The notes under the pieces: generated by a model | What the model was told of the DNA's origin: nothing | What the model saw: the letters and a program-made list of their open reading frames with translations, nothing else | Database searches by the model: none | Shown: positions 1-64,000 of the stretch, one piece after another | How the letters are laid out: each line of letters starts with the position of its first letter | Numbering within the stretch: the first letter of the stretch is position 1 | NCBI GenBank assembly: GCA_004557245.1 | Contig: SFEL01000014.1 | Coordinates: 2,093-66,092 of the forward strand | DNA: 64,000 bases | Reading direction: 5' to 3' | Source of the DNA: Clostridiales bacterium | GTDB lineage: Bacteria > Bacillota > Clostridia > Christensenellales > CAG-138 | Position numbers and translations under genes: made by a program

Positions 1-50
1 TTGTGCTATAATATTTTAGGTGATCTTAAGCATTTGGGAGATGCGGGCAG

Positions 51-1712
51 ATGAAAAGAAGCCGAGGCTTATCAAACATAAAAACCATACTGAAAAATGC
101 ATTCAGGCGGCTGGGCCTGTGGCTGCGGCGTTTCAGCAAGCGCGGCGGCATAGGCGGAGCCATAGGAAGGCTGGTGCTGGGCGTAAAGCGCCGCGACAAG
201 CGCACCATAACGTCGCTATGCGCATTTCTGGGTTGTCTCGTGCTGCTCATAGCAGGCATATCCGTAATATCCAACAACAGGCCTCAGCCCAGCATGCAGG
301 GCGTAATAACCTCCTCCGCCGGCATAGTCGACCTTACCGGCGACTATGAGAATGTTCAGGCTGACAGGGAAGCTAAGGAGCTGGCGGCCGGGCCTACCCC
401 GAAGCCGCTGTATTTCCAGCAGGGCTTTGAGGACGAGAACATAGCCGAGATACAGCAGAGGCTGATGGATCTTGGCTATATGGACAACGACGAGCCTACT
501 AACTACTACGGCCCCAACACAAAAGAGGCAGTGGAGATATTCCAGCGTCGGCACGGCGTTACGGTCACAGGCGTGGTGGACAGGGCCACATATGAGAAGC
601 TGTTCTCTGACGACGCGCTGACATACATGGCGGATCTCGGCATAAGCGGCTCCGACGTGGAGGATATACAGTCGAGACTTCGCGAGCTGGATTATTTGGA
701 TAAGGTCACAGGCTATTTCGGCGAGGAAACCGAGAAGGCGGTGATAGAGTTCCAGAAAAACAACCGTCTGGACGTGGATGGCAAGGTGGGCACACAGACC
801 CGCGAAATGCTATACAGCGAGGACGCGGTGCCAAAGAGCCTGAAGTACGGCGAAAAGAGCGACGACGTGCTGCGCTATCAGAAGCGGCTCAACAAGCTGG
901 GATACCTTTCCAGCACCCCTGACGGTACATTTGGAAAGGACACCGTGAACGCGGTCAAGAGCTTCCAGCGGCAGAACGGCCTTACGGTGGACGGCTACAT
1001 AGGCCCCTCCACTAAGGAGCTGCTGATGAGCAAGAACGCCAAGGCCAGCGTAATATCATTGGGCGAGACGAGCAGCAACGTAACAAAAATTCAGAAGCGG
1101 CTAAAGGAGCTTGGTTACCTCAAGAGCAGCGCCACGGGATACTTCGGAACCACAACCGAGTCTGCCGTATCGGCCTTCCAGAAGCGCAATAGTCTCAGCG
1201 CCGACGGCAAGGTAGGCAAGGGCACCATGGCCGCGCTGTTCTCCAGCAAGGCGAAGAAGGCGCCCAGCAACTATAAGCCCTCGTCGGGCGGCTCATCGTC
1301 GGGAAGTAGCTCCTCCGGAGGCGGCACCGGCGCGCTTACCGGCACCATGGGCAGCGTGGACAGGTTCATTTCCGCGGCCCAGAGCAGGATTGGCTGCCGG
1401 TACTCAAAGGGCAGCAAGGGACCGGATAAGTTCGACTGCTCAGGCTTCGTATACTGGTGCCTGAGAGAGGCGGGAGTGAACCAGAAGTATCTCACCTCCT
1501 CCGGCTGGCGCAGCGTGTCGGGCTATACAAAAGTCAGCTCACTTTCCAGCCTGCAAAGGGGCGACATAATCGTCTTCCGCGGCCACGTGGGAATAGCCAT
1601 GGGCGACGGCACCATGATAGACGCCTCCAGCGGTAACGGCAGGGTAATACACAGGAGCTGCATGGGCGACTGGTCCAAGCGCAACTTCATCTGCGCGTGG
1701 AGGATATTCTGA
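51..1712 (+). CDS. Membrane-anchored peptidoglycan hydrolase: N-terminal TM anchor, four PG_binding_1-type repeats, Ser/Gly linker, C-terminal NlpC/P60 cysteine peptidase
   Basis: Four repeats of the pattern xxIQxRLxxLGYL...G.FG..T..AV..FQ. The C-terminus has DCSGFVYWC (catalytic Cys) and GHVGIAMGDG (His), as in NlpC/P60. Confidence 0.85.
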   Translation: MKRSRGLSNIKTILKNAFRRLGLWLRRFSKRGGIGGAIGRLVLGVKRRDKRTITSLCAFLGCLVLLIAGISVISNNRPQPSMQGVITSSAGIVDLTGDYENVQADREAKELAAGPTPKPLYFQQGFEDENIAEIQQRLMDLGYMDNDEPTNYYGPNTKEAVEIFQRRHGVTVTGVVDRATYEKLFSDDALTYMADLGISGSDVEDIQSRLRELDYLDKVTGYFGEETEKAVIEFQKNNRLDVDGKVGTQTREMLYSEDAVPKSLKYGEKSDDVLRYQKRLNKLGYLSSTPDGTFGKDTVNAVKSFQRQNGLTVDGYIGPSTKELLMSKNAKASVISLGETSSNVTKIQKRLKELGYLKSSATGYFGTTTESAVSAFQKRNSLSADGKVGKGTMAALFSSKAKKAPSNYKPSSGGSSSGSSSSGGGTGALTGTMGSVDRFISAAQSRIGCRYSKGSKGPDKFDCSGFVYWCLREAGVNQKYLTSSGWRSVSGYTKVSSLSSLQRGDIIVFRGHVGIAMGDGTMIDASSGNGRVIHRSCMGDWSKRNFICAWRIF

Positions 1713-1722
1713 TAACGGACAT

Positions 1723-1750
1723 AAAAAAAGTGGCGTTCAGCCACTTTTTT
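1723..1750. terminator. Bidirectional intrinsic terminator between convergent genes (AAAAAAAGTGGCGTTCAGCCACTTTTTTT)
   Basis: Perfect GTGGC/GCCAC hairpin flanked by an A-run and a T-run. The same hairpin forms the 3' module of the repeat family described in findings. Confidence 0.7.
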
Positions 1751-1762
1751 TGATATCCGTCT

Positions 1763-3601
1763 TTATTCCACCGTTACCGATTTGGCAAGGTTCCTTGGCT
1801 TGTCGATATCGCAGCCCTTGAGCAGAGCCACGTAATAGGCGAAGAGCTGTAGGGGCAGTATGGCCAGCGATGGCAAAACGAAGGGATCGGTCTTGGGTAT
1901 CCACATGACCTGATCGGCGGTTTCCTCTACGCCGGGAGTGCCCTCGGTGGCAAGCGCCAGCACTACTGCGCCCCGGGCCTTTACCTCGCGCATGTTGCTT
2001 ATCATCTTTTCGGTCAGGGGACTGTAGGTGCAGAGGGCCACTACCAGCGAGCCGGGCTCTATCAGGGAGATAGTGCCGTGCTTCAGCTCTCCCGCAGGAT
2101 ACGCCTCGGAGAATATGTAGGATATCTCCTTGAGCTTGAGGGAGCCTTCCAGAGCCAGAGCGTGGTCTATGTTGCGGCCTATGAAGTATATGTTGCGGCA
2201 GCTGAAATGGAGGGATGCGAGGTACTTGATATAGTCTGACTTTTCGAGAAGGCTGCGCATCAGGCCGGGCAGCTCCTCTATGGCGTTCAGAAAGTCCTTA
2301 AGCTCGCTGTCGCTTACCATATGGCGGCAATGTCCCATGTACAGGGCAAGCAGATAGCATACGGAAAGCTGTGCGCTGTAAGCCTTGGTGGTGGCCACGG
2401 CTATCTCGGGGCCGGCCCAGGTATATATGACATCCTCGCTCTCGTTGGCGATGGTGCTGCCCACTACGTTTACTATGGACAGTACGTGGGCGCCCCGGGA
2501 CTTTGCTTCGCGCAGGGCAAAAAGTGTATCTATAGTCTCGCCGGACTGGCTTATGACTATGGCTATGGTCCTGTCAGTCACTATGGGATTGGAATAGCGA
2601 AACTCCGATGCCAGCTCCACCGTGACGGGTATGCGGGTGTAACGCTCGATGTAGTGCTTCGCCACCTGGCCTACGTAGCTTGCGGAGCCGCAGGCAACTA
2701 TGAATATCCTGTCGCAGGCCATTATGTCGTCGGGGGATATGTGGGAAAGACCCAGGTCTATTCTGCCGTCCCTCACACGGGGGCGGACGGTGCTGCGTAT
2801 CACATCCGGCTGCTCCATTATCTCCTTGAGCATGAAGTGGGGGTAGCCGCCCTTTTCAGCGGCGTCAGCGTCCCATTGGATATGCTCTATGTTTTTGTGC
2901 AGCTCCTCGCCGTAGCGGTTGTATATCTTCACGCTGCCGGCAGTAAGCACAGCCATGTCGTATTCGTCAAGGCGTATCACCTGGCGGGTGTGCTTGAGTA
3001 TTGCAGGCACGTCTGAGGCGATAAAGTTTTCGCCTTTGCCCACGCCGACTATAAGCGGGCTGTCCTTGCGTACGGCGTAAAGGGTATCCGGGTGATCGGC
3101 AAAGATTATGCCCAGGGCGAACGCACCGGAGATGAGGCTAAGGGCCTCCCGTATGGCGGCCTCGGGACCGTCCTCGCGGTTGCTCCTGTAAAGGTGCTCC
3201 ACAAGGTTTGCGGCTATCTCCGTATCCGTCTCGGACATGAAGGAATAGCCCTGCTCGGTAAGAAAATCACGGAGCTCGATGTAGTTTTCCACTATGCCGT
3301 TGTGAACCAGAGCCACCTCGCCGTGCTGACTCAGATGGGGGTGGGCGTTTACGTCGTTGGGCTCCCCGTGGGTTGCCCAGCGGGTATGGCCTATGCCGAG
3401 GCAGCCGGGCAGGGCTCTGCCGCAGTCCGTCATTTCCTCCAGCACGCTCAGCCTGCCCTTGGCCTTCACGACGCCAAGCTTATTGCCGTCCGCAATAGCT
3501 ATGCCTGAGGAGTCATAGCCGCGGTATTCCAGCTTTTCGAGGGCCTCCAGTATGAGGGGCGCGGCCTGCTTGGGGCCGATGTAGCCTACTATTCCACACA
3601 T
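1763..3601 (-). CDS. glmS: Glutamine--fructose-6-phosphate aminotransferase (isomerizing)
   Basis: Starts MCGIVGY (N-terminal nucleophile Cys). 612 aa with two SIS domains and the C-terminal KSVTVE motif. Confidence 0.97.
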   Translation of the reverse strand: MCGIVGYIGPKQAAPLILEALEKLEYRGYDSSGIAIADGNKLGVVKAKGRLSVLEEMTDCGRALPGCLGIGHTRWATHGEPNDVNAHPHLSQHGEVALVHNGIVENYIELRDFLTEQGYSFMSETDTEIAANLVEHLYRSNREDGPEAAIREALSLISGAFALGIIFADHPDTLYAVRKDSPLIVGVGKGENFIASDVPAILKHTRQVIRLDEYDMAVLTAGSVKIYNRYGEELHKNIEHIQWDADAAEKGGYPHFMLKEIMEQPDVIRSTVRPRVRDGRIDLGLSHISPDDIMACDRIFIVACGSASYVGQVAKHYIERYTRIPVTVELASEFRYSNPIVTDRTIAIVISQSGETIDTLFALREAKSRGAHVLSIVNVVGSTIANESEDVIYTWAGPEIAVATTKAYSAQLSVCYLLALYMGHCRHMVSDSELKDFLNAIEELPGLMRSLLEKSDYIKYLASLHFSCRNIYFIGRNIDHALALEGSLKLKEISYIFSEAYPAGELKHGTISLIEPGSLVVALCTYSPLTEKMISNMREVKARGAVVLALATEGTPGVEETADQVMWIPKTDPFVLPSLAILPLQLFAYYVALLKGCDIDKPRNLAKSVTVE

Positions 3602-3627
3602 TGATAAACTGTTTCTCCTTTAATGAA

Positions 3628-4548
3628 TTAGTCCCAGAGCTTTTCGGAGTATGTGCCCTGCGCCTTGATTTTTGCTATGTTTTCCATAACTGCGGGCTTA
3701 TCCTCTTTGTATGTCACGCCGAACCATCGGTCGGGGCTTTCCTCGACCTTTACCCGCACCCTGCCCTCAGACATAAGGGCCTGTACGGCGTTGGGCAGCA
3801 GGTCCTCATATTTGGCGGGGTTCTCCTTTATGCCCGCTTCGAAATTTGCTTTGAATACATCCTCCAGCATGGGAAGGATATCCGGCTTGAAGCCCCAGCA
3901 GTTCATGGAGACGGGGGTGCCCTCCGGAAGCTCGATGAAGGTTTTGCCGTCGTCCTCTGTAAAAGCGCCGCCGTGCTCCCGCTTGAATATCCTGCGCCGC
4001 TCCACTATGTGGGTGAGGAAGCCTTCATCGTCCACCTCGCATATGCCCCGGGCTACGCTGCCGTTTTCGGTGAGGGTATTTTCCAGCTTATAGCCTATCA
4101 TCAGCTGCTCGTCTGAGGGCGTATCTCCGGCGAGGAATTCGTAAAGCTGCTTATAAGCGGCAGGGCCATAGTAGTCGTCGGAATTAATGACGGCGAAGGG
4201 TCTGCCGCCGATCTCGTCTCTTGCACAGAGCAGGGCATGGGTGGTGCCGAGGGGCTTTGTGCGGCCCTCTGGAGCCTTCAGGCCATGGGGAAGCTTATTC
4301 ATCTCCTGGAACGCGCACTTGACGTTGGCGCGCTGGGATATCCTGCTGCCGATGGCATCCATGAAGTCCTGCTCAATCTCATGCTTGATTATGAACACAA
4401 GGTCGTGGAAGCCGGCGCGTATTGCGTCGTAGATTGAAAAGTCGATTATCAGGTTACCCGCGGCATCGATGGGGTCGATCTGTTTTAGCCCGCCGTAGCG
4501 GCTGCCCATGCCAGCGGCAAGCAATACGAGTACAGGCTGTTTTTTCAT
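3628..4548 (-). CDS. Sugar-phosphate nucleotidyltransferase family protein (NTP_transferase fold)
   Basis: N-terminal LAAGMGSRYGGLKQ glycine-rich nucleotide-binding loop. Located 26 nt upstream of glmS, so probably co-transcribed with it. Confidence 0.7.
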   Translation of the reverse strand: MKKQPVLVLLAAGMGSRYGGLKQIDPIDAAGNLIIDFSIYDAIRAGFHDLVFIIKHEIEQDFMDAIGSRISQRANVKCAFQEMNKLPHGLKAPEGRTKPLGTTHALLCARDEIGGRPFAVINSDDYYGPAAYKQLYEFLAGDTPSDEQLMIGYKLENTLTENGSVARGICEVDDEGFLTHIVERRRIFKREHGGAFTEDDGKTFIELPEGTPVSMNCWGFKPDILPMLEDVFKANFEAGIKENPAKYEDLLPNAVQALMSEGRVRVKVEESPDRWFGVTYKEDKPAVMENIAKIKAQGTYSEKLWD

Positions 4549-4607
4549 TTGAAATGTTCACCTCCGTATGCTTAGTTTTTTGCTTTGCTACATATTGGAA
4601 ATATGCA

Positions 4608-6365
4608 TTAATGCAGGTGTATCTCCCGCCCGAAGGAGCGGGGCGCTGCGTATTTTTTGACTATATCGGTTATGGTGCTTTCGCTCATGCCCGGAACATG
4701 CTTCATGGCGGGAAGCAGCCGCTTCATGGAGTTGTCGTCCACAAGGCCAACCAGCTCCAGGAGCATCTTGGTGGCTCCTTCGGCTGTGGGCGTCTCGTCG
4801 AACACCGCCTCTATGCTTTCGTTGAGTATGCGAAGCTCAATTATACGGGTATCCGGCGTTTCGAGGAAGCTGGTGAACAGAGTAATGCAGGCTTCGTTTT
4901 CACCTGCGGACCATATTCCACGGGTGGAGACCAGATGCTGCTCCTCCTTCATTATAAAGACGGAATCCGTAAAACCTCCGTCCATATCTATGTATACCGT
5001 ATTGCGCTCGCACTGCTCGTAAAATGTGACCGCCAGGCCCTTTTCCGTTGAGCTGAAGCGTATTATGTCCGCACCCTTGCTGTAGCAGCCGTGAACGTTT
5101 TGCAGCGGCTGCGGGAAAAGGGAGCCGTAGTTGTCGAAAAGGCGGAACTCCCTGCCGTCAAGCAAGCTGCGTATCTTATTGAAGGCGATTTTGTCCGTCC
5201 CGAGCCCCTTCCTTTCAGGCTCGGGAGAAAACACCAGCTTGGCGAGATACGCCTTCAGGCTGTCATAGCCTGGAGGGTAAGGCGCGAGCTCCCTGTCGGA
5301 GCAGGCCCAGAAGCAGGAATCAAGCAGCTGCATTAGGGACGTCTTGGCGAAGAGCTGTGTGCTGCCGGAGTATATTATAGCCACAGCATCGTACTGTGGG
5401 AATATTACCGCATACTGGCCGAAAGCGCCGTTGAACTGGTAAGCCCCGCCGCCGCTCATCCATATCTGGTAGCCGTAGCCGTGCCTCATTTCGCCGTTTG
5501 GAGTGGGTATCTGGGGCGAGGTAGCGGCGTCTATCCACTCTTCGGAGAGGAGCCGCCGTCCATTCCATACCCCCCTGTTTAAATACAGCTGGGCTATCTT
5601 GGCAAGGTCTTCTATGCAGAGGTTCAGCCCCCAGCCTCCCTTTTCCATGCCCTTGGGGCATGTCTCCCAGTGGTGGCTGCGTATGTCCAGCGGCTCATAC
5701 AGCCTGGGGGTGAGGAATTCGGTAAGGCTCATGCCCGCCTTTTTTCTCAGTACGGCGGAGAGCATATAGGTATTGAGCGAATTGTATTCAAACTGGGTGC
5801 CCGGCTCGAACTTGGGTACGGATTCCATGAACATCTTTACCCAGTCCTCGTCCAGAGCGCTGCCCACCTCGTTGAAGCGGACCCCTGTGCTCATGGTGAG
5901 GAGGTGCCGTACCGTCAGCATTTTCGACCACTTGTTTGCGGGCTTGCCGGCATAGCCGGGGAATATGTCCTCCAGGCGCTCGTCTATATCCATGAGCCCC
6001 TCGTCCACAGCCATACCTATGGCGGTAGAGGTGACGCTCTTGCTGGCAGAGTACAGCATATGGGGGATCTCCGGCCGATACGGGGCGTAATACCCCTCGG
6101 CGAAGACCTTGCCGTGGCGCAGCAGCATTGCGGAATGTATGCCCAGCTCGGCGGTATTATCGGAAAGGCTCCTGAAGAACCGCTCCACTACCGTGCTGGA
6201 AAGGCCCGCCTCCTCAGGGGTGCAGCGAGGCAGGGATTCCCTTGCGGACAGAAGGGGAAGGCTCCCCATCTGACGCGTGTAGCCGTAGGCGGGTATGCCC
6301 TCCATGTCCCTTTTAAGCATTTTGATGAGCAGCTCAAGGCTGCGCATCTGAATGGTAATGTCCAT
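4608..6365 (-). CDS. Serine hydrolase, beta-lactamase/PBP4*-like family
   Basis: S-x-x-K active-site motif (YSASKSVTS) and overall beta-lactamase-related architecture. 585 aa with an extra C-terminal domain. Confidence 0.8.
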   Translation of the reverse strand: MDITIQMRSLELLIKMLKRDMEGIPAYGYTRQMGSLPLLSARESLPRCTPEEAGLSSTVVERFFRSLSDNTAELGIHSAMLLRHGKVFAEGYYAPYRPEIPHMLYSASKSVTSTAIGMAVDEGLMDIDERLEDIFPGYAGKPANKWSKMLTVRHLLTMSTGVRFNEVGSALDEDWVKMFMESVPKFEPGTQFEYNSLNTYMLSAVLRKKAGMSLTEFLTPRLYEPLDIRSHHWETCPKGMEKGGWGLNLCIEDLAKIAQLYLNRGVWNGRRLLSEEWIDAATSPQIPTPNGEMRHGYGYQIWMSGGGAYQFNGAFGQYAVIFPQYDAVAIIYSGSTQLFAKTSLMQLLDSCFWACSDRELAPYPPGYDSLKAYLAKLVFSPEPERKGLGTDKIAFNKIRSLLDGREFRLFDNYGSLFPQPLQNVHGCYSKGADIIRFSSTEKGLAVTFYEQCERNTVYIDMDGGFTDSVFIMKEEQHLVSTRGIWSAGENEACITLFTSFLETPDTRIIELRILNESIEAVFDETPTAEGATKMLLELVGLVDDNSMKRLLPAMKHVPGMSESTITDIVKKYAAPRSFGREIHLH

Positions 6366-6431
6366 TTTTCCTCCGGGTATTGAGCCTTGACAGGCTTATT
6401 CCTGAAGTATTTTATGGTGCTTGGCTTCCCC

Positions 6432-7172
6432 TTATACCGCAGGATCGGGATTGGGTTCCCTTGCCATGGGGATATTGCGTCCGGTGCGGTCAACGTAGAA
6501 GGCGGCGTTGGCGGCGTAGATATAGGGACTCAGCCAAAGGTCGCCTATGCCGCAGGTCAGGGCGCTCAGTATGGCCCAGCCTATGAAGGACAGGTTAAGA
6601 CAGAACAGCCGCCACTTGTGGCCCGCCATAAGCTCCTTGCTCATGTTTACCGCCTCGCGAATGCCAAGGTTGGGATTTTCCGCCATAAGATAGGGGGCAA
6701 GGCAGTAGCGGTAGCCGGCTATGATGCCGGGCACGATAAACAGCAAAGTCCACAGCCATATGAACAGCGCCATAAAGAGATTGAGCCCTAAGGCCTTGAA
6801 GAATATATCGAACCGGGAGAATATGACGGATACTTCACCCTGACGGTTCTCAGCCACAAGGTCTATGTAATACTTGTTAAGGCCCATTTCCAGCGCCCCT
6901 GAGAACAGCAGCACGACTATGCTCAGCACAAGGGCTATAAGTGACCCAAAGAGACTTGTCCCTGTATCCGCCGCCGCGAAACCGGCAAAGAAATCGTTAT
7001 AATTGCCGGCGAAGAGCATATCAAAGTCCATATGGCCCATATTTTTTGCAAGGTTGTATATGCTGCTTATGCCGCATATGAGGCTGACTATAAAGGTTAC
7101 CAAAACAGATCTGCCCCAGTGGCCCCTGAGCTTATCCCGGGCTATACGGCGAAATTCGCTTGCAGTAAACAT
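6432..7172 (-). CDS. DUF975 family integral membrane protein
   Basis: The N-terminus FRRIARDKLRGHWGRSVLVTFI and the multi-TM pattern are typical of DUF975. Confidence 0.75.
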   Translation of the reverse strand: MFTASEFRRIARDKLRGHWGRSVLVTFIVSLICGISSIYNLAKNMGHMDFDMLFAGNYNDFFAGFAAADTGTSLFGSLIALVLSIVVLLFSGALEMGLNKYYIDLVAENRQGEVSVIFSRFDIFFKALGLNLFMALFIWLWTLLFIVPGIIAGYRYCLAPYLMAENPNLGIREAVNMSKELMAGHKWRLFCLNLSFIGWAILSALTCGIGDLWLSPYIYAANAAFYVDRTGRNIPMAREPNPDPAV

Positions 7173-7299
7173 AACAAGAAAACCTCCTGAAATTAAATAA
7201 AAAATTGAGTAAAATCAAAAGCGGGGGCGGGTGCCGCGCAGGAGTTACGCAAAAGAGCGGCAGCCGGCGCCCCCCCGTAAAGCCAAGTTTGCCTAAGTA

Positions 7300-7602
7300 T
7301 CAGTCGTCTATCCTGCAGCCGGAGCAGCCCTCGCAGCTCTCCGCATCGCAGTCCAAGCGGGCATCAACTATCTTGGAGAGGATATCCATCTTGTCCTCGT
7401 CGGCAGGGAGGAATTCCTCGTATTCGCCGTTTACCTGAATACGGAAGACGAACAGATCCCGTTCATCGTCATCAACTGCTGCAGGGTCTATCATTACGGC
7501 GTACTCCTCGTTCTCATAGTCGAAGTAATCAACTACCTCAAGCTCTATCTCGTTGCCTTCTTCGTCGTTGAATACCACTATATCCTTATCCAGATCTTCC
7601 AT
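7300..7602 (-). CDS. DUF1292 domain protein with Cys-rich C-terminal tail
   Basis: The acidic core DEEGNEIELEVVDYFDYENEEYAVM is typical of DUF1292. The tail is CDAESCEGCSGCRIDD. Confidence 0.75.
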   Translation of the reverse strand: MEDLDKDIVVFNDEEGNEIELEVVDYFDYENEEYAVMIDPAAVDDDERDLFVFRIQVNGEYEEFLPADEDKMDILSKIVDARLDCDAESCEGCSGCRIDD

Positions 7603-7721
7603 ATTAAAAATCTCCTTAAAAAATCTCCATATTACTGGTAAGCATATTTTACCTCATGGCGGCTTTTACCGCAAGCTAATAGAGGGATAATTGACATCGT
7701 GTTTACATTATACAAAAAGAG

Positions 7722-7745
7722 CCGCCTGTTTGCTCAGGCGACCCT
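7722..7745 (-). terminator. Intrinsic terminator on minus strand (CGCCTG-agcaaa-CAGGCG + GCTCTTTTT)
   Basis: The hairpin is followed by a T-run only in the minus-strand sense. It lies about 300 nt downstream of trmO and 120 nt upstream of the DUF1292 start. Confidence 0.6.
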
Positions 7746-7965
7746 GTGAATATGTATATGGAGTTTTATCGGAAAGACCGGGAAGAAAGCTTTGTATAAA
7801 GCCTATGGTTTTCTGTGTGCTGCTATCGCCTCCCCTCTGAGTGGCAACTTATGGGACTTATCGGAGGGGGGACGCCCGGCTTCGGTGAATTTACCGGGTA
7901 GGTATTGTTGCGTGTTGCTGTCATTGGGCTGTTATTGCGCCTCCTTTCCTTGAAGTGATTATATA
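7722..7965 (-). ncRNA. Candidate ~240-nt structured RNA or leader of unidentified class
   Basis: 437-nt gap between minus-strand genes. It has a TGgTATTAT/TATAAT -10-like element near 7957-7966, several internal hairpins (CCCGG..CCGGG; CCCCTC..GAGGGG) and a terminator at 7722-7745. No class could be assigned. Confidence 0.2.
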
Positions 7966-8040
7966 ATACCAGGGAGGTGTGGCGGAAGTTTGGCCCAAAG
8001 TTATACTCTTGTGGCGGTTCTATTAACGGTTTTCGGATTT

Positions 8041-8745
8041 TTATTTAAGCTTCTGTGAACCGGCGGGGGCGACGTCGAATACCGTCAGGGTATCGCCGTC
8101 CACGCTGAAGCGCACGTCAAAGCCGGAAAACTCAAAGCCGTACTGCTCCCCGTCCTGCTGGTATGCGGGCCGGGGGTCCTGGGAAAGGGCGGAAAGCAGC
8201 GCCTCCCGCTTGTCAGCGGGAAGGGCAATAAGCAGCTCCTCAGGAAAGGCCACCTGAAGGTTCTTTTCAAGTTTTTCTCCGGCGAAGCCGTCCCTTGCCT
8301 CCGGGTGGCTGTCGGTAAATGAAAGATACGGCTTTATATCGTATATGGGGGTGCCATCCATAAGATCCGCTCCCTCCACTGTGAGCACATGGCCCAGGCC
8401 GGGACGGTTTTCCACGGATACCAGCTTTACCGAGGACAGCCCTATGGGGTTGGGACGGTAGGGGGAACGGGTGGCAAATACCCCCATGCGGGTATTGCCC
8501 CCAAGGCGGGGAGGCTTTACGGTCGGACGCCAGCCCTGGCGTTCCACCATGGAAAAGCCCCATATGAGCCACAGGTGGGAGTAGCCCTCAATGCCCCGGA
8601 GGGCATTGGCGTCCCGGTATTCAGGCTCAAATACCACGGTGGAAAGCTGTCCGCCCCCCAGGCTGCTCTGCCGGGGTATGCCGAATTTCTGCATAAAGTC
8701 GCTCTTTATGCGGGCTATGACCTTTAATGTGAAGGTGTCGGCCAT
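8041..8745 (-). CDS. trmO: tRNA (N6-threonylcarbamoyladenosine(37)-N6)-methyltransferase TrmO (TsaA/YaeB family)
   Basis: TsaA-like domain with FGIPRQ and GYSHLWLIWGFS motifs, plus the C-terminal small domain. Confidence 0.85.
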   Translation of the reverse strand: MADTFTLKVIARIKSDFMQKFGIPRQSSLGGGQLSTVVFEPEYRDANALRGIEGYSHLWLIWGFSMVERQGWRPTVKPPRLGGNTRMGVFATRSPYRPNPIGLSSVKLVSVENRPGLGHVLTVEGADLMDGTPIYDIKPYLSFTDSHPEARDGFAGEKLEKNLQVAFPEELLIALPADKREALLSALSQDPRPAYQQDGEQYGFEFSGFDVRFSVDGDTLTVFDVAPAGSQKLK

Positions 8746-8748
8746 GGC

Positions 8749-9162
8749 TTACTTTTCAGCCCCGGGAAGCTCTGAGGTGCAGTGGGGGCAGCGGGTAGCC
8801 TCATCGGGTATTACGCTGAGGCAGTAGGGGCACTTGCGGGGCTCCTTCTTTTCCTCGGGCTTTTTTACCATATCGTGCAGCTTGTTCATGGACTTGACAA
8901 GCAGAAAAAGCACGAAGGCTATTATTATAAAGTTCAGCACTGCGGTTATGAATGCGCCGTAGGCTATGGAAGCCCCGCCGATGTTCAGGGTTTTATCGCT
9001 GAAGTTCTGCCCTGCAAGTATGCCTATGACGGGGGAGATTATGTCGTTTACCAGGGAATCCACTATGCCCTTGAACGCGCCGCCTATGATGACGCCCACG
9101 GCAAGGTCCATGACATTGCCGCGCATGGCGAACTCTTTGAATTCAGCAAGAAACTTCTTCAT
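8749..9162 (-). CDS. mscL: Large-conductance mechanosensitive channel MscL with C-terminal zinc-ribbon
   Basis: The [30 protein letters not shown] core is canonical MscL. The start is set at the internal ATG (9162); the ORF-track N-terminal extension has no support. The C-terminus is CPYC-x11-CPHC. Confidence 0.9.
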
Positions 9163-9235
9163 ATTAAAAAATGCCCGTCCTTTCCAACAGGAAAAATCTA
9201 CAGGCATTATTATATCACATAAAATCGGCGGACCA

Positions 9236-19417: not shown

Positions 19418-19972
19418 ATGGCAGAAAAGACCGATCTTAATAAGGTAGTGGATAAGGTGCTGGTAAGCGAGGAGGAACTGCAAAGGCGCATAGCCGAGCT
19501 GGGCGCTCAGCTTTCGGAGGATTACGAGGGCAAGGACGTGATATGCGTCTGCATACTCAGGGGCGCCGTCCACTTCTTTTCCGACCTTGTGCGGCATATG
19601 ACTTGTATGACAGAGCTGGACTTCATGTCCATATCCAGCTACGGCAACGGAAAGAGGACCTCCGGAATAGTGCGCATAGCCAAGGATATGGATACCAGCA
19701 TAACCGGCCGCCACGTGCTCATAATCGAGGACATAATGGACAGCGGCCATACCCTTAAGCACCTTAAGAAGGTACTGGAGGCAAGAGAGCCCGCGTCCCT
19801 TAAAATATGCTGCCTGCTGGATAAGCCTTCCCGCAGAGAATGCGATATCACACCGGACTATACCGGCTTCGTCATACCCAACGAATTCGTGTTGGGCTAC
19901 GGGTTGGACTTCAACAACTTCTACCGCAACCTGCCCTACGTGGGAGTTCTCAAGCCGGAATATTACGAATAA
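19418..19972 (+). CDS. hpt: Hypoxanthine phosphoribosyltransferase
   Basis: PRPP-binding motif VLIIEDIMDSGHT. Canonical tilS-hpt linkage. Confidence 0.93.
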   Translation: MAEKTDLNKVVDKVLVSEEELQRRIAELGAQLSEDYEGKDVICVCILRGAVHFFSDLVRHMTCMTELDFMSISSYGNGKRTSGIVRIAKDMDTSITGRHVLIIEDIMDSGHTLKHLKKVLEAREPASLKICCLLDKPSRRECDITPDYTGFVIPNEFVLGYGLDFNNFYRNLPYVGVLKPEYYE

Positions 19973-20088
19973 TAAAATTACGTAAATTCATAATTTGTTA
20001 ATAAAATCGTGGTTGGCCGCTTGTTGACAAAGCGCCAATCATGACGCAAAATGTATAAATCAACATATTGGATCGATAGGTAAGAAGT

Positions 20089-20853
20089 ATGAATAAGGAA
20101 GAGGAACGGATAAACGAGCTGGAAGAAAAGCTCTGGCAAAGCCAAGCGAAAGCCGGAAAGGCTCAGGAAGCTGTGGACAAGGCCCAAAGCACCCTCAGAA
20201 CCGTAAAGGATATGGGTGCGGCGGAAACCGTAATAACCGCAGCGGAGCAGGCCTTTGAAGCGGCAGAGGCCGACCTCGCCCATGCCGAGGAGGATATAAT
20301 AAAGGCAGAGGAGGAGCTGAAGGAGGCCAGGGAAGTTCAGGAGGACGAGACGGAGGAGCTCAAAGACGCAGCCGGGGACCAGCAGCCCAAAAAGAAGGGT
20401 AAGGCCGGCCTTGTCATAGGCATAATAGCCGCGGTGGCCCTTATAGGCGCGGGCGGATGGTATTATTATACAAACTTTATACAGGGCGCAAAGCAGAACG
20501 AAGAGCCCGTAGCAGATAGCCAGCCTCTGGAGATGCCGGACCTCACATACGAAGTTGCTGACGTAGCTCAGAGCATACTTAAAAATAAGGGCATCGATGC
20601 CGACATACTGTTCGTATCCTCCGAGAAGGTGCCAAAGGGTCTGGTCGCCCTGCAAAGCGTAAGTGCGGGACAGGAGATAGACGGCGACGAAAAGGTGACG
20701 GTGTACATAAGCCTGGGTCCCGCTCCCACGCCCACCCCGGAGCCCAGCCCCCTGCCTACTCCTACGCCAAAGGCCAGCCCCAAACCCCGCAGGACCAAGA
20801 TACCCGAGATAGTAATACCTCAGCCTGTAGTGACGCCCTGCCCCGTTGGGTGA
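20089..20853 (+). CDS. Membrane protein with N-terminal coiled-coil, single TM, PASTA-like domain and Pro-rich tail
   Basis: The N-terminus is rich in E, A and K. The TM segment is GLVIGIIAAVALIGAGGW. The segment PDLTYEVADVAQSILKNKGID..VPKGLVALQSVSAGQEIDGDEKVTVYISLG matches the PASTA pattern. Confidence 0.6.
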   Translation: MNKEEERINELEEKLWQSQAKAGKAQEAVDKAQSTLRTVKDMGAAETVITAAEQAFEAAEADLAHAEEDIIKAEEELKEAREVQEDETEELKDAAGDQQPKKKGKAGLVIGIIAAVALIGAGGWYYYTNFIQGAKQNEEPVADSQPLEMPDLTYEVADVAQSILKNKGIDADILFVSSEKVPKGLVALQSVSAGQEIDGDEKVTVYISLGPAPTPTPEPSPLPTPTPKASPKPRRTKIPEIVIPQPVVTPCPVG

Positions 20854-20960
20854 GGAGGCTAACCTTGACAGCCGGTTCGGCTGTGAGAGGGCGGAAGCCC
20901 AGGCAATGCAAATGCGGAAACCAAGGAAACATATAAAGCAACATATAAGGAGAAGATACC

Positions 20961-22160
20961 ATGAAGAAGTTGTCCCTGATAATGGCTGTGCTGATGGCAA
21001 TAGGCCTGTTCGCCGGCTGTGCGCAGCAGGAGAACGCCGAGCAGCTCCCCGGCGATGAAGAAGCTCCCGCCAAGGAATATCAGTATATCACTGCCGACGA
21101 AGTAAAGACAATGATAGAGAATGGTGACGAAAAGGTCATAGTTGATATACAGCCTGAGGAGTACTACGCCCAGGGCCATCTGCCCACCGCCATCGCCACC
21201 TACGCATATCCCGCGGATACAGGCGAGCTCAAGGCTAAGCTGGATACCGCCCTCGAAAAGATAGATGAGAAGGAAGGCCCCGTCATTATAGTGGGCCTGG
21301 GCGGCAAGACCGGCGCGGAAAACGCCTACGACTACTATGCGGAAAAGGGCGTTGACGAGAGCAGGCTGAGGATACTTGAGGGCGGCCAGATGAGCTGGCC
21401 TTATGAGGAGCTCAAGTGGTACAACATAGATTATCTCTATATCGCTCCCGACGATCTGGTAAAGCTGCTTGACGAAAACAAGAACGTCATGCTTATAGAT
21501 ATCCGTCAGAGCGAATATTACAACGCCGGCCACCTGCCCGGCTCCATACCCACCTATTCTTTCCCCAATACAAACAAGGAACAGTGGGACGCTCTGGACG
21601 AGCTGAACGAGCAGATAGAAAAGACACTTGACCCCATAGTGCTGATCTGCATGAGCGGCACCAATGGCGCGTATAACGCCATCAACCACTGGGCTACCAA
21701 GGGCATAGATCCCCGCAAGTTCTACGTACTTGAGGGCGGCGGCACCAACTGGCCTTATGGGGATATGCTGGAAGTGACCCCCAATTACCAGTACATCACC
21801 CCTGATGAGCTCAAGACCAAGATCGAGGCCAAGGAGGATATGCTGCTGCTCTCCGTACAGACCAGAGAAAGCTACAAGGAAGATGGCCATCTGGCAGGCT
21901 CCATAGAAACCAAGGCGTATCCTGCCAATACCGAGGACCTTCGCAAGAGACTGGATAAGGTAACGGATAAGCTTACCGAGAACGACCTGCCTATATATGT
22001 GATGTGCATGGAAGGCAAGGGCGGCGCGGAGAACGCCATAAGCTACTATGTAAACGAGAAAAAGATCGACCAGACCCGCTTCTATATTATCGAGGGCGGC
22101 ATAAAGGGCTGGCCCTTCCCGGAGATGCTGGAAAGCAGCAAGACAGAAGCAGAAGAATAA
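20961..22160 (+). CDS. Lipoprotein with three tandem rhodanese-like domains
   Basis: Lipobox LFAGC. There are three internal repeats of YxYI.PDE.k.....V.L.D...E.Y..GHLPG(S/T)I. Two have a Cys in the active-site loop position (ICMSG, MCMEG). Confidence 0.75.
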   Translation: MKKLSLIMAVLMAIGLFAGCAQQENAEQLPGDEEAPAKEYQYITADEVKTMIENGDEKVIVDIQPEEYYAQGHLPTAIATYAYPADTGELKAKLDTALEKIDEKEGPVIIVGLGGKTGAENAYDYYAEKGVDESRLRILEGGQMSWPYEELKWYNIDYLYIAPDDLVKLLDENKNVMLIDIRQSEYYNAGHLPGSIPTYSFPNTNKEQWDALDELNEQIEKTLDPIVLICMSGTNGAYNAINHWATKGIDPRKFYVLEGGGTNWPYGDMLEVTPNYQYITPDELKTKIEAKEDMLLLSVQTRESYKEDGHLAGSIETKAYPANTEDLRKRLDKVTDKLTENDLPIYVMCMEGKGGAENAISYYVNEKKIDQTRFYIIEGGIKGWPFPEMLESSKTEAEE

Positions 22161-22216
22161 TACGGCTGAATATAACTGCCCCGGGCGACCGGGGCAGTTA
22201 GTGTATCGAAAAGGCC

Positions 22217-22412
22217 AGTCTGTCAAAAAACCCCGGGGTTGATAAGGGGCCGCAGCCCCTTATTTTTAATCCGGCTCTGACGACATGTGCGTCAGAACGG
22301 ATGAAAACCTAGAGGTTTTCGCACCTTTCGGGTTTTGCCGCCCGGGAGCGAATGCGAGAGGCAAAACCCATAAAACTCGAAAAAGTGGCGTTTAGCCACT
22401 TTTTCGACAGTC
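22217..22412 (+). repeat. Multi-hairpin intergenic repeat element, copy 2 (subtype a, compact form)
   Basis: All five hairpin modules are present. The ends, AGTCTGTCAAAAAA...TTTTTCGACAGTC, form an imperfect terminal inverted repeat. Confidence 0.85.
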
Positions 22413-22459
22413 GCAAGCGGCGCACCCGAAAGGGTGCGCCGCCTGCATAAACGTTGTTA

Positions 22460-23707
22460 TTATTTCGCCTGAATTTTCTTCAGCCTTGCGAAGCGGGGCA
22501 GGCCGTTCTCAAGGGGGCGATCCGGGGTTCCCTGAATGAGGGGCAGGGCGTAGTCAATGAATTCCTTGTTCACGTTGTTGCCCTCGCGGTTGATCCATTC
22601 AAGGGGAACCTTCTTTTCGGTGTTGGCAACATCGGTAAGGTCCATGAGCTTTATGCCGCAGACGTAGTTGCCCTTTTCATCGTATTTGCGCTCAAAGCCT
22701 ACCATCTTGTCGGTGGTGCCGGATATGGCCTCCAGTACGGCGGTCTTGCCGGAGAGGAAGGATTCTTGGATATCGGTGAGGGAGGCTAGGTGCGCGCCGC
22801 AGCGCTGCATCAGAGAGAATTCTATGCCGCGGACCTTGCAGCCCATGGTGCCCTTGATGTAGTTGGCGAGGTAGGCGGCCAGGCCGCCCAGCTGCTTGTG
22901 GCCGAAGGCGTCCACGGGGGCGTTTTCCGCGCCGTATTCGGCGATGAGCTTGCCGGTGGAATCGTGTATACCCTCGGATACGGCGACTATGCACTTGCCG
23001 CTCCTGACGTATACGGCTTTTACGTCCTCCACGAACTTATTAAGGTCAAAGTCGCGCTCCGGCAGGTAGATGAGGTCGGGACCTTCGCCGCTTATATTGG
23101 CAAGGGAGGAGGCTGCGGTGAGCCAGCCGGCGTGGCGGCCCATTATCTCGATGACGCATACCATTCCGGTGTCGTAAACGCGGGCGTCCCTATATATCTC
23201 CATGCAGGTGGTGGCCACATACTTGGCGGCGGAAGCATAGCCGGGGCAGTGGTCGGTGCCGAACAGGTCGTTGTCTATTGTCTTAGGCACGCCCATTATG
23301 CGGCACTCGTAGCCCACGGACTGCATGTATTTGGATATCTTGTTGCAGGTGTCCATGGAGTCGTTGCCGCCGTTGTAGAAGAAGTAGCGCACGTCGTACT
23401 TCTTGAATATCTCCAGAATGCGCTTGTAATCAGAGTCGTCCTCGGCGCTGTCCTTGAGCTTGTAGCGGCAGGAGCCCAGAGCGGAGGATGGGGTGTAGAG
23501 CAGGTATTCGAGTTCCTTTGCGTCCTCCTGGCCCATATCGTAGAGCACGTCGTCCAACACGCCCTTTATGCCGTGGGCCGCGCCGTATACCTTGGTAATG
23601 CAGCCGGAATCAAGCGCGGTGCGGATAACGCCGTAAGCGCTGGCGTTTATTACAGAAGTGGGGCCGCCGGACTGGCCTATTATGCATGCGCCTTTAAGCT
23701 GTGACAT
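22460..23707 (-). CDS. pfp: Pyrophosphate-dependent 6-phosphofructokinase (415-aa PFK clade)
   Basis: N-terminus IGQSGGPTSVINAS, plus GGNDSMDT and PKTIDND motifs. The length is typical of PPi-PFK rather than the ~320-aa ATP-PFK. Confidence 0.8.
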   Translation of the reverse strand: MSQLKGACIIGQSGGPTSVINASAYGVIRTALDSGCITKVYGAAHGIKGVLDDVLYDMGQEDAKELEYLLYTPSSALGSCRYKLKDSAEDDSDYKRILEIFKKYDVRYFFYNGGNDSMDTCNKISKYMQSVGYECRIMGVPKTIDNDLFGTDHCPGYASAAKYVATTCMEIYRDARVYDTGMVCVIEIMGRHAGWLTAASSLANISGEGPDLIYLPERDFDLNKFVEDVKAVYVRSGKCIVAVSEGIHDSTGKLIAEYGAENAPVDAFGHKQLGGLAAYLANYIKGTMGCKVRGIEFSLMQRCGAHLASLTDIQESFLSGKTAVLEAISGTTDKMVGFERKYDEKGNYVCGIKLMDLTDVANTEKKVPLEWINREGNNVNKEFIDYALPLIQGTPDRPLENGLPRFARLKKIQAK

Positions 23708-23761
23708 TTATGATACCTCCAGAATTAAAATTCAAAAACTTTTCAGTCAGCATTATACCAT

Positions 23762-23797
23762 AAAAAAAGCCCGGTGAGTATTGTGCTCCGGGCTTTT
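23762..23797. terminator. Bidirectional intrinsic terminator (AAAAAAAGCCCGG-loop-CCGGGCTTTT)
   Basis: GC-rich hairpin flanked by an A-run and a T-run, lying between the start of pfp and the stop codon of the symporter gene (both minus strand). Confidence 0.6.
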
Positions 23798-23853
23798 GAC
23801 TATGATTTCACATTCGGTGTTTGCCGTGCAGGACAATTGCCTCAAAGCGGACC

Positions 23854-25110
23854 TTATGCCTCGCGCTTGGCGCTCTGCTTTTTCTGGAACCAGTCCTTGC
23901 CCTCGACGAAGCGGGCAACTATCATGGATGCCACAGTGTCGCCGGAGGCATTTATGCAGGTAGCAGGAGGATCCACCAGCGCGCCGATGGTGGCGATTAC
24001 GGGGAAGGCGATGCCCATCTGTTCGGGGAAGAACAGGGATACTATGACCATCTCCCCTACGAAGCCGCCGCCGGCCACGCCGGACATGGCTACTCCGGAG
24101 AATATGGCTATCATCAAGGCGGTCACATAGGTTCCTATACCCTCAAAGGGCATGCCGAAGAAGCCGAAGAGGAAGCTTATCTTGAGTATTGCGGAGAATA
24201 CTGAGCCGTCCATGTGCATGGTAGCGCCAAGGGGCAGCACTATGTCGCTTACGTCACGGGGTATTCCTATTTCCTCTGCGGCCTCCATATTGGCGGGTAT
24301 GGTGGCTATGGAGCTGCAGGTGCCGAGGGAGGTGACAGCGGGCTTGAGTATGTGCTGGAAAAGCTTTTTGGCGGCGCCCTTACCCCCTGCGAAGCGGGCA
24401 TATAGGGGGAAGGCTATAAAGAAGTACAGAACGCATAGAGGATAGTAGAGCAGCATGGCACGGCCAAAGTTGCCTATGAGGGTGGGGCCGAACTCGCCTA
24501 TGAGGGAGGCGAAGAAGGCGAAGAGGCCTATGGGCGCGTAGTACATCAGTATGCTCACGACCTTCATGATGATATCCGAAAGGTTATTGAGCAGCCGGCC
24601 CACGGCGCATTCCGGGCCGCCGCAAAGGGATATGCCAAAGCCGAATATTATTGCGGCCACTATAAGGGGCAGCATGTTGCTGCGGCTGAAAAGCTGCGGG
24701 AAGTCGCTTACCGTGAGGAAGCTTACAACAAGCTCGCCTACGGTCTTGGGCTCTCCCACTTCCTCGGCTGCTACCTCAAACGGGGTAAGCACGGGAGGAA
24801 ACAGCTTTACAGCGGCTATCATTATGATGCCGGCGATTATGCCGGTGACGATGAAGGTGACGAGAGTGGAACCCAGTATTTTGCCAAGCCGCTTCATGTT
24901 GGACATATTGCCGACGGCGGAGGATATGGAGATGAACACCATTGGCACCACCACTGTGAACATGGCATTTACGAATATATTGCCTAAAGGAGCAAACACG
25001 CCTGCCTTTTCGCCCAGCAGCGCGCCTGCTATACAGCCCAGTACTATGGAGCAGAGCAGTATGAGCGGGAAACGGTAACTCTTCCATACGGTAGACTTTT
25101 TCAATTCCAT
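23854..25110 (-). CDS. Dicarboxylate/amino acid:cation symporter (DAACS family)
   Basis: About 10 TM segments and DAACS-type motifs (SSIATIPA, GATMHMDG). The start is set at MELKK, which is preceded by AAGGAG. Confidence 0.88.
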   Translation of the reverse strand: MELKKSTVWKSYRFPLILLCSIVLGCIAGALLGEKAGVFAPLGNIFVNAMFTVVVPMVFISISSAVGNMSNMKRLGKILGSTLVTFIVTGIIAGIIMIAAVKLFPPVLTPFEVAAEEVGEPKTVGELVVSFLTVSDFPQLFSRSNMLPLIVAAIIFGFGISLCGGPECAVGRLLNNLSDIIMKVVSILMYYAPIGLFAFFASLIGEFGPTLIGNFGRAMLLYYPLCVLYFFIAFPLYARFAGGKGAAKKLFQHILKPAVTSLGTCSSIATIPANMEAAEEIGIPRDVSDIVLPLGATMHMDGSVFSAILKISFLFGFFGMPFEGIGTYVTALMIAIFSGVAMSGVAGGGFVGEMVIVSLFFPEQMGIAFPVIATIGALVDPPATCINASGDTVASMIVARFVEGKDWFQKKQSAKREA

Positions 25111-25213
25111 TTTAGTTCTCCTTTTATAAAAAATCGATGACAACAGTCTTTATAACATGTTATCACCGAAAAGAAGGGTTTAGTATTGCAATTGCTGCTG
25201 TCGGTATTGCGTT

Positions 25214-25975
25214 TTATACGGTATGCGGATATTCTGCGGCTCTGACGCTCACCTCGCCGCTGTAAAGCTCCTCGGTGCATCCGTCGTCAAAGCGGACGAT
25301 CAGGTGTCCCTGGGGGGTGACGTCTATGGCTGTGGCCTCGGGCTCACCCTCCCGCATGAGCACGACCCGTTTTCCGGTAAGCATGCTGCTGGCACGGTAT
25401 TCGCGGTATATGGAAGGGTCCGATGGGTTTGTCAGCGCCTTATACAGCTCATCCGCCATGGCTGCCGCCATTTCGTCTATGGATACGGGAGGCTGGGAAT
25501 CAGGATACAGGCTGCCCGCCTTTGCCGAAAGGCCGCCTGTAAATTCAGGGCTCTGGTAGTTCAGCCCCACTCCCACCGCCGCGTACCTCAGCTCATTTTT
25601 GCAAAGGGCGCCCTCGGCAAGTATACCGCAGACCTTTTTACCTCCCCAGTATATGTCGTTCACCCACTTTATGGCGGGGTCGAGGTTAAGCTTTTTCACC
25701 ATGGCCCTGCGCACAGCTACCGCCGCCGCCATGGTCAGGCAAACGGGGTCTGTGGGGCGTACCAGCATTGTCATGTATATGCCCCCCTCGGGGCTTTGGA
25801 AGCTCCTGCCGATGCGGCCGCGGCCGGAAAACTGCCGCCTTGCGAATATTACTGTGCCCTCCCTTGCGGTGGCCGCTATACTCTTTGCCTCAAGGTTGGT
25901 TGAGGGGGATGCCTCGAAAAATATGACGTCTATGGGAGATTTGATATAGCGCCTTATGCCCTGCTCCGTCAACAT
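25214..25975 (-). CDS. birA: Biotin--[acetyl-CoA-carboxylase] ligase (class I, no HTH)
   Basis: The GRGRIGRSFQSPEGG biotin-binding loop. 253 aa. Confidence 0.85.
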   Translation of the reverse strand: MLTEQGIRRYIKSPIDVIFFEASPSTNLEAKSIAATAREGTVIFARRQFSGRGRIGRSFQSPEGGIYMTMLVRPTDPVCLTMAAAVAVRRAMVKKLNLDPAIKWVNDIYWGGKKVCGILAEGALCKNELRYAAVGVGLNYQSPEFTGGLSAKAGSLYPDSQPPVSIDEMAAAMADELYKALTNPSDPSIYREYRASSMLTGKRVVLMREGEPEATAIDVTPQGHLIVRFDDGCTEELYSGEVSVRAAEYPHTV

Positions 25976-25976
25976 A

Positions 25977-26765
25977 TTACAGCCCCATTATTATTTGGTA
26001 TTCCTCCTGGGTTATGCCGCCCCTTTGCAGCGCCCCTTCGATCAGGTCGCGGCAGGCGCGCACGTCCGGGTCCCGGAGGTACTTGGCGTACTTGCGCGCC
26101 CAGTCCTCCAGCGCTTCGTGATACTCTGCAAACAGCACGCTGCGCCTTCCGTATTTTTCCATGGTGTTCCACAGGGCCTGTATGGCCATATGGCGCTCCT
26201 GCCTTGATACGGTGGACTGTATTCCCTTGTACTGATACTTCTTTATGTCCTCCGGCCCTACGCCGAAGCGGTCCACCAGATTTTCTATGATCAGGGCGCA
26301 GCCCAGTGCGTCGTCCAGGGAATCGTGGTGGTGCTCAAGGGGCAGCTTCAGCCCGGCGCAGAGGTCGTTGAGCTTATGGCTGCCGTAAAGCTCCTTGGGT
26401 ATGTGCTTTTTGGATTTCTGCAATGAGCAGATATAGGTTATCTCGGGTATGGGCAGGCCGTATACAGCAAGGGATTTGCATATGACCCCAAGGTCGAAGG
26501 GGGCGCTGTGAGCCGCCATTATTCCGTGGAAAAACGGCTCGATCTCGGGCCATATCTCGGGGAACAGAGGGGCGTCAGCCACCATGCCGGGGGTTATGCC
26601 GTGTATCTTTATGTTGTAGTCGTCAAAGTGCTCCCGGGGGTTCACCAGGAACTCCCGCCTGTAGACGGGAGTTCCGTATTCCATGTGTACTATGCCTATG
26701 GAGCATATGGAGTCGTTGTTGCGGTTGGGGGTTTCCACGTCTACCGCAGTGTACCTTTCAAGCAA
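25977..26765 (-). CDS. DEDDh-type 3'-5' exonuclease (DnaQ/PolIII epsilon-like) with extra C-terminal domain
   Basis: Exo I VDVETPN, Exo II AHSAPFDLGV and Exo III HHHDSLDDA motifs. Confidence 0.8.
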   Translation of the reverse strand: MLERYTAVDVETPNRNNDSICSIGIVHMEYGTPVYRREFLVNPREHFDDYNIKIHGITPGMVADAPLFPEIWPEIEPFFHGIMAAHSAPFDLGVICKSLAVYGLPIPEITYICSLQKSKKHIPKELYGSHKLNDLCAGLKLPLEHHHDSLDDALGCALIIENLVDRFGVGPEDIKKYQYKGIQSTVSRQERHMAIQALWNTMEKYGRRSVLFAEYHEALEDWARKYAKYLRDPDVRACRDLIEGALQRGGITQEEYQIIMGL

Positions 26766-26794
26766 AAGTCAAAGTGCCTTTCAGTTAAGTATGG

Positions 26795-27892
26795 TTATAT
26801 GCGTATGAGCTGGTATTCGCTGCTGCCCAGGCCTATCTTTTCGCCGTGTTCTATCTGCACCCGCCAGTTGGTGTTGGGGTGGACGTTGATAAAGTGGTCG
26901 TGGCAGCGGCATTCCATCTCACCCAGCACGCTTCTGGGATTGGGGGGCATGGCATTTGCCGCGTCCGCCGCAGCTATGTCTACGGCCACGGGGTCAAAGG
27001 AGGCGAACATGCCGATGTTGGGAACTATCGCCGCATCGTTTTCGGGGTGGCAGTCGCAGTTGGGGGAAATATCCGCCGCGATGCTTATGTGGAAATTCGG
27101 CTTATCCTTTACCACGGCATAGGCGTATTCCGCGATGCGCTTGTTTAGGCTGGTCTCGCTTGAGCTGTTGTCGGGCTGTATGGCGTCGAAGTTGCATATG
27201 GCTATGCAGCGGCCGCAGCCCACGCAGCTGCCGTGGTCTATAACGGCCTTGCTGTTTTCGTAATGTATGCCGTTGTTGGCGCATATATTTGCGCACATAT
27301 GGCAGCCGCGGCAGAGGTCTTGATCCACTACCGGCTTGCCGTCGTAGTGCATCTCCATCTTGCCCGCCCTTGAGCCTGAACCCATGCCGAGGTTTTTCAG
27401 CGCGCCGCCGAAGCCTGCTTCCTCGTGGCCCTTAAAGTGGTTGAGGCTTATTATTATGTCCGCGTCCGCTATGGCGCGGCCTATCTTAGCGGTCTTAACT
27501 TCTTCGCAGTCTATGGGTATATAGGCTTCGTCGGCGCCCTTTATGCCGTCGGCTATTATCACCTGGCAGCCGGTGGCGTAGGGGGTGTAGCCGTTTATAT
27601 ATGCGGTCTCTATGTGCTCAGGGGCGTTCTTGCGGGAGCCCACGTAGAGGGTGTTGCAGTCGGTAAGGAAGGGTATACCGCCACGCTCCTTTATGTAGGC
27701 TGCCAGAGCCCTCGCGTACTGCGGCCTGAGGTAGGCCAGGTTGCCAAGCTCGCCGAAGTGTATCTTGATGGCGACAAACTTATGGTCGAAGTCTATTGTG
27801 CCCAGGCCGGCCCTGTCTATAAGGCGGGTCAGCTTCTGGGGCAGGTTTTCCGTGAAGGATGTGCGCATATCCGTAAAGTAGACCTTTGACAT
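26795..27892 (-). CDS. DUF362 domain protein with 2x[4Fe-4S] ferredoxin insert
   Basis: The N-terminus VYFTDMRT...IKIHFGELGN is typical of DUF362. Two Cys clusters are present: CRGCHMCANIC and CVGCGRCIAIC. Confidence 0.85.
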   Translation of the reverse strand: MSKVYFTDMRTSFTENLPQKLTRLIDRAGLGTIDFDHKFVAIKIHFGELGNLAYLRPQYARALAAYIKERGGIPFLTDCNTLYVGSRKNAPEHIETAYINGYTPYATGCQVIIADGIKGADEAYIPIDCEEVKTAKIGRAIADADIIISLNHFKGHEEAGFGGALKNLGMGSGSRAGKMEMHYDGKPVVDQDLCRGCHMCANICANNGIHYENSKAVIDHGSCVGCGRCIAICNFDAIQPDNSSSETSLNKRIAEYAYAVVKDKPNFHISIAADISPNCDCHPENDAAIVPNIGMFASFDPVAVDIAAADAANAMPPNPRSVLGEMECRCHDHFINVHPNTNWRVQIEHGEKIGLGSSEYQLIRI

Positions 27893-27933
27893 ATCCGTTT
27901 CTCCCGATATTTATTATTTATTAGATTTATAAG

Positions 27934-28593
27934 CTAAAGCAGCAGCTCACGGAGCGCCGCCACGCTTTCGACTATGTACCTGGCTCCCGCCTGTTCCAGT
28001 TCCTCACGGCTGCCGTAGCCGTAGAGCACGCCGGCACAGTCCAGTCCGAAGGCCCCCGCCCCCTCCACGTCGTACCTCCTGTCTCCTATCATCAGTGTGT
28101 TTTCCGGCGCTGCATCGGGACAGGAGCGAAGCACATGGGCTATCACGTCCGCCTTTGTGGGTCTGCCCTCGTCCATGGTGTTGCCGCCTACGAAGTCAAA
28201 ATAACGGGCTATATCGAAGTGCTCCAGTATCCTGTGGGTGAAGTCCTCCGGCTTTGAGGTGGCCACCATGACCCGCCTGCCCGCGGCCTTCAGGTCACTG
28301 AGAAGCTCCGCTATGCCGGGATATATCTGGTTTTCAAATATGCCCTTTTCGGAAAAGTATTCCCGATAGTGCTTCAGCGCCTCCAGCGCCTGAAGGTTGG
28401 TCATGCCAAAGCCCTCCTCAAAGGAGCCTATGAGCGGCGGCCCTATCAGCCAGGTCAGCGTTGTCCTGTCCGTTACTTCTATGCCCATCTTGCATAGAGC
28501 GTACTGGGCGGCGGAGGTAATGCCCAATGCGGGGTCCGTGAGCGTACCGTCAAGATCGAACAAAAGGTTCTTGAATACCGCGCTTTTATCCAT
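27934..28593 (-). CDS. HAD-superfamily hydrolase (phosphoglycolate phosphatase-like)
   Basis: DLDGTLTD motif I and GDRRYD motif IV. The start is set at MDKSAVF, which overlaps the upstream NUDIX stop by 8 nt. Confidence 0.85.
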   Translation of the reverse strand: MDKSAVFKNLLFDLDGTLTDPALGITSAAQYALCKMGIEVTDRTTLTWLIGPPLIGSFEEGFGMTNLQALEALKHYREYFSEKGIFENQIYPGIAELLSDLKAAGRRVMVATSKPEDFTHRILEHFDIARYFDFVGGNTMDEGRPTKADVIAHVLRSCPDAAPENTLMIGDRRYDVEGAGAFGLDCAGVLYGYGSREELEQAGARYIVESVAALRELLL

Positions 28594-29155
28594 TTGCTTC
28601 CCGCTCCTGGCGCCTGAGGTATTCCGCCGCCTTGAACAGGCCGAATACCGTCTTGCCGTCGGAAATCTGGTCATTCATTATCATATCTATAAGCTGGCAC
28701 AGTGGCGTTTCCCGGTAGTCCAGAAATTCGTCCTCATCCGGGTGGGCATTGCCATAGCTCAGGCCCCTGGCAAGGTACACATATATACGCTCCGAAAGTA
28801 TGGCGGGGGAGGGTATGTATATGCCCAAAGGGACAAACTCCTTCGCCGTTACGCCTATCTCCTCCTTAAGCTCCCGCTTCGCCGCATCGAGAGGGTCTGT
28901 GTCGAAGGCCTCCAGCTTGCCTGCGGGTATCTCTGTCATCACCCTCTGCTGCGGGTAGCGGAACTGGCGCTCTATTATTACGCCGCCATTATCCGTGAGC
29001 GGCACCACGGCCACCGCGCCGCGGTGTTTAAGATAATCCCTCCGGGCGGTCTTTTTGTTGCAAAGCTCAACGGTATCGCTGTACACGTCGAATACCGGGC
29101 CGGAATACTGTATGGCGGAGGAAACCGTCCTTTCAAAAAGCCTGCTGTCGTCCAT
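28586..29155 (-). CDS. NUDIX hydrolase (ADP-ribose pyrophosphatase-like)
   Basis: Nudix box GKLEAFDTDPLDAAKRELKEEIG. The start is set at the ATG preceded by AGGAGGG. Confidence 0.85.
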   Translation of the reverse strand: MDDSRLFERTVSSAIQYSGPVFDVYSDTVELCNKKTARRDYLKHRGAVAVVPLTDNGGVIIERQFRYPQQRVMTEIPAGKLEAFDTDPLDAAKRELKEEIGVTAKEFVPLGIYIPSPAILSERIYVYLARGLSYGNAHPDEDEFLDYRETPLCQLIDMIMNDQISDGKTVFGLFKAAEYLRRQEREANG

Positions 29156-29410
29156 GTGACAACCCTCCTGCAATTCTCAGCAAAATCCATTATAGCATAT
29201 CACGGCGGTGCCATAAAAGCAAATAACGGCACACTTTTTTAACCTTTGGACAAAACCGGACAATAATTGTGCGAAAGGAGGCAAATGCCTACAAAAACAG
29301 CCAAATTTATTCCCTATCGCTGCGAAAATGGCGGTGCTAAAATCACAGCATACAGAAAACCGCATATACCGCAGGATAACCAAAAAATTACATTATTACG
29401 GAGGCACTAT

Positions 29411-30217
29411 ATGGCTAAATACCGCATACTTTTGGCAGACAGCAACAACCAGTTCCAGACCACCGTCAGGGATTACCTTACGGCTCAGGAAGGAATAGAA
29501 AGGGTGGACACCGTGAACGACGGTCAGTCCGCCCTGGACGCAATGAACAACAACCGGTACGATGTGCTCCTGTGCGATCTCATCATGCCGGGCATGGACG
29601 GCTTTGAGCTCCTTGAGAGGCTTAACAGCGGCCTCGTGAAGGACGTGCCTGCCGTCATAGTGATAAGCGCCCTGCGTCAGGAGGAGATGGTACGGCAGGC
29701 CTGCACACTTGGCGCAAAGTATTACATGGTCAAGCCCATCGACCCCGATACGCTGTACAAGCGCATAATGGACATGATGGAGAGCACCTACGCACAGCGC
29801 TCGCAGGTCTGTGCCATAAGCCCCAAACCCCAGACTCTGGACGAGAAAATCGCTTCTGTATTCCTCATGATAGGCATACCCGCCCACATAAAGGGCTACC
29901 ATTACCTGCGGGAGGCGGTGCGCATGGTATACTTTGAGCCCGCCCTCTGCGGCCGCATAACCAAGGAGCTTTACCCCGGCATCGCCAAGAGGTTCCAGAC
30001 CTCTGCATCTAAAGTTGAGCGCGCCATACGCCACGCCATAGAGGTGGCCTGGACCCGCGGGAAAATAGAGAACATCAACCAGATATTTGGCTACAATATC
30101 TACAGCAAAAACGACAAGCCCACCAACGGCGAGTTCATAGCCCTGGTTGCCGATAAGCTCATCCTTGAATCCGCAAGGGAAAAGGGCGGCAAGACGGAGA
30201 TTCAAAACGTCATATAA
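29411..30217 (+). CDS. spo0A: Sporulation master regulator Spo0A
   Basis: Receiver domain ([20 protein letters not shown]) plus a Spo0A_C effector domain ([32 protein letters not shown]). The start is set at MAKYR, preceded by GGAGG. Confidence 0.95.
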
Positions 30218-30769
30218 TCAGGCAAAAATTGAGGGTTGAGGGCTTCGCGATCTGTTCTCTCTCACACCGACCAACGCTCAAAGTTCCAACTGAATTTGAG
30301 GGGAAAATCCGATAAATATTTTTTCCTGAGCCGACTAACTCCTTCTGTTTATTGGGTGAAAATTATGCCTATAAACAGGAGGAGTTTTGGTTATGAATTC
30401 GCTATCCCAACATCAAGAAGTGGTTCCTTGCCAAGTATCCTGAAATAGCGCAGTTCGGCGTAGTGGAAACTCAGGAAAACAAAGTTGAAAATAAACTTTC
30501 AATCGTGAAAGGAGAGGCAAGCTATCAGGCAGCCTAATGAGAATGGAATATGGAAAGATAAAAGACCTTCCGAATGTTGGGAAGGTCTTTTTCATCAATA
30601 ATCATGTTAGATTTTTCTATTATCGATGTAATATCTGCACAATTTTCCTTGAGGGCAATAGTGTTATATGTTAATATTAATAAATAGTTGCACTCCCATT
30701 TACATCAAGAAATGGGGCTACATTCTTTAGGTACAGTCACTTGTATGTATCATTAAAGGAGTATTGTAT

Positions 30770-31624
30770 ATGGAGCGATTTTGTCGCAAATGCGGAAAAA
30801 AATTACTAGACGATAGCATCTTTTGTTCATTCTGTGGTGAAAAAGTCATCATGCCTATAGATCCCATATCTGCTGATTCTAGTATTTCCTGTGAAAATAA
30901 GCGTACAATACCTCAGTATGATACGCATCAACGATCTAATCATAAAGGCAGTATTAAGAACTGCATATCCAAACATCGAATTGCAATTATATTATTTTGT
31001 ATCTGTCTAATAATCATGGGTGTGTCAGCATACAATAATAATTTCAGAATCAATACTATATCCGATGAATCTTTTTTCATTGCCAAGGCGGGCGATACTG
31101 TATGGATCAATAAAGAGGATGCCAAAGTTGAAATTTCATCTTCTTCTAAAACTTTGGCTCCTGGGCTTCTAAGATCTTACGACATAAATTCCCCTTTTAC
31201 TTTCGTTCGGTCATCTGACGAAACGGATTATGTTATAGTATTTGATGAATTTAATAAGGCAGAAGGAAAAATCGAAGCAAAATATCTATCAGAGGCCCCT
31301 ATAAAAAATACTCATTCTTGGGCTTGGGCTGAGGATTATTATGGTCAAGAAATCACTATTGCAGGACCCGTTGAAAGCACAGCATATAAGCCATCAGTTA
31401 ATGGGCGACCAACATTTATTAACATTGGCCATGACAATCGTTCTTTAAAAATAAAACAAGTAACCGCAATTATATGGGGAAAAGACAGATGGAAATTCCC
31501 TAAGGATATAGAGCATTATTTGAATGGAAAAAATGTTAGAATCTATGGCGAGGTTTATGAGTACGAAGGTCACCCAAATATAAGGATCAAAAATCCTTCA
31601 CAGATATATATTGACGAAAGATAA
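30770..31624 (+). CDS. Hypothetical membrane protein: N-terminal zinc-ribbon, one TM, extracytoplasmic domain ending in an OB-fold-like module
   Basis: CRKCGKK..CSFCG zinc ribbon and the TM segment IAIILFCICLIIMGV. The C-terminal pattern GQEITIAGPV..FINIG..VTAIIWGKD..GKNVRIYGEVYEYEGHPNIRIKNPSQI resembles tRNA_anti-like OB domains. RBS is AAAGGAG. Confidence 0.6.
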   Translation: MERFCRKCGKKLLDDSIFCSFCGEKVIMPIDPISADSSISCENKRTIPQYDTHQRSNHKGSIKNCISKHRIAIILFCICLIIMGVSAYNNNFRINTISDESFFIAKAGDTVWINKEDAKVEISSSSKTLAPGLLRSYDINSPFTFVRSSDETDYVIVFDEFNKAEGKIEAKYLSEAPIKNTHSWAWAEDYYGQEITIAGPVESTAYKPSVNGRPTFINIGHDNRSLKIKQVTAIIWGKDRWKFPKDIEHYLNGKNVRIYGEVYEYEGHPNIRIKNPSQIYIDER

Positions 31625-32101
31625 GTTAAAACACATGTGAAAAAACTATATAAAGCTCCCTTATATGGGAGCTTTAATTTCATTAACTCTAATGTCAAGT
31701 TTCCTAAGCAGTTCCCAAAATTGGTTTTCACTCTGAATTTTTGGTATAATATTTATAGAAAGTAAGGGAAATAAGCGTTTTTCTCCTGATGCTTTCGCAA
31801 CACATCAAATAAATAAAACAATCACGCCACCTCCACCAGAACGAACTTAGCGGAGCCTCATTCAGAGAAGTTCTACATATACGTAGAAGAATACGTATTC
31901 TAAGTATTATGTCTCCCCAAGCTTGTGGTTCATATAAGGGGTTCAGTAATGGATTCCATTAAAAAGAACCTGAACAACCCAAATATAAGGATAAAATAAA
32001 GAAAGAGTGACTTATCATTCGTTGGACTTCAGTCCTCACAAATCGCTTTGACAGCACAGCTTTTAAAAAGGAGTATAACGAACTTTACAAGCGTTTTTCT
32101 T

Positions 32102-32371
32102 TTATAATCTCTGCAGTTCTTCAATTAGTTTATCTATGGTCTTCATACTATAAACTTTTGTATTATACATTTTTGCTATGCCTGATTCCTCCAATAAATC
32201 ACAAAAGGCATTATCCGTAAATGCGTGAGTCACAAATGGCAAATATGCTGCAGCCCAAACAGTATCCAAATGGTCGCTTCCGAGAATTTTTTTATCCTTA
32301 CACATCCTATATGCCCATAGCGTACTCTCTATTTTCCTATAAGGAATAGCCTGATGATGATCACTAAGCAA
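32102..32371 (-). CDS. Hypothetical protein (islet cargo), possibly a gene fragment
   Basis: ORF only. It uses a TTG start with no clear RBS and has AT-rich codon usage matching the islet. Confidence 0.3.
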   Translation of the reverse strand: MLSDHHQAIPYRKIESTLWAYRMCKDKKILGSDHLDTVWAAAYLPFVTHAFTDNAFCDLLEESGIAKMYNTKVYSMKTIDKLIEELQRL

Positions 32372-32607
32372 AAAATTATAGTACTTTAATATTTTATTGT
32401 TTGCATAAAAGTTGTTATAAACTTGTTTCTATCTTAATCCCAACTTGCCTCCTCACACCCACCAACACACAAATTTCTGATGTTAGTCGCCCTAAAACTT
32501 GCTTTAATATTTTTTGTCTGCTATTATCTGAAAAACACCAAGAAACAGAAGGTACTGGATTCGACTAACTCCCCTATAAATCAGTCTCAGGCTTCAGATG
32601 CGGCATG

Positions 32608-32761
32608 TAGCAAAAACGTAGACAATCAGCCTATTGCTGCGCAGCAGCACTAGGCTGAGCAGCCCACCAACGGCGAGTTCATCGCCCTGGTTGCTGACAA
32701 GCTCATCATGGAGACTGCCCGGGAGAAAAACGGCAGAAGCAAGATTCAGAATGTGATATAG
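32608..32761 (+). pseudogene. Displaced, degenerate copy of the spo0A 3' end
   Basis: Positions 32661-32761 align with 30117-30217 and translate to [32 protein letters not shown], against [32 protein letters not shown] in the live gene. The upstream AGCAAAAACG also matches, but an in-frame TAG and a ~45-nt insertion interrupt it. Confidence 0.8.
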
Positions 32762-32797
32762 GTGTGCTATAATGGAGAAAAACCTCCGGAGGTCTCC

Positions 32798-33334
32798 ATG
32801 CATACCCTCAAGCTTATCCGCCCGACTCAGGAATACGCAGATCAGGTAATGGCATACCGGCAGGAGATGCTGGACAACGGCGACAGCCTGGATGGATGTG
32901 CCGCTCTGGAGGATACCAACAGCTACGCCGAATGGGCGGATTTTGAGGGGCGGCTCAGAGAGCGCTACGGCGAAGGCTATGTGCCGTCCGATGTGTACCT
33001 GGCGGTGCGCAAAAGCGATGACAGGCTGGTTGGCATGATTGACTTCAGGCGGCCGTTGACGGAATTTCTGCTGCGCTTCGGGGGGAATATCGGCTACAGC
33101 GTGCGTCCTTCCGAGCGGGGAAAGGGCTACGCAGGCGAGATGCTTTCGCTGCTGCTGCCCAAGTGCCGCGAGGCGGGGGAGAACAGGGTGCTGCTCACAT
33201 GCGACGCGGACAACGAGGCGTCCCGCCGGACTATAATAAAAAACGGCGGCGTGTTGGAAAACCAGGTTGAGTGTGATGCGGCTCTTAGCCGTTGCGGGAT
33301 GATACAGAGGTACTGGATAACATTGAAGCCTTAA
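32798..33334 (+). CDS. GNAT family N-acetyltransferase
   Basis: The acetyl-CoA-binding motif RGKGYAGEML and the GNAT fold pattern. The start is set at MHTLKLIRP, preceded by GGAGG. Confidence 0.85.
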   Translation: MHTLKLIRPTQEYADQVMAYRQEMLDNGDSLDGCAALEDTNSYAEWADFEGRLRERYGEGYVPSDVYLAVRKSDDRLVGMIDFRRPLTEFLLRFGGNIGYSVRPSERGKGYAGEMLSLLLPKCREAGENRVLLTCDADNEASRRTIIKNGGVLENQVECDAALSRCGMIQRYWITLKP

Positions 33335-33347
33335 ATCAAGGTGAAAA

Positions 33348-33376
33348 GGGGAGAGCCGGCCGGCTCCCCTTTTTTG
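33348..33376 (+). terminator. Intrinsic terminator (GGGGAGAGCCGG/CCGGCTCCCC + TTTTTT)
   Basis: Perfect GC-rich hairpin with a T6 run, 14 nt after the GNAT stop. Confidence 0.8.
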
Positions 33377-33761
33377 TCCCCAAAAGGGAAACACGGAATT
33401 CGCCCTATGTGTAAAATAATATCTTTTTACCGGCGGCGGCAAAGGGCAGGGCAATAATAAATATACGTCAAGGTTTTATTCTTAACTTGTTGTTAACACT
33501 GAAACTGGCTTAAACGCGTTGAAATGTGGATAACTATGTTGATAATGTTAGTAACTCATGTTATTAACGCCCACGCATACTCATTTTTTTATGCAGTATC
33601 TTCGTACAAGCGGCCGGAGTAAGAAACATTAAATATTATCACCCGTGTGTTTTTTACCTTCGTTTTTCGGGTGAATGGCCACATAAGCGGCCCTTTTGCA
33701 TAATTGGCATACTACCCTCGTATGATTATATAACGATAATCTGTGCGAGAGGAGCAGGCAT

Positions 33762-35219
33762 ATGGAACTGATCTGGAAAGAGCTTCCGGGGGAGCGGATA
33801 ATATATACAGGAGTATCTCAGGGAACCGTCGAGGGCGGCATACCGCTGCCGGAGGGCCGCAGCGCAAAGGAGATACTCTCGTATACCGGCGAGGTGGTTA
33901 TATCTTCATCCAGCGCCCGGGAGGGCGAGATAGCCATAGAGGGAGTTGTGAGGATTGACCTCATCTGCATGGATGACAAGGTGTTTGCCTTCACCTCAAG
34001 CGCCCCCTTCACCCACCGCATAGCGGCGGGGGGCGTGCGGGAGGGCATGAGAGCCGAGGTGCAGGCGGCGCTGCAATCCCTGGAAATAAACAAGGGGGAG
34101 GGCGGAATTACCCTCAACGCGGTAGCGGATATAAACGCAATGGTGACAGCCTCAGGCGGGGCAAAGGTGCTGGACGGAATAAGCGGTATAGAGGATGGGG
34201 AGCAGCAGCGGCAGGAGCTGACACTCTACGAGCGGGCGGGGGAGAGCCGGGGCAGCTTCCGCCTGCGGGAGGAGATAGAGGCGCCCTTCGCCACAGAGGT
34301 GCTGTACAGCGAGGTACATGGGGCGCTGAGGGACGTATCTCCCGGCAAAGACGGAATATGCCTGGAGGGTACGCTGTACATATCGGCGCTGGTACAGAGC
34401 CGCACAGGGGCGATGAGCCAGTTAAGCCAGGCCATACCCTTCACTCAGACCGTGGACGGAGAGGCGCTGACTCCCATGTGGGGCGAGGTGAGGGTATCCG
34501 GCTGTCAGGTGCGGGGGGCTGAGGATTTTGGCGTAGTGATAGCGGATGTGGAGCTCACATACCGCACATGGGGCCGTGCCGGCGGCCGTTCCGATGCTGT
34601 GACAGACACATTTTCCCCTACGGTGCCATTTAACTGCACACATGGACTTATACGCACCTCGTCATACTGCGGGCTGAGCACACAGCGGCAGTCCATAAGT
34701 GAAAACGTAATGATACCCGATGGTATGCCCGAGGCGGCCAGGGTGGTATACGCGACCGCACGGCCCATGGTGACGTCCTACGGCATAGAAAACGGGGTAC
34801 TCACCGCTGAGGGGCTGCTGTTCACCCGCATATTATACACCGCCGAAAGCGGCTGCATATTCGCTTTCAATGAGGATATACCCTTCTCTGTGAACATGGA
34901 GGCCCAAGGCGCCACAGACGCCATGATATACGGAGTGGCGGCGGCCTCGGCGGCGGGAGGAGGCAGGAGCGTGGAACTGAACTGTACGCTCATACTCATT
35001 GCGGATCTGTACTGCACCGGCGGCTTTGAGGCGGTGACGGGCATTGAGGAGTGCCCCCAAAGACCCCCGCATCAGGGCATAACCGTGTACTTTGCCAGCG
35101 CCGGAGATACGCTGTACTCCATAGCCCGGGAGTACAATACCAGCCGGGCCAACCTGCTGCGCATGAACGACCTGCCCGAGATATTACAGGGGGGCGAACG
35201 GGTGGCGTTTATGGGGTAA
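33762..35219 (+). CDS. DUF3794 domain protein with C-terminal LysM (sporulation-associated in Clostridia)
   Basis: The C-terminus TVYFASAGDTLYSIAREYNTSRANLLRMNDL is a LysM domain. The N-terminal ~400 aa shows repetitive beta-rich DUF3794-like architecture. Confidence 0.8.
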   Translation: MELIWKELPGERIIYTGVSQGTVEGGIPLPEGRSAKEILSYTGEVVISSSSAREGEIAIEGVVRIDLICMDDKVFAFTSSAPFTHRIAAGGVREGMRAEVQAALQSLEINKGEGGITLNAVADINAMVTASGGAKVLDGISGIEDGEQQRQELTLYERAGESRGSFRLREEIEAPFATEVLYSEVHGALRDVSPGKDGICLEGTLYISALVQSRTGAMSQLSQAIPFTQTVDGEALTPMWGEVRVSGCQVRGAEDFGVVIADVELTYRTWGRAGGRSDAVTDTFSPTVPFNCTHGLIRTSSYCGLSTQRQSISENVMIPDGMPEAARVVYATARPMVTSYGIENGVLTAEGLLFTRILYTAESGCIFAFNEDIPFSVNMEAQGATDAMIYGVAAASAAGGGRSVELNCTLILIADLYCTGGFEAVTGIEECPQRPPHQGITVYFASAGDTLYSIAREYNTSRANLLRMNDLPEILQGGERVAFMG

Positions 35220-35232
35220 AAGAGTAAATTCA

Positions 35233-35296
35233 TCTTCTTTCTCTTTTCTTTTCATGAGAAAAGAAAAGCAGAAAGAAGCAAAGAGAAAAGAAAAGC
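35233..35296. repeat. Polypyrimidine/polypurine inverted + mirror repeat unit, copy 1
   Basis: TCTTCTTTCTCTTTTCTTTTC-atga-GAAAAGAAAAGCAGAAAGAAG-CAAAGAGAAAAGAAAAGC. A near-identical unit lies at 42341-42404. Confidence 0.85.
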
Positions 35297-35461
35297 AAAT
35301 GGGAAATATATATAAATAAGACATAGGATTATGCGTATAAGAATATAAGAACAGCCCTGCCGTCTTGTGTACGGCGGGGCTGAGCGCTGTTTTATGTTTT
35401 GTTTTAGTTGGTTTTCCTTTGCTTACTTTCCTTTTTTAAAAGGAAAGTAAGAGAAAAAACA

Positions 35462-36856
35462 CTACTTATTCTTGAGATACTCGTCTATAGCCGCGGCGGC
35501 CTTCTTGCCCGCGCCCATGGCCAGTATTACGGTAGCTGCGCCGGTAACGGCGTCGCCGCCCGCGAATACGCCGGGCTTGGAGGTAGCGCCGGTCTCGGGG
35601 TCTGCGGTTATCTCGCCCTTGCGGCCTACTACCAAGCCGGGGGTGGTGTTCTTGATGAGGGGGTTGGGGCTGTTGCCTATGGCCACGATGACGGTGTCAA
35701 CATCCAGAGTGAACTCGCTGCCTTCCTTGGCAATGGGCCTGCGGCGGCCGGAAGCATCGGGCTCGCCCAGCTCCATCTCTATGCATTCCATAGAGGTGAC
35801 ATAGCCGTTCTCGTCGCCGTTTATGCGAACGGGGTTATTGAGCACCTTGAATATGATGCCTTCTTCCTTGGCATGGTGTACTTCCTCGCGGCGGGCGGGC
35901 ATTTCGGCCTCGCTCCTGCGGTATACGATGTACACGTTCTCGGCGCCAAGACGCTTTGCGCAGCGGGCGGCGTCCATTGCCACGTTGCCGCCGCCTATTA
36001 CGGCAGCGTTCTTGCCCACGCGGATAGGAGTGTCGGTATTGGGGAACTCGTATGCCTTCATGAGGTTTATGCGGGTGAGGAACTCGTTGGCGGAGTATAC
36101 GCCGCAGAGGTTCTCGCCGGGTATCTTCTGGAAGTTGGGCAGTCCTGCGCCGCTGCCTATGAATACGGCGTCAAAGCCCTCTTCCTCCATCAGCTCATCC
36201 AGGCTTATGGAGCGGCCGACTACCACGTTGGTCTCTATCTTTACGCCCAGAGCCTCCACATTCTTTATCTCCTCGCGGACAAGCGCCTTGGGAAGACGGA
36301 ATTCGGGAATGCCGTATACCAGCACGCCGCCGGGGGTATGCAGAGCTTCGAAAATGTGCACTTCATAGCCCAGCTTCGCAAGGTCGCCTGCGCAGGTAAG
36401 GCCTGCGGGGCCGGAGCCTATCACGGCTACCTTCTTGCCGTTGGGGGCGGGTATCTCGGCGGGGGCGGAGCCCTTTGCCATGGCGTAGTCGGCGGCGAAG
36501 CGTTCCAGGCGGCCGATGCCTACGGGTTCGCCCTTAATGCCGCGGACGCACTTGCTCTCACACTGGTTTTCCTGGGGGCATACACGGCCGCAGATGGCGG
36601 GAAGGCTGTTGGTGGTCTTTATGATGGCGTAAGCGCCCTCGTAATCATGAGCGGCGATCTTTGCTATGAATTCCGGAATGCGCACGTTTACGGGGCAGCC
36701 GGAAACGCAGGGCATGTTCTTGCAGTTGAGGCAGCGGGAAGCCTCGTTGAGGGCCAGCTCTTCGTCGTAGCCCTGAGAAACTTCCTTAAAGTTCTTGTTG
36801 CGGATATTGGGCTCCTGCTCCCGGGCAGGGGTCTTCTGCAAAGTCATATTAGGCAT
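35462..36856 (-). CDS. nfnB: NADH-dependent reduced ferredoxin:NADP+ oxidoreductase subunit B (GltD-like, 2x[4Fe-4S] + FAD)
   Basis: N-terminal Cys clusters (CLNCKNMPC, CPVNVRIPEF) and two dinucleotide-binding GxGxxG motifs (VIGSGPAG, VIGGGNVA). It is paired with an NfnA-like gene. The start is at MPNMTLQ, after GGAGGGGAG. Confidence 0.85.
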   Translation of the reverse strand: MPNMTLQKTPAREQEPNIRNKNFKEVSQGYDEELALNEASRCLNCKNMPCVSGCPVNVRIPEFIAKIAAHDYEGAYAIIKTTNSLPAICGRVCPQENQCESKCVRGIKGEPVGIGRLERFAADYAMAKGSAPAEIPAPNGKKVAVIGSGPAGLTCAGDLAKLGYEVHIFEALHTPGGVLVYGIPEFRLPKALVREEIKNVEALGVKIETNVVVGRSISLDELMEEEGFDAVFIGSGAGLPNFQKIPGENLCGVYSANEFLTRINLMKAYEFPNTDTPIRVGKNAAVIGGGNVAMDAARCAKRLGAENVYIVYRRSEAEMPARREEVHHAKEEGIIFKVLNNPVRINGDENGYVTSMECIEMELGEPDASGRRRPIAKEGSEFTLDVDTVIVAIGNSPNPLIKNTTPGLVVGRKGEITADPETGATSKPGVFAGGDAVTGAATVILAMGAGKKAAAAIDEYLKNK

Positions 36857-36857
36857 A

Positions 36858-37706
36858 TTATCTCTCCCCTCCTGTAAGATGGCAGAAGTGCTTTTCGTCG
36901 GAAAGCTTTTCCTCGGCCTTGTACATGCGGCTGCGCATGATGGCCTCGTCAAAGTCTACCAGATGGCCGTCAAAGTCCGGGCCGTCGACGCAGGCGAACT
37001 TGGTCTCGCCGTTTACGGTAAGGCGGCAGCCGCCGCACATGCCGGTGCCGTCTATCATTATGGTATTCATGGAGACGGTGGTCTTGATGCCGTATTCCCT
37101 GGTGAGGTTGCATACGGCGCGCATCATGGGCATAGGCCCAAGAACGAATACTTCGTCATAGCGCGTGCCGGCCTTGAGCTGCTCCTCCAGGGCGCTGGTA
37201 ACGAAGCCCTTGTGTCCGTTGGAGCCGTCGTCGGTCATTATGTAGAGATTGCTGCAGGCGTTTTTGAATTCCTCGGTGAGGATATACAGGCTGGTGCTGC
37301 GGAAGCCTATGAATGCGTCCACGTCAGCGCCTATGGCGTTAAGGGCCTTAGCCTGAGGGTAAGCTATGGCAACGCCCAGACCGCCCGCTACTACGGCAGC
37401 CTTTTTGCCCTTCAGGTGGTCAAATTCGCTGGCCTTGCCGAGAGGGCCTGCAAAGTCCATGAGGTAATCGCCCTCCTCCAGAGTGTCCAGACGCTTTGTG
37501 GTGGCGCCTACCTTCTGGAATATTACGGTTGCCGTACCCTTTTCGCGGTCGTAATCCGCGATGGTGAGGGGTATGCGCTCGCCCTGTTCGTCAATGCGCA
37601 GTACTATAAACTGGCCGGGCAGAGCCTTCCTTGCGACGTAGGGCGCTTCGACTTCTATCAAAGACACCGTGTCGTGCAGACGTTCTTTTCTTACTATACG
37701 GTACAT
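36858..37706 (-). CDS. nfnA: NfnA subunit (ferredoxin-NADP reductase / PyrK-like FAD + [2Fe-2S] protein)
   Basis: MYRIVRKERL..GQFIVLRIDEQGERIPLTIADYD resembles the NfnA N-terminus, and the C-terminal cluster is CGGC..C. The alternative upstream ATG at 37742 (ORF-track start) cannot be excluded. Confidence 0.8.
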   Translation of the reverse strand: MYRIVRKERLHDTVSLIEVEAPYVARKALPGQFIVLRIDEQGERIPLTIADYDREKGTATVIFQKVGATTKRLDTLEEGDYLMDFAGPLGKASEFDHLKGKKAAVVAGGLGVAIAYPQAKALNAIGADVDAFIGFRSTSLYILTEEFKNACSNLYIMTDDGSNGHKGFVTSALEEQLKAGTRYDEVFVLGPMPMMRAVCNLTREYGIKTTVSMNTIMIDGTGMCGGCRLTVNGETKFACVDGPDFDGHLVDFDEAIMRSRMYKAEEKLSDEKHFCHLTGGER

Positions 37707-37948
37707 AGGCTGAACATCGCTCCTTTTAGATTTTTTGGACATAAAAGTTGATAATATAATATCGCCAATATAATGGTAATATTATAATAACGCAGTATGG
37801 CTGTAAAGTCAAAGTAAAACGCTTATTTTAACGTGCAAACCTCCGGCAGCTGAGGTAAACGCCGGCACAATAATACCCCCGCAGTTTTGCTTTAATATAG
37901 GATAGCAGAAACCGCGGGGGGAGTTCAGATGGGGATAATAAAGAATTA

Positions 37949-39019
37949 TCAGGATTTTTTATCCTGTATGTAACGATAGTCGTAGCGGTAGTCCACCTTT
38001 ATATCCACGCCGAATATATCCTTCATAAGGCTCTTCAGCGCCCTGGTGTCCAGCACGTAGAAGGAGGCGCCGTTATACGCCGTGCCGCTTATGTACTTGC
38101 CCTTGAGCGTATGCCGCACAAGGCTTTCCCCCGGCACGAGATCCATGCCGAACACCGCCAGCGCCGCTATCTGCTCCGCCGTAAGGTCGGTATAGATGTA
38201 ATCCTTTACGCTGAGGTATAATTTCGGTATGGAGGTCAGCCTGCTGCCCTCTTTGAGCTGGGTGAATATGGCGAAGAGCATACGCTGCTGCCTGTCAGCC
38301 CTGTCCACATCGGTGCCGTAGCCCTTGCGGGCGCGGCAGTAGTCCAGCACCTGCTGTCCGTCCAGCCTTTGCACCCCTTTGTGCAGCACCCGGCCGTTGA
38401 GCTTTATCTCCCGGTCCACATCGTATTCCACGCCGCCCAGGGCGTTCACCACGGCCTTCAGCCCCTCCATGTTCACCCCTACATAGTGGGATATGGGCAC
38501 CCCCATGAGGTTTTCCACGGTCTTTATGGCGTATTCGAAGCCGTCGCCCTCGGCGCTGCCCCCCTTGGCAAAGGCTGCGTTTATCTTGTAATGCCCCTTT
38601 GTGTTGTATATCTTGGCCATGGTATCCCGGGGAATGGATATGAGGTGGGCGTTGCCCTGCTCAAAATCCACCGCCAGCAGCATCAGCACGTCGCTGCGGA
38701 AGTTGTTTTTGCTGTCCCGGTACATCACGCTGTCGCTGTCGTCCCGCTCCGGGCTCTGATCCCAGCCTACCAGCAGTATGTTTACCCTGCTGCGCATGAA
38801 ATCCGTATCGGCCTGCCGCAAAAGCTGCTCCTCGGGGCTGAGGGTAGGGGAAGGCAGGGGCTGCCCCGCCTGCAAAGGCGAGGGAGAGGGGGACGGCTCG
38901 GTAAAGGCGCGCATGGGGTCCCGGGCAATGCCGCTGTAAAACCTCAGCCCCAGGGCCACGCCGCCGCCCAGCAGCAGCAGCGCCCCGCACAGCAGAGCGT
39001 ATTTCAGCCTTTTTTTCAT
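37949..39019 (-). CDS. LCP family (LytR-CpsA-Psr) cell-envelope phosphotransferase
   Basis: N-terminal TM segment. LCP core NILLVGWD..SDVLMLLAVD..ISIPRD. Confidence 0.88.
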   Translation of the reverse strand: MKKRLKYALLCGALLLLGGGVALGLRFYSGIARDPMRAFTEPSPSPSPLQAGQPLPSPTLSPEEQLLRQADTDFMRSRVNILLVGWDQSPERDDSDSVMYRDSKNNFRSDVLMLLAVDFEQGNAHLISIPRDTMAKIYNTKGHYKINAAFAKGGSAEGDGFEYAIKTVENLMGVPISHYVGVNMEGLKAVVNALGGVEYDVDREIKLNGRVLHKGVQRLDGQQVLDYCRARKGYGTDVDRADRQQRMLFAIFTQLKEGSRLTSIPKLYLSVKDYIYTDLTAEQIAALAVFGMDLVPGESLVRHTLKGKYISGTAYNGASFYVLDTRALKSLMKDIFGVDIKVDYRYDYRYIQDKKS

Positions 39020-39110
39020 ATAATGAAGCCACCTCCCCTAAAAAGCGTCCTTACCTGTACAGTTTTCCTTAAAAGCGGGGAGGATTATTCATAAAAATAC
39101 CGCCCGCTCA

Positions 39111-39139
39111 TTGACATGAACGGGCGGCATGGGTATAAT
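39111..39139 (+). promoter_or_regulatory. Consensus sigma-A promoter (TTGACA-17 nt-TATAAT) for candidate antisense sRNA A
   Basis: TTGACA lies at 39111-39116 and TATAAT at 39134-39139. The -35 sits in the loop of the CCGCCCG/CGGGCGG hairpin. Confidence 0.6.
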
Positions 39140-39145
39140 GACAGT

Positions 39146-39233
39146 AGGGTAAGACCTAAACGGTCAGCCACATCACAGTATTAGTTTTCCAAAAGGAAAA
39201 ACCGCTCTGGTTGCAGCAGGGCGGTTATTTTTT
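39146..39233 (+). ncRNA. Candidate cis-antisense sRNA A (putative antitoxin RNA)
   Basis: It starts about 7 nt after the TATAAT and ends at the intrinsic terminator ACCGCTCTGG..CAGGGCGGTTATTTTTT. The U-tract is complementary to the last codons of ORF A. Confidence 0.5.
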
Positions 39234-39302
39234 CCTTATGGTGATAGTCACCGATTTTACCTCGCGCAAAAGCGCGAAAAGAATAACCAGTAATTTCATC
39301 AT
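39225..39302 (-). CDS. 25-aa hydrophobic/basic peptide MMKLLVILFALLREVKSVTITIRKK (putative type I toxin A)
   Basis: GGAGG SD 7 nt upstream, sequestered in the CACACTCTCC-GAAA-GGAGGTGTG hairpin. The frame is conserved in copy B despite 15 changed codons. Confidence 0.5.
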   Translation of the reverse strand: MMKLLVILFALLREVKSVTITIRKK

Positions 39303-39366
39303 AGGCCACACCTCCTTTCGGAGAGTGTGCTGACCGCCGCTTGCCCTATGCATTATACTTGAAAAT

Positions 39367-39396
39367 ATTATAGCGCAACTGTCTTAATTTGTCGAA
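39367..39396 (-). promoter_or_regulatory. Promoter for small ORF A (TCGACA-17 nt-TATAAT), overlapped by a TGTCGAA Spo0A-box-like heptamer
   Basis: On the minus strand the -35 lies at 39395-39390 and the -10 at 39372-39367. Plus-strand TGTCGAA lies at 39390-39396. Confidence 0.5.
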
Positions 39397-39417
39397 TAAA
39401 AAAATACCGCCCGCTCA

Positions 39418-39446
39418 TTGACATGAACGGGCAGCATGGGTATAAT
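39418..39446 (+). promoter_or_regulatory. Consensus sigma-A promoter (TTGACA-17 nt-TATAAT) for candidate antisense sRNA B
   Basis: TTGACA lies at 39418-39423 and TATAAT at 39441-39446. Confidence 0.6.
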
Positions 39447-39452
39447 AACAGT

Positions 39453-39540
39453 AGGGTAAGACCTAAACGGTCAGCCGTCCTTAAAGTTTTATTCCCTTAC
39501 GGGAACTACCGCTCTGATGTCAGCAGGGCGGTTATTTTTT
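39453..39540 (+). ncRNA. Candidate cis-antisense sRNA B (putative antitoxin RNA)
   Basis: Same architecture as sRNA A. The central hairpin has a different sequence but the same fold (TTCCC-ttac-GGGAA). Confidence 0.5.
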
Positions 39541-39609
39541 GCGAATGGTGATTGTCACCGACTTTATATCGCTTAACCAAGCAATAATGAAAGCCAATAA
39601 TTTCATCAT
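39532..39609 (-). CDS. 25-aa peptide MMKLLAFIIAWLSDIKSVTITIRKK (putative type I toxin B)
   Basis: Same length and frame as ORF A, with an identical KSVTITIRKK tail encoded by partly synonymous codons. The SD is hairpin-sequestered. Confidence 0.5.
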   Translation of the reverse strand: MMKLLAFIIAWLSDIKSVTITIRKK

Positions 39610-39673
39610 AAGCCACACCTCCTTTCGGATGGTGTGCTGACCGCCGCTTGCCCTGTGTATTATACTTGAAAAT

Positions 39674-39703
39674 ATTATAGCGCAACTGTCTTAATTTGTC
39701 GAA
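39674..39703 (-). promoter_or_regulatory. Promoter for small ORF B (TCGACA-17 nt-TATAAT) with an overlapping TGTCGAA heptamer
   Basis: On the minus strand the -35 lies at 39702-39697 and the -10 at 39679-39674. Confidence 0.5.
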
Positions 39704-39710
39704 TAAAAAA

Positions 39711-39898
39711 CTTCTTGACCCCCCACGGGGGTTGATAAGGGGTCGCAGCCCCTTATTTTCAATCCGGCTTTGGCGACATGCGCGTCAAAACGGATGAAAA
39801 GCTGCGCTTTTCCTTCCCTGCATCCTATGCTGGCCGCGCCGCAGGCGCAAGCAGAGGATGAAAAAACGTCGCAAAAGCGAAGTTTTCGCTTTTACGAA
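39711..39898 (+). repeat. Multi-hairpin intergenic repeat element, copy 3 (subtype b)
   Basis: It shares the 5' modules (GGTTGATAAGGGGTCGCAGCCCCTTAT; TTTGGCGACATGCGCGTCAAA) with all copies and the central module (TGCTGGCCGCGCCGCAGGCGCAAGCA) with copy 5. The 3' hairpin is a variant (CGCAAAAGCGAA-gttt-TCGCTTTTACG). Confidence 0.8.
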
Positions 39899-39911
39899 AG
39901 GCTACGCCTGA

Positions 39912-39967
39912 TTTGTTACAATTTCGTAACAAAAAACCCTTGACGTCCGTAACAATTGGTGGTAACA
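39912..39967 (+). promoter_or_regulatory. Promoter region of the surface-protein gene: 20-bp palindrome TTGTTAC-aatttc-GTAACAA, TTGACG-17 nt-TAACAT, and three GTAACA motifs
   Basis: The palindrome lies at 39912-39931, the -35 at 39939-39944 and the -10 at 39962-39967. A ~100-nt hairpin-rich 5' UTR follows. Confidence 0.45.
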
Positions 39968-40072
39968 TATAGGCGTGCTAAGCGGAAGGGCGCCGTAAAA
40001 GGCGCTTCGCCCGGGGGGAAACCCCCGATCACTTGCAAAACACAAAAAATATTTGAAAGGGATTTTAAAGCA

Positions 40073-41056
40073 ATGAAGAAGATTTTTGCAATCGCTCTGG
40101 CTCTGGTCATGGTTCTCTCCATGGCTTCCGCCTTTGCATCCGCTTGCGTAACCGGCCCCTTCAACTGGTCGGCTACTGCTACTGCTGCTAACTGCGGCAA
40201 GGGTAAGGTAGAGGTTGTTCCTTTTGTTAAGGTCAACGACGGCTGCGGCAACTATGTATGGCAGGAGAACAACTGCGCCGCCGCTATCAACTCCGAGAAC
40301 GTTTACTATGCCGTTAAGCTCACCGTTGAGCCCAAGGCTGATAGGGAATGGTGGACAGCCGCTTCTCTGAAGATTGAACTCAAGGGTCTGACTGGCAAAG
40401 CAGGTACTACCGGTACTTGGAATAACCTCTATGGTTCTGCCGGCATCAAATGGGACGAAGAGGATGACACTCTGGTATACTACCTCAAGAATGACGTTAG
40501 CACTTGGGTAAAGGAATCCGATTGGAAAGATATGTCCACTAAGGATCAGGCCGCTTACATCTTCACTGCAAAGGTGACCGATGCTGGTAAGGCTAAGGTT
40601 TGCGCTACCCTGAAGTCCAAGCTGGCCGCATACACCCAGGGCGTACTTGGCAACTACTATGTAGTGGCTAATACTGCCAACCCGAACAACATGACCATTG
40701 AAGTCTACTCCAAGAAGACTGATGGCACGAAGGATAAGCTTCTGGTGAAGTACACCATCAAGGACGAGAAGGTCACTGGTATCGATTGGTCCAATCAGTG
40801 CGGTGCTGACGATTACAACACCATCAAGGCCTACTTCAACCTCGAGATCGGTACTCCTGTAAGCGCAAAGGCTATCAACGACAACTTCGGTTGGGACAAC
40901 AAGGTCGAGTCCTGCTTCCAGTGGAGCAAGAACGGCGCTGCCATCACCAACCCCGAGTGCAAGATCGAGATCCCCAAGACCGGTGACGTATCCGTAGTTG
41001 CTTACGCTGTAATGGCTCTCGTAGCCGCTGCCGGCGCTATGGGTCTGAAGAAGTAA
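40073..41056 (+). CDS. Secreted, sortase-anchored cell-surface protein (IPKTG sorting signal), otherwise uncharacterized
   Basis: Signal peptide MKKIFAIALALVMVLSMASAFA. The C-terminus is IPKTGD, then a hydrophobic stretch VSVVAYAVMALVAAAGAMG, then LKK. No ATA Ile codons occur, unlike every neighbouring gene. Confidence 0.85.
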   Translation: MKKIFAIALALVMVLSMASAFASACVTGPFNWSATATAANCGKGKVEVVPFVKVNDGCGNYVWQENNCAAAINSENVYYAVKLTVEPKADREWWTAASLKIELKGLTGKAGTTGTWNNLYGSAGIKWDEEDDTLVYYLKNDVSTWVKESDWKDMSTKDQAAYIFTAKVTDAGKAKVCATLKSKLAAYTQGVLGNYYVVANTANPNNMTIEVYSKKTDGTKDKLLVKYTIKDEKVTGIDWSNQCGADDYNTIKAYFNLEIGTPVSAKAINDNFGWDNKVESCFQWSKNGAAITNPECKIEIPKTGDVSVVAYAVMALVAAAGAMGLKK

Positions 41057-41122
41057 TTAAGCTTCAAACCAGGGGGCGGCTCTGCCGCCCCTAAACTTGA
41101 CTTCCGCGGGCGTTAGCACAGT

Positions 41123-41146
41123 CCCCCCATGTGGGGGGCTTTTTTT
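41123..41146 (+). terminator. Strong intrinsic terminator (CCCCCCA-tgt-GGGGGG + CTTTTTTT)
   Basis: A G/C hairpin with a T7 run. It is preceded by a second hairpin, GGGGCGGC-tct-GCCGCCCC, at 41073-41091. Confidence 0.8.
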
Positions 41147-41282
41147 GGCTGAAAGCGCTCCAAAGGAACGGGGGCGGCTGGTATAAGCTTCGACCACAGA
41201 GGAAGTTCCTCCCCGGGGCACGGGGAGGAACTGACCCGCTGCGGCGGGCCCTCAGCACACCATCCGAAAGGGGGTGTGAAGT

Positions 41283-41390
41283 ATGATTGAGTTGATTATC
41301 ATTCTTTTTGTTGCGCTGAAGCGTGAAATAAAGTCTGATACCCGTACCGTCTGCGTATGTCAATGCGTGGACGGTATTTTTACGCATTAA
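41283..41390 (+). CDS. 35-aa variant small ORF C (MIELIIILFVALKREIKSDTRTVCVCQCVDGIFTH), possibly degenerate
   Basis: The N-terminal 18 aa are homologous to ORFs A and B. The 3' part reads through what is a terminator/antisense-promoter hairpin in the other copies. Confidence 0.3.
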   Translation: MIELIIILFVALKREIKSDTRTVCVCQCVDGIFTH

Positions 41391-41546
41391 AACAGCTTTC
41401 AGCCGTATAAGCTGCAAGCGCTCTAAAGGAATGGGACAAGCCCGTATAAGCTGCGACCACAGAGGAAGTTCCGGCGCGGGAGACGCGCCGGAACTGACCC
41501 GCCTGCGGCGGGCCCTCAGCACACCATCCGAAAGGGGGTGTGAAGT

Positions 41547-41606
41547 ATGATTGAGTTGATTATCATTCTTTTTGTTGCGCTGAAGCGTGAAATAAAGTCT
41601 GTATAA
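41547..41606 (+). CDS. 19-aa variant small ORF D (MIELIIILFVALKREIKSV)
   Basis: Same 5' UTR hairpin (CACACC..GGTGTG around AAAGGGGG) and N-terminus as ORF C. The stop lies directly at the antisense promoter. Confidence 0.35.
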   Translation: MIELIIILFVALKREIKSV

Positions 41607-41608
41607 GT

Positions 41609-41637
41609 ATTATACCCATTCCCCCTTTCCGTGTCAA
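41609..41637 (-). promoter_or_regulatory. Consensus antisense promoter (TTGACA-17 nt-TATAAT) firing back across small ORF D
   Basis: On the minus strand TTGACA lies at 41637-41632 and TATAAT at 41614-41609. The -35 is in the loop of the CCCCCT..AGGGGGG hairpin. The cognate site in unit C has TTGACA-17-TATCAG. Confidence 0.5.
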
Positions 41638-41812
41638 CGGATAGGGGGGATTTTCTTAGTATCGGCCACAGAGGAAGTTCCGTCTGCGGGCGGTATTTTT
41701 TCCGCAATCAGAAATATTTCACCCCCCGTTCACCCTTTTCTGTGAAAAACAGGGTATAATAGACACGCATGGCATATATATGCCGTTAAATTAAAAAGGT
41801 CAGGAGATAAGC

Positions 41813-42124
41813 ATGGAAATACAGCTTACAACAGAAAACTTCGCAAGTGTCACCAATACCGACAAGCCGGTGCTCATAGACTTCTGGGCAACATGGTGCG
41901 GCCCCTGCCGCATGATAGCCCCCGTCATAGAGGAGATAGCCCAGGAGCGGGCGGATATACTGGTCTGCAAGTGCAACGTTGACGAGGAGGTCCCGCTGGC
42001 GGCCCAGTTCGGCGTGAACGTAATACCTACCCTCGTGGTGCTGAAAAACGGCCGCGTAGCCGCCCGTACAGAGGGCCTCACCGGCAAGCAGAACATAATA
42101 AGGCTGGTGGAAAACGCCATATGA
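41813..42124 (+). CDS. trxA: Thioredoxin
   Basis: WCGPC active site. 103 aa. Confidence 0.95.
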   Translation: MEIQLTTENFASVTNTDKPVLIDFWATWCGPCRMIAPVIEEIAQERADILVCKCNVDEEVPLAAQFGVNVIPTLVVLKNGRVAARTEGLTGKQNIIRLVENAI

Positions 42125-42318
42125 AGATAAGGCTTAATGAGGACGAGCAGATAGTGAAGCTGATAAAGCAGGGCCTCAGCGAGCGCAACGGCCATTGCCC
42201 CTGCGTGCGGGAGATAAGCGACGACACAAAGTGCATGTGCAAGCAGTTCCGCCAGCAGATAGCCGACCCCGACTTTGAGGGGTACTGCCACTGCATGCTT
42301 TACTATAAGGAAAAATAG
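42121..42318 (+). CDS. Small Cys-rich protein resembling the ferredoxin:thioredoxin reductase catalytic domain
   Basis: CPC-x9-CMC-x15-CHCMLY; plant and cyanobacterial FTR-B has CPC..CPC..CHCMLF. The start overlaps the trxA stop (ATGA). Confidence 0.6.
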   Translation: MKIRLNEDEQIVKLIKQGLSERNGHCPCVREISDDTKCMCKQFRQQIADPDFEGYCHCMLYYKEK

Positions 42319-42340
42319 GGCGGAGAAATATAACGCCGTC

Positions 42341-42404
42341 CCTTCTTTCTCTTTTCTTTTCGGGCGAAAAGAAAAGCAGAAAGAAGCAAAGAGAAAAGAA
42401 AAGC
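42341..42404. repeat. Polypyrimidine/polypurine inverted + mirror repeat unit, copy 2
   Basis: CCTTCTTTCTCTTTTCTTTTC-gggc-GAAAAGAAAAGCAGAAAGAAG-CAAAGAGAAAAGAAAAGC. The arms are identical to those at 35233-35296; only the loop differs. Confidence 0.85.
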
Positions 42405-42427
42405 CCGACGATATTTGTAAATTTAAA

Positions 42428-42620
42428 GGCTGTGGGAAAAGTCCCCGGGGTTGATAAGGGGTCGCAACCCCTTATATTCAATCCGGCTCTGACGGCGTGT
42501 ACGTCAGAACGGATGAAAACCGGAGGTTTTCGTACTCTGCGGGTTTTGCCGCCCGGGAGCGAATGCGAGAGGCAAAACGCGAAAAGAACTCGGAAAAGTG
42601 GTCTTTAGCCACTTTTCCGA
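42428..42620 (+). repeat. Multi-hairpin intergenic repeat element, copy 4 (subtype a)
   Basis: All five hairpin modules are present and the central part is nearly identical to copy 2. Confidence 0.85.
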
Positions 42621-42718
42621 TATCATACTGCAAAAGCGCTTGCAAATATGCCGGGCCATGTATTATGCTTAGTGTAACGGTTTAACGGTAAATTAACACA
42701 AGGAGCGCTGAATACATA

Positions 42719-42859
42719 ATGGAACAGAAGGACAACAATAACGGCAATAAGCTTTCCGGCAGAACCGTAGCGGGCTGCGGCCTGGCGCTGCTGATGTTTT
42801 TTCTGCTGCTGGGCGCGCTGATATTCGGCTATGTTTACTTTGTAAAGCTGGGAAAGTGA
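42719..42859 (+). CDS. Possible 46-aa single-TM peptide (MEQKDNNNGNKLSGRTVAGCGLALLMFFLLLGALIFGYVYFVKLGK)
   Basis: Read by eye; it is below the ORF-track cutoff. It has a polar N-terminus, a clear TM segment and a basic end. AAGGAG lies 13 nt upstream, which is long spacing. It sits 20 nt before the pentapeptide-repeat gene. Confidence 0.3.
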   Translation: MEQKDNNNGNKLSGRTVAGCGLALLMFFLLLGALIFGYVYFVKLGK

Positions 42860-42878
42860 CGCCGGGAAAGGGCGCTGT

Positions 42879-43577
42879 ATGGAGCCTGTATCAAAGGAAG
42901 AATTCCTGCTTAAGCTGGAGCAGGCGCGCAAATGCCGCACCGGCCTTGAATCCCTGTGCCTTCACGATGCGGACATATCCGGCGCCGATTTTTCCGGGCT
43001 GGACTGCCAGTGGTGGGACATGAAGAACGTATGCCTGGACGGCTGCAGCTTTGAGGGCGCTACGATTGCAAACGGCAAGTTCGAAAACTGCACCTTTGTG
43101 GGGGCGAACTTCAGGAACGCCGGCCTTCAGGGGGCAGACCTCCGCAATGCCGATCTTACCGGCATTGACCTTCGGGGAGGCAACGTATACAGCGCATGGC
43201 TTGAGGGGGCCAGGCTGGACGGCATAATACAGGACGAAAGCACCAGGTATTTCCGGCTGCGCTGCCCCGAAAGGGGGGCCTTTATAGGCTATAAGAAGTG
43301 CTACGAGGACAGGGTGGTAATGCTGCTCATCCCAGCCGATGCAAAGCGGGTATCCGCCACCAACAACGCCTGCCGCTGCAACAAGGCCAAGGTGCTGACA
43401 ATAACCAGCTTTGACTTTACGCAAAGCTACGACTGGGCGGTGTCGCTTGTTGACGAGAACTTCATATATAAAAAGGGCGAATGGATCTATCCCGACAGGT
43501 TCACCGAGGACAGGTGGGTAGAGTCCACCTACGGAATACATTTCTGGATGAGCCGCAGCGAAGCCATAGCCTACTGA
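42879..43577 (+). CDS. Pentapeptide-repeat protein with a conserved C-terminal domain of unknown function
   Basis: Runs of A(D/N)LxG pentapeptides (ANFRNAGLQGADLRNADLTGIDLRG). The C-terminal ~110 aa are non-repetitive. Confidence 0.8.
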   Translation: MEPVSKEEFLLKLEQARKCRTGLESLCLHDADISGADFSGLDCQWWDMKNVCLDGCSFEGATIANGKFENCTFVGANFRNAGLQGADLRNADLTGIDLRGGNVYSAWLEGARLDGIIQDESTRYFRLRCPERGAFIGYKKCYEDRVVMLLIPADAKRVSATNNACRCNKAKVLTITSFDFTQSYDWAVSLVDENFIYKKGEWIYPDRFTEDRWVESTYGIHFWMSRSEAIAY

Positions 43578-43609
43578 TAAAACTTAGATTTTCTGCGCAT
43601 ACTCTGCCT

Positions 43610-43996
43610 ATGAAAAAGGCGGAGTATTTTTTTGCATATTTTAATAAGAAGAATATCAATAAGCTGCTTGCGGGGCTGCTGGCGGGGCTGTGCAACGGGC
43701 TTTTCGGCTCGGGCGGCGGGGCTGTGGCAGTAGTGGCTCTGGAGCGAATGTGCGGCTTTGCGTCAAAGGATGCCCATGCCACCGCCATAAGCATAATGCT
43801 GCCCCTTACCTTTGCCAGCGCGGCTGTGTATTGCGCAGGCGGCGGGGTGGATTGGCATACCCTGCTTTTCGCGGCGCCGGGGGCCATACTGGGCAGCATT
43901 GCCGGGGCAAAGCTGACCGGCAGGATGAAGTCCGCCGCGCTGGATAAGCTGTTCGCCGCGGTGATGTTCTGTGCAGGGGTGTGGATGCTGCTGTGA
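43610..43996 (+). CDS. Half-size (4-TM) TSUP/TauE-SafE family membrane protein, first of a pair
   Basis: The GLFGSGGGAVAV motif and four predicted TM segments. The start is set at MKKAEYFF. Confidence 0.75.
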   Translation: MKKAEYFFAYFNKKNINKLLAGLLAGLCNGLFGSGGGAVAVVALERMCGFASKDAHATAISIMLPLTFASAAVYCAGGGVDWHTLLFAAPGAILGSIAGAKLTGRMKSAALDKLFAAVMFCAGVWMLL

Positions 43997-44364
43997 GGGA
44001 GCTGCTGCTTTTTGCCATAGCCGCCGCCGCAGGGGTGATCTCCGGCATGGGAATGGGGGGCGGCACGCTGCTCATACCTGCGCTTACGCTGCTGATGGGC
44101 ATCCCGCAGAGGCAGGCCCAGGGGGTCAACATGCTGTCCTTCCTGCCCGCCGCAGCCGTTGCGCTGTATATACACAAAAAAGAGGGAAGGCTGGAGCTTA
44201 AAAGCAGCCTGCCCGTAATAGCCGCGGGCATTGTGGGAGCTCTCGCAGGGGCGCTGGCCGCCGGCTGGCTCAAGGAGGAATGGCTGAAAAAAGCCTTCGG
44301 ATTATTTTTAACAATCTTGTCTATTATTCAGTATATAGGAAGATCGCCAAAGGGCCGGGTTTGA
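43993..44364 (+). CDS. Half-size (4-TM) TSUP/TauE-SafE family membrane protein, second of a pair
   Basis: The GMGMGGGTLLIP motif. A GTG start overlaps the upstream stop (GTGA); the ORF track offers the alternative GTG at 43981. Confidence 0.7.
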   Translation: MRELLLFAIAAAAGVISGMGMGGGTLLIPALTLLMGIPQRQAQGVNMLSFLPAAAVALYIHKKEGRLELKSSLPVIAAGIVGALAGALAAGWLKEEWLKKAFGLFLTILSIIQYIGRSPKGRV

Positions 44365-44574
44365 TAGAAAATAATCAGACATTATCGAGAAAAAAACACT
44401 TCGAGAGGAAAGATTTATACTGATTTTCCGAAACTTATATGCTATAATAATCTCTGGTTACAAATAGTTAGTCATAGCTGCGTATCGTCTTTGCCACAGT
44501 ATATTTTTTATAAGGCATATTCTTGGCGGATCTGTTATGTGGCTTGTGAAGCTGTTGAAAAATATGAAAGGCAG

Positions 44575-45915
44575 GTGTTGGCTTTGCCAAAGCATTCCTT
44601 CAAGGGCGGCGTGCATCCTCTGCACGATCAGCATGAGGGCAAGACATCAACAAGCGGTCTTCCCATACGAGAGTATATCCCGGACAGCGTGGATATCCCC
44701 ATGTCCATGAGCATAGGCGCTCCCGCAGCGCCCTGCGTAAAGGTGGGGGATCACGTCAAGCTGGGCCAGAAGATCGCAGACGCTACCGGTTTTGTCAGTT
44801 TACCGGTTCATGCCAGCGTTTCGGGAGAGGTTACGGCCATAGGCACCAAGGTGCTTCTGCTGGGAGGACCCACCACCATCATCACCATCAGGAACGATTT
44901 CCAGGACGAGTGGACAGAGCTTGAGCCGCTGGGCGGCGTGGAGGAGTGCGACCCTGCCAGGATAGTTCCCGCGGTACAGGCTGCGGGCATCTGCGGTATG
45001 GGCGGCGCGACCTTCCCCACCCACGTAAAGCTTACTGTTGGCGAGGGTAAGTACTGTGACACCATAATCCTCAACGGCGCAGAGTGCGAGACCCACGTTA
45101 CCTGCGACCATCGCCTCATGATCGAGGAATCCGAGCGCATAGTGGACGGACTCAGGGCCGCGATGCGGGCTCTCGGCGTAAAGCGGGGCGTTATCGGTAT
45201 CGAGGATAACAAGCCCGACGCCATAGCCGCAATGCAGCGTGCGGCGGAGGGCCGCGAGGGGGTAGAGGTCATGCCCCTTTTTACCAAATATCCTCAGGGC
45301 TCTGAAAAGCAGCTGATCTACTCCGTCACCGGCAGGGAAGTTCCAAGCAAGAAGCTGCCTCTGGACGCTCACGTCATAGTTATAAACGTCGGCACCGCAA
45401 AGGCCATAGCCGATGCAGTGATAGAGGGTAAGCCTCTCATCAGCCGCGTCACCACAGTAAAGGGCTGCGTAAAGGAGCCCGCGAACCTGCGCCTTCGCAT
45501 GGGAACCATAGTTGCCGACGCCATAGGCGAGTGCGGCGGCTATACCGACGAGGCCGGCAAGATAGTAATGGGCGGCTGCATGACAGGCCTTTGCGCCCCA
45601 AACGACCAGGTAGTGGTCATGAAGGGCACCAACGGCATACTGGTATTCAACGAAAAGGACGCAAGAAGCTACGAGGAGAGCCCCTGCATACGCTGCGGCC
45701 GCTGCGTGGAGGCCTGCCCCATAGGCCTTAATCCATACCTCATGAAGCACCTTTGCGACAAGGGCGATCTCAAGGGCGCCGAAGCCAACAACGTGATGGA
45801 GTGCATAGTCTGCGGAAGCTGCTCCTATGTGTGTCCCGCAAAGCGCTGGCTTACCGCCTCCTTCAAGAATACTAAAGACGCTATCATGCGGGAAGCAAGG
45901 AGGGCAAAGAAGTAA
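44575..45915 (+). CDS. rnfC: Rnf electron-transport complex subunit C
   Basis: N-terminal FKGGVHP motif, NADH/FMN-binding core and two C-terminal 4Fe-4S motifs (CIRCGRCVEACP, CIVCGSCSYVCP). The start is uncertain (GTG 44575, TTG 44578 or TTG 44584). Confidence 0.9.
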   Translation: MLALPKHSFKGGVHPLHDQHEGKTSTSGLPIREYIPDSVDIPMSMSIGAPAAPCVKVGDHVKLGQKIADATGFVSLPVHASVSGEVTAIGTKVLLLGGPTTIITIRNDFQDEWTELEPLGGVEECDPARIVPAVQAAGICGMGGATFPTHVKLTVGEGKYCDTIILNGAECETHVTCDHRLMIEESERIVDGLRAAMRALGVKRGVIGIEDNKPDAIAAMQRAAEGREGVEVMPLFTKYPQGSEKQLIYSVTGREVPSKKLPLDAHVIVINVGTAKAIADAVIEGKPLISRVTTVKGCVKEPANLRLRMGTIVADAIGECGGYTDEAGKIVMGGCMTGLCAPNDQVVVMKGTNGILVFNEKDARSYEESPCIRCGRCVEACPIGLNPYLMKHLCDKGDLKGAEANNVMECIVCGSCSYVCPAKRWLTASFKNTKDAIMREARRAKK

Positions 45916-46856
45916 TGAGTCTTCACGTTTCAAGCGCACCACATGTCCACAGCAAGGACAGCACCCAGACCATAATGCGGGACGTGCTCATAGCCATGCT
46001 CCCCACCACCGTAATGGGCGTATACTGCTTCGGCTTCAACGCGGCGCTTCTGTGCGTCCTCGGCGTGGCGGCCGCGGTATTGGCCGAGTACGGCTACCAG
46101 AAGATGACCCGCCAGAGGGTACGCATAGGCGACCTCTCCGCCGCCGTTACCGGCCTTCTCGTGGCGCTCAACTTGCCCGGCAACGCCCCCTGGTGGATGC
46201 CCGTGGTAGGCAGCTTCATAGCCATAGTCCTCGTAAAGCAGCTTTTCGGCGGCATAGGCGACAATTTTATGAACCCCGCCCTTACCGCCCGCGGAATAAT
46301 GCTTGCCTCCTGGCCCGTAAGGATGACCGCATGGTATCTGCCCACCTTCTGCAAGGGGGTTGACGCCGTATCCTCCGCCACAGTTCTGGGCGGATATGAG
46401 GCTTCTACCCTTGACATGTTCCTGGGCTTCATACCCGGCACAATAGGCGAAGTCAGCAAGATAGCCATTCTCATCGGCCTGGCTTACCTGCTTATCCGCA
46501 AGGTAATAAGCTGGCGCATTCCCGTTGTGTTCGTCGGAACCTTTGCCATACTTGCCGCCATCTTCAGGATGGATCAGGACGTACTGACTTCCGTGCTTTC
46601 CGGCGGTCTGCTCTTTGGCGCCGTGTTCATGGCGACAGACTACACCACCAGCCCCATGACAGAGGTCGGTCAGTACATATATGCCTTCGGCTGCGGCCTC
46701 ATACTGGCGGTCATACGCAAGTGGGGAAGCTATACCGAGGGCGTTACCTACGCCATACTGATAATGAACGTGGCTACTCCCCTCATAGACAAGTTCGTCA
46801 AGATAAGGGTATATGGCCAGGAAAAGCCAAAAAAGGAGGTAAAGGCAAATGTCTAA
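45915..46856 (+). CDS. rnfD: Rnf complex subunit D
   Basis: Polytopic NqrB/RnfD pattern (SSAPHVH, MRDVLIAMLP, DAVSSATVLG FMN-attachment region). Confidence 0.93.
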   Translation: MSLHVSSAPHVHSKDSTQTIMRDVLIAMLPTTVMGVYCFGFNAALLCVLGVAAAVLAEYGYQKMTRQRVRIGDLSAAVTGLLVALNLPGNAPWWMPVVGSFIAIVLVKQLFGGIGDNFMNPALTARGIMLASWPVRMTAWYLPTFCKGVDAVSSATVLGGYEASTLDMFLGFIPGTIGEVSKIAILIGLAYLLIRKVISWRIPVVFVGTFAILAAIFRMDQDVLTSVLSGGLLFGAVFMATDYTTSPMTEVGQYIYAFGCGLILAVIRKWGSYTEGVTYAILIMNVATPLIDKFVKIRVYGQEKPKKEVKANV

Positions 46857-47487
46857 GAGCGATAAGCCTAAGCTCACGAGCGTATTCCTTAACGGCATAA
46901 TCACGGAGAACCCCACCTTCCGCCTGGTTCTCGGCACCTGCCCCACCATAGCGACCACCACCAGCGTCATAAACGCGGTGGGCATGGGCGCGGCGGCGTC
47001 CTTCGTGCTGATAGGCTCCAACTTCGTTATTTCACTGCTCAGGAACTTTATTCCCGACAAGGTGCGCATACCTTGCTTCATAGTGGTCATATGCACCTTT
47101 GTTACCATAGTACAGCTCCTGCTGCAGGCATTCGTTCAAAGCCTTTATGCGAGCCTGGGCATGTTTATACCGCTGATAGTGGTAAACTGCATAATACTTG
47201 CCCGCGCGGAAGCCTTCGCCAGCAAAAACGGGCCTCTGGCCTCTGCGGTGGACGGCCTTGGCATGGGCCTCGGCTTCACCCTGGCTATCTCCATCATCGC
47301 CTGTGTCCGTGAGCTTCTGGGTACCGGCTGCATTGCCGGCATCAACCTCCTCGGCTCCGGATATGAGCCTATGCTCATATCCACCATGGCTCCCGGCGGC
47401 TTTATGATATTCGGCCTCACCCTCGGCGTGGCCAACATCATAATGAAGAGCATCGAAAAGAAAAAGAAAGCAAAGGAGGCCGCATAA
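46849..47487 (+). CDS. rnfE: Rnf complex subunit E
   Basis: NqrD/RnfE pattern (ENPTFRLVLGTCPT, PLIVVNCIILARAEAFA). It follows rnfD directly with an 8-nt overlap. Confidence 0.93.
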   Translation: MSKSDKPKLTSVFLNGIITENPTFRLVLGTCPTIATTTSVINAVGMGAAASFVLIGSNFVISLLRNFIPDKVRIPCFIVVICTFVTIVQLLLQAFVQSLYASLGMFIPLIVVNCIILARAEAFASKNGPLASAVDGLGMGLGFTLAISIIACVRELLGTGCIAGINLLGSGYEPMLISTMAPGGFMIFGLTLGVANIIMKSIEKKKKAKEAA

Positions 47488-48090
47488 ATGACTCCTGTAA
47501 TGCAAACCAACAGCTGCGGCAACGTGCTGCTCTTCTTCGTGAGCTGCGTGCTGAGCCATAACTTCATCTTTTCCCGCTTCCTCGGCTGCTGCCCCTTCCT
47601 GGGTGTATCAAATAAGGTCGAGACCGCGGCGGGCATGGGCCTTGCGGTTACCTTTGTCATGGGCCTTGCATCCCTGTTCACCTCCGCAGTCTATCAGTAT
47701 GTGCTGTATCCCCTCCAGCTTACTTATCTGGATACTATAAGCTTCATACTGATAATTGCGGGCCTCGTCCAGTTCGTGGAGATGTTCCTCAAGAAGTCCA
47801 GTCCTGCGCTGTACAAATCCCTGGGCATTTACCTCCCCCTGATAACCACCAACTGCGCGGTTCTGGGCGTTGCTACCCTGAACACCAGTGCACAGTATGA
47901 CATACTTTCCGCCGTTCTCAACGGCGTGTTCGGCGCACTGGGCTTCCTGCTTGCCATAACCCTTATGGCCGGCGTGCGCGAGCGTCTGGAAACCTCACAT
48001 ATACCAGATCAGTTCAAGGGCTTCCCCATAGGCTTGTTCATTGCTGGCCTGATGTCCGTAGCTTTTATGGGTTTCAACGGATTGGTATAA
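47488..48090 (+). CDS. rnfA: Rnf complex subunit A
   Basis: NqrE/RnfA pattern (NFIFSRFLGCCPFLGVS, LPLITTNCAVLGVA). Confidence 0.93.
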   Translation: MTPVMQTNSCGNVLLFFVSCVLSHNFIFSRFLGCCPFLGVSNKVETAAGMGLAVTFVMGLASLFTSAVYQYVLYPLQLTYLDTISFILIIAGLVQFVEMFLKKSSPALYKSLGIYLPLITTNCAVLGVATLNTSAQYDILSAVLNGVFGALGFLLAITLMAGVRERLETSHIPDQFKGFPIGLFIAGLMSVAFMGFNGLV

Positions 48091-48105
48091 GAAAGGAAAT
48101 AATAG

Positions 48106-48915
48106 ATGAACGTTACTGCTATAATTCTTTCTGCTGGCGTTATGACAGTGCTGGGTGTGCTGTTTGGCGTTATACTTACCATTGCCGATAAAAAATTTAA
48201 GGTAGAAGTGGATCCCCGCGTCGAGGCTGTGCGTGCATGCCTGGGCGGCGCCAATTGCGGCGCCTGCGGTTACGCTGGCTGCGATGCCTTCGCTGATGCC
48301 GTAGTGGCCGGCAAGGCCCCCGTAAACGGGTGTTCCCCCTCCGGCGCTAAGGGCGCCGAGGCCATAGCCGCCATAATGGGCGTTTCTGCCGAAGCAGAGG
48401 AGCGCAAGGTCGCCCGCGTCATCTGCCAGGGAGACTGCGGCGTAGCAAAGGAGCGCTATAACTATGATGGATATACCAGCTGCGCTACCGCAGCCGGTCT
48501 TGCCGGCGGCCCCAAGATGTGCCGTTTTGCCTGTATCGGCTTGGGGGACTGCGCTCAGGCCTGCGCATTCGGAGCAATAAAGATCGCTGACGGCCTGGCA
48601 CATATCGACGAGGAGAAGTGCGTTGCCTGCGGACAGTGTGCAAATATCTGTCCCCGGGGCGTAATAGCTCTCAAGCCGGTGAACGAGACCGTGATCGTCT
48701 CCTGCCGCAATACCGACAGCGGGCGCGAAGCCAGGGCAGCCTGCATGAAGGCCTGTATCGCCTGCGGCCGCTGCACCAAAGAATGCCCCAACGACGCCAT
48801 ACACGTGGAGGGCGGCGTAGCCAAGATAGACGAGGCAAAGTGCACCCGCTGCGGCGCCTGCGCAAAGGTATGCCCCTGTAAGTGCATCATCGATTATCTG
48901 GACAGCATCGAATGA
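48106..48915 (+). CDS. rnfB: Rnf complex subunit B (polyferredoxin)
   Basis: N-terminal TM segment, a CGACGYAGC cluster and multiple CxxCxxCxxxCP motifs. Confidence 0.93.
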   Translation: MNVTAIILSAGVMTVLGVLFGVILTIADKKFKVEVDPRVEAVRACLGGANCGACGYAGCDAFADAVVAGKAPVNGCSPSGAKGAEAIAAIMGVSAEAEERKVARVICQGDCGVAKERYNYDGYTSCATAAGLAGGPKMCRFACIGLGDCAQACAFGAIKIADGLAHIDEEKCVACGQCANICPRGVIALKPVNETVIVSCRNTDSGREARAACMKACIACGRCTKECPNDAIHVEGGVAKIDEAKCTRCGACAKVCPCKCIIDYLDSIE

Positions 48916-48929
48916 TCGCCATACCCGTA

Positions 48930-48957
48930 AGGGCCGGTAGTATACCGGCCCTTTTTG
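48930..48957 (+). terminator. Intrinsic terminator of the rnf operon (AGGGCCGG-tagtata-CCGGCCCT + TTTT)
   Basis: Hairpin with a T-run, 15 nt after the rnfB stop. Confidence 0.75.
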
Positions 48958-49018
48958 TATGCCTTCAGGCATCGTGAAAAAGTATGTGTTTGCACTAAAA
49001 GTAATTTGCCAAAAAATA

Positions 49019-49048
49019 TTGACATGAGTGCCGAAAATAGTGTATACT
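49019..49048 (+). promoter_or_regulatory. Promoter of the tRNA cluster (TTGACA-18 nt-TATACT)
   Basis: Near-consensus hexamers about 30 nt upstream of the first tRNA. Confidence 0.5.
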
Positions 49049-49078
49049 AATCCTCGCAGTCTGAAAGGGCGTGCACGT

Positions 49079-49154
49079 GGGAGCATAGCTCAGCTGGGAG
49101 AGCACTTGCCTTACAAGCAAGGGGTCACAGGTTCGAGCCCTGTTGCTCCCACCA
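49079..49154 (+). tRNA. tRNA-Val (anticodon UAC)
   Basis: GGGAGCATAGCTCAGCTGGGAGAGCAC..CTTACAA anticodon loop..GGTTCGAGCCCTGTTGCTCCCACCA. The cloverleaf folds and CCA is encoded. Confidence 0.92.
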
Positions 49155-49157
49155 TTT

Positions 49158-49234
49158 GGTCCGGTAGTTCAGTTGGTTAGAATGCCAGCCTGTCACGCTG
49201 GAGGTCAGGGGTTCGAGCCCCCTCCGGATCGCCA
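49158..49234 (+). tRNA. tRNA-Asp (anticodon GUC)
   Basis: GGTCCGGTAGTTCAGTTGGTTAGAAT..CTGTCAC loop..GGTTCGAGCCCCCTCCGGATCGCCA. Confidence 0.92.
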
Positions 49235-49239
49235 TTGAT

Positions 49240-49315
49240 GCCTCGGTAGCTCAGTTGGTAGAGCAAGGGACTGAAAATCCCTGTGTCGGTGGTTCAAGTC
49301 CACTCTGAGGCACCA
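49240..49315 (+). tRNA. tRNA-Phe (anticodon GAA)
   Basis: GCCTCGGTAGCTCAGTTGGTAGAGC..CTGAAAA loop..GGTTCAAGTCCACTCTGAGGCACCA. Confidence 0.92.
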
Positions 49316-49320
49316 ATCCT

Positions 49321-49396
49321 GCGGGAATAGCTCATTTGGTAGAGCGCCGCCTTGCCAAGGCGGAGGTGGCGGGTTCGAGCCCCGTTTCCCGCTCCA
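49321..49396 (+). tRNA. tRNA-Gly (anticodon GCC)
   Basis: GCGGGAATAGCTCATTTGGTAGAGC..TTGCCAA loop..GGTTCGAGCCCCGTTTCCCGCTCCA. Confidence 0.92.
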
Positions 49397-49400
49397 CATC

Positions 49401-49474
49401 GGCACCATAGCCAAGCGGTAAGGCAGAGGTCTGCAAAACCTTCATCCCCGGTTCGATTCCGGGTGGTGCCTCCA
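49401..49474 (+). tRNA. tRNA-Cys (anticodon GCA)
   Basis: GGCACCATAGCCAAGCGGTAAGGC..CTGCAAA loop..GGTTCGATTCCGGGTGGTGCCTCCA. Confidence 0.92.
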
Positions 49475-49481
49475 GGAAAAA

Positions 49482-49513
49482 AAGCAGTGCTAGTATTATA
49501 GTACTGCTTTTTT
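49482..49513 (+). terminator. Intrinsic terminator after the tRNA cluster
   Basis: AGCAGTGCTA-gtatta-TAGTACTGCT followed by TTTTTT. Confidence 0.75.
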
Positions 49514-49515
49514 GC

Positions 49516-49800
49516 TTACAACCATTTTTTTCATAGCATCACACCAGCCCGGCCACCACAGCTATGCTGATAACTATTACCACAGGGTAGCCCCAGGGCC
49601 AGTCTGGCTCCGGCATGTCGAATCTGATGCCGTGTCAGCCGACCATGAGGGTGAGGGGAGGGAATATGGCGGTGATTATAGTAAAGACCTTCATCAGCTT
49701 GTTTTGTTGAATGGGGGCTGGGAAAGATATGTCCAGAAAGGCTGGCTTACTATCTTTTCAGGATTGAGCACCTTGTTTAGATGAGTACCGGTAAGGCAGC
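49516..49800 (-). pseudogene. corA: C-terminal remnant of a CorA-family Mg2+/Co2+ transporter gene (frameshifted and truncated)
   Basis: Minus-strand frames read ..QQNKLMKVFTIITAIFPPLTLMVG*, then in another frame GIRFDMPEPDWPWGYPVVIVISIAVVAGLV*, then ..KKWL*. This matches the CorA pattern MKxLTxxTxIFxPLTxIxGxYGMNF..MPE..GYP..KKWL. The GMN motif is destroyed and the N-terminal ~200 codons are absent. Confidence 0.55.
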
Positions 49801-49922
49801 CGGGTATGGCTATGCGGTTGAGCATATCAGGAGCAGAAGCTCGTTATTTTTTAGCATTACTGAGTGGTCTCATGATATAATCAAAAACACACTTCAAAAA
49901 TGACATAAGGGAGGAAAAGCAT

Positions 49923-50744
49923 ATGTATACCCTTGAACAATACAGAGAGAGCGCGGATAGCATAAGGGAACGGCTGGACGGCAGGCAGCCCGAGATATTG
50001 ATGATACTCGGCACAGGCTTGGGCGGCCTGGGAGATAAAATAAAAAAGCCTGTCTATATACCTTATGGTGACATACCTAATTTTAAGACAGCTACGGCTA
50101 TTGGGCATATCGGCCGTTTTGTCGCAGGCGAGCTGGGCGGCAGGCAGGTACTTGTGATGCAGGGAAGGCTCCATGTGTACGAGGGCTATACTATGGCGGA
50201 TGTGGCTTATCCGATACGGGTGGCGAAGCTTTTGGGCATTGACAAGTTGGTAATCACAAACAACGCCGGGGGCATAAACAAAAGCTTTTGCCCTGGGAAC
50301 CTCATGATAATAACCGACTATATAAAGTTTGCCCCCGGCAGCCCGCTGGCCGGGCCGAACATAGAGGAATTCGGCGGTCGGTTTCCGGATATGTCCCGCG
50401 TGTTCGACAAAGAGTACGGCGATATATTCAGGGCCATAGCAAATGAGCGGGGCGAAACAGTGCAGGAGGGAGTGTACTTCTACATGGCGGGGCCGCAGTT
50501 CGAGACGCCCGCCGAGATAAGGGCTATACGCGCCCTGGGCGGCGATGCGGTGGGCATGAGCACCGTGCCTGAAGCTATAGCCGCCAACCACTGCGGCATG
50601 CGAATACTCGGCCTTACGCTGCTTACCTGTATGGCGGCAGGTGTAGCGGGTACCCCTATGGACACAGACGAGGTCATACGCATTGCCGAGGAAGGTGCCG
50701 GCCGCTTCGAGGCAATGATGACGGAGTTCGTGCGGAGAATATAA
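49923..50744 (+). CDS. punA: Purine nucleoside phosphorylase (trimeric PNP/PunA type)
   Basis: The GTGLG phosphate loop, GRFHxYEG-like GRLHVYEG, and GADAVGMSTVPE-like GGDAVGMSTVPE. Confidence 0.9.
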   Translation: MYTLEQYRESADSIRERLDGRQPEILMILGTGLGGLGDKIKKPVYIPYGDIPNFKTATAIGHIGRFVAGELGGRQVLVMQGRLHVYEGYTMADVAYPIRVAKLLGIDKLVITNNAGGINKSFCPGNLMIITDYIKFAPGSPLAGPNIEEFGGRFPDMSRVFDKEYGDIFRAIANERGETVQEGVYFYMAGPQFETPAEIRAIRALGGDAVGMSTVPEAIAANHCGMRILGLTLLTCMAAGVAGTPMDTDEVIRIAEEGAGRFEAMMTEFVRRI

Positions 50745-50783
50745 GCAGAAAAACAGAGGAGCTTACGGTGGGAAGCTCCTTTT

Positions 50784-51803
50784 CTATGCCTCGGATATGT
50801 CTGCTATGAGCTCGTCTTCAAAGGCAAATTCGTAAAGCCTTGCGCAGGCTACCCCGTCCGATCCGGTTTCAATAAGCCCAATAAGGCGGCCGCTGCGGTC
50901 TGACAGGGGCGGGCGGCAGCAGTCAAAATTTCCCAGGAAATTTCTTATTTCGTCAATGGAAAAGTCCATCTTGAGGGATCCTGTCATATATGACGCCGCC
51001 TCGCCGTCAAAGCCTTCACGGACTGCTTCGCAGAAGGCGATGACCAGCTTTTGCCTGTCGGCTGGGTATTTATACTCGCGGGTGAAAAAACCGGTTTCCG
51101 GGCAGTCGGCCGAAAAGCCGCCCCCCTGATATCTGTAGCGGGTTCGGCGCTGGTGGCCCAGCAGGGTGCCCAGCGGCTCTATGAGCGATACGCTGCCCTC
51201 CTCCAGCAATATGCTTTCGCCGTAAAGCTCCAGCAGCGAGTTCATGTTGTCGTCCAGCATGAGAAGCCTCTGCCGTCCGCCTTCAAATGTGGATACAGCT
51301 ACCAGCTGCCGCCCGGCTACGCCGTAAAGCGTCAGTGACCCGTACTCGCCGGGGCCTATGGAAATGCAGCTGGACGACCTCCCGTCTTCCTCTATGAGCA
51401 GCTTCAGGCCGTTCTCGCGGAAAAGCGTAAGGTTGCGGCGGCTGCGGCCCTGCATATAGCCCAGCTGATCCAGCTCCCTGGGGAAGTCGGCGGGCTGTAC
51501 GGGAAAATCGGCCGATGGGCCGAAATACATTTCATATACCCCGCCGGGCCAGCGGCAGAGGGAAACATCGGGTCCCTGTGTGGGCAGAGCCTCTCCGTCG
51601 CACAGGGACAGCTTCCGGGTGATGGGATACCTCCATGGGCCGAAGGAAAGGGGTATGGCGGAAATAAAGTAATCCCCGTTATCACCGGCGGGCATGGCTA
51701 TGTGGGAATCCGAGCGGCATTCCCCGAGTATCTGCCCGTTGACCTCTATGAGGGAGGGGGCTGCGGAGCGTATCACTATCAGCGGCACTGGAGACTGATA
51801 CAT
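50784..51803 (-). CDS. Hypothetical protein (339 aa), no recognizable domain
   Basis: Long ORF with window-typical codon usage. A plausible promoter region lies upstream. No motif was recognised. Confidence 0.6.
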   Translation of the reverse strand: MYQSPVPLIVIRSAAPSLIEVNGQILGECRSDSHIAMPAGDNGDYFISAIPLSFGPWRYPITRKLSLCDGEALPTQGPDVSLCRWPGGVYEMYFGPSADFPVQPADFPRELDQLGYMQGRSRRNLTLFRENGLKLLIEEDGRSSSCISIGPGEYGSLTLYGVAGRQLVAVSTFEGGRQRLLMLDDNMNSLLELYGESILLEEGSVSLIEPLGTLLGHQRRTRYRYQGGGFSADCPETGFFTREYKYPADRQKLVIAFCEAVREGFDGEAASYMTGSLKMDFSIDEIRNFLGNFDCCRPPLSDRSGRLIGLIETGSDGVACARLYEFAFEDELIADISEA

Positions 51804-51972
51804 GGCGAATTTATCCTCCGTAAGGTAGTGGACGTACTGTCATTTCAAATATTTATTCCGGCGGCGGCAAAAATATCCCTGCCGCCTTGCAAAAGCGTGT
51901 GAGCGGGGATATAATGAAGGGCAAGCTTTATTTATGTAAAGTGAAAAAAGCGAAACATTTGGAGGTATTCTC

Positions 51973-53352
51973 ATGATCAGACTGTGTGAACTGAACAAGG
52001 ATCCCGCTAAGTACGCGGGCGAAGTTGAAATTGCCGGCTGGGTGCGCACCGTGCGCGACAGCAAGAATATTGGCTTTATAGAGCTGTCCGACGGCTCCTG
52101 CTTCAGGAACGTACAGGTGGTTTATGAGAATAATATACCCAACGATATAATAAAACAAATAAATACCGGCTGTGCAATAAGCGTAGTTGGCGACCTCGTG
52201 CTCACTCCGGATGCAAAGCAGCCATTTGAGGTGAAGGCAAGGGAAATAAAGATAGAGGGCCTCTGCGCCAGCGATTATCCAATGCAGAAGAAACGGCACA
52301 GCCTCGAGTATCTGCGCACAATGCAGCACCTCAGGCCGCGCACCAACACTTTCCAGGCCACCTTCAGGGTCCGCAACGTAGTTGCGCAGGCCATACACCG
52401 CTTCTTTGACGACAGGGGCTTCCTGTATGTACATACCCCGCTCATCACCGCCAGCGACTGCGAGGGCGCGGGCGAGATGTTCCGCGTAACCACCCTGGAT
52501 CTTGAGAACGTACCCAAGACCCCCGACGGCAAGGTGGACTACTCCGAGGATTTCTTCGGTACCAGCGCAAACCTGACCGTCAGCGGGCAGCTTTACGGCG
52601 AGGCATTCGCCCTTGCATTCAGGGATATATACACCTTCGGCCCTACCTTCCGCGCGGAGCAGAGCTACACCGCCCGCCACGCCGCGGAGTTCTGGATGAT
52701 AGAGCCGGAGATGGCCTTCTGCGACCTGAAGGGGTATCTTGATACCGCAGAGGACATGGTAAAATACATAATCCGTACCGTAATGGAGCGCTGCCCGGAC
52801 GAGCTGAGCTTCTTCAACAGCTTCGTCGACAAGGGCCTCATAGACCGCCTTAACAACGTGGTGAACAATGACTTTGCCCGCATAACCTACACCGAGGCTG
52901 TGGATATACTCAAAAAGAGCGGTGCCAAGTTCGACTATCCGGTAGAGTGGGGGGCAGACCTTCAGACCGAGCACGAAAGATATCTGACCGAACAGATATA
53001 TAAGAAGCCGGTGTTCGTTACCGATTACCCCAAGGATATCAAGGCCTTCTATATGCGACTTAATGACGACGGAAAGACCGTGGCGGCGGCAGACCTGCTG
53101 GTCCCCGGCGTAGGCGAGATAATAGGCGGCAGCCAGCGTGAGGAGCGCCTTGAGGTGCTGGAGAGCCGCATTAAGGAGATGGGCATGAAGGTAGAGGATT
53201 ACGATTGGTATCTCGACCTGCGCAAATACGGCGGCGTTAAGCACGCGGGCTACGGATTGGGCTTCGAGCGCATGGTAATGTACGTAACCGGCATGGCCAA
53301 CATACGCGACGTGCTGCCCTTCCCCCGCACCACCGGCAGCCTCGAAATGTAA
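51973..53352 (+). CDS. asnS: Asparagine--tRNA ligase
   Basis: N-terminal OB domain ([25 protein letters not shown]), class II motifs ([21 protein letters not shown]; GYGLGFERM) and an AsnRS-typical length of 459 aa. Confidence 0.93.
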
Positions 53353-53508
53353 GGAGCTGCCGCAGGGATAATATCCCGGCTTAAAACCGCATATAAATTG
53401 ACAGAAACCAAAGCTGATAGTGACGCTTTGGTTTTTGTTATTTTATGTATGTACTGCGGAAACATGGGAAATAATAGCAGCAACAAACATTGACGGAGGT
53501 AATTTTAT

Positions 53509-54342
53509 ATGGCCAATATACAGCGTGGCCGCACAGGCTGGAAAAAGGAGGAGGACACACTGCTCTTTGCGGAGATAGAAAAGAGCGTGGGCAGAGGGAC
53601 TCCGCTTAAAAGCGTGTTTGAGGCGGTGGCGGAACAGACGGGGCGAAAGCCAAACAGCGTAAGAAACTATTACTATGCCCGCATAAAGGAAAGGGATCTC
53701 AGCACTACAGCTCTTCACGCGGGTGCGTTCGTGCCTTTTACCGAGGAGGAGATACATTCCCTGCTCCGAACGGTGCTCAGCGCCCAGGCAAACGGCATAT
53801 CCGTCCGCTACTGCACCATGAGCATGGGCGGCGGGGACAACAGGGCAATGCTGCGCTACCAGAACAAATACCGGGCGCTGCTGAAGAACCGGCCGGCATT
53901 GGTAAGGCAGGTAGCCGAGGAGCTGAAGGCAGAGGGGGTGGACTTTGACCCGTACTGCACCCCAAAGCAGAGCGAAGGACGCGGAAAGGCGGCAGGCAGC
54001 GTGACGGCGCGTATAAACAGGCTTAAGGGAATGGACGGCGCGGCGTTTATAGAGGGGCTTGACTACATCACCTCCATAGCCGAGGAAGCCGAAAAGAAGG
54101 AGGAGACGTACCGCCGTACCGAAAGCGAGCTACGGGAGCGCATACGCCGTCAGGAAGAGGAGATCAACGCCCAGCAGGGCAGATTCCACGCGCTGCTTCT
54201 GATGTACCGCAGGCTTGTCAGCGCCAACCGTGACTTTATAGGCATGGCCGGCAGGGAGACGGGGCCGGTATCGGAATACGCAAGGCAGCTTGCCCGCAGC
54301 GTTGCGGACTGCGAAAAGGCGCTCACCGAATATCAGGCGTAA
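53509..54342 (+). CDS. Myb/SANT-like (RsfA-family-like) DNA-binding protein with C-terminal coiled coil
   Basis: The N-terminus GWKKEEDTLLFAEIEKSVGRGTPLKSVFEAVAEQTGRKPNSVRNYYY follows the W-x-EED..L...F..V....GR...ACR.RW pattern of RsfA-type prespore regulators. Confidence 0.55.
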   Translation: MANIQRGRTGWKKEEDTLLFAEIEKSVGRGTPLKSVFEAVAEQTGRKPNSVRNYYYARIKERDLSTTALHAGAFVPFTEEEIHSLLRTVLSAQANGISVRYCTMSMGGGDNRAMLRYQNKYRALLKNRPALVRQVAEELKAEGVDFDPYCTPKQSEGRGKAAGSVTARINRLKGMDGAAFIEGLDYITSIAEEAEKKEETYRRTESELRERIRRQEEEINAQQGRFHALLLMYRRLVSANRDFIGMAGRETGPVSEYARQLARSVADCEKALTEYQA

Positions 54343-54352
54343 CTTACATTAA

Positions 54353-54537
54353 GCCTTGGGGTTGTTAAGGGGCCGCAGCCCCTTATGGCTTTATTCGGAT
54401 TTGGCGACATGTGCGGCAAATCCGCAAAAAGCGCTTGCGCAGCAAGGCTTTCCCTGCATTCGGTGCTGGCCGCGCAATAGGCGCAAGCACCGGATGAAAA
54501 AAACTCGAAAAAGTGGTTTTTAACCACTTTTTCGAAA
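54353..54537 (+). repeat. Multi-hairpin intergenic repeat element, copy 5 (subtype b)
   Basis: GGTTGTTAAGGGGCCGCAGCCCCTTAT..TTTGGCGACATGTGCGGCAAATCC..TGCTGGCCGCGCAATAGGCGCAAGCA..CGAAAAAGTGGTTTTTAACCACTTTTTCG. Confidence 0.8.
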
Positions 54538-54608
54538 GCTTTAACTGTGCCGCTTGCCATGGTATAATTTACTATAAGGTAAATTACAGCAAAGGAAAGG
54601 TAAGCGGC

Positions 54609-55919
54609 ATGGATCTTTTTTCGGCCGGCATGAATAAGCACGCGCCGCTGGCGGACAGGATGCGCCCAAGGACGCTGGACGAATTTGTGGGCCAGCAGCA
54701 TATAGTGGGCAAGGGAAAGCTTCTCAGGAGGGCCATCGAGACGGATTCCCTCCAGTCCAGCATATTCTTCGGCCCTCCGGGCTGCGGAAAGACCACCCTC
54801 GCCTCAATAGTGGCCAACACCACGGGATCGGATTTTGTAAAGCTCAACGCGGTGACCTCCGGCGTCAAGGACGTGCGCGGGGTCATAGCCAATGCTGAGG
54901 ACAACCTCAGGCTTTACGGCAGGGAGACGTATCTTTTGCTGGATGAATGCCACCGCTGGAGCAAGGCCCAGAGCGACAGCATACTGCCGGCCCTGGAGCG
55001 CGGAATAATAAAATTCATAGGTTCTACCACGGAAAACCCCATGGTATCCATGACGGGGGCTATTGTTTCCCGGTGCCGCGCCTTCCAGTTTTATCCGCTT
55101 ACTGAAGAGGACGTAAAGAAGTGCATCAAGGCCGCCGTGGCCGATAAGGAACGGGGCATGGGCAACTATGATACGGAGATAGACGAAGGGGCGTACGACC
55201 ACATCGCCCGCATAGCCAACGGCGACGTGCGGACGGCTCTTAACGCCATAGAGCTGGCCATACTCACCACCGAGGCGGACGGCAATGGGGTGATACACGT
55301 AACGGAGGATATCGCCGCCGAGAGCATACAGCAGAAGCTCATAAACTGCGACGATCAGCAGTTTTACGACATGCTGTCCGCCTTCTGCAAGAGCCTGCGG
55401 GGCGGGGACAGCGATGCTGCAATAGCGTGGTTTGCCCGGCTCATATACGCGGGCATAGACCCGCGGATAATCTGCCGCAGGCTCATCGCACACGCCTCGG
55501 AGGACGTGGGCCTCGCCAACCCCCAGGCCATGGTGCAGGCGGTGGCGGCGGCTCAGGCGCTGGAGTTCATAGGGATGCCTGAGGCAGGGCTGTCCATCAC
55601 GCAGGCAATAATATTCATCTGCGAGAGCCCGAAATCCAACTCGGTAGTCATCGCAAAGGATACGGCCTTCGCCGAGGCTAAGAGCATACCCGACCAGCCG
55701 GTGCCGATACACCTCAGGGATACCAGCTACCCCGGCGCGTCAAAGCTGGGCCACGGCAGGGGCTATAAGTACCCCCACGACTATCCCGGCCACGTGGTGG
55801 CTCAGGAGTACATGCCGCCCAGCGTAAAGGGCCATAAGTACTACATACCCGGCGAGCTGGGCAGCGAAGGGAAGATACGCCAGAACCATATCAATCAGGG
55901 AAGGATAAAGGAAAAATGA
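54609..55919 (+). CDS. rarA: Replication-associated recombination protein A (AAA+ ATPase MgsA/RarA)
   Basis: N-terminus PLADRMRPRTLDEFVGQQHI, Walker A GPPGCGKTT, and the MgsA C-terminal domain. The start is set at MDLFSAG. Confidence 0.92.
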   Translation: MDLFSAGMNKHAPLADRMRPRTLDEFVGQQHIVGKGKLLRRAIETDSLQSSIFFGPPGCGKTTLASIVANTTGSDFVKLNAVTSGVKDVRGVIANAEDNLRLYGRETYLLLDECHRWSKAQSDSILPALERGIIKFIGSTTENPMVSMTGAIVSRCRAFQFYPLTEEDVKKCIKAAVADKERGMGNYDTEIDEGAYDHIARIANGDVRTALNAIELAILTTEADGNGVIHVTEDIAAESIQQKLINCDDQQFYDMLSAFCKSLRGGDSDAAIAWFARLIYAGIDPRIICRRLIAHASEDVGLANPQAMVQAVAAAQALEFIGMPEAGLSITQAIIFICESPKSNSVVIAKDTAFAEAKSIPDQPVPIHLRDTSYPGASKLGHGRGYKYPHDYPGHVVAQEYMPPSVKGHKYYIPGELGSEGKIRQNHINQGRIKEK

Positions 55920-57301
55920 TAAGCAGGACATCGGCTGAAAGGGTGCTCAACGCTGCCCTCGCAACAGGGGGAGATTTCGCGGAGCTTTACATGGAGGACG
56001 GGGAGAGCCACAGCATATCCATGCTGGACGGCGTGGTGGAGAATGCCGCCTACAGCCGCGCGCGCGGCGCGGGGGTGCGCATACTTTCCGGTACCCGTTC
56101 CGCCTACGCCTATACGGTGGATATATCCGAGTCCGCCCTTGTGGAGACGGCGAAAAAGGCCTCGGCTATAATAAAGGGCGAAGGGGGCGGTGTGCTGCCC
56201 TTCACGGATATACGCGACGGCAACTACAGGTGCAGGATACCCTTCTCGGCGGTGGATAACGCAAAGCGGGTACACCTGTTAAAGCTTGGCACAGACGCGG
56301 CGAAGGCTGAGTCCGGCGAGATAACCAAGGTCAGCGCCGCATATATGGATACGGATAAAAAGGTGCTGGTCTGCAACACCGAGGGAGTATGGGCGGAGGA
56401 CAGGCGGCCGCGCACACGCCTCGCCTTTACGGCGGTGGCAAGCGACGGCATGGAATTCCAGACCGGGCAGGAGATACCTGCCTTCGGCATGGGCTTTGAG
56501 GCTTATGAGCTGATAGACCCCGAAAAGGATGGGCGCACCGCCGCCCGGACTGCCGTTACGATGCTTCACGGAGTGGATTGCCCGGCGGGATATATGCCGG
56601 TAGTCATAGACGGCGGCTTCGGCGGAGTCATACTCCACGAGGCCTGCGTGCATTCATTGGAAGCTACCTCCGTCGCCCGCGGCAATTCCGAATTCTGCGG
56701 AAAGCTGGGCCAGAAGATAGCCAGCGACATAGTGACCGCCATAGACGACGGCACACTCCCCGGCGAATGGGGCAGCATACGCTACGACGACGAGGGCAAC
56801 CCCTCCCAGTGCAACGTACTCATACAAAACGGCATGCTTAAGAGCTATCTTGTGGACAGGCTGGGCAGCCGGATAATGAACCAGCCTATGACAGGCTCCG
56901 CCAGGCGGCAGAGCTACGAGTTCGCACCCACCTCCAGAATGACCAACACCTTCTTCGCCCCCGGCTACGACGACGAGGAGGAGATGATAAGGACCATGGG
57001 AGAGGGACTTTTTGCGGCTAAGATGGGCGGAGGCTCGGTGAACCCGCTGACAGGCGAATTTAACTTCTCGGTGCTGGAAGGCTACTGGGTAAAGGACGGC
57101 AAGATACACTGCCCGGTACGGGGCGCAGCCCTCATAGGCCGGGGGGCGGACGTGCTGATGAAGATAGACCGGGTAGGCATGAATATGTGGTTTGGCCACG
57201 GCATGTGCGGCTCACGCTCCGGCAGCGTGCCTACAAACGTGGGACAGCCCAGGATAAGGGTGAGCGGCATAACCGTTGGCGGAAAGGGAGGCAGGCTGTG
57301 A
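55916..57301 (+). CDS. tldD: TldD family metalloprotease/modulator
   Basis: PmbA_TldD fold with GADFAELY-like GGDFAELY and the C-terminal GxC motif region. It forms an overlapping pair with a PmbA-like gene. Confidence 0.88.
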   Translation: MISRTSAERVLNAALATGGDFAELYMEDGESHSISMLDGVVENAAYSRARGAGVRILSGTRSAYAYTVDISESALVETAKKASAIIKGEGGGVLPFTDIRDGNYRCRIPFSAVDNAKRVHLLKLGTDAAKAESGEITKVSAAYMDTDKKVLVCNTEGVWAEDRRPRTRLAFTAVASDGMEFQTGQEIPAFGMGFEAYELIDPEKDGRTAARTAVTMLHGVDCPAGYMPVVIDGGFGGVILHEACVHSLEATSVARGNSEFCGKLGQKIASDIVTAIDDGTLPGEWGSIRYDDEGNPSQCNVLIQNGMLKSYLVDRLGSRIMNQPMTGSARRQSYEFAPTSRMTNTFFAPGYDDEEEMIRTMGEGLFAAKMGGGSVNPLTGEFNFSVLEGYWVKDGKIHCPVRGAALIGRGADVLMKIDRVGMNMWFGHGMCGSRSGSVPTNVGQPRIRVSGITVGGKGGRL

Positions 57302-58695
57302 TGCATAACGGGCTTGACAGGGAGCATAAGGCCGAGATAAAAGCGGACGGAAGGATAAAGGAATACGCCCACAGGCTCATGACCATTGCCATGGACAGGG
57401 GCTGCGACGGCGCGGAGGTATGCGTAAACGAGTCCGACGAGTTCTCGGTAGGTGTACTGGAGGACGAGGTGGACGACTATACCGTAAGCTCCTCCTTCGG
57501 TTTAGGAATAAGGGTGCAGAAGGACGGAAGGAACGGCTACGCCTATACCGAAGCTATGGATGACCCGGAGGGCTTTGTGGAGGAGGCCATAGATAATGCG
57601 GAGACGGTAAAGAGCGAGGATATACACCCCATGGCGGAGCCTGCGGAGTATCCGGAAATACAAAAAAAGACCGACGCACTGAAGGACATGGATGAATCGG
57701 AAAAGATAGAGCTCTGCAAGGCACTGGAACGGGAGACAAAGCGGTGCGACGGCCGGGTAAAGCGGGTGGCCTACTGCAAGGTAGTCACCGCAGGCGGCAG
57801 ATTCTGCATATACAACACCCTGGGCCTCAGGGCCGAAAGGAGCGACAGGGTATCCTGCTGCTATGTGGAGCCGGTGCTGGAGGATAAGGGCCAGATGAGG
57901 GACGGCTTTGCATTCCGGGCAGACGGTGAGGCGCTGGACATAGCGGGCTGCGCCCGGGAGGCCGTCGATGAGGCCATAGCCGCCATGGATCCCGCGCCCG
58001 TAGCGCCCGGCAAGTACGATATAATACTCCGCAACGACGCTATGGCAAGCGTATTGGGTGCTTTTGCAGGCATGTTTTCTGCCGACGCCGCCCAGAAGGG
58101 CCTTTCGCCCCTGGCGGGCAGGGAGGGCGAGGATATAGCGGCGGAGTGCGTCACGCTGATGGACGACCCGCTGTATCCCATCAATCCAAGTCCCTTTGAC
58201 GACGAGGGTACTCCTTCCGTAGCCAAGGCGGTGATAAAGGACGGAAAGCTGGAGACGCTGCTGCACAACCTCAAGACCGCCAAGAAGGCGGGGGTAAAGT
58301 CTACCTCAAACGGCGGCAGGAGCAGCGCCGGCTCGCCGGTAGGCGTGAGAATAACCAATTTTTACATAGCGCCAAAGGAGGGTACGCTGGGGCAGCTCAT
58401 AAGCGAGCTGGGGGACGGCCTGCTCATCACCGACTTTTCCGGCCTCCACGCCGGGGTGAACCCGGTGAGCGGCAAGTTCTCGGTGCTGTGCAAAGGGCGG
58501 CTCATAAAGGACGGCAGGGACGTCCGTGCGGTAAACGAGATAACGCTGAGCGGAGATTTTACAGAGCTGCTCAGATCCATAGTAAGGGTAGGCGGCGATC
58601 TGCGCTTCTCAATGCCCGGAGGCAGCTGCGTCGGCAGCCCATCGGTAATGGTACGGGGCGCCATGATATCAGGCCGGGGCGACGGCGGCCAATAA
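57301..58695 (+). CDS. pmbA: PmbA/TldE family metalloprotease partner
   Basis: PmbA_TldD family pattern. The ATG overlaps the tldD stop (GTGATG). The ORF-track N-terminal extension overlaps tldD and was rejected. Confidence 0.85.
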   Translation: MHNGLDREHKAEIKADGRIKEYAHRLMTIAMDRGCDGAEVCVNESDEFSVGVLEDEVDDYTVSSSFGLGIRVQKDGRNGYAYTEAMDDPEGFVEEAIDNAETVKSEDIHPMAEPAEYPEIQKKTDALKDMDESEKIELCKALERETKRCDGRVKRVAYCKVVTAGGRFCIYNTLGLRAERSDRVSCCYVEPVLEDKGQMRDGFAFRADGEALDIAGCAREAVDEAIAAMDPAPVAPGKYDIILRNDAMASVLGAFAGMFSADAAQKGLSPLAGREGEDIAAECVTLMDDPLYPINPSPFDDEGTPSVAKAVIKDGKLETLLHNLKTAKKAGVKSTSNGGRSSAGSPVGVRITNFYIAPKEGTLGQLISELGDGLLITDFSGLHAGVNPVSGKFSVLCKGRLIKDGRDVRAVNEITLSGDFTELLRSIVRVGGDLRFSMPGGSCVGSPSVMVRGAMISGRGDGGQ

Positions 58696-58836
58696 CCGGA
58701 AAAAACAGGGAAACAGGGCATTTTATTTGACAAGGGGCCGTAAGGAAGTGTATAGTTAATATATGATGTGGAAGGATACACCCATTTTTCGGACAGGCCT
58801 TCCGAAGCACACATGAACGGAGAACAGGAGGAAAAG

Positions 58837-59304
58837 GTGTTCGATGTAGGCGACAGCGTGTTTTATCCCATGCATGGGGTGGGTATCGTGGAAAGCATTG
58901 AGGAAAAGGATATGCTTGGCGAAAGGGCCAAGTATTATATCCTGCGCTTCATTACATCGAAGCTTACGGCAATGGTGCCGGTAGCCTCGGCCGACAGCGT
59001 TGGCCTGAGACCTGTGATAGACTCTTCGGAGTGCGAGAAGATCTTTGAATACCTTGACGCGGCGGCAGTGTGTGCCGAAAGCGAAAACTGGAACCAGCGC
59101 TACAGGGACAACCTGGCAAAGCTCAAGGGCGGCGACATATACGACGTCGCCGACGTTATAAAGTGTCTCAAAAGGCGGGATTCCCTCAAGGGCCTCTCCG
59201 CAGGGGACAGAAAGATGCTCATAACCGCCCGGCAGGTGCTCTCTGCCGAGCTTTCGGCTGCCAGCGGCAGGGATATAGACGAAATCCGAGATATTATCGG
59301 GTAA
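58837..59304 (+). CDS. carD: CarD/CdnL family RNA-polymerase-binding transcription factor
   Basis: VFDVGDSVFYPMHGVGIVESIEE..YYILRF is the CarD_TRCF RID domain. The GTG start sits 5 nt after AGGAGG. The alternative ATG at 58813 is possible. Confidence 0.85.
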   Translation: MFDVGDSVFYPMHGVGIVESIEEKDMLGERAKYYILRFITSKLTAMVPVASADSVGLRPVIDSSECEKIFEYLDAAAVCAESENWNQRYRDNLAKLKGGDIYDVADVIKCLKRRDSLKGLSAGDRKMLITARQVLSAELSAASGRDIDEIRDIIG

Positions 59305-59348
59305 CATCAAAATAAGGCCAAGGGCCGTTAAACGAAAGGAGTTAAGAA

Positions 59349-60419
59349 TTGGCTAAAAAAGTCGCAAGACTATTGCTCACCCTGGCGGGAGCCGCGGTGG
59401 GTGTGGGGCTTGTAGCGCTTGCGAACAGGGTCATCACCTTCCCGGAAGGGCTTACGCTGTATCAGCGCATGCTTCCATGGGGACTGGCGCTTGTGTTTGT
59501 GGGTTCGGGTACTATTATTGCAATCATTTTTAATCTTTTATTTGCCGAACCGCTTACCGCCGCCATAAGCTATGCCGAGGCCGGTATGTCAGCAATGCCA
59601 GCGGGGCAGCTGCTCTACTGCGTTTGCGGTCTGATCGCCGGGCTCGTTGTTGCATTTTTGGCGAGTACTCTGGTGGCGCGCTTCAAGCCTGCGTGGGTAG
59701 TTCTGGTCATAGACGTAATACTGTACATCGCCTTCGGATACCTTGGGTGGAGCGCCATGAGCAGGCGGAAGGGGCAGTTCAGTATGCCTGTTACAGGCGG
59801 CCACGGCAAGGCTCACGGCTCGGCACGGCCCAAGCTTCTGGATACCTCCGTCATAATCGACGGACGCATCGCGGAAATATGTGATACCGGCATAATTGAG
59901 GGCGAAATAATAGTGCCGAGCTTTGTGCTGCGGGAGCTTCAGCATATCGCCGACAGCTCCGATGGCCTCAAGCGCAACAGGGGCAGGCGGGGGCTGGACA
60001 TACTCAAGGGTATGCAGGATAAAAAGTCCGTCCCCATCACCGTAGTCAGCACTGACTATAAGGAGGTGGACGAGGTGGACGCCAAGCTGATACTCATGGC
60101 GTCGGAGCTTGGCGGCGTGGTTGTAACCAACGATTACAACCTTAACAAGGTGGCCGCTGTCCGCAAGGTACCCGTGCTCAATATAAACGAGCTGGCAAAC
60201 GCCCTCAAGCCCATCGCACTGCCCGGCGAGGAAATGAGCGTGTTCGTGGTCAAGGAGGGCAAGGAGGCGGGCCAGGGTATAGGCTATATGGATGACGGCA
60301 CTATGATAGTCATAGAGAATGGCAGGCGCCTCGTGGGCGAAACGGTGAACGTCACCGTTACAAGCGTATTGCAGACCTCGGCGGGAAGGATGATATTCGC
60401 CAAGGTAAAGCAGTCATAG
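59349..60419 (+). CDS. yacL: PIN/TRAM domain membrane protein (YacL-like)
   Basis: Four N-terminal TM segments, a PIN domain (LLDTSVIIDGR) and a C-terminal TRAM domain (VNVTVTSVLQTSAGRMIFAKV). TTG start 7 nt after AAGGAG. Confidence 0.85.
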   Translation: MAKKVARLLLTLAGAAVGVGLVALANRVITFPEGLTLYQRMLPWGLALVFVGSGTIIAIIFNLLFAEPLTAAISYAEAGMSAMPAGQLLYCVCGLIAGLVVAFLASTLVARFKPAWVVLVIDVILYIAFGYLGWSAMSRRKGQFSMPVTGGHGKAHGSARPKLLDTSVIIDGRIAEICDTGIIEGEIIVPSFVLRELQHIADSSDGLKRNRGRRGLDILKGMQDKKSVPITVVSTDYKEVDEVDAKLILMASELGGVVVTNDYNLNKVAAVRKVPVLNINELANALKPIALPGEEMSVFVVKEGKEAGQGIGYMDDGTMIVIENGRRLVGETVNVTVTSVLQTSAGRMIFAKVKQS

Positions 60420-60488
60420 AAAAAATCAGGGCCCATTGCCCGGAGTTAAACCAAATATAAAAAATATTAAGAAAGGCCATTATTCTCG

Positions 60489-60517
60489 TTGACAACCTTG
60501 ACACGCGGTGTTACAAT
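60489..60517 (+). promoter_or_regulatory. Promoter upstream of rpoB (TTGACA-17 nt-TACAAT)
   Basis: Near-consensus hexamers about 175 nt upstream of the rpoB ATG. Confidence 0.45.
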
Positions 60518-60693
60518 AATATACTGCGTTAGCATGGTAAATTGCGGGGATTGGCCTTTTTACAGTTGATTTTTCCCGTAAAAATCATGCTGGGTATCCT
60601 ATGCCCACAAAATGGAAATGCTCATATGGAGTGACGCGCCGATAATATAATCCATGGTTATATGGTAATAACAAAGTATAAGGAGTGAACGCG

Positions 60694-63600
60694 ATGGTGC
60701 ATGAGGTTTACATGGGCAAGAAAAAGCGCATGAGCTTTTCCCGTATCAATGAAGTTCTTGATATGCCCGACCTGATAGAGGTTCAGAAAAATTCCTATCA
60801 GCGCTTTGTGGAGGAGGATCTCAAGGAAGTTCTTGACGACATTTCGCCCATTACAGACTATTCCGAAAAGCTCGTCCTTGAGTTTGTAGATTACTCCATA
60901 GATTTCGACCATCCGAAATACTCGGTGGAGGAGTGCAAGGAAAGGGACGTAAACTACTGCGCCCCGCTTCGCGTTACAGTTCGCCTTATAAATAAAGAGA
61001 CCGGCGAGGTCAAGGAACAGCCCGTGTTCATGGGCGACTTCCCTCTTATGACCGAGCAGGGCACGTTCATCATAAACGGTGCAGAGCGGGTAATAGTCTC
61101 TCAGCTGGTCCGCTCACCCGGCGTATACTATTCCGAATCTATAGATAAAGTCGGCAAGCACCTCTTTGCCTCTCAGGTGATACCTAACCGCGGCGCCTGG
61201 CTGGAGTACGAGACCGACAGCAACGAGATAATGTACGTAAAGATCGACCGCCAGAGGAAGGTCTTTATAACTGCGCTGCTGCGTGCCCTGGGCTACAGCT
61301 CAGACGGCGAGATACTGGAGCTTTTGGGCGAAGACGAGCGCCTGAAGATAACCCTCGAGAAGGATACAACCAAAAACACCGAGGAAGGCCTGATAGAGAT
61401 ATACAAGCGCCAGCGCCCCGGCGAGCCTCCTACAGAGGAATCTGCGCGCAGCCTGCTGAACGCCCTGTTCTTTGACAAGCGCTACGACCTTGCCAGAGTG
61501 GGCCGCTATAAGTTTAATAAGAAGCTCTCCATCGCCTCACGCCTTCACGGCCTTACTGCGGCGGAAAACGTCATAGCTCCCGGCACCGGCGAGATACTTG
61601 CCACTGAGGGAGAAGTAATAAGCCGGGAGGCCGCCGAAGCCATCGAAAACGCCGGCGTACACGGCGTATACGTCATAGCGCCCGACGGCGCCAGGGTAAA
61701 GATACTCGGCAACCTGTTCGTCGACGCCAGGTGCTACCTGAAGTTCGATCCCGAAGAGGCCGGCCTGAACGAGAAGGTACATTATCCCACCTTCATGAAG
61801 CTTCTGGAGGAAGCGGGGGACATGGAAGAGGAGGAACTCAAGAAGTTCCTGAAGGCCCGGGTATACGACCTTATACCCCGCCATATCATCACCGATGATA
61901 TAACCGCCTCCATAAGCTATCTTCTCGGCATGAGCCACGGCATAGGCCGCACCGACGATATCGACCATCTGGGCAACCGCCGCATAAGAAGCGTGGGCGA
62001 GCTGCTACAGAACCAGATCCGCGTCGGCATGACCCGCCTCGAGCGCGTGGTGAGGGAGCGCATGTCCATACAGGACACCGAGACCGCCATGCCCTCCAAC
62101 CTCATAAATATCCGCCCCGTGACGGCCGCCATAAAGGAGTTCTTCGGTTCATCCCAGCTGTCCCAGTTTATGGACCAGACAAACCCCCTTGCGGAGCTTA
62201 CCCATAAGCGCAGGCTGTCCGCTCTGGGACCCGGGGGCCTGAACCGTGAGCGCGCCACATTCGAAGTTCGAGACGTTCACTATTCCCATTACGGCCGCAT
62301 GTGCCCCATAGAGACCCCTGAAGGCCCTAACATAGGCCTTATAAACTCCCTTTCCACCTATGCCCGCATAAACCGCTACGGCTTTATCGAGGCGCCCTAC
62401 CGCAAGGTGGACGGGAAGAACAAGAGCATAAGCGACGAGATAGTTTACCTCACCGCCGACGAGGAGGACGACTACATAGTGGCTCAGGCAAACGAGCCTA
62501 CCATTACCGACGAGAACGGCAGGGTGTGGTTTGCCAAGGACAGGGTCGTTGCAAGAAGGCTGGACGAGATAATCGAAGTAAAGGCCACCGAGACCGACTA
62601 CATGGACGTATCCCCCAAGCAGCTGGTGTCCGTCGCTACCGCAATGATACCATTCCTGGAGAACGACGACGCTAACCGCGCGCTGATGGGCTCCAATATG
62701 CAGCGTCAGGCAGTGCCCCTCCTCAAGCCCGAGGCTCCCGTGGTGGGCACGGGCATGGAGTACAAGGCCGCACACGACTCAGGCGTCGTGGTGCTTTCCC
62801 GCCAGCACGGCGTCGTAAAGCGCGTTGACGCAAGCCATATAGTGATAACCGGCGATGACGGCAACGACAGGACCTACAACATAATCAAGTTTAAACGCTC
62901 CAACCAGGGCACCTGCATCAACCAGCGTCCCATAGTGGTAAAGGGCGAACGGGTAATACCCGGGCAGGTGATAGCGGACGGCGCCTCCACCGATCAGGGA
63001 GAGATAGCGCTGGGACGCAATATCCTCATAGGCTTTATGACCTGGGAGGGCTATAACTACGAGGACGCCGTACTGATAAGCGAAAAGCTCGTCAAGGAAG
63101 ACGTCTATACCTCCATACATATCGAGGAGCACGAGACCGAAGCCCGCGATACCAAGCTGGGCGAGGAAGAGATAACCCGCGATATCCCCAACGTGGGCGA
63201 GGATGCGCTGGCCAATCTGGACGACCGCGGCATTATCCGCATCGGCGCAGAGGTGCAGAGCGGCGACATACTGGTCGGCAAGGTAACGCCCAAGGGCGAG
63301 ACCGAGCTCACCGCCGAGGAGCGGCTGCTCCGCGCCATATTCGGCGAGAAGGCAAGAGAGGTCAGGGATACCTCCCTCCGGGTGCCTCATGGCGAAGGCG
63401 GAGTCATAGTAGACGTAAAGGTCTTCACGAGGGCGAACAAGGACGAGCTGCCTCCGGGAGTAAACGAGCTGGTTCGCGTATACATAGCGCAGAAGCGCAA
63501 GATATCCGTAGGCGATAAGATGGCGGGCCGCCACGGCAACAAGGGTGTTGTATCCAGGATACTTCCCGAGGAGGATATGCCCTTCCTGCCCGACGGCACT

Positions 63601-64000
63601 CCCTTGCAGATAGTGCTGAACCCTCTGGGCGTTCCTTCCCGAATGAATATAGGTCAGGTGCTTGAGCTGCATCTGGGCATGGCCGCCAAGACCCTCGGCT
63701 GGAACATCGCTACCCCCGTATTCGATGGCGCTACCGAGGAGGACATAAAGTCCATGCTGGTAAAGGCCGGCAAGGACTGGGACGGCAAGACGGTGCTTTA
63801 CGACGGCCGCACCGGCGAGCCCTTCGAGAACAGGATATCCGTAGGCTATATGTACTACCTGAAGCTGCATCACCTGGTAGACGACAAGATACATGCCCGT
63901 TCCACCGGCCCCTACAGCCTGGTTACTCAGCAGCCTCTGGGCGGCAAGGCTCAGTTCGGCGGCCAGCGCTTCGGCGAAATGGAGGTCTGGGCACTGGAGG
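60694..64000 (+). CDS. rpoB: DNA-directed RNA polymerase subunit beta (5' partial; continues beyond the window)
   Basis: The frame is open from the ATG (AAGGAG 8 nt upstream) to the window end. RpoB signatures are present: [61 protein letters not shown]. Confidence 0.97.

Follow-up and report, generated by a model that had tools for sequence, protein, structure and literature searches.

The analyzed window is a 64,000-nt stretch of contig SFEL01000014.1 from a Clostridiales bacterium. It contains the gene for the sporulation regulator Spo0A and, further downstream, a gene for a GNAT acetyltransferase, with an AT-rich islet between them. The gene boundaries, the two copies of the spo0A 3' end, and their surroundings are as follows:

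29411-30217, + strand: spo0A coding sequence, 268 amino acids (Pfam Response_reg and Spo0A_C); host part up to approximately 30132, then an element-borne 3' end
30166-30217, + strand: surrogate, element-borne spo0A tail of 17 residues, followed by an element arm in every locus
32661-32761, + strand: attR, comprising the common core (32661-32709) and the displaced native spo0A tail (32710-32761, encoding ...METAREKNGRSKIQNVI*); contiguous with spo0A in loci L004 and L085
32745-32773, + strand: promoter-like site for the GNAT gene (TTCAGA, 17 nt, TG-n-TATAAT), a match to consensus only
32798-33334, + strand: GNAT acetyltransferase gene (Pfam Acetyltransf_3 and Acetyltransf_1), the native downstream neighbor of spo0A

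The spo0A gene reads through to a normal 268-residue product with a complete Spo0A_C domain, and 57 blocks of the sequence collection contain a protein identical to it. A first-pass annotation, made from the sequence alone, had reported that the last ~100 nt of the gene recur downstream with roughly three-quarters identity. Alignment of 30117-30217 with 32661-32761 indeed yields direct repeats with 78 of 101 nt identical, and the translations of both copies are exactly those given there. Identity is 44/47 over the first 47 nt of the repeat and 33/52 over the last 52 nt, and the similarity continues past the coding part (30117-30233 versus 32661-32777, 74% over 117 nt). The intervening DNA, described as approximately 2.4 kb and AT rich, measures 2,443 nt with a GC content of 36.1%, compared to 54.5% for spo0A, 58.5% for the GNAT gene, and 54.2% for the whole window. 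The promoter-like site of the GNAT gene is the top score of the scan (10/12 with an extended -10), and its -35 falls within the displaced spo0A end.

The annotation also traced weaker homology of the second copy back to about 32608. Both AGCAAAAACG (32609-32618) and the in-frame TAG (32619-32621) are present, but the homology consists of a 10-mer that 22 of 1,000 shuffles equal in score, and it is therefore marginal. Interpretation of AGCAAAAACG as the mark of an older, longer attP gained no support better than p ~0.02. The diverged direct repeat proposed near each islet end fared better: a 30-nt block (30257-30286 versus 32449-32477, 25/29 identical) scores above all 1,000 shuffles, and CGACTAACTCC is found twice, at 30332-30342 and at 32562-32572. 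Four hairpins in the islet are real (30329-30392, 30560-30591, 31651-31676, and 32626-32658).

Relatives with an empty site, one of the checks proposed at the outset, were found. In L004 and L085, both conspecific, the end of spo0A is the version found at 32661-32761, and the GNAT gene starts 36 nt past the spo0A stop codon. Positions 1501-6685 of L004 correspond to window positions 32661-37847 at 96.8% identity, with spo0A directly upstream. These are the only two empty-site contigs found, from samples ERZ935277 and ERZ28594735, and in L004 the 5' end of spo0A is part of an unusual fusion. The loci were fetched by element-linked queries, so that the sample is biased and offers no basis for frequencies of empty and occupied alleles.

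The empty sites carry METAREKNGRSEIQNVI in place of the surrogate tail. Since the live spo0A tail is always followed by an element arm, this tail is element-borne. The C-terminal ~33 residues of Spo0A had been regarded as element-derived or mosaic. This holds for the last 17 residues, where the protein differs from the native allele at five positions, but within the last 32 residues the two copies share the first 15 without a difference. Spo0A is changed only slightly, by five conservative substitutions in a non-conserved tail. Within the species, at least six spo0A tail variants occur. Some attL tails are mosaic (L002, L003, L026, and L065), which indicates that homologous exchange between copies takes place. 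Separately, L005 has a foreign-looking Spo0A C terminus of ~50 residues, with no integrase in view.

In addition, intact relatives of the islet exist in the same species, in the form of an island of ~11 kb with a tyrosine integrase adjoining attL. The integrase (328 amino acids, Phage_integrase) starts 176 nt past the spo0A stop codon in L009, L014-L017, L019, and L024. These intact-element contigs encode an identical Spo0A protein, and L019 contains the island in full, along with the flanking spo0A and GNAT genes. An intact element is also present in sample ERZ28637849. By contrast, no integrase homologue is present in the 64-kb window, in agreement with the first reading, and only ATGAA is left of the gene.

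The integrase matches PHROG_1 ("integrase") with an E value of 8e-55. Its scores fall short of the NCBIfam equivalog cut-offs for XerA (160.7/220), XerC (154.5/335), and XerD (134.3/330), and its gene is missing from the empty-site strains, which argues against it being the chromosomal XerC/XerD dimer-resolution recombinase. Pfam recognizes no separate arm-binding domain in it. A small Resolvase-family invertase is also encoded inside the island, away from the att sites. Relaxase, conjugation, or virion genes were not recognized in the parent island by PHROG, PADLOC, and NCBIfam scans. The PHROG matches do include, besides the integrase and the DNA invertase, a repressor-type helix-turn-helix protein, replication-initiator-like proteins, and a RecE-like C-terminal fragment, as would be expected if the parent element were a temperate phage and the islet a prophage remnant. 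This origin is nevertheless very unlikely: PHROG scans of 20 element proteins revealed no capsid, tail, terminase, or lysis genes in the 8- to 14-kb elements, IMG/VR contains no relative of the integrase, the best integrase match among 50,697 deposited phages has 27% identity, and the islet DNA has no match to deposited phages.

Comparison with these intact islands accounts for the contents of the islet:

30393-30397, + strand: ATGAA, the first 5 nt of the integrase gene, next to deletion junction 1; the match to L009 and L019 ends at 30397-30398 and resumes at L019 9628
30398-30537, + strand: 3' fragment of the element's 143-amino-acid gene, with a terminator hairpin at 30560-30591
30770-31624, + strand: zinc-ribbon protein gene, 284 amino acids (Pfam Zn_Ribbon_1), the sole intact cargo gene
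31651-31676: bidirectional terminator past the 284-amino-acid gene
31947-32097, + strand: two short leftover patches (31947-32015 and 32014-32097) between junctions 2, 3, and 4, equal to L009 16844-16912 and 17823-17906 at 100% identity
32096-32402, - strand: 3' fragment of the element's 345-amino-acid gene, equal to L009 19430-19736 and L021 6568-6874 at 99.7% identity

The islet aligns to L019, L009, and L021 as six collinear blocks of 94.7 to 100% identity, separated by five deletion junctions with microhomology of 0 to 2 nt. The stretch around the cargo gene, 30397-31949, corresponds to L019 9628-11180 at 99.7%. Of two open reading frames previously considered plausible, the one at 30770-31624 is a real gene, while the 89-amino-acid frame at 32102-32371 (minus strand) is a remnant of the 345-amino-acid gene. 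The 284-amino-acid protein carries a zinc ribbon at its N terminus, a single predicted helix that probably spans the membrane (residues 59-89), and a beta-rich C-terminal part. It is found in identical form in 284 blocks of the collection and in many assemblies; a search of 5.8 billion proteins returned the protein itself only. PHROG, Pfam, NCBIfam, and PADLOC assign it no function beyond the zinc ribbon, and its single-sequence AlphaFold (AF2) model has a pLDDT of 36. At the RNA level, Rfam returned two chance-level matches only for 29000-34000 at E<=1 (a snoRNA and a rimP leader), and its gathering-level matches in the whole window are tRNAs only.

The retained ends of the element could be delineated as follows:

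30117-30165, + strand: attL common core, nearly identical to 32661-32709 (44/47)
30119-30141: proposed core site, with left half-site CCCACCAAC (30119-30127), center GGCGA (30128-30132), and inverted right half-site GTTCATAGC (30133-30141)
30218-30392, + strand: P' arm, from the spo0A stop codon to the integrase start; matches to L009 and L019 extend as far as the integrase ATG
30329-30392, + strand: hairpin pairing the integrase ribosome-binding site, followed by a U-rich run (-32 kcal/mol, z -7.0); orphaned in the window
32401-32660, + strand: P arm, the right end of the element; equal to L019 17444-17703 at 94.7% and to L080 at 92%. It contains CCCACCAAC at 32455, CGACTAACTCC at 32562, and a hairpin adjoining the core at 32626-32658 (z -3.5)

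The homology of the element to spo0A begins at 30117, 2 nt ahead of the left half-site. Both the half-site model of the core and the exact crossover position are inferred. The codons of the Spo0A helix KPTN(G/S)EFIA form a natural inverted repeat. The P' arm holds four direct copies of a 9-mer of the CCGACCAAC/CCTATAAAC type, at 30267, 30309, 30331, and 30368. Across 19 loci, this motif, which was defined post hoc, occurs 3.4 times per arm versus 0.13 expected. The 9-mer repeats are putative recombinase binding sites; the binding-site model is partly circular, as the arm motif was selected by visual inspection and the match at the core is a consequence of the codons. In L001, a different insert matches the P arm only from 32632 to the core.

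Taken together, 30218-32660 is very probably a non-autonomous, CIME-like remnant of a site-specific integrative island of ~11 kb, which kept its att sites and lost its integrase. The Xer-like tyrosine integrase encoded by the parent island would recombine within the DNA for the invariant Spo0A peptide KPTNGEFIA. Because the insertion falls inside the gene, the island brings along a version of the final ~100 nt of that gene, and integration consequently joins the host spo0A to the element-borne tail (attL). The native tail would be pushed to the far island end (attR), where it would still supply the region upstream of the GNAT gene. In the lineage of this genome, five illegitimate internal deletions would then have removed the integrase and most genes, leaving both arms, one intact orphan gene (for the candidate zinc-ribbon membrane protein), and gene fragments. 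An islet without integrase resembles a CIME. The first-pass annotation had already interpreted the islet as the footprint of a site-specific integrative element that carries a surrogate 3' end, and the directly observed repeat, empty sites, intact integrase-bearing relatives, and deletion map agree with this, as does the same architecture in other genera.

Whether the islet is fixed, as was also proposed, has a twofold answer. It is probably immobile in cis and, lacking the integrase, appears unable to move by itself any longer. However, the site is polymorphic in the species, with empty, intact, and inverted states and several different remnants. The same remnant is present in three independent assemblies (L008, L010/L020, and L026) at 99.5 to 100% identity; among metagenome-assembled genomes (MAGs), GCA_034172665.1 carries the remnant and GCA_019417405.1 the intact element. 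Tandem arrangements occur at the site in L080, L081, L067, and L056, and a second insert, E2, is present in L019, L011, and L013. L080 shows an attP-like junction in the order P arm, core, P' arm, integrase, which fits a circle and a tandem array equally well. In L007 (P0009), spo0A breaks at window position 30107 into DNA unlike that of any other locus, possibly a chimera or a different insertion.

These tandem arrays are the setting of CIME mobilization, and the islet has kept attL, attR, 175 nt of P' arm, and 260 nt of P arm at 93 to 100% identity to intact elements. The islet could accordingly be viewed as still mobile, a true CIME maintained by selection as a non-autonomous mini-element, which the cognate integrase of an incoming island excises and moves in trans. 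We consider this unlikely, as the integrase is missing from the window, the remnant is seen only at spo0A and in near-identical copies (99.5 to 100%), which fits vertical inheritance, and the five blunt deletion junctions suggest decay rather than design.

The decayed integrative island has counterparts well beyond the species. In many gut Clostridia, integrase relatives with 48 to 74% identity are encoded immediately after spo0A, and a displaced spo0A end frequently follows 8 to 9 kb beyond them. Of 20 genome loci, 18 have the relative 153 to 225 nt past a spo0A gene of full or nearly full length, and each of the 28 metagenome loci whose upstream DNA is long enough has spo0A or a 3' fragment of it on that side. 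Flanking spo0A-end repeats of 96 to 143 nt (78 to 96% identity) are spaced 8 to 9.4 kb apart in L054, L077, L078, L057, L058, L059, and L072. In L067, a 55-nt copy truncated by the end of the contig lies 8.0 kb away, and L042 and L056 have spacings of 2.1 kb and 0.9 kb, respectively. The taxa include Oscillibacter, Pseudoflavonifractor, Lawsonibacter, Sporobacter, and uncultured lineages. In gut Clostridia, the spo0A 3' end is a hotspot at which integration and accretion recur, and a dedicated clade of Xer-like integrases serves it. This recurrence bears on the view that no site-specific integration took place, and that the locus arose by local duplication of the spo0A end plus an unrelated AT-rich insertion, or by acquisition of a foreign spo0A end through homologous recombination. 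Homologous exchange is evident in the mosaic attL tails, and L005 has its foreign-looking terminus without a visible integrase. Yet the same boundaries with an adjoining integrase recur in many strains and genera, the empty sites of L004 and L085 are precise, and the spo0A homology of the element starts 2 nt ahead of the proposed half-site, making such an origin extremely improbable.

Elements that target the 3' end of a gene and supply a replacement end include e14 and phage 21 at icd of Escherichia coli and ICESt1 and ICESt3 at fda. Like these islands and prophages, the spo0A island has a tyrosine integrase by one att site, repeats that equal the 3' end of the target, an element-borne end that keeps the target in frame, and both empty and occupied alleles in one species. 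It differs from them in its target, spo0A, and in an Xer-like integrase without a Pfam-recognizable arm-binding domain. SGI1 inserts at the 3' end of trmE (PMC8409611). The CIME was defined for streptococcal ICE/IME sites (PMC5704250). Similar to a CIME, the islet lost its integration genes, kept attL and attR, and arose by decay of an integrated element, and its relatives show tandem accretion at the same site. A CIME derives from an ICE or IME, and the parent here is an integrase-bearing island in which no relaxase or conjugation genes were recognized. A dusA-specific integrase family targets the dusA 5' end in Proteobacteria (PMC4482086). It shares with the present clade a single conserved protein-coding target and variable islands in many taxa, a likeness in description, whereas the target described here is the spo0A 3' end, in Clostridia. 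Intervening elements in sporulation genes are represented by skin in sigK, SPbeta in spsM, and yin in yabG (PMC10747680, PMC5025042), and the skin-type elements use serine-type recombinases (spoIVCA, CD1231) (PMC10747680). Like the islet, these are mobile elements within a sporulation gene of an endospore former. However, they split a gene that is rebuilt by developmentally timed excision, whereas spo0A stays whole by means of its surrogate end. The recombinases there are of the serine type, as is SprA of SPbeta, in contrast to the tyrosine type next to att here.

The island is an ordinary kind of element, but full-text literature searches did not find its target, spo0A, reported as an attachment site. 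A single decayed mobile element accounts for the orphan hairpins and the repeated end of spo0A as well as for the AT-rich gap. The spo0A-end site can serve as a marker for small islands in metagenome-assembled genomes, and it calls for caution in phylogenies based on Spo0A C termini or spo0A synteny. The integrase is a candidate site-specific tool for genetics in anaerobes that are hard to engineer.

The integrase gene directly follows spo0A in the same orientation, and a conserved terminator-like hairpin ahead of it covers its ribosome-binding site. Given this placement, its expression could be tied to spo0A transcription. The islands would be more than passengers if the integrase family had become adapted to the DNA for the invariant KPTN(G/S)EFIA helix and integrase expression, and hence excision or transfer, were tied to spo0A transcription at sporulation onset, with element turnover turning the last 17 Spo0A residues into a hypervariable, horizontally exchanged module. 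We regard this extension as unlikely. The hairpin itself may terminate spo0A transcripts and block integrase translation. RNAalifold alone gave a weak 9-pair consensus for it, and the longer stem was therefore tested explicitly: across 19 relatives, 85% of cells pair, nine pairs change on both sides, and none of 500 shuffles reaches the observed value.

The spo0A gene of the window (29411-30217) encodes a 268-aa protein with the Pfam domains Response_reg and Spo0A_C, and the last 101 nt of the gene are found again at 32661-32761. A repeat finder pairs 30117-30233 with 32661-32777 at 74% identity. In the coding part of this repeat, 78/101 nt are identical, unevenly divided between the first 47 nt (44/47) and the last 52 nt (33/52). 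The first-pass annotation had described this duplication, and its wording of both encoded peptides matches. The AT-rich DNA that it placed between the copies, at about 2.4 kb, measures 2443 nt with a GC content of 36.1%, compared to 54.5% for spo0A and 54.2% for the window. It was also right in reading this islet as the remnant of an integrative element that carries a surrogate spo0A 3' end.

Among the hits of a Spo0A protein search were conspecific proteins with 97% identity and the C-terminus ...IMETAREKNGRSEIQNVI, the version encoded by the second copy. This copy is the native spo0A end. Empty sites ending with the 32661-32761 version, a check proposed at first pass, were found in two conspecific contigs, L004 and L085. 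In L004, spo0A has the native end, the GNAT gene lies 36 nt further on, and positions 1501-6685 correspond to window 32661-37847 at 96.8% identity. Collapse of the repeat during assembly could in principle create such sites, which seems unlikely given a shared core of only 47 nt that is imperfect. Conversely, the live tail of spo0A is element-borne, because the same non-host sequence follows it in every locus having that tail. The C-terminus had been proposed to be element-derived or mosaic over some 33 residues; the origin stands and the extent is smaller, as 5 of the last 17 residues differ from the native allele. The effect of the islet on Spo0A is therefore small. Of the promoter-like sites in the region, the one at 32745-32773 (TTCAGA, 17 nt, TG-n-TATAAT) scores best, and its -35 element falls within the displaced spo0A end; as judged by a consensus match only, this copy may therefore also be the region upstream of the GNAT gene.

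A look-up of the window's exact Spo0A protein yielded conspecific contigs with a 328-aa tyrosine integrase starting 176 nt past the spo0A stop (L009 and L014-L017), and a look-up of the islet's 284-aa protein yielded contig L019, which covers the entire insert. The search for intact, integrase-bearing relatives suggested at first pass was thereby answered. The island in L019 is 11.2 kb long (38.8% GC) and runs from spo0A through the integrase and approximately 15 genes to the copy of the spo0A end. Its genes include those for a replication-initiator-like protein, an HTH repressor, a SprT-like protein, a DNA invertase, and a WYL regulator. The islet aligns to these contigs in separate segments:

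Segments of the window and their counterparts in island-bearing contigs
Window 29400-30397, L019 5732-6729: spo0A, attL (the live spo0A end), P' arm (element end between the spo0A stop and the integrase start), first 5 nt of the integrase gene
Window 30397-31949, L019 9628-11180 (99.7%): end of a 143-aa gene, zinc-ribbon gene
Window 31947-32015, L009 16844-16912
Window 32014-32097, L009 17823-17906
Window 32096-32402, L009 19430-19736: 3' end of a 345-aa minus-strand gene
Window 32401-32757, L019 17444-17800: P arm (right end of the element) and attR (the displaced copy)

The islet is an island of the L019/L009 type after five deletions. Microhomology at the deletion junctions is 0-2 nt, which points to illegitimate recombination. 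No integrase homologue was found within the 64-kb window, in line with the claim that none remains in the islet. Two plausible ORFs had been noted there; the second is really the 3' end of the 345-aa minus-strand gene of the intact element. Three other assemblies (L008, L010/L020 [GCA_034172665.1], and L026) contain the same remnant, with 99.5-100% identity. The cargo is conserved above the host backbone: its identity to L019 is 99.7%, whereas spo0A with its flank reaches 94.5% in that contig. The zinc-ribbon block (window 30397-31949) is also present at 98.6-99.8% in L018 (zinc-ribbon gene at 10001-10855), L021, and L022; there, the genomic context is different, and neither spo0A nor an integrase lies close by.

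A second insert, E2 (2.6 kb, one 644-aa gene), follows the first island in L019 (17801-20447), L011, and L013, and is absent from the window and from the empty sites. It is flanked by AATGTGAT and located at the final codons of the displaced spo0A end, which still reads ...NVI*. The right end of E2 is similar to the P arm of the first island.

The orphan hairpins noted in the islet were confirmed, and all four are accounted for:

Hairpins of the islet
30329-30392: integrase-leader hairpin, orphan in the window
30560-30591: gene terminator
31651-31676: gene terminator
32626-32658: hairpin adjoining the core, in the P arm

The leader hairpin pairs the integrase ribosome-binding site and shows compensatory changes in 19 relatives, with 9 pairs changed on both sides. 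In total, 85% of cells pair, compared to 43-58% in slid controls, and 0/500 shuffles reach the observed value. A U-rich run follows the hairpin in most loci. The hairpin would terminate spo0A transcripts and keep the integrase silent on read-through.

The diverged direct repeat near each islet end also held up, as a 30-nt block outscored 1000/1000 shuffles; CGACTAACTCC is present at both ends. In our reading, these repeats are occurrences of a 9-mer (CCGACCAAC, CCTATAAAC, and similar forms), observed 3.4 times per P' arm versus 0.13 expected (19 loci; motif defined post hoc). The proposed extension of the second copy, AGCAAAAACG, is marginal, with 22/1000 shuffles as good. The integrase contains the Pfam domains Phage_int_SAM_1 and Phage_integrase, scores under the XerA, XerC, and XerD cut-offs, and can be classed as Xer-like. 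Homology between element and spo0A starts at AG|CCCACCAAC, and the copies are near-identical over 47 nt. Here, the codons for P-T-N and E-F-I-A form an inverted pair of the arm-repeat 9-mer class: CCCACCAAC (30119-30127), GGCGA, and GTTCATAGC (30133-30141). This pair is the putative core site, with strand exchange predicted in or beside GGCGA; the core-motif match is a consequence of the codons, and only the recurrence of the same 9-mer class in the arms is non-trivial.

In a collection with one genome per species, 18/20 integrase relatives (50-74% identity) have a full- or near-full-length spo0A 153-225 nt upstream. Their hosts are Oscillibacter valericigenes, Pseudoflavonifractor phocaeensis, Lawsonibacter, Sporobacter, Pullichristensenella, a Peptococcaceae MAG, Clostridium sp., and other Clostridia. 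Among metagenome contigs, spo0A or a 3' fragment of it is found upstream in 28/28 loci having enough upstream DNA. In seven loci, a displaced spo0A end of 96-143 nt (78-96% identity) lies 8-9.4 kb further downstream. The copy in L067, 55 nt long and cut by the contig end, is 8.0 kb away, and L042 and L056 have spacings of 2.1 kb and 0.9 kb, respectively. The cargo is variable: a WYL regulator and a few small genes are common to some elements, and distant ones share only the integrase. Integrases preceded by just a spo0A fragment (L080, L081, and L067) point to tandem arrays, and L080, a conspecific contig, has an attP-like junction, from either a circle or a tandem array.

The remnant had been considered fixed, which does not apply to the species, where the site is polymorphic: empty (L004 and L085), intact, rearranged, or holding one of several remnants. 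In L011 and L013, the integrase gene is split around an invertase gene, which suggests an inversion within the island. An 83-aa N-terminal piece (plus strand) and a 142-aa C-terminal piece (minus strand) flank the DNA invertase gene in L011 8453-10029 and L013 7969-9545. L001 has a 1.1-kb remnant, a deletion derivative in which Spo0A loses its last helix and continues in frame into the end of the WYL gene; this would probably impair Spo0A. The fusion (L001 303-1343; 346 aa in total) joins approximately 100 aa of the WYL regulator's WCX end after ...PTNGEFIA. L012 carries a deletion that begins at the integrase start and runs through the GNAT gene, leaving the surrogate as the only tail. At least six attL tail variants occur, some of them mosaics of element and host versions; the locus sample is skewed to occupied sites, and allele counts are not readable as frequencies. 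Two further conspecific Spo0A proteins (P0005 and P0008, the latter from L005 2066-2851) have last ~50 residues that resemble the Oscillospiraceae type. In L005, a MerR gene follows, with no integrase in view. This tail may reflect another element type or an imported allele.

The islet is the ordinary decay of a mobile element, whose mechanism is that of classic islands that insert in a gene 3' end and supply a replacement. The remnant fits the definition of a cis-mobilizable element (CIME), with att sites retained and integration genes lost (PMC5704250). A skin-type intervening element was ruled out, with spo0A uninterrupted and the att-adjacent recombinase of the tyrosine type (PMC10747680), and the element cannot be recognised as a prophage. 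Conceptually, the integrase clade comes closest to the dusA-specific integrase family (PMC4482086). In a full-text literature search, spo0A was not found described as an attachment site, an absence that is no proof of novelty. What stands above routine is target and breadth, namely, a dedicated integrase clade that, throughout gut Clostridia, uses the sporulation master gene's end, a site with accretion, swapped tails, and a leader hairpin that is conserved.

Elsewhere in the window, a dispersed repeat family (~130-250 nt) occurs at 13044-13298, 22216-22345, 39722-39877, 42436-42556, and 54351-54535. Its conserved core has three hairpins (GGGGTTGATAAGGGGCCGCAGCCCCTTAT ... CTCTGGCGACATGTGCGTCAGA ... 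GAAAACC..GGTTTTC), Rfam gives no match for it at gathering level, and copies are found at rearrangement breakpoints in L012. A 307-nt unit that includes a TTGACA...TATAAT-like stretch forms two tandem copies (85% identity) at 39093-39710. The tRNA cluster (Val, Asp, Phe, Gly, and Cys; 49079-49474) and a lone tRNA-Thr (10970-11045) are both ordinary-looking.

Follow-up and report, generated by a model that had tools for sequence, protein, structure and literature searches.

Tandem modules with a type I toxin–antitoxin-like layout in gut Oscillospiraceae and related Clostridia

The DNA analyzed here, a window of 64,000 nucleotides from a Clostridiales bacterium, contains two short units lying one behind the other, each of which combines a very small open reading frame (ORF) with a convergent small RNA (sRNA) gene on the opposite strand. 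An earlier note on this DNA proposed that the units have type I toxin–antitoxin (TA) architecture. The question raised by the locus is whether each unit is indeed such a module, or a small-protein gene of another kind, a leader or promoter cassette serving its neighbors, or a non-coding repeat. We approached this question by comparing the units with each other, with other copies of the family, and with known systems.

Layout of the two units

Self-comparison gave an exact repeat period of 307 bp: positions 39093-39169 match 39400-39476 with 97% identity, and 39195-39403 match 39502-39710 with 86%, so that the two head-to-tail units of ~307 bp described previously (A and B) are real. Between A and B, the mRNA promoter region and the sRNA 5′ end are each 100% identical, the 5′ UTR is 91% identical, the ORF 73%, and the sRNA middle 37%. 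The region contains 13 promoter-like sites (2.6 expected) and 16 terminator-like sites (3.7 expected). The earlier description of the units was borne out in each checkable detail, namely the promoters, the hairpin-locked SD, the ORFs, and the convergent sRNA gene of ~90 nt. The features of the two units are as follows.

39367..39395, minus strand: mRNA promoter of unit A, TCGACA-17-TATAAT, 11/12 consensus matches
39674..39702, minus strand: mRNA promoter of unit B, TCGACA-17-TATAAT, 11/12 consensus matches
39090..39360, minus strand: predicted full-length mRNA of unit A, ~270 nt; begins at the TSS following the first TATAAT and ends in the distal-terminator U-tract (promoter/terminator scan)
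39397..39667, minus strand: predicted full-length mRNA of unit B (promoter/terminator scan)
39307..39329, minus strand: SD-sequestering hairpin of unit A, CACACUCUCC-GAAA-GGAGGUGUG (pattern match and folding)
39614..39636, minus strand: SD-sequestering hairpin of unit B (pattern match and folding)
39225..39302, minus strand: ORF A, 25 aa, MMKLLVILFALLREVKSVTITIRKK (ORF list; stop codon included)
39532..39609, minus strand: ORF B, 25 aa, MMKLLAFIIAWLSDIKSVTITIRKK (ORF list; stop codon included)
39111..39139, plus strand: sRNA promoter of unit A, TTGACA-17-TATAAT, 12/12 consensus matches
39418..39446, plus strand: sRNA promoter of unit B, TTGACA-17-TATAAT, 12/12 consensus matches
39146..39236, plus strand: predicted sRNA A, ~90 nt, comprising a hairpin at the 5′ end, a middle one that varies, and the terminator
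39453..39543, plus strand: predicted sRNA B, ~90 nt (folding)
39200..39226, both strands: T1, the sRNA terminator hairpin of unit A, with a U-tract on the mRNA strand too, in this copy only
39508..39532, plus strand: T1 of unit B, without a U-tract on the mRNA strand
39097..39130, minus strand: T2, the distal terminator of mRNA A, 15-bp stem (scan; covariation)
39404..39437, minus strand: T2 of mRNA B, 15-bp stem (scan; covariation)

An LCP gene lies immediately downstream of unit A, and the mRNA of unit A points at it.

Both the minus-strand promoters and the perfect plus-strand promoters claimed in the earlier note are thus present in both units. The GGAGG SD is enclosed in a GAAA-loop hairpin at matching positions in A and B, again as described. 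This hairpin comprises 23 nt, with 9 bp and a GNRA loop, and its pattern, CACACnnTCC-GAAA-GGAGGTGTG, has four matches in the window, where none is expected. Its pairs are all intact in 101 sequences, a figure to be read with the hairpin itself having been the search pattern; hairpin variants were also seen independently of that search. Two further pairings were considered and set aside. RNAduplex of the sRNA with the mRNA 5′ region gave only a long, sloppy interaction, which was left unused and provides no evidence that the sRNA pairs directly at the SD. Sequestration of the start codon in a short, T1-terminated mRNA of unit A was compared in the two units and rejected, because the unit B sequence lacks the complementarity.

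ORFs A and B differ at 15 of 25 codons. Seven of the differences are synonymous (AGG to CGC among them) and eight are non-synonymous, and the codon comparison found no frameshift or stop codon among them, in agreement with the earlier count.

Peptides and transcripts across the family

Scanning gut metagenomes and Oscillospiraceae genomes with the 23-nt SD hairpin recovered 157 modules, and a search with the SD hairpin only gave 14 genome loci and 104 metagenome loci. Going by the records that carry it, the family is common in human-gut Oscillospiraceae and occurs also in related Clostridia. In nearly all of the 157 modules, an ORF of 24–28 aa begins 0–5 nt past the hairpin and retains its frame, start, and stop; conservation of the frame in copies elsewhere, on which the earlier note had staked its proposal, was therefore found. 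Nucleotide diversity at codon positions 1, 2, and 3 is 0.33, 0.13, and 0.41, respectively. The pN/pS ratio of the sense frame, 0.43 in one peptide family (family 1) and 0.35 in another (family 2), is the lowest of the six frames, with values of 0.8–2.1 in the shifted frames and 0.51–1.36 in the antisense frames. The intact frame in modules found through the hairpin and the substitution pattern together support the claim that the ORF is coding. On the strand opposite the peptide gene, most family-1 copies have a second open frame, which was rejected as a candidate gene: its pN/pS is above that of the sense frame, and its openness follows from the third codon positions that the two frames have in common.

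The two peptide families differ in sequence but have in common a C-terminal TITI(K/R) strand, and both keep the same module layout. The C-terminus is the most conserved part of the peptide, and the N-terminal half remains hydrophobic despite many replacements. Family 1 has a hydrophobic run of 9–10 residues flanked by charged residues, whereas family 2 (MPLTITWHWHGFTITIKVKRDNRHPAR) has no hydrophobic segment and is polar and beta-strand-like. Type I toxins are usually hydrophobic peptides with a predicted transmembrane helix, although non-membrane type I toxins exist. The shortness of the family-1 run and the lack of a hydrophobic segment in family 2, which is unlike most type I toxins, count against the TA reading.

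The arrangement of the transcripts was examined through the two terminators and the two promoters. In 112 distinct family-1 copies, the mRNA −35 box is TAGACA, TGGACA, or TCGACA and never TTGACA, one base off the consensus, while the sRNA promoter is TTGACA-17-TATAAT in 112 of 112 distinct copies. T1 carries 6–8 U within 9 nt on the sRNA strand in all 80 copies compared; on the mRNA strand, at least 6 T in 8 nt occur in only one of the 80, and 69 have 4 or fewer. The convergent sRNA gene noted earlier is thus real as a sequence feature, its promoter and terminator being invariant across more than 100 distinct copies. In the family alignment, 11 of the 15 pairs of T2 show double changes, and pairing is kept in 96% of the cells. 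Because T2 is located upstream of where the sRNA starts, it can exist as RNA on the mRNA strand only. Since T2 covaries and the T1 U-tract is essentially confined to the sRNA strand, the mRNA is probably ~270 nt long and includes the whole complement of the sRNA. Most likely, then, the mRNA runs to T2, so that the sRNA lies wholly inside its 3′ UTR, to which the predicted sRNA is fully complementary. The earlier claim that the transcripts converge stands, but their overlap is predicted to take in the entire sRNA and not just the end of the mRNA. Of the ORF, the sRNA covers only the last 2–3 codons, the U-tract of sRNA A being antisense to the Lys-Lys-stop codons of ORF A. The scan placed the sRNA −35 box, TTGACA on the plus strand, in and around the T2 loop in both units, consistent with the earlier placement within the loop. 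Folding also reproduced the central sRNA hairpin, which keeps its place between the 5′ hairpin and the terminator in both sRNAs. Taken together, a near-consensus promoter is predicted to drive a ~270-nt mRNA for a 24–28-aa peptide under purifying selection.

It had further been suggested that the 3′ end of the mRNA could fold back on its own 5′ UTR, as in hok. The arms of this pairing are as follows.

39330..39358, minus strand: 5′ arm of the long-distance pairing, unit A; includes a second TATAAT mirroring the sRNA −10 box
39133..39169, minus strand: 3′ arm, unit A; complement of the sRNA 5′ end and the sRNA −10 box
39637..39665, minus strand: 5′ arm, unit B (folding)

The same-sense repeat common to the mRNA 5′ UTR and the sRNA 5′ end is real in both units. 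The minimum-free-energy folds contain a closed panhandle (z = −8.05 for unit A and −6.66 for unit B), in which the mRNA 5′ UTR is predicted to pair with the 3′ end just before T2. Minimum-free-energy folding also predicted the fold-back in four divergent family-2 subtypes, and it was found in a Vescimonas fastidiosa copy (z = −5.07) that had been identified via its peptide and not its hairpin. Seven fold-back pairs change on both sides in family 2; the family-2 fold-back cells are paired in 89–97% of cases, compared with 38–50% when the partner columns were slid. Cognate arms pair 8–15 kcal/mol better than non-cognate arms, and the wobble pairs are G·U on the mRNA strand. The hok-like fold-back therefore gains support from independent prediction in divergent subtypes and from compensatory changes across them. 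The arms are an inverted repeat in the DNA, and gene conversion between them could mimic covariation. The pairing is broken in one chimeric copy (L051).

Arrays, decayed copies, and genomic context

Family 1 is multi-copy and present as tandem arrays, which also hold a second repeat, the CCACAGAGGAAGTTCC element. Among strains whose neighboring LCP protein is 100% identical, the copy number and orientation of the modules differ. Family 2 occurs as a single copy between housekeeping genes (scpAB / engB-lon), and its copies are followed by convergent genes. Addiction modules are common on phages and plasmids. A blastn search of plasmids and phages with unit A found no match, and the SD-hairpin pattern had no match in viral contigs; the sole replicon exception is a family-2 copy on an 861-kb Vescimonas replicon that carries housekeeping genes. 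This near-absence from phages, plasmids, and viral contigs counts against the TA reading, as does the single-copy place of family 2 between housekeeping genes.

The pair A/B is not the only occurrence in the window. Although the pair itself is real, the earlier tally overlooked two more copies, both rearranged and both on the plus strand.

41247..41390, plus strand: copy C, a rearranged module that retains the SD hairpin along with codons 1–18 (MIELIIILFVALKREIKS)
41506..41665, plus strand: copy D, an internally deleted module like copy C (profile match and promoter scan)
41548-41607, plus strand: truncated ORF of copy D, 19 aa, MIELIIILFVALKREIKSV
41637-41609, minus strand: intact sRNA-type promoter of copy D, TTGACA-17-TATAAT (promoter scan)

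Copy C has lost the peptide C-terminus along with T1, the middle hairpin, and the sRNA body and keeps the sRNA promoter and T2, and the CCACAGAGGAAGTTCC element stands in place of its 5′ region; nhmmer matches only profile positions 40-128 and 248-300. For copy D, an intact relative, MIELIIILFVALKREIKSVTITVRKK, is present in metagenomes. All copies that lack the sRNA body have truncated ORFs, and we conclude that C and D are decayed modules in which the sRNA body and the peptide C-terminus were lost together. A partial copy (L119) considered as a third sRNA-less truncated module turned out to reflect a run of Ns at a scaffold gap and was no longer counted as evidence. The variation in copy number and orientation, the tandem arrays, and the truncated ORFs of the copies without an sRNA body are the behavior of a selfish element and speak for the TA reading.

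Comparison with known systems and interpretation

As the earlier note had supposed, the peptides lie outside the known toxin families, with no above-threshold match in Pfam, NCBIfam, PHROGs, or PADLOC (nothing significant at all in the latter two), and Rfam gave no match above threshold for the module. Exact look-up found none of nine peptides (24–27 aa) among 15 billion catalogued proteins; the only such sequence in the protein collection is a spurious 42-aa version of ORF A, extended upstream. The peptide motifs are absent from the searchable literature apart from a single unrelated match, and the literature searched describes no type I TA system for Oscillospiraceae, bacteria that are frequent in the human gut, its Clostridia examples centering on C. 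difficile. The best database match is Rfam BsrG (RF01412), over the SD hairpin and ORF, at sub-threshold E values of 0.0037 and 0.043; its covariance model gave 24.6 and 20.7 bits for units A and B, below the gathering score of 55. One peptide only scored 11.7 bits against Pfam PF13956 (Ibs_toxin; cutoff 27, E = 0.27), and a family-2 peptide scored 12.6 bits against the NCBIfam model of YrzI/SpyT, TIGR02413 (cutoff 47.05, E = 0.11), over an FTITIK-like strand.

The generic definition of a type I TA locus includes a short mRNA (about 150–400 nt) and a protein of ~20–60 aa that is toxic on expression and neutralized by the antisense RNA (PMC8594479). The 24–28-aa ORFs on a predicted ~270-nt mRNA are within these sizes, an antisense RNA gene that has a promoter and a terminator of its own is present at the sequence level, and a self-blocking structured mRNA is predicted in silico (folds with z = −5 to −8 and panhandle covariation). 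The closest likeness in layout is to bsrG/SR4, bsrE/SR5, and txpA/RatA of Bacillus subtilis, which likewise have a Gram-positive host, a convergent antisense RNA of ~100 nt over the 3′ end and last codons of the toxin mRNA, and an SD closed off by a local hairpin directly before the start codon. BsrG is, however, a 38-aa membrane peptide, whereas the peptides here are unrelated, 24–28 aa long, and have at most ~10 hydrophobic residues. In addition, here the sRNA is predicted to be wholly nested in the 3′ UTR, its 5′ end duplicates the 5′ UTR arm of the mRNA, and the modules have no prophage context. The predicted panhandle, with its covarying pairs, resembles hok/Sok of plasmid R1 and aapA1/IsoA1 of Helicobacter pylori, in which the mRNA is made inert by 5′–3′ closure and the SD is sequestered (PMC5416894, PMC8594479). 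This resemblance is in mechanism only: those systems have Gram-negative hosts and unrelated peptides (Hok, 50 aa; AapA1, 30 aa), and their antisense RNAs bind the 5′ region or ORF of a 3′-processed mRNA, whereas the sRNA here complements the 3′ arm of the fold-back. The Pfam Hok match, mok-like leader ORF, and 5′-leader antisense RNA of hok/Sok are all absent.

Other systems are more distant. In Ibs/Sib, the antisense RNA spans the entire ORF and not just its end. The par locus (fst/RNAII) of Enterococcus faecalis pAD1 also has convergent RNAs around a shared terminator and repeats at both 5′ ends. The par repeats run in direct orientation in the DNA, which makes the 5′ ends of the two RNAs complementary and lets them pair. 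In the units described here, inverted DNA repeats give both RNAs the same 5′ sequence; the two ends cannot pair and would compete for the same 3′ arm. Moreover, T1 is bidirectional only in unit A. The type I TA modules of Clostridioides difficile (CD0956.2/RCd10 and others), from a host of the same class, Clostridia, consist of small ORFs paired with cis-antisense RNAs and are present several times per genome (PMC6563280), but their toxins are hydrophobic with charged tails, are often located within prophages or beside CRISPR arrays, and show no sequence similarity to the peptides here. YrzI/SpyT of Bacillus is a small toxic peptide with tandem paralogues in some Bacillus species (PMC12067863); it is neutralized by a co-transcribed peptide and Rae1 with no antisense RNA, in contrast to the sRNA gene found here.

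On balance, we favor, with a probability of roughly 0.6, the reading that each unit is a self-contained module of an undescribed type I TA-like family of gut Oscillospiraceae and related Clostridia. Calling the peptide a toxin is something that we infer from sequence. In this model, the panhandle and the SD hairpin would protect both ends of a stable mRNA and prevent its translation. The sRNA, presumably more strongly transcribed, would invade the 3′ UTR and displace the 5′ arm; the long, perfectly paired duplex would be an RNase III substrate, and the mRNA would decay, as for bsrG/SR4, bsrE/SR5, and txpA/RatA; antitoxin RNAs overlapping the 3′ end act through RNase III (PMC5848175). If the sRNA were lost, the surviving mRNA would be translated into a growth-inhibiting peptide. 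The predicted folds keep the SD hairpin whether the sRNA site is occupied or free, and we count this against the TA reading.

A bolder, joint version, which we regard as tentative and rather unlikely to hold in all its parts, adds three proposals. The sRNA may mimic the mRNA 5′ end, competing with the 5′ UTR for the 3′ arm by strand displacement, opening the clamp, and exposing both ends to RNases; to our knowledge, such logic is undescribed for any type I TA system. The two families, with their common TITI(K/R) beta-strand in place of a transmembrane helix, may constitute a new non-membrane (or beta-type) class of peptide toxins. The arrays of modules and CCACAGAGGAAGTTCC spacer elements may drive rearrangement of a hypervariable surface-protein locus.

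The alternative that survives best, although we consider it doubtful, is that the module is a genuine gene for a small protein under cis-antisense regulation, in which the peptide would be a physiological, membrane-associated or protein-binding modulator whose level is tuned by the sRNA. The structural evidence fits it equally well, and so do the lack of a full transmembrane segment, the polar character of family 2 and its single-copy place in the scpAB / engB-lon neighborhood, and the missing phage or plasmid link. A family 1 that is multi-copy, tandem, and variable between near-identical strains would nevertheless be unusual for a housekeeping regulator; locked translation under an always-stronger antisense promoter is a hallmark of a product kept off; and the copies without an sRNA body carry truncated ORFs.

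Considerably less probable is a cis-acting leader or arrest peptide, or a portable promoter–terminator cassette for neighbors such as the LCP gene, with a functionless peptide. The LCP gene starts 78 nt past T2 of unit A with no obvious promoter of its own, other strains have a solo T2-like hairpin with TTGACA-17-TTTAAT aimed at the LCP gene, and the C-terminus is the best-conserved part of the peptide. Yet the orientation of the module relative to the LCP gene flips among strains with an identical LCP protein, tandem units lead only into another unit, and family-2 copies lead into convergent genes; a cis-acting nascent peptide would also not need the hydrophobic N-terminal half that is kept through its replacements. 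A non-coding REP- or MITE-like palindromic intergenic repeat with incidental ORF and promoters is strongly disfavored: the unit is short, highly repeated, bounded by inverted repeats and hairpins, and shares its arrays with the CCACAGAGGAAGTTCC element, but the changes concentrate at third positions within a frame kept in nearly all modules, the two sigma-70 promoters, perfect or nearly so, do not vary, and two peptide families share one layout.

The ORFs of the preferred TA-like family are too short to be called, and the family is therefore invisible to annotation; an annotated Vescimonas record, for example, lists no gene for its copy. One exact 23-nt pattern nonetheless recovers more than 150 copies. 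What the comparisons support is an RNA architecture of an SD hairpin, a 5′–3′ clamp, a nested antisense RNA, and graded promoter strengths. If confirmed, the family would combine hok-like fold-back control with a 3′ antisense RNA in Gram-positive bacteria, would contribute two very small peptide toxins of an atypical kind, and would mark hypervariable loci on the chromosomes of gut commensals.

Layout of units A and B

Repeat, consensus and pattern scans recovered the arrangement described in the earlier note: two modules, units A and B, lie head to tail at 39093–39710 with a period of 307 bp, each with convergent promoters, terminators, a GAAA-loop hairpin burying the SD (the SD hairpin) and a 25-codon ORF. 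The ORF and its mRNA are on the minus strand, and the sRNA is on the plus strand.

39111 (A) and 39418 (B), plus strand: sRNA promoters, TTGACA-17-TATAAT (consensus scan)
39395 (A) and 39702 (B), minus strand: mRNA promoters, TCGACA-17-TATAAT (consensus scan)
39200–39226 (A) and 39508–39532 (B), plus strand: sRNA intrinsic terminators, T1 (consensus scan)
39130–39097 (A) and 39437–39404 (B), minus strand: strong 15-bp distal mRNA terminators, T2 (consensus scan)
39307–39329 (A) and 39614–39636 (B), minus strand: SD hairpin, CACACnnTCC-GAAA-GGAGGTGTG (pattern search)
39225–39302 (A) and 39532–39609 (B), minus strand: 25-codon ORFs

The plus-strand −35 box sits in the loop region of each 15-bp minus-strand terminator. 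Identity between the units is 96–100% in the promoters and the sRNA 5′ end, 73% in the ORF and 37% in the sRNA middle. A recount of the ORFs reproduced exactly the claimed 15 differing codons out of 25, seven of them synonymous (the other eight are non-synonymous). The central sRNA hairpin was said to keep its fold despite its changed sequence, and both predicted sRNAs indeed folded into a 5′ hairpin, a middle hairpin and a terminator. The paired modules are real, and their first interpretation is supported.

The neighbouring LytR-CpsA-Psr (LCP) gene (37949–39019, minus strand) begins 78 nt past the distal terminator of unit A in the same orientation. A promoter scan of 38940–39097 revealed no obvious promoter of its own, and some LCP transcription could stem from read-through out of the module. 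The tRNA genes of the window, a cluster of five (49079–49471, plus strand) and one more (10973–11045, minus strand), are ordinary.

A family of peptide-coding modules

The family was collected using the 23-nt SD hairpin alone as the query, with ORF information excluded. The search found 14 loci in species-representative genomes (uncultured Clostridia and Oscillospiraceae MAGs, plus Flintibacter muris DSM 110149) and 104 loci in metagenomes, which are human-gut assemblies wherever the record names give a source; viral contigs gave no match to the hairpin pattern. In nearly all of the 157 modules, an ATG-initiated ORF of 24–28 aa lies directly 3′ of the hairpin, the exceptions being contig-end truncations, two deleted copies in the window and one unrelated match. 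The peptides fall into family 1, to which units A and B belong (M-x-(E/K)-L-hydrophobic(~9)-(K/R)-x-(D/E)-x-K-S-(I/V)-T-I-T-(I/V)-R-K-K), and family 2 (MPLTITWHWHGFTITIKVKRDNRHPAR and relatives). The family-2 profile aligned units A and B across almost the full module (E = 1e-20), indicating one module design common to both families. An additional, more divergent copy was found by tblastn with a family-2 peptide in Vescimonas fastidiosa MM35, at a position without a listed gene. Nine peptides of 24–27 aa were absent from a collection of 15 billion proteins, and the peptide motifs were not found in the searchable literature.

Some neighbouring copies have hairpins outside the exact pattern (L108 7897–8195, L084 1635–1937 and L025 1705–1968; L-numbers denote fetched loci used for comparison). 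The variant CACAUUCUCC, present in seven copies, preserves pairing through a G·U wobble. Single-copy variants (GGAUG, AGAGG or a 1-nt deletion) weaken the SD or the stem and may represent decaying modules.

Nucleotide diversity at codon positions 1/2/3 was 0.33/0.13/0.41 in family 1 and 0.15/0.12/0.29 in family 2. Pooled pN/pS values in the sense frame were 0.43 and 0.35, respectively, with 0.82–2.07 and 1.23–1.50 in the shifted sense frames and 0.63–1.36 and 0.51–1.28 in the antisense frames. In addition, the conserved residues of the S-I-T-I-T-I-R-K-K tail are spelled by many different codons, showing that the constraint acts on amino acids; the terminal Lys codons are under a second constraint, the U-tract of the sRNA terminator on the opposite strand. 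Judged from these substitution patterns, the ORF is coding, and the low sense-frame pN/pS and the frame kept in nearly all modules bear out the earlier substitution argument for translation. An open frame also runs antisense to the peptide ORF (39211–39333 and 39539–39640, plus strand). Of 38 distinct family-1 sequences, 36 keep it open. Its third codon positions coincide with those of the sense frame and its pN/pS is higher (0.63 versus 0.43), so it is probably a by-product.

Predicted transcript extent, probable fold-back and proposed control

Every one of the 112 distinct family-1 modules has the sRNA promoter TTGACA-17-TATAAT, whereas the mRNA promoter, always with a TATAAT −10, has TAGACA, TGGACA or TCGACA and never the consensus as its −35. 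This contrast is consistent with selection keeping the antisense promoter the stronger of the two. Past T1, the sRNA strand carries 6–8 U in 9 nt in 80 of 80 copies; the mRNA strand carries 6 T in 8 nt in only one of the 80 (the unit A type) and at most four in 69. Compensatory changes affect 11 of the 15 T2 pairs, 96% of cells are paired, and the TTGACA in the loop is invariant; because T2 precedes the start of the sRNA, it can exist as RNA only on the mRNA strand. The one-sided U-tract of T1 and the covariation of T2 argue that the mRNA reads through T1; the predicted mRNA most likely runs to T2 (~270 nt) and holds the full sRNA complement. The convergent antisense layout proposed earlier thus stands as a prediction, but the overlap is probably not confined to the mRNA 3′ end, because the sRNA complement lies wholly inside the 3′ UTR of the predicted mRNA.

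Solo T2-like hairpins with a TTGACA box occur where the rest of the module is absent (L119 5863–5923; also L121, L124, L125, L017, L044, L069, L078 and others). The one in L119 carries TTGACA-17-TTTAAT aimed at an LCP gene ~80 nt downstream; such remnants may be a source of promoters or terminators for adjacent genes.

Two stretches of the predicted mRNA are complementary: a 5′ UTR segment immediately preceding the SD hairpin, and a 3′ arm immediately preceding T2 that corresponds to the antisense of the sRNA 5′ end and −10 box. The resulting panhandle appeared in minimum-free-energy folds of the full mRNAs of unit A (z = −8.05) and unit B (z = −6.66), and independently in four divergent family-2 subtypes and the Vescimonas copy (z = −5.07). 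Aligned family-2 modules contain two fold-back helices, of 13 and 10 pairs, which show double-sided changes in five and two pairs and are 89% and 97% paired, versus 38–50% with the partners slid; the arms are an inverted repeat in DNA, and the apparent covariation could partly reflect gene conversion. The wobbles are G·U on the mRNA strand and would be A·C mismatches on the other, and arms of the same subtype pair 8–15 kcal/mol better than arms across subtypes. These folds, subtypes and compensatory changes agree with the hok-like pairing suggested in the earlier note, and we regard an mRNA that reaches T2 and closes by fold-back as likely. One family-2 module (L051 1735–2047, minus strand) is a chimera of a 5′ half of the L001 subtype and a 3′ half of the L019 subtype, the latter comprising the 3′ arm, sRNA promoter and T2, so that its 5′–3′ pairing is partly broken. 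Family-1 modules also look mosaic, combining ORF type, middle hairpin and T2 type differently.

The in silico model is of an mRNA closed at both ends, with the SD within a 9-bp GNRA hairpin, and of a predicted ~90-nt sRNA with the stronger promoter, fully complementary to the mRNA 3′ UTR and the last codons. By analogy with bsrG/SR4, bsrE/SR5 and txpA/RatA (PMC5848175), the sRNA would pair with the 3′ UTR and push off the 5′ arm, and RNase III would cut the duplex, leading to mRNA decay. The SD hairpin stayed intact when the sRNA site was forced single-stranded; the folds thus lend no support to a direct sRNA effect on translation. We put at about 0.9 the probability that each module carries a conserved and translated mini-gene together with a convergent gene for an antisense RNA, and lean towards the peptide being a toxin that the sRNA restrains.

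Genomic setting and relation to known systems

Two further features of the window adjoin the modules.

40073–41056, plus strand: surface-protein gene (327 aa) with a signal peptide and, at the C-terminus, an IPKTGD motif ahead of a hydrophobic tail
41148–41250, 41411–41515 and 41644–41700: CCACAGAGGAAGTTCC element (~130 nt), a conserved second repeat

The surface protein had no Pfam match, and its C-terminus looks like a sortase anchor. The gene here encodes between 319 and 420 aa among strains whose neighbouring LCP proteins are identical, and on contigs with a 100% identical LCP protein, module number and orientation vary on both sides of it. The surface-protein locus is hypervariable, with modules on both flanks. 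Family 2 behaves differently from family 1 in genomic setting, being a single copy between scpAB and engB-lon in Flintibacter and adjoining pnp in Vescimonas.

Further SD hairpin matches at 41256 and 41520 (plus strand) belong to the rearranged copies C (41247–41390) and D (41506–41665). They match the family profile only over the 5′ UTR, hairpin and first ~18 codons, followed by the sRNA promoter and T2, a gap indicating internal deletions; the peptide C-terminus, T1, middle hairpin and entire sRNA body are missing. Their first 99 nt are 100% identical, and the intact form of their peptide, MIELIIILFVALKREIKSVTITVRKK, is present in metagenomes. Among all fetched loci, only these two modules lack the sRNA body, and both have truncated ORFs. 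A third candidate was dropped as a scaffold gap.

The region upstream of copies C and D is replaced by the CCACAGAGGAAGTTCC element, which contains CCACAGAGGAAGTTCC, a G+C-rich hairpin, GGAACTGACC and GCCTGCGGGCGG. With 95 occurrences in the fetched loci (e.g. L119 2720–2850 and L120 3501–3630), it forms the spacer between modules in tandem arrays, and in some copies, including C and D, it adjoins the SD hairpin directly and provides an alternative 5′ region. Some copies with the fused element have an intact ORF (L029 and L124). Separately, a 109-nt direct repeat (79% identity; 39728–39836 and 42447–42555), without a match in Rfam, flanks a segment with the surface-protein gene, copies C and D, a thioredoxin gene and a 65-aa Cys-rich ORF.

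The view that the peptide belongs to no known toxin family held in database searches: Pfam gave only Ibs_toxin (E = 0.27, one peptide), NCBIfam only YrzI (E = 0.11, not significant), YrzI/SpyT being a small Bacillus toxin (PMC12067863), and PHROGs and PADLOC nothing. Rfam at gathering thresholds returned only tRNAs. At a permissive threshold, the best match was the BsrG toxin mRNA (24.6 and 20.7 bits versus a gathering score of 55), with an alignment that takes in the SD hairpin and ORF and points to a similar design rather than to membership. The predicted layout unites a 3′-overlapping antisense RNA, as is typical for type I systems of Gram-positive bacteria, with the 5′–3′ fold-back known in hok and aapA1 (PMC8594479, PMC5416894). 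In par/fst, the repeats at the two RNA 5′ ends are complementary, whereas those of the module are in the same sense. The find is not categorically new. The most fitting description is a new family of type I toxin–antitoxin-like modules from gut Oscillospiraceae and related Clostridia, divided into two peptide subfamilies and of interest to specialists in RNA regulation and toxin–antitoxin systems.

Follow-up and report, generated by a model that had tools for sequence, protein, structure and literature searches.

Two truncated small-ORF units in an uncultured gut Clostridia genome are probably decayed copies of a longer type I toxin-antitoxin-like module

Units C and D, two small-ORF units on the plus strand of a Clostridiales genome, are very probably recently decayed, strain-specific copies of a type I toxin-antitoxin (TA)-like module family. 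Both lie within positions 41148-41705 of the window (the whole 64,000-nt stretch of contig SFEL01000014.1, assembly GCA_004557245.1, that was analysed), a region that appears to be the right-hand arm of a strain-variable type I TA-like cluster. The evidence consists of the sequence anatomy of the units, their homology to longer modules, the deletions by which they differ from related strains, and a survey in which no other genome had the short form; toxin and antitoxin roles, promoter activity, and loss of function are deduced from sequence. If the units are decayed, the short form would be a very recent, strain-specific deletion product, neither a regulatory design kept by selection nor a new type I class, and it would provide an example of module death in which toxin tail and antitoxin were removed in one step, as the logic of addiction permits.

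The sequence from 40800 to 42100 was read as two plus-strand small-ORF units, C at 41148-41410 and D at 41411-~41660 (Table 1). A repeat search located a 99-nt core, 41239-41337 in C and 41503-41601 in D, that is 100% identical between the units at a distance of 264 nt; the 92 nt 5' of the two cores are 80% identical and spaced 263 nt apart. The two units of ~263 bp given in the preliminary description are thus real. The same search and an alignment showed the UTR/SD core of both units to be 85% complementary to 39605-39645, that is, homologous to the left-hand minus-strand modules, and so bore out the claim that the two groups share this core. For each unit folding predicts a 12-bp 5' hairpin, a second short GC hairpin, a hairpin that buries the SD, and a terminal terminator hairpin. 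The 12-bp stems (41204-41232 and 41467-41495) are indeed, as had been described, paired yet different in sequence between the units. Three copies of GACCACAGAGGAAGTTCC occur in the window, all of them in the 41148-41705 region (at 41192, 41455, and, with 1 mismatch, 41664), against a chance expectation of 0.01.

Table 1. Features of units C and D and neighbouring elements, with positions in the window. "Fold" marks features predicted by folding; a slash marks a junction.
Feature	Position	Strand	Basis or remark
Left-hand minus-strand modules, two	39085-39707	-	
Unit C: upstream part of recurrent element (..AAAGGAACGGGGGCGGCTGGTATAAGCTTC)	41148..41191	+	same segment 5' of many hairpin elements in other contigs
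Unit C: TATAAG in upstream part, TG before it	41182-41187	+	
Unit C: hairpin element, GACCACAGAGGAAGTTCC + stem-loops, fused directly to UTR core	41192..41252	+	fold
Unit C: 12-bp stem-loop	41204-41232	+	fold
Unit C: second hairpin, 5 bp	41235-41248	+	fold
Unit C: SD-sequestering hairpin (CACACC..AAAGGGGGTGTG)	41256..41278	+	fold; core kept in all modules
Unit C: ORF, 35 codons	41283..41390	+	codons 1-18 homologous to long toxin; 19-35 read-through across T2 hairpin
Unit C: -10 reduced to TATCAG	41335-41340	-	
Unit C: deletion junction (..AAAGTCTG/ATACCC..), 115 nt lost vs long form	41337..41338		alignment
Unit C: T2 terminator hairpin (15 bp) + U-run	41344..41381	+	fold
Unit C: T2 loop TGTCAA, -35 of former antisense promoter	41358-41363		
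Unit C: stop codon, 7 nt past terminator U-run	41388-41390	+	read from sequence
Unit D: spacer + upstream part of element, two GTATAAGCTGC copies	41388..41454	+	
Unit D: hairpin element, fused to UTR core	41455..41516	+	fold
Unit D: 12-bp stem-loop	41467-41495	+	fold
Unit D: second hairpin, 6 bp	41498-41512	+	fold
Unit D: SD-sequestering hairpin	41520..41542	+	fold
Unit D: ORF, 19 codons (MIELIIILFVALKREIKSV) + TAA	41547..41606	+	stop made by deletion junction (..tct gta/taa)
Unit D: deletion junction (..GTCTG[TA]TAAGTATT..), 105 nt lost, 2-nt TA microhomology	41601..41604		alignment vs contigs L097, L028
Unit D: intact antisense (former antitoxin) promoter TTGACA-17-TATAAT	41637-41609	-	scan score 12/12; identical to that of L097
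Unit D: T2 terminator hairpin (14 bp), weak U-run, -35 in loop	41618..41657	+	fold
Remnant: GGCCACAGAGGAAGTTCC joined to 3' half of T2-type hairpin (CCGTCTGCGGGCGG) + T-run	41664..41700	+	

The long module, from which the units would derive, starts with a toxin promoter that the promoter scan read as TAGACA/TCGACA-17-TATAAT, followed by a 5' UTR ending in ..GCGGCGGTCAGCACAC, with the SD in a hairpin. Its peptide of 24-27 aa is hydrophobic at the N-terminus and ends in the tail ..[ST][IV]T[IV]x[IVF][RK]xK; differences at codon positions 1, 2, and 3 numbered 306, 150, and 523 in the ORF census, and the ORF therefore behaves as coding sequence. After the ORF come the hairpin of the sRNA terminator, ~60 nt antisense to the sRNA body, and then the T2 hairpin with its U-run. 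The U-run of the sRNA terminator is the complement of the AAA-AAA-TAA (Lys-Lys-stop) codons; T2, the terminator of the toxin strand, holds in its loop the -35, and in the sequence just upstream the -10, of the convergent sRNA promoter. The predicted sRNA (85-98 nt) is complementary to the 3' end of the toxin mRNA, and its 43 variants are conserved in the 5' stem-loop (..GACCUAAACGGUC..) and in the terminator but vary in the middle. Perfect antisense promoters were found at 142 sites in the fetched loci, with the sRNA body beside 139 of them. Compensatory double changes at 11 of the 15 pairs of T2, across 19 distinct variants with TGTCAA invariant, are the grounds on which this hairpin is judged to be under structural selection. 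In the predicted fold of the long mRNA, a 5' CGGUCAGC pairs with a 3' GCUGACCG and the SD is buried; both pairing segments are invariant, and covariation consequently lends the pairing no support.

To judge from its sequence, the parent module apparently represents a hitherto undescribed family of type I TA-like modules that overlap at the 3' end, in which the small peptide would be the toxin and the sRNA the antitoxin. Nine peptides searched against Pfam and NCBIfam gave nothing significant, and only tRNAs in the window scored above the gathering thresholds of Rfam. At E <= 10, Rfam returned weak BsrG-like matches to the left-hand modules in 38900-42700, and none to units C or D. No match to the module family came from phage and plasmid BLAST or from a scan of viral contigs, and a full-text literature search with the peptide tail motifs found no relevant paper. 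This family outside Rfam, Pfam, and NCBIfam, and the hypervariable locus in which it sits, around a surface-protein gene of uncultured gut Clostridia, are by-products of the analysis that hold more interest than the short units themselves.

The long family was delimited by the core pattern CAGCACAC-NNN-CCGAAAGG-N-GGTGTG, followed by ATG and the homologous N-terminal coding sequence. Units C and D carry this core, and that of D is identical to the core of a long module on contig L097 but for 1 nt. Both are without the ..TITxRKK codons, the T1 terminator, and the sRNA body (GGCTGACCG..), and are therefore truncated derivatives, not intact members. The same distinction appears when the generic definition of a type I TA system is applied, namely a small (<60 aa) hydrophobic peptide with a charged C-terminus and a cis antisense sRNA with its own promoter and terminator (PMC6563280). 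A hydrophobic peptide with a charged C-terminus is encoded by the long form (136 ORFs), for which an antisense sRNA with both signals is also predicted; C and D have neither, D retaining the promoter only and C having lost its -10.

We surveyed other genomes for the short form with the pattern CAGCACACNNNCCGAAAGGNGGTGTG, which is common to the short and long forms and so unbiased between them. In one genome per species from 185,579 species the pattern matched 6 stretches, which belong to 2 MAGs of uncultured Clostridia; in the JGI metagenomes it matched 89 stretches, of human and pig gut origin. In all, 135 core matches were classified, 131 of them outside the window, some cut by contig ends. 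Counted from the core, every complete module outside the window has its sRNA body at +133..150 and its antisense promoter at +163..180; in the window units the promoter lies at +56 and +66, with no sRNA body. A census of ORFs under a looser core gave 136 of 138 with 24-27 aa and the conserved tail, units C and D being the only aberrant ones. The preliminary description had left a choice between decaying copies and a second subtype under full-overlap antisense control of the Ibs/Sib style, and had named as evidence against its proposal a finding of only the long form in other genomes. That is what this genome and metagenome core scan found: the short form occurred in 0 of ~134 other modules, all of which are long. 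About 60 contigs are syntenic with the locus (in the order LytR-family gene, modules, surface-protein gene, modules, thioredoxin gene trx), and all have long modules there. Exact look-ups of five ORFs within or spanning the short units (two junction-spanning ORFs on the minus strand, unit C's own ORF, and two plus-strand ORFs across the D 5' fusion and the T2/remnant) found none on record. The locus as a whole is a hot spot of variation around the surface-protein gene (40073-41056), and solo T2 remnants elsewhere show that deletional decay is common at it.

Closely related contigs allowed the deletions to be placed. Exact look-up of the 327-aa surface protein led to L102 (ERZ27309541, 43.5 kb), which is 100% identical to window positions 37073-41337 over 4,265 nt, the 5' hairpin and core of unit C included. 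Past the breakpoint of unit C, L102 reads ..AAAGTCTG/TAACAATCACAGTCAGAAAAAAATAACCGCCCTGCTGCAATC (the continuation after 41337 begins TAACAATCACAGTCAGAAAAAAATAACCGCC..), that is, it keeps the long form (..KSVTITVRKK and the sRNA terminator) to the end of the contig. Contig L097 holds the long counterpart of unit D, with the 26-aa peptide MIELIIILFVALKREIKSVTITVRKK, the same T2 hairpin, the remnant, and the thioredoxin (trx) flank; in alignment, a single substitution and a gap of 105 nt, edged by TA microhomology, set unit D apart from it. The loss of ~100 nt noted in the preliminary description was confirmed, and alignment puts its size at 105 nt for D and 115 nt for C. With all other complete modules long, L102 long at the site of unit C, and L097 representing the long ancestor of D, the reading of the units as decaying copies gained support.

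Homology at the junctions amounts to 0-2 nt, and the two units share their left breakpoint but have T2 hairpins of different types. A single deletion, with gene conversion of core and junction after it, is suggested by a left breakpoint shared by both units and a core 100% identical between them, set beside flanks that have diverged and T2 hairpins of different types; the 10 nt that unit C lacks in addition are not accounted for in this way. Recent duplication of a 263-bp unit in tandem was rejected on the 80% identity of the flanks, the different T2 types, and the 100% identity of the core. Identity of the 99-nt core, SD and ATG included, could also hint at selection and so counts against decay; together with the shared left breakpoint, it requires that gene conversion or duplication took place after the deletion.

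Most assemblies end at the array, including most contigs with an identical thioredoxin, and few contigs of the very same strain therefore resolve it. An assembly or sequencing artefact, for instance a mis-join within the repeat array, is a source of the short forms that such near-identical repeats, known here to break or confuse assemblies, bring to mind, and the junction-spanning ORFs are on no public contig on record. We nevertheless consider an artefact very unlikely, since with 0-2 nt of homology at the junctions a k-mer or overlap assembler would have needed reads spanning them, and since the two junctions (AAAGTCTGTATAAGTATTATACCC and AAAGTCTGATACCCGTACCG) are different and each stands in a coherent unit with its own T2 type.

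The 5' side of the units has a history of its own. The long 5' hairpin had been regarded as an addition peculiar to C and D, which proved incorrect: the same upstream element adjoins many long modules, and the peculiarity is a loss of 114 nt. The recurrent element consists of ..GTATAAGCT.C-GACCACAGAGGAAGTTCC, a variable stem of 11-12 bp, GGAACTGACC, and then a CCGCC-TGC-GGGCGG hairpin, and is present in 86 copies in the fetched loci. It usually stands 169-180 nt (mostly 175-177) 5' of the core with the canonical promoter between them; in 8 copies, units C and D included, the distance is only 61-63 nt. By alignment, this fused state lacks the 114 nt that hold the TAGACA-17-TATAAT promoter and a second TATAAT. 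The same fusion was observed with intact long 3' parts in L024, L074, L080, and L102; it therefore predates the short deletions and arose independently. Because several strains carry the promoter-less fusion in otherwise intact long modules, the upstream element might supply transcription invisible to a consensus scan. A sigma-A promoter in the element was rejected as a confident call: its sole -10-like hexamer is TATAAG, with no T at -7, a -35 matching 3/6, and TG in unit C only, and the scan did not report it. The GAAGTTCC..GGAACT of the 5' hairpin is reminiscent of FRT, but a recombinase site is disfavoured by compensatory changes between the arms (at 3 pairs of the stem, among 17 variants) and by a 5-nt loop. 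Such features favour a hairpin of the nucleic acid itself, REP-like or RNA, over a palindrome bound by protein.

Compared with the long form, both units have suffered two losses. One is that of the 114-nt toxin-promoter segment, a state shared by a few long modules elsewhere. The other (105 nt from D, 115 nt from C) took away all of the sRNA body with its terminator, as well as the final 7 codons, leaving 18-19 codons that run by accident into a junction-made stop (D) or through T2 (C). Loss of the antitoxin would presumably have been tolerable only because the same deletion truncated the toxin.

Unit C lacks, beyond the 105 nt, 10 further nt (TATAAGTATT), and with them most of its -10. As the preliminary description correctly had it, that -10 is degraded to TATCAG and the 35-codon ORF (41283-41390) runs through the terminator hairpin; TATAAT is present at 123 of 124 such sites, and unit C is the sole exception. 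Past the junction its peptide is an unrelated, Cys-rich read-through. The frame crosses T2 to a stop 7 nt beyond the U-run, and a terminated unit C transcript would consequently carry no in-frame stop. In unit D the 19-codon ORF does abut a minus-strand TTGACA-17-TATAAT promoter, as had been described: the promoter scores 12/12, and its -10 comes within 2 nt of the stop codon. The D peptide ends in ..KSV, the charged tail having been deleted. Lacking a recognisable toxin promoter, the invariant tail, and an antitoxin gene, the two units are, as far as such features tell, most likely non-functional relics.

The perfect antisense promoter of unit D is itself a point against decay. The promoter and the first 7 bases on its transcribed side are unchanged relative to intact copies, and it therefore probably still initiates, with a start predicted near 41602, inside codon 19. 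No plus-strand sigma-70-like promoter and no minus-strand terminator were predicted by scanning within 41100-41700, and from 41602 as far as the surface-protein gene's 3' end the minus strand likewise has no predicted terminator; the product would thus be an undefined, unterminated read-through antisense to both units. Its geometry raises the prospect that the relics have been co-opted, the D promoter driving a long antisense RNA that would cross both units, run into the surface-protein gene (40073-41056) from its 3' side, and modulate that gene. The open path from 41602 and the variability of the locus around this gene would be in keeping with such a role, which is very unlikely all the same: the argument is purely geometrical, an arrangement confined to this genome gives no view of selection, and in strains with the long form the transcript of the same promoter ends at its own terminator.

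Comparison with known systems separates the parent module from its short derivatives. The long module resembles BsrG/SR4 and TxpA/RatA of Bacillus subtilis in its convergent 3' overlap, its SD hairpin, and its small peptide, hydrophobic with a basic tail. SR4 acts on the 3' end of bsrG mRNA and also tightens the SD helix (PMC3834814). The matches of RF01412 to the left-hand modules (24.6 and 20.7 bits) are below the gathering score of 55, and there was none for C or D; BsrG has 38 aa, whereas the long-module peptides have 24-27 aa and no Pfam or NCBIfam similarity. In a further difference from these two systems, the locus of the parent module is chromosomal and not prophage-borne, with no phage, plasmid, or viral matches. 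What has gone from units C and D is precisely the overlap, and with it the architecture of the BsrG/SR4 type.

Ibs/Sib of Escherichia coli, with a toxin of 18-19 aa, is the system that unit D resembles, in its hydrophobic 19-aa ORF and in a facing promoter whose transcript would completely overlap the ORF and SD; like the modules here, Ibs/Sib is reported to be present in several copies (PMC4147584, PMC2887945). A working second subtype would have a toxic 19-aa peptide from D, and perhaps a toxic 35-aa peptide from C, held in check by full-overlap antisense RNA from 41637-41609. Besides the perfect minus-strand promoter, this proposal has on its side an intact SD, ATG, and hydrophobic N-terminus in a core 100% identical between the units, and a left-hand peptide whose N-terminus is weakly Ibs-like; moreover, peptides of 19 aa can be toxic, the Ibs toxin of that length (IbsA) being reported as active in Salmonella (bioRxiv 10.1101/2025.05.26.656083), which tells against decay as well. 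The likeness in the left-hand peptide was the best obtained with PF13956 (Ibs_toxin), at 11.7 bits and E = 0.27 against a cut-off of 27; the same model did not match the long counterpart of C and D or the 35-aa ORF of C (the 19-aa peptide of D is below the 20-residue minimum of the search), and Sib in Rfam had no match at E <= 10 across 38900-42700, so that neither database offered a meaningful score. The arrangement is absent from ~134 other modules and the otherwise 100% identical sister contig L102 has the long form; both ORF ends are accidents of the junctions, unit C is without a -10, and no sigma-70-like sense promoter was predicted, nor any terminator that would give the D antisense RNA, as in Ibs/Sib, a defined 3' end. 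A second subtype was thus found highly unlikely, and the arrangement in D is better described as a one-off deletion product. The antisense RNA of D would be perfectly complementary to the identical core of unit C too. A narrower version, in which D alone is functional, as a full-overlap pair that a single deletion has only just made out of a 3'-overlap module, Ibs/Sib-like and with an antisense that also covers the core of C, deserves very little credence; if true, it would be a switch between two type I architectures caught in the act.

Decay of this kind has a parallel among other type I modules. Toxin mRNAs of hok/Sok and AapA1/IsoA1 are locked by a long-distance interaction between their 5' and 3' ends, and the predicted pairing of CGGUCAGC with GCUGACCG in the long module is alike. 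In the short units, the 3' partner of such a lock is lost and the 5' partner is altered (CCCTCAGC). Pedersen and Gerdes are reported to have found, in 1999, that chromosomal hok copies of E. coli K-12 are inactivated. Units C and D resemble these as chromosomal, multicopy type I modules broken by rearrangement while sister copies stay intact, although here the inactivation would be due to an internal deletion of toxin tail and antitoxin and to loss of the promoter segment, in contrast to IS insertion in hok.

The sequence at 41664-41700, which had been described as a truncated third unit, is present as stated but is not a feature of the short units, since it also occurs 3' of long modules, identical in L097 and with 1 nt different in L010. 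In other contigs, GACCACAGAGGAAGTTCC often comes 3' of the T2 of a module.

The locus running from the LytR-family gene to the thioredoxin gene (37949-42124 in the window) was hypervariable between strains when compared with the relatives' loci L002 and L013-L100. The gene order was as follows: the LytR-family gene, one or two toxin-antitoxin-like modules, a gene encoding a 327-aa surface protein, one or two further modules, and thioredoxin. Strains differed in module count, peptide type, and module orientation; in L046 and L073 the surface gene was inverted relative to its flanks, and in L097, L042, L043, and L068 it was absent from the locus. The modules bracketing the surface gene act as inverted repeats.

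The surface protein has a signal-peptide-like N-terminal sequence (MKKIFAIALALVMVLSMASAFA) and a C-terminus with IPKTGD, a hydrophobic stretch, and KK, resembling a sortase sorting signal. The protein had no recorded Pfam family. Between strains its ends were 80-97% conserved and its middle was highly divergent.

The convergent promoter of the sRNA has its -35 hexamer in the loop of T2, the terminator hairpin at the 3' end of the toxin transcript; this holds at all four T2 sites in the window and in all long (intact) modules. Among 19 variants, 11 of the 15 pairs of the T2 stem covaried and TGTCAA was invariant; this overlap of terminator and promoter is unusually tight. The U-run of the sRNA terminator is the complement of the Lys-Lys-stop codons of the toxin ORF (AAAAAATAA), and the same bases therefore encode both the basic tail of the peptide and termination of the sRNA.

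The long toxin mRNA (39092-39345, minus strand) is predicted to fold with CGGUCAGC in the 5' UTR paired to GCUGACCG, located in the 3' region that is antisense to the sRNA. Both partners were invariant across copies, and the modelled 5'-3' lock would resemble that of hok and AapA1. The sRNA and the 5' UTR of the toxin mRNA also have CGGUCAGCC in common.

L003, L004, and L006 (MAG CAYMPG01) represent a more remote branch of the module family, with the peptide MQRIIEMIIFALLRHISSITINFRKQK. This branch differs in the toxin promoter region and the T2 stem, and keeps the same core, the 5' stem-loop of the sRNA, and the layout; the long design is therefore conserved beyond the species of the window. 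Solitary T2-type hairpins with TGTCAA (ATTAAAAAAACCTCCCCTTTCCGTGTCAACGG..), lacking the -10 and the sRNA body, adjoin the LytR-family gene in L014, L033, L067, L099, and L097, and are further relics of module deletion in other strains.

Features of the locus and other repeats and tRNA genes in the window
Feature	Position	Strand	Description
Toxin ORF Lys-Lys-stop / sRNA terminator U-run	39219-39236, 39526-39541	both	complementary
T2 hairpins	39097-39130, 39404-39437, 41344-41377, 41618-41651		also in all long modules
Surface-protein gene	40073-41056	+	signal-peptide-like N-terminus, sorting-signal-like C-terminus
Dispersed intergenic repeat family (D1, D5, D11)	13051-13179, 22217-22345, 39710-39838, 42429-42557		repeat search
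Same family, further sites	13181-13229, 13242-13295, 22359-22412, 54450-54540		repeat search
63-nt AG/CT-rich palindromic repeat (D10)	35234-35296, 42342-42404		CTTCTTTCTCTTTTCTTTTC..GAAAAGAAAAGCAGAAAGAAG..
Five-tRNA gene cluster	49079-49471	+	
Single isolated tRNA gene	10973-11045	-	

The repeat search also recovered a dispersed intergenic family containing ..GGTTGATAAGGGGNCGCAGCCCCTTAT.., whose members look mosaic and REP/BIME-like. At 13181-13229 the repeat is joined to a hairpin and GACCCGCTGCGGCGGGCC, which together resemble, in inverted orientation, the 5' element of the short, partly deleted module copies (units C and D). The two copies of the palindromic repeat lie 7.1 kb apart and are 95% identical.
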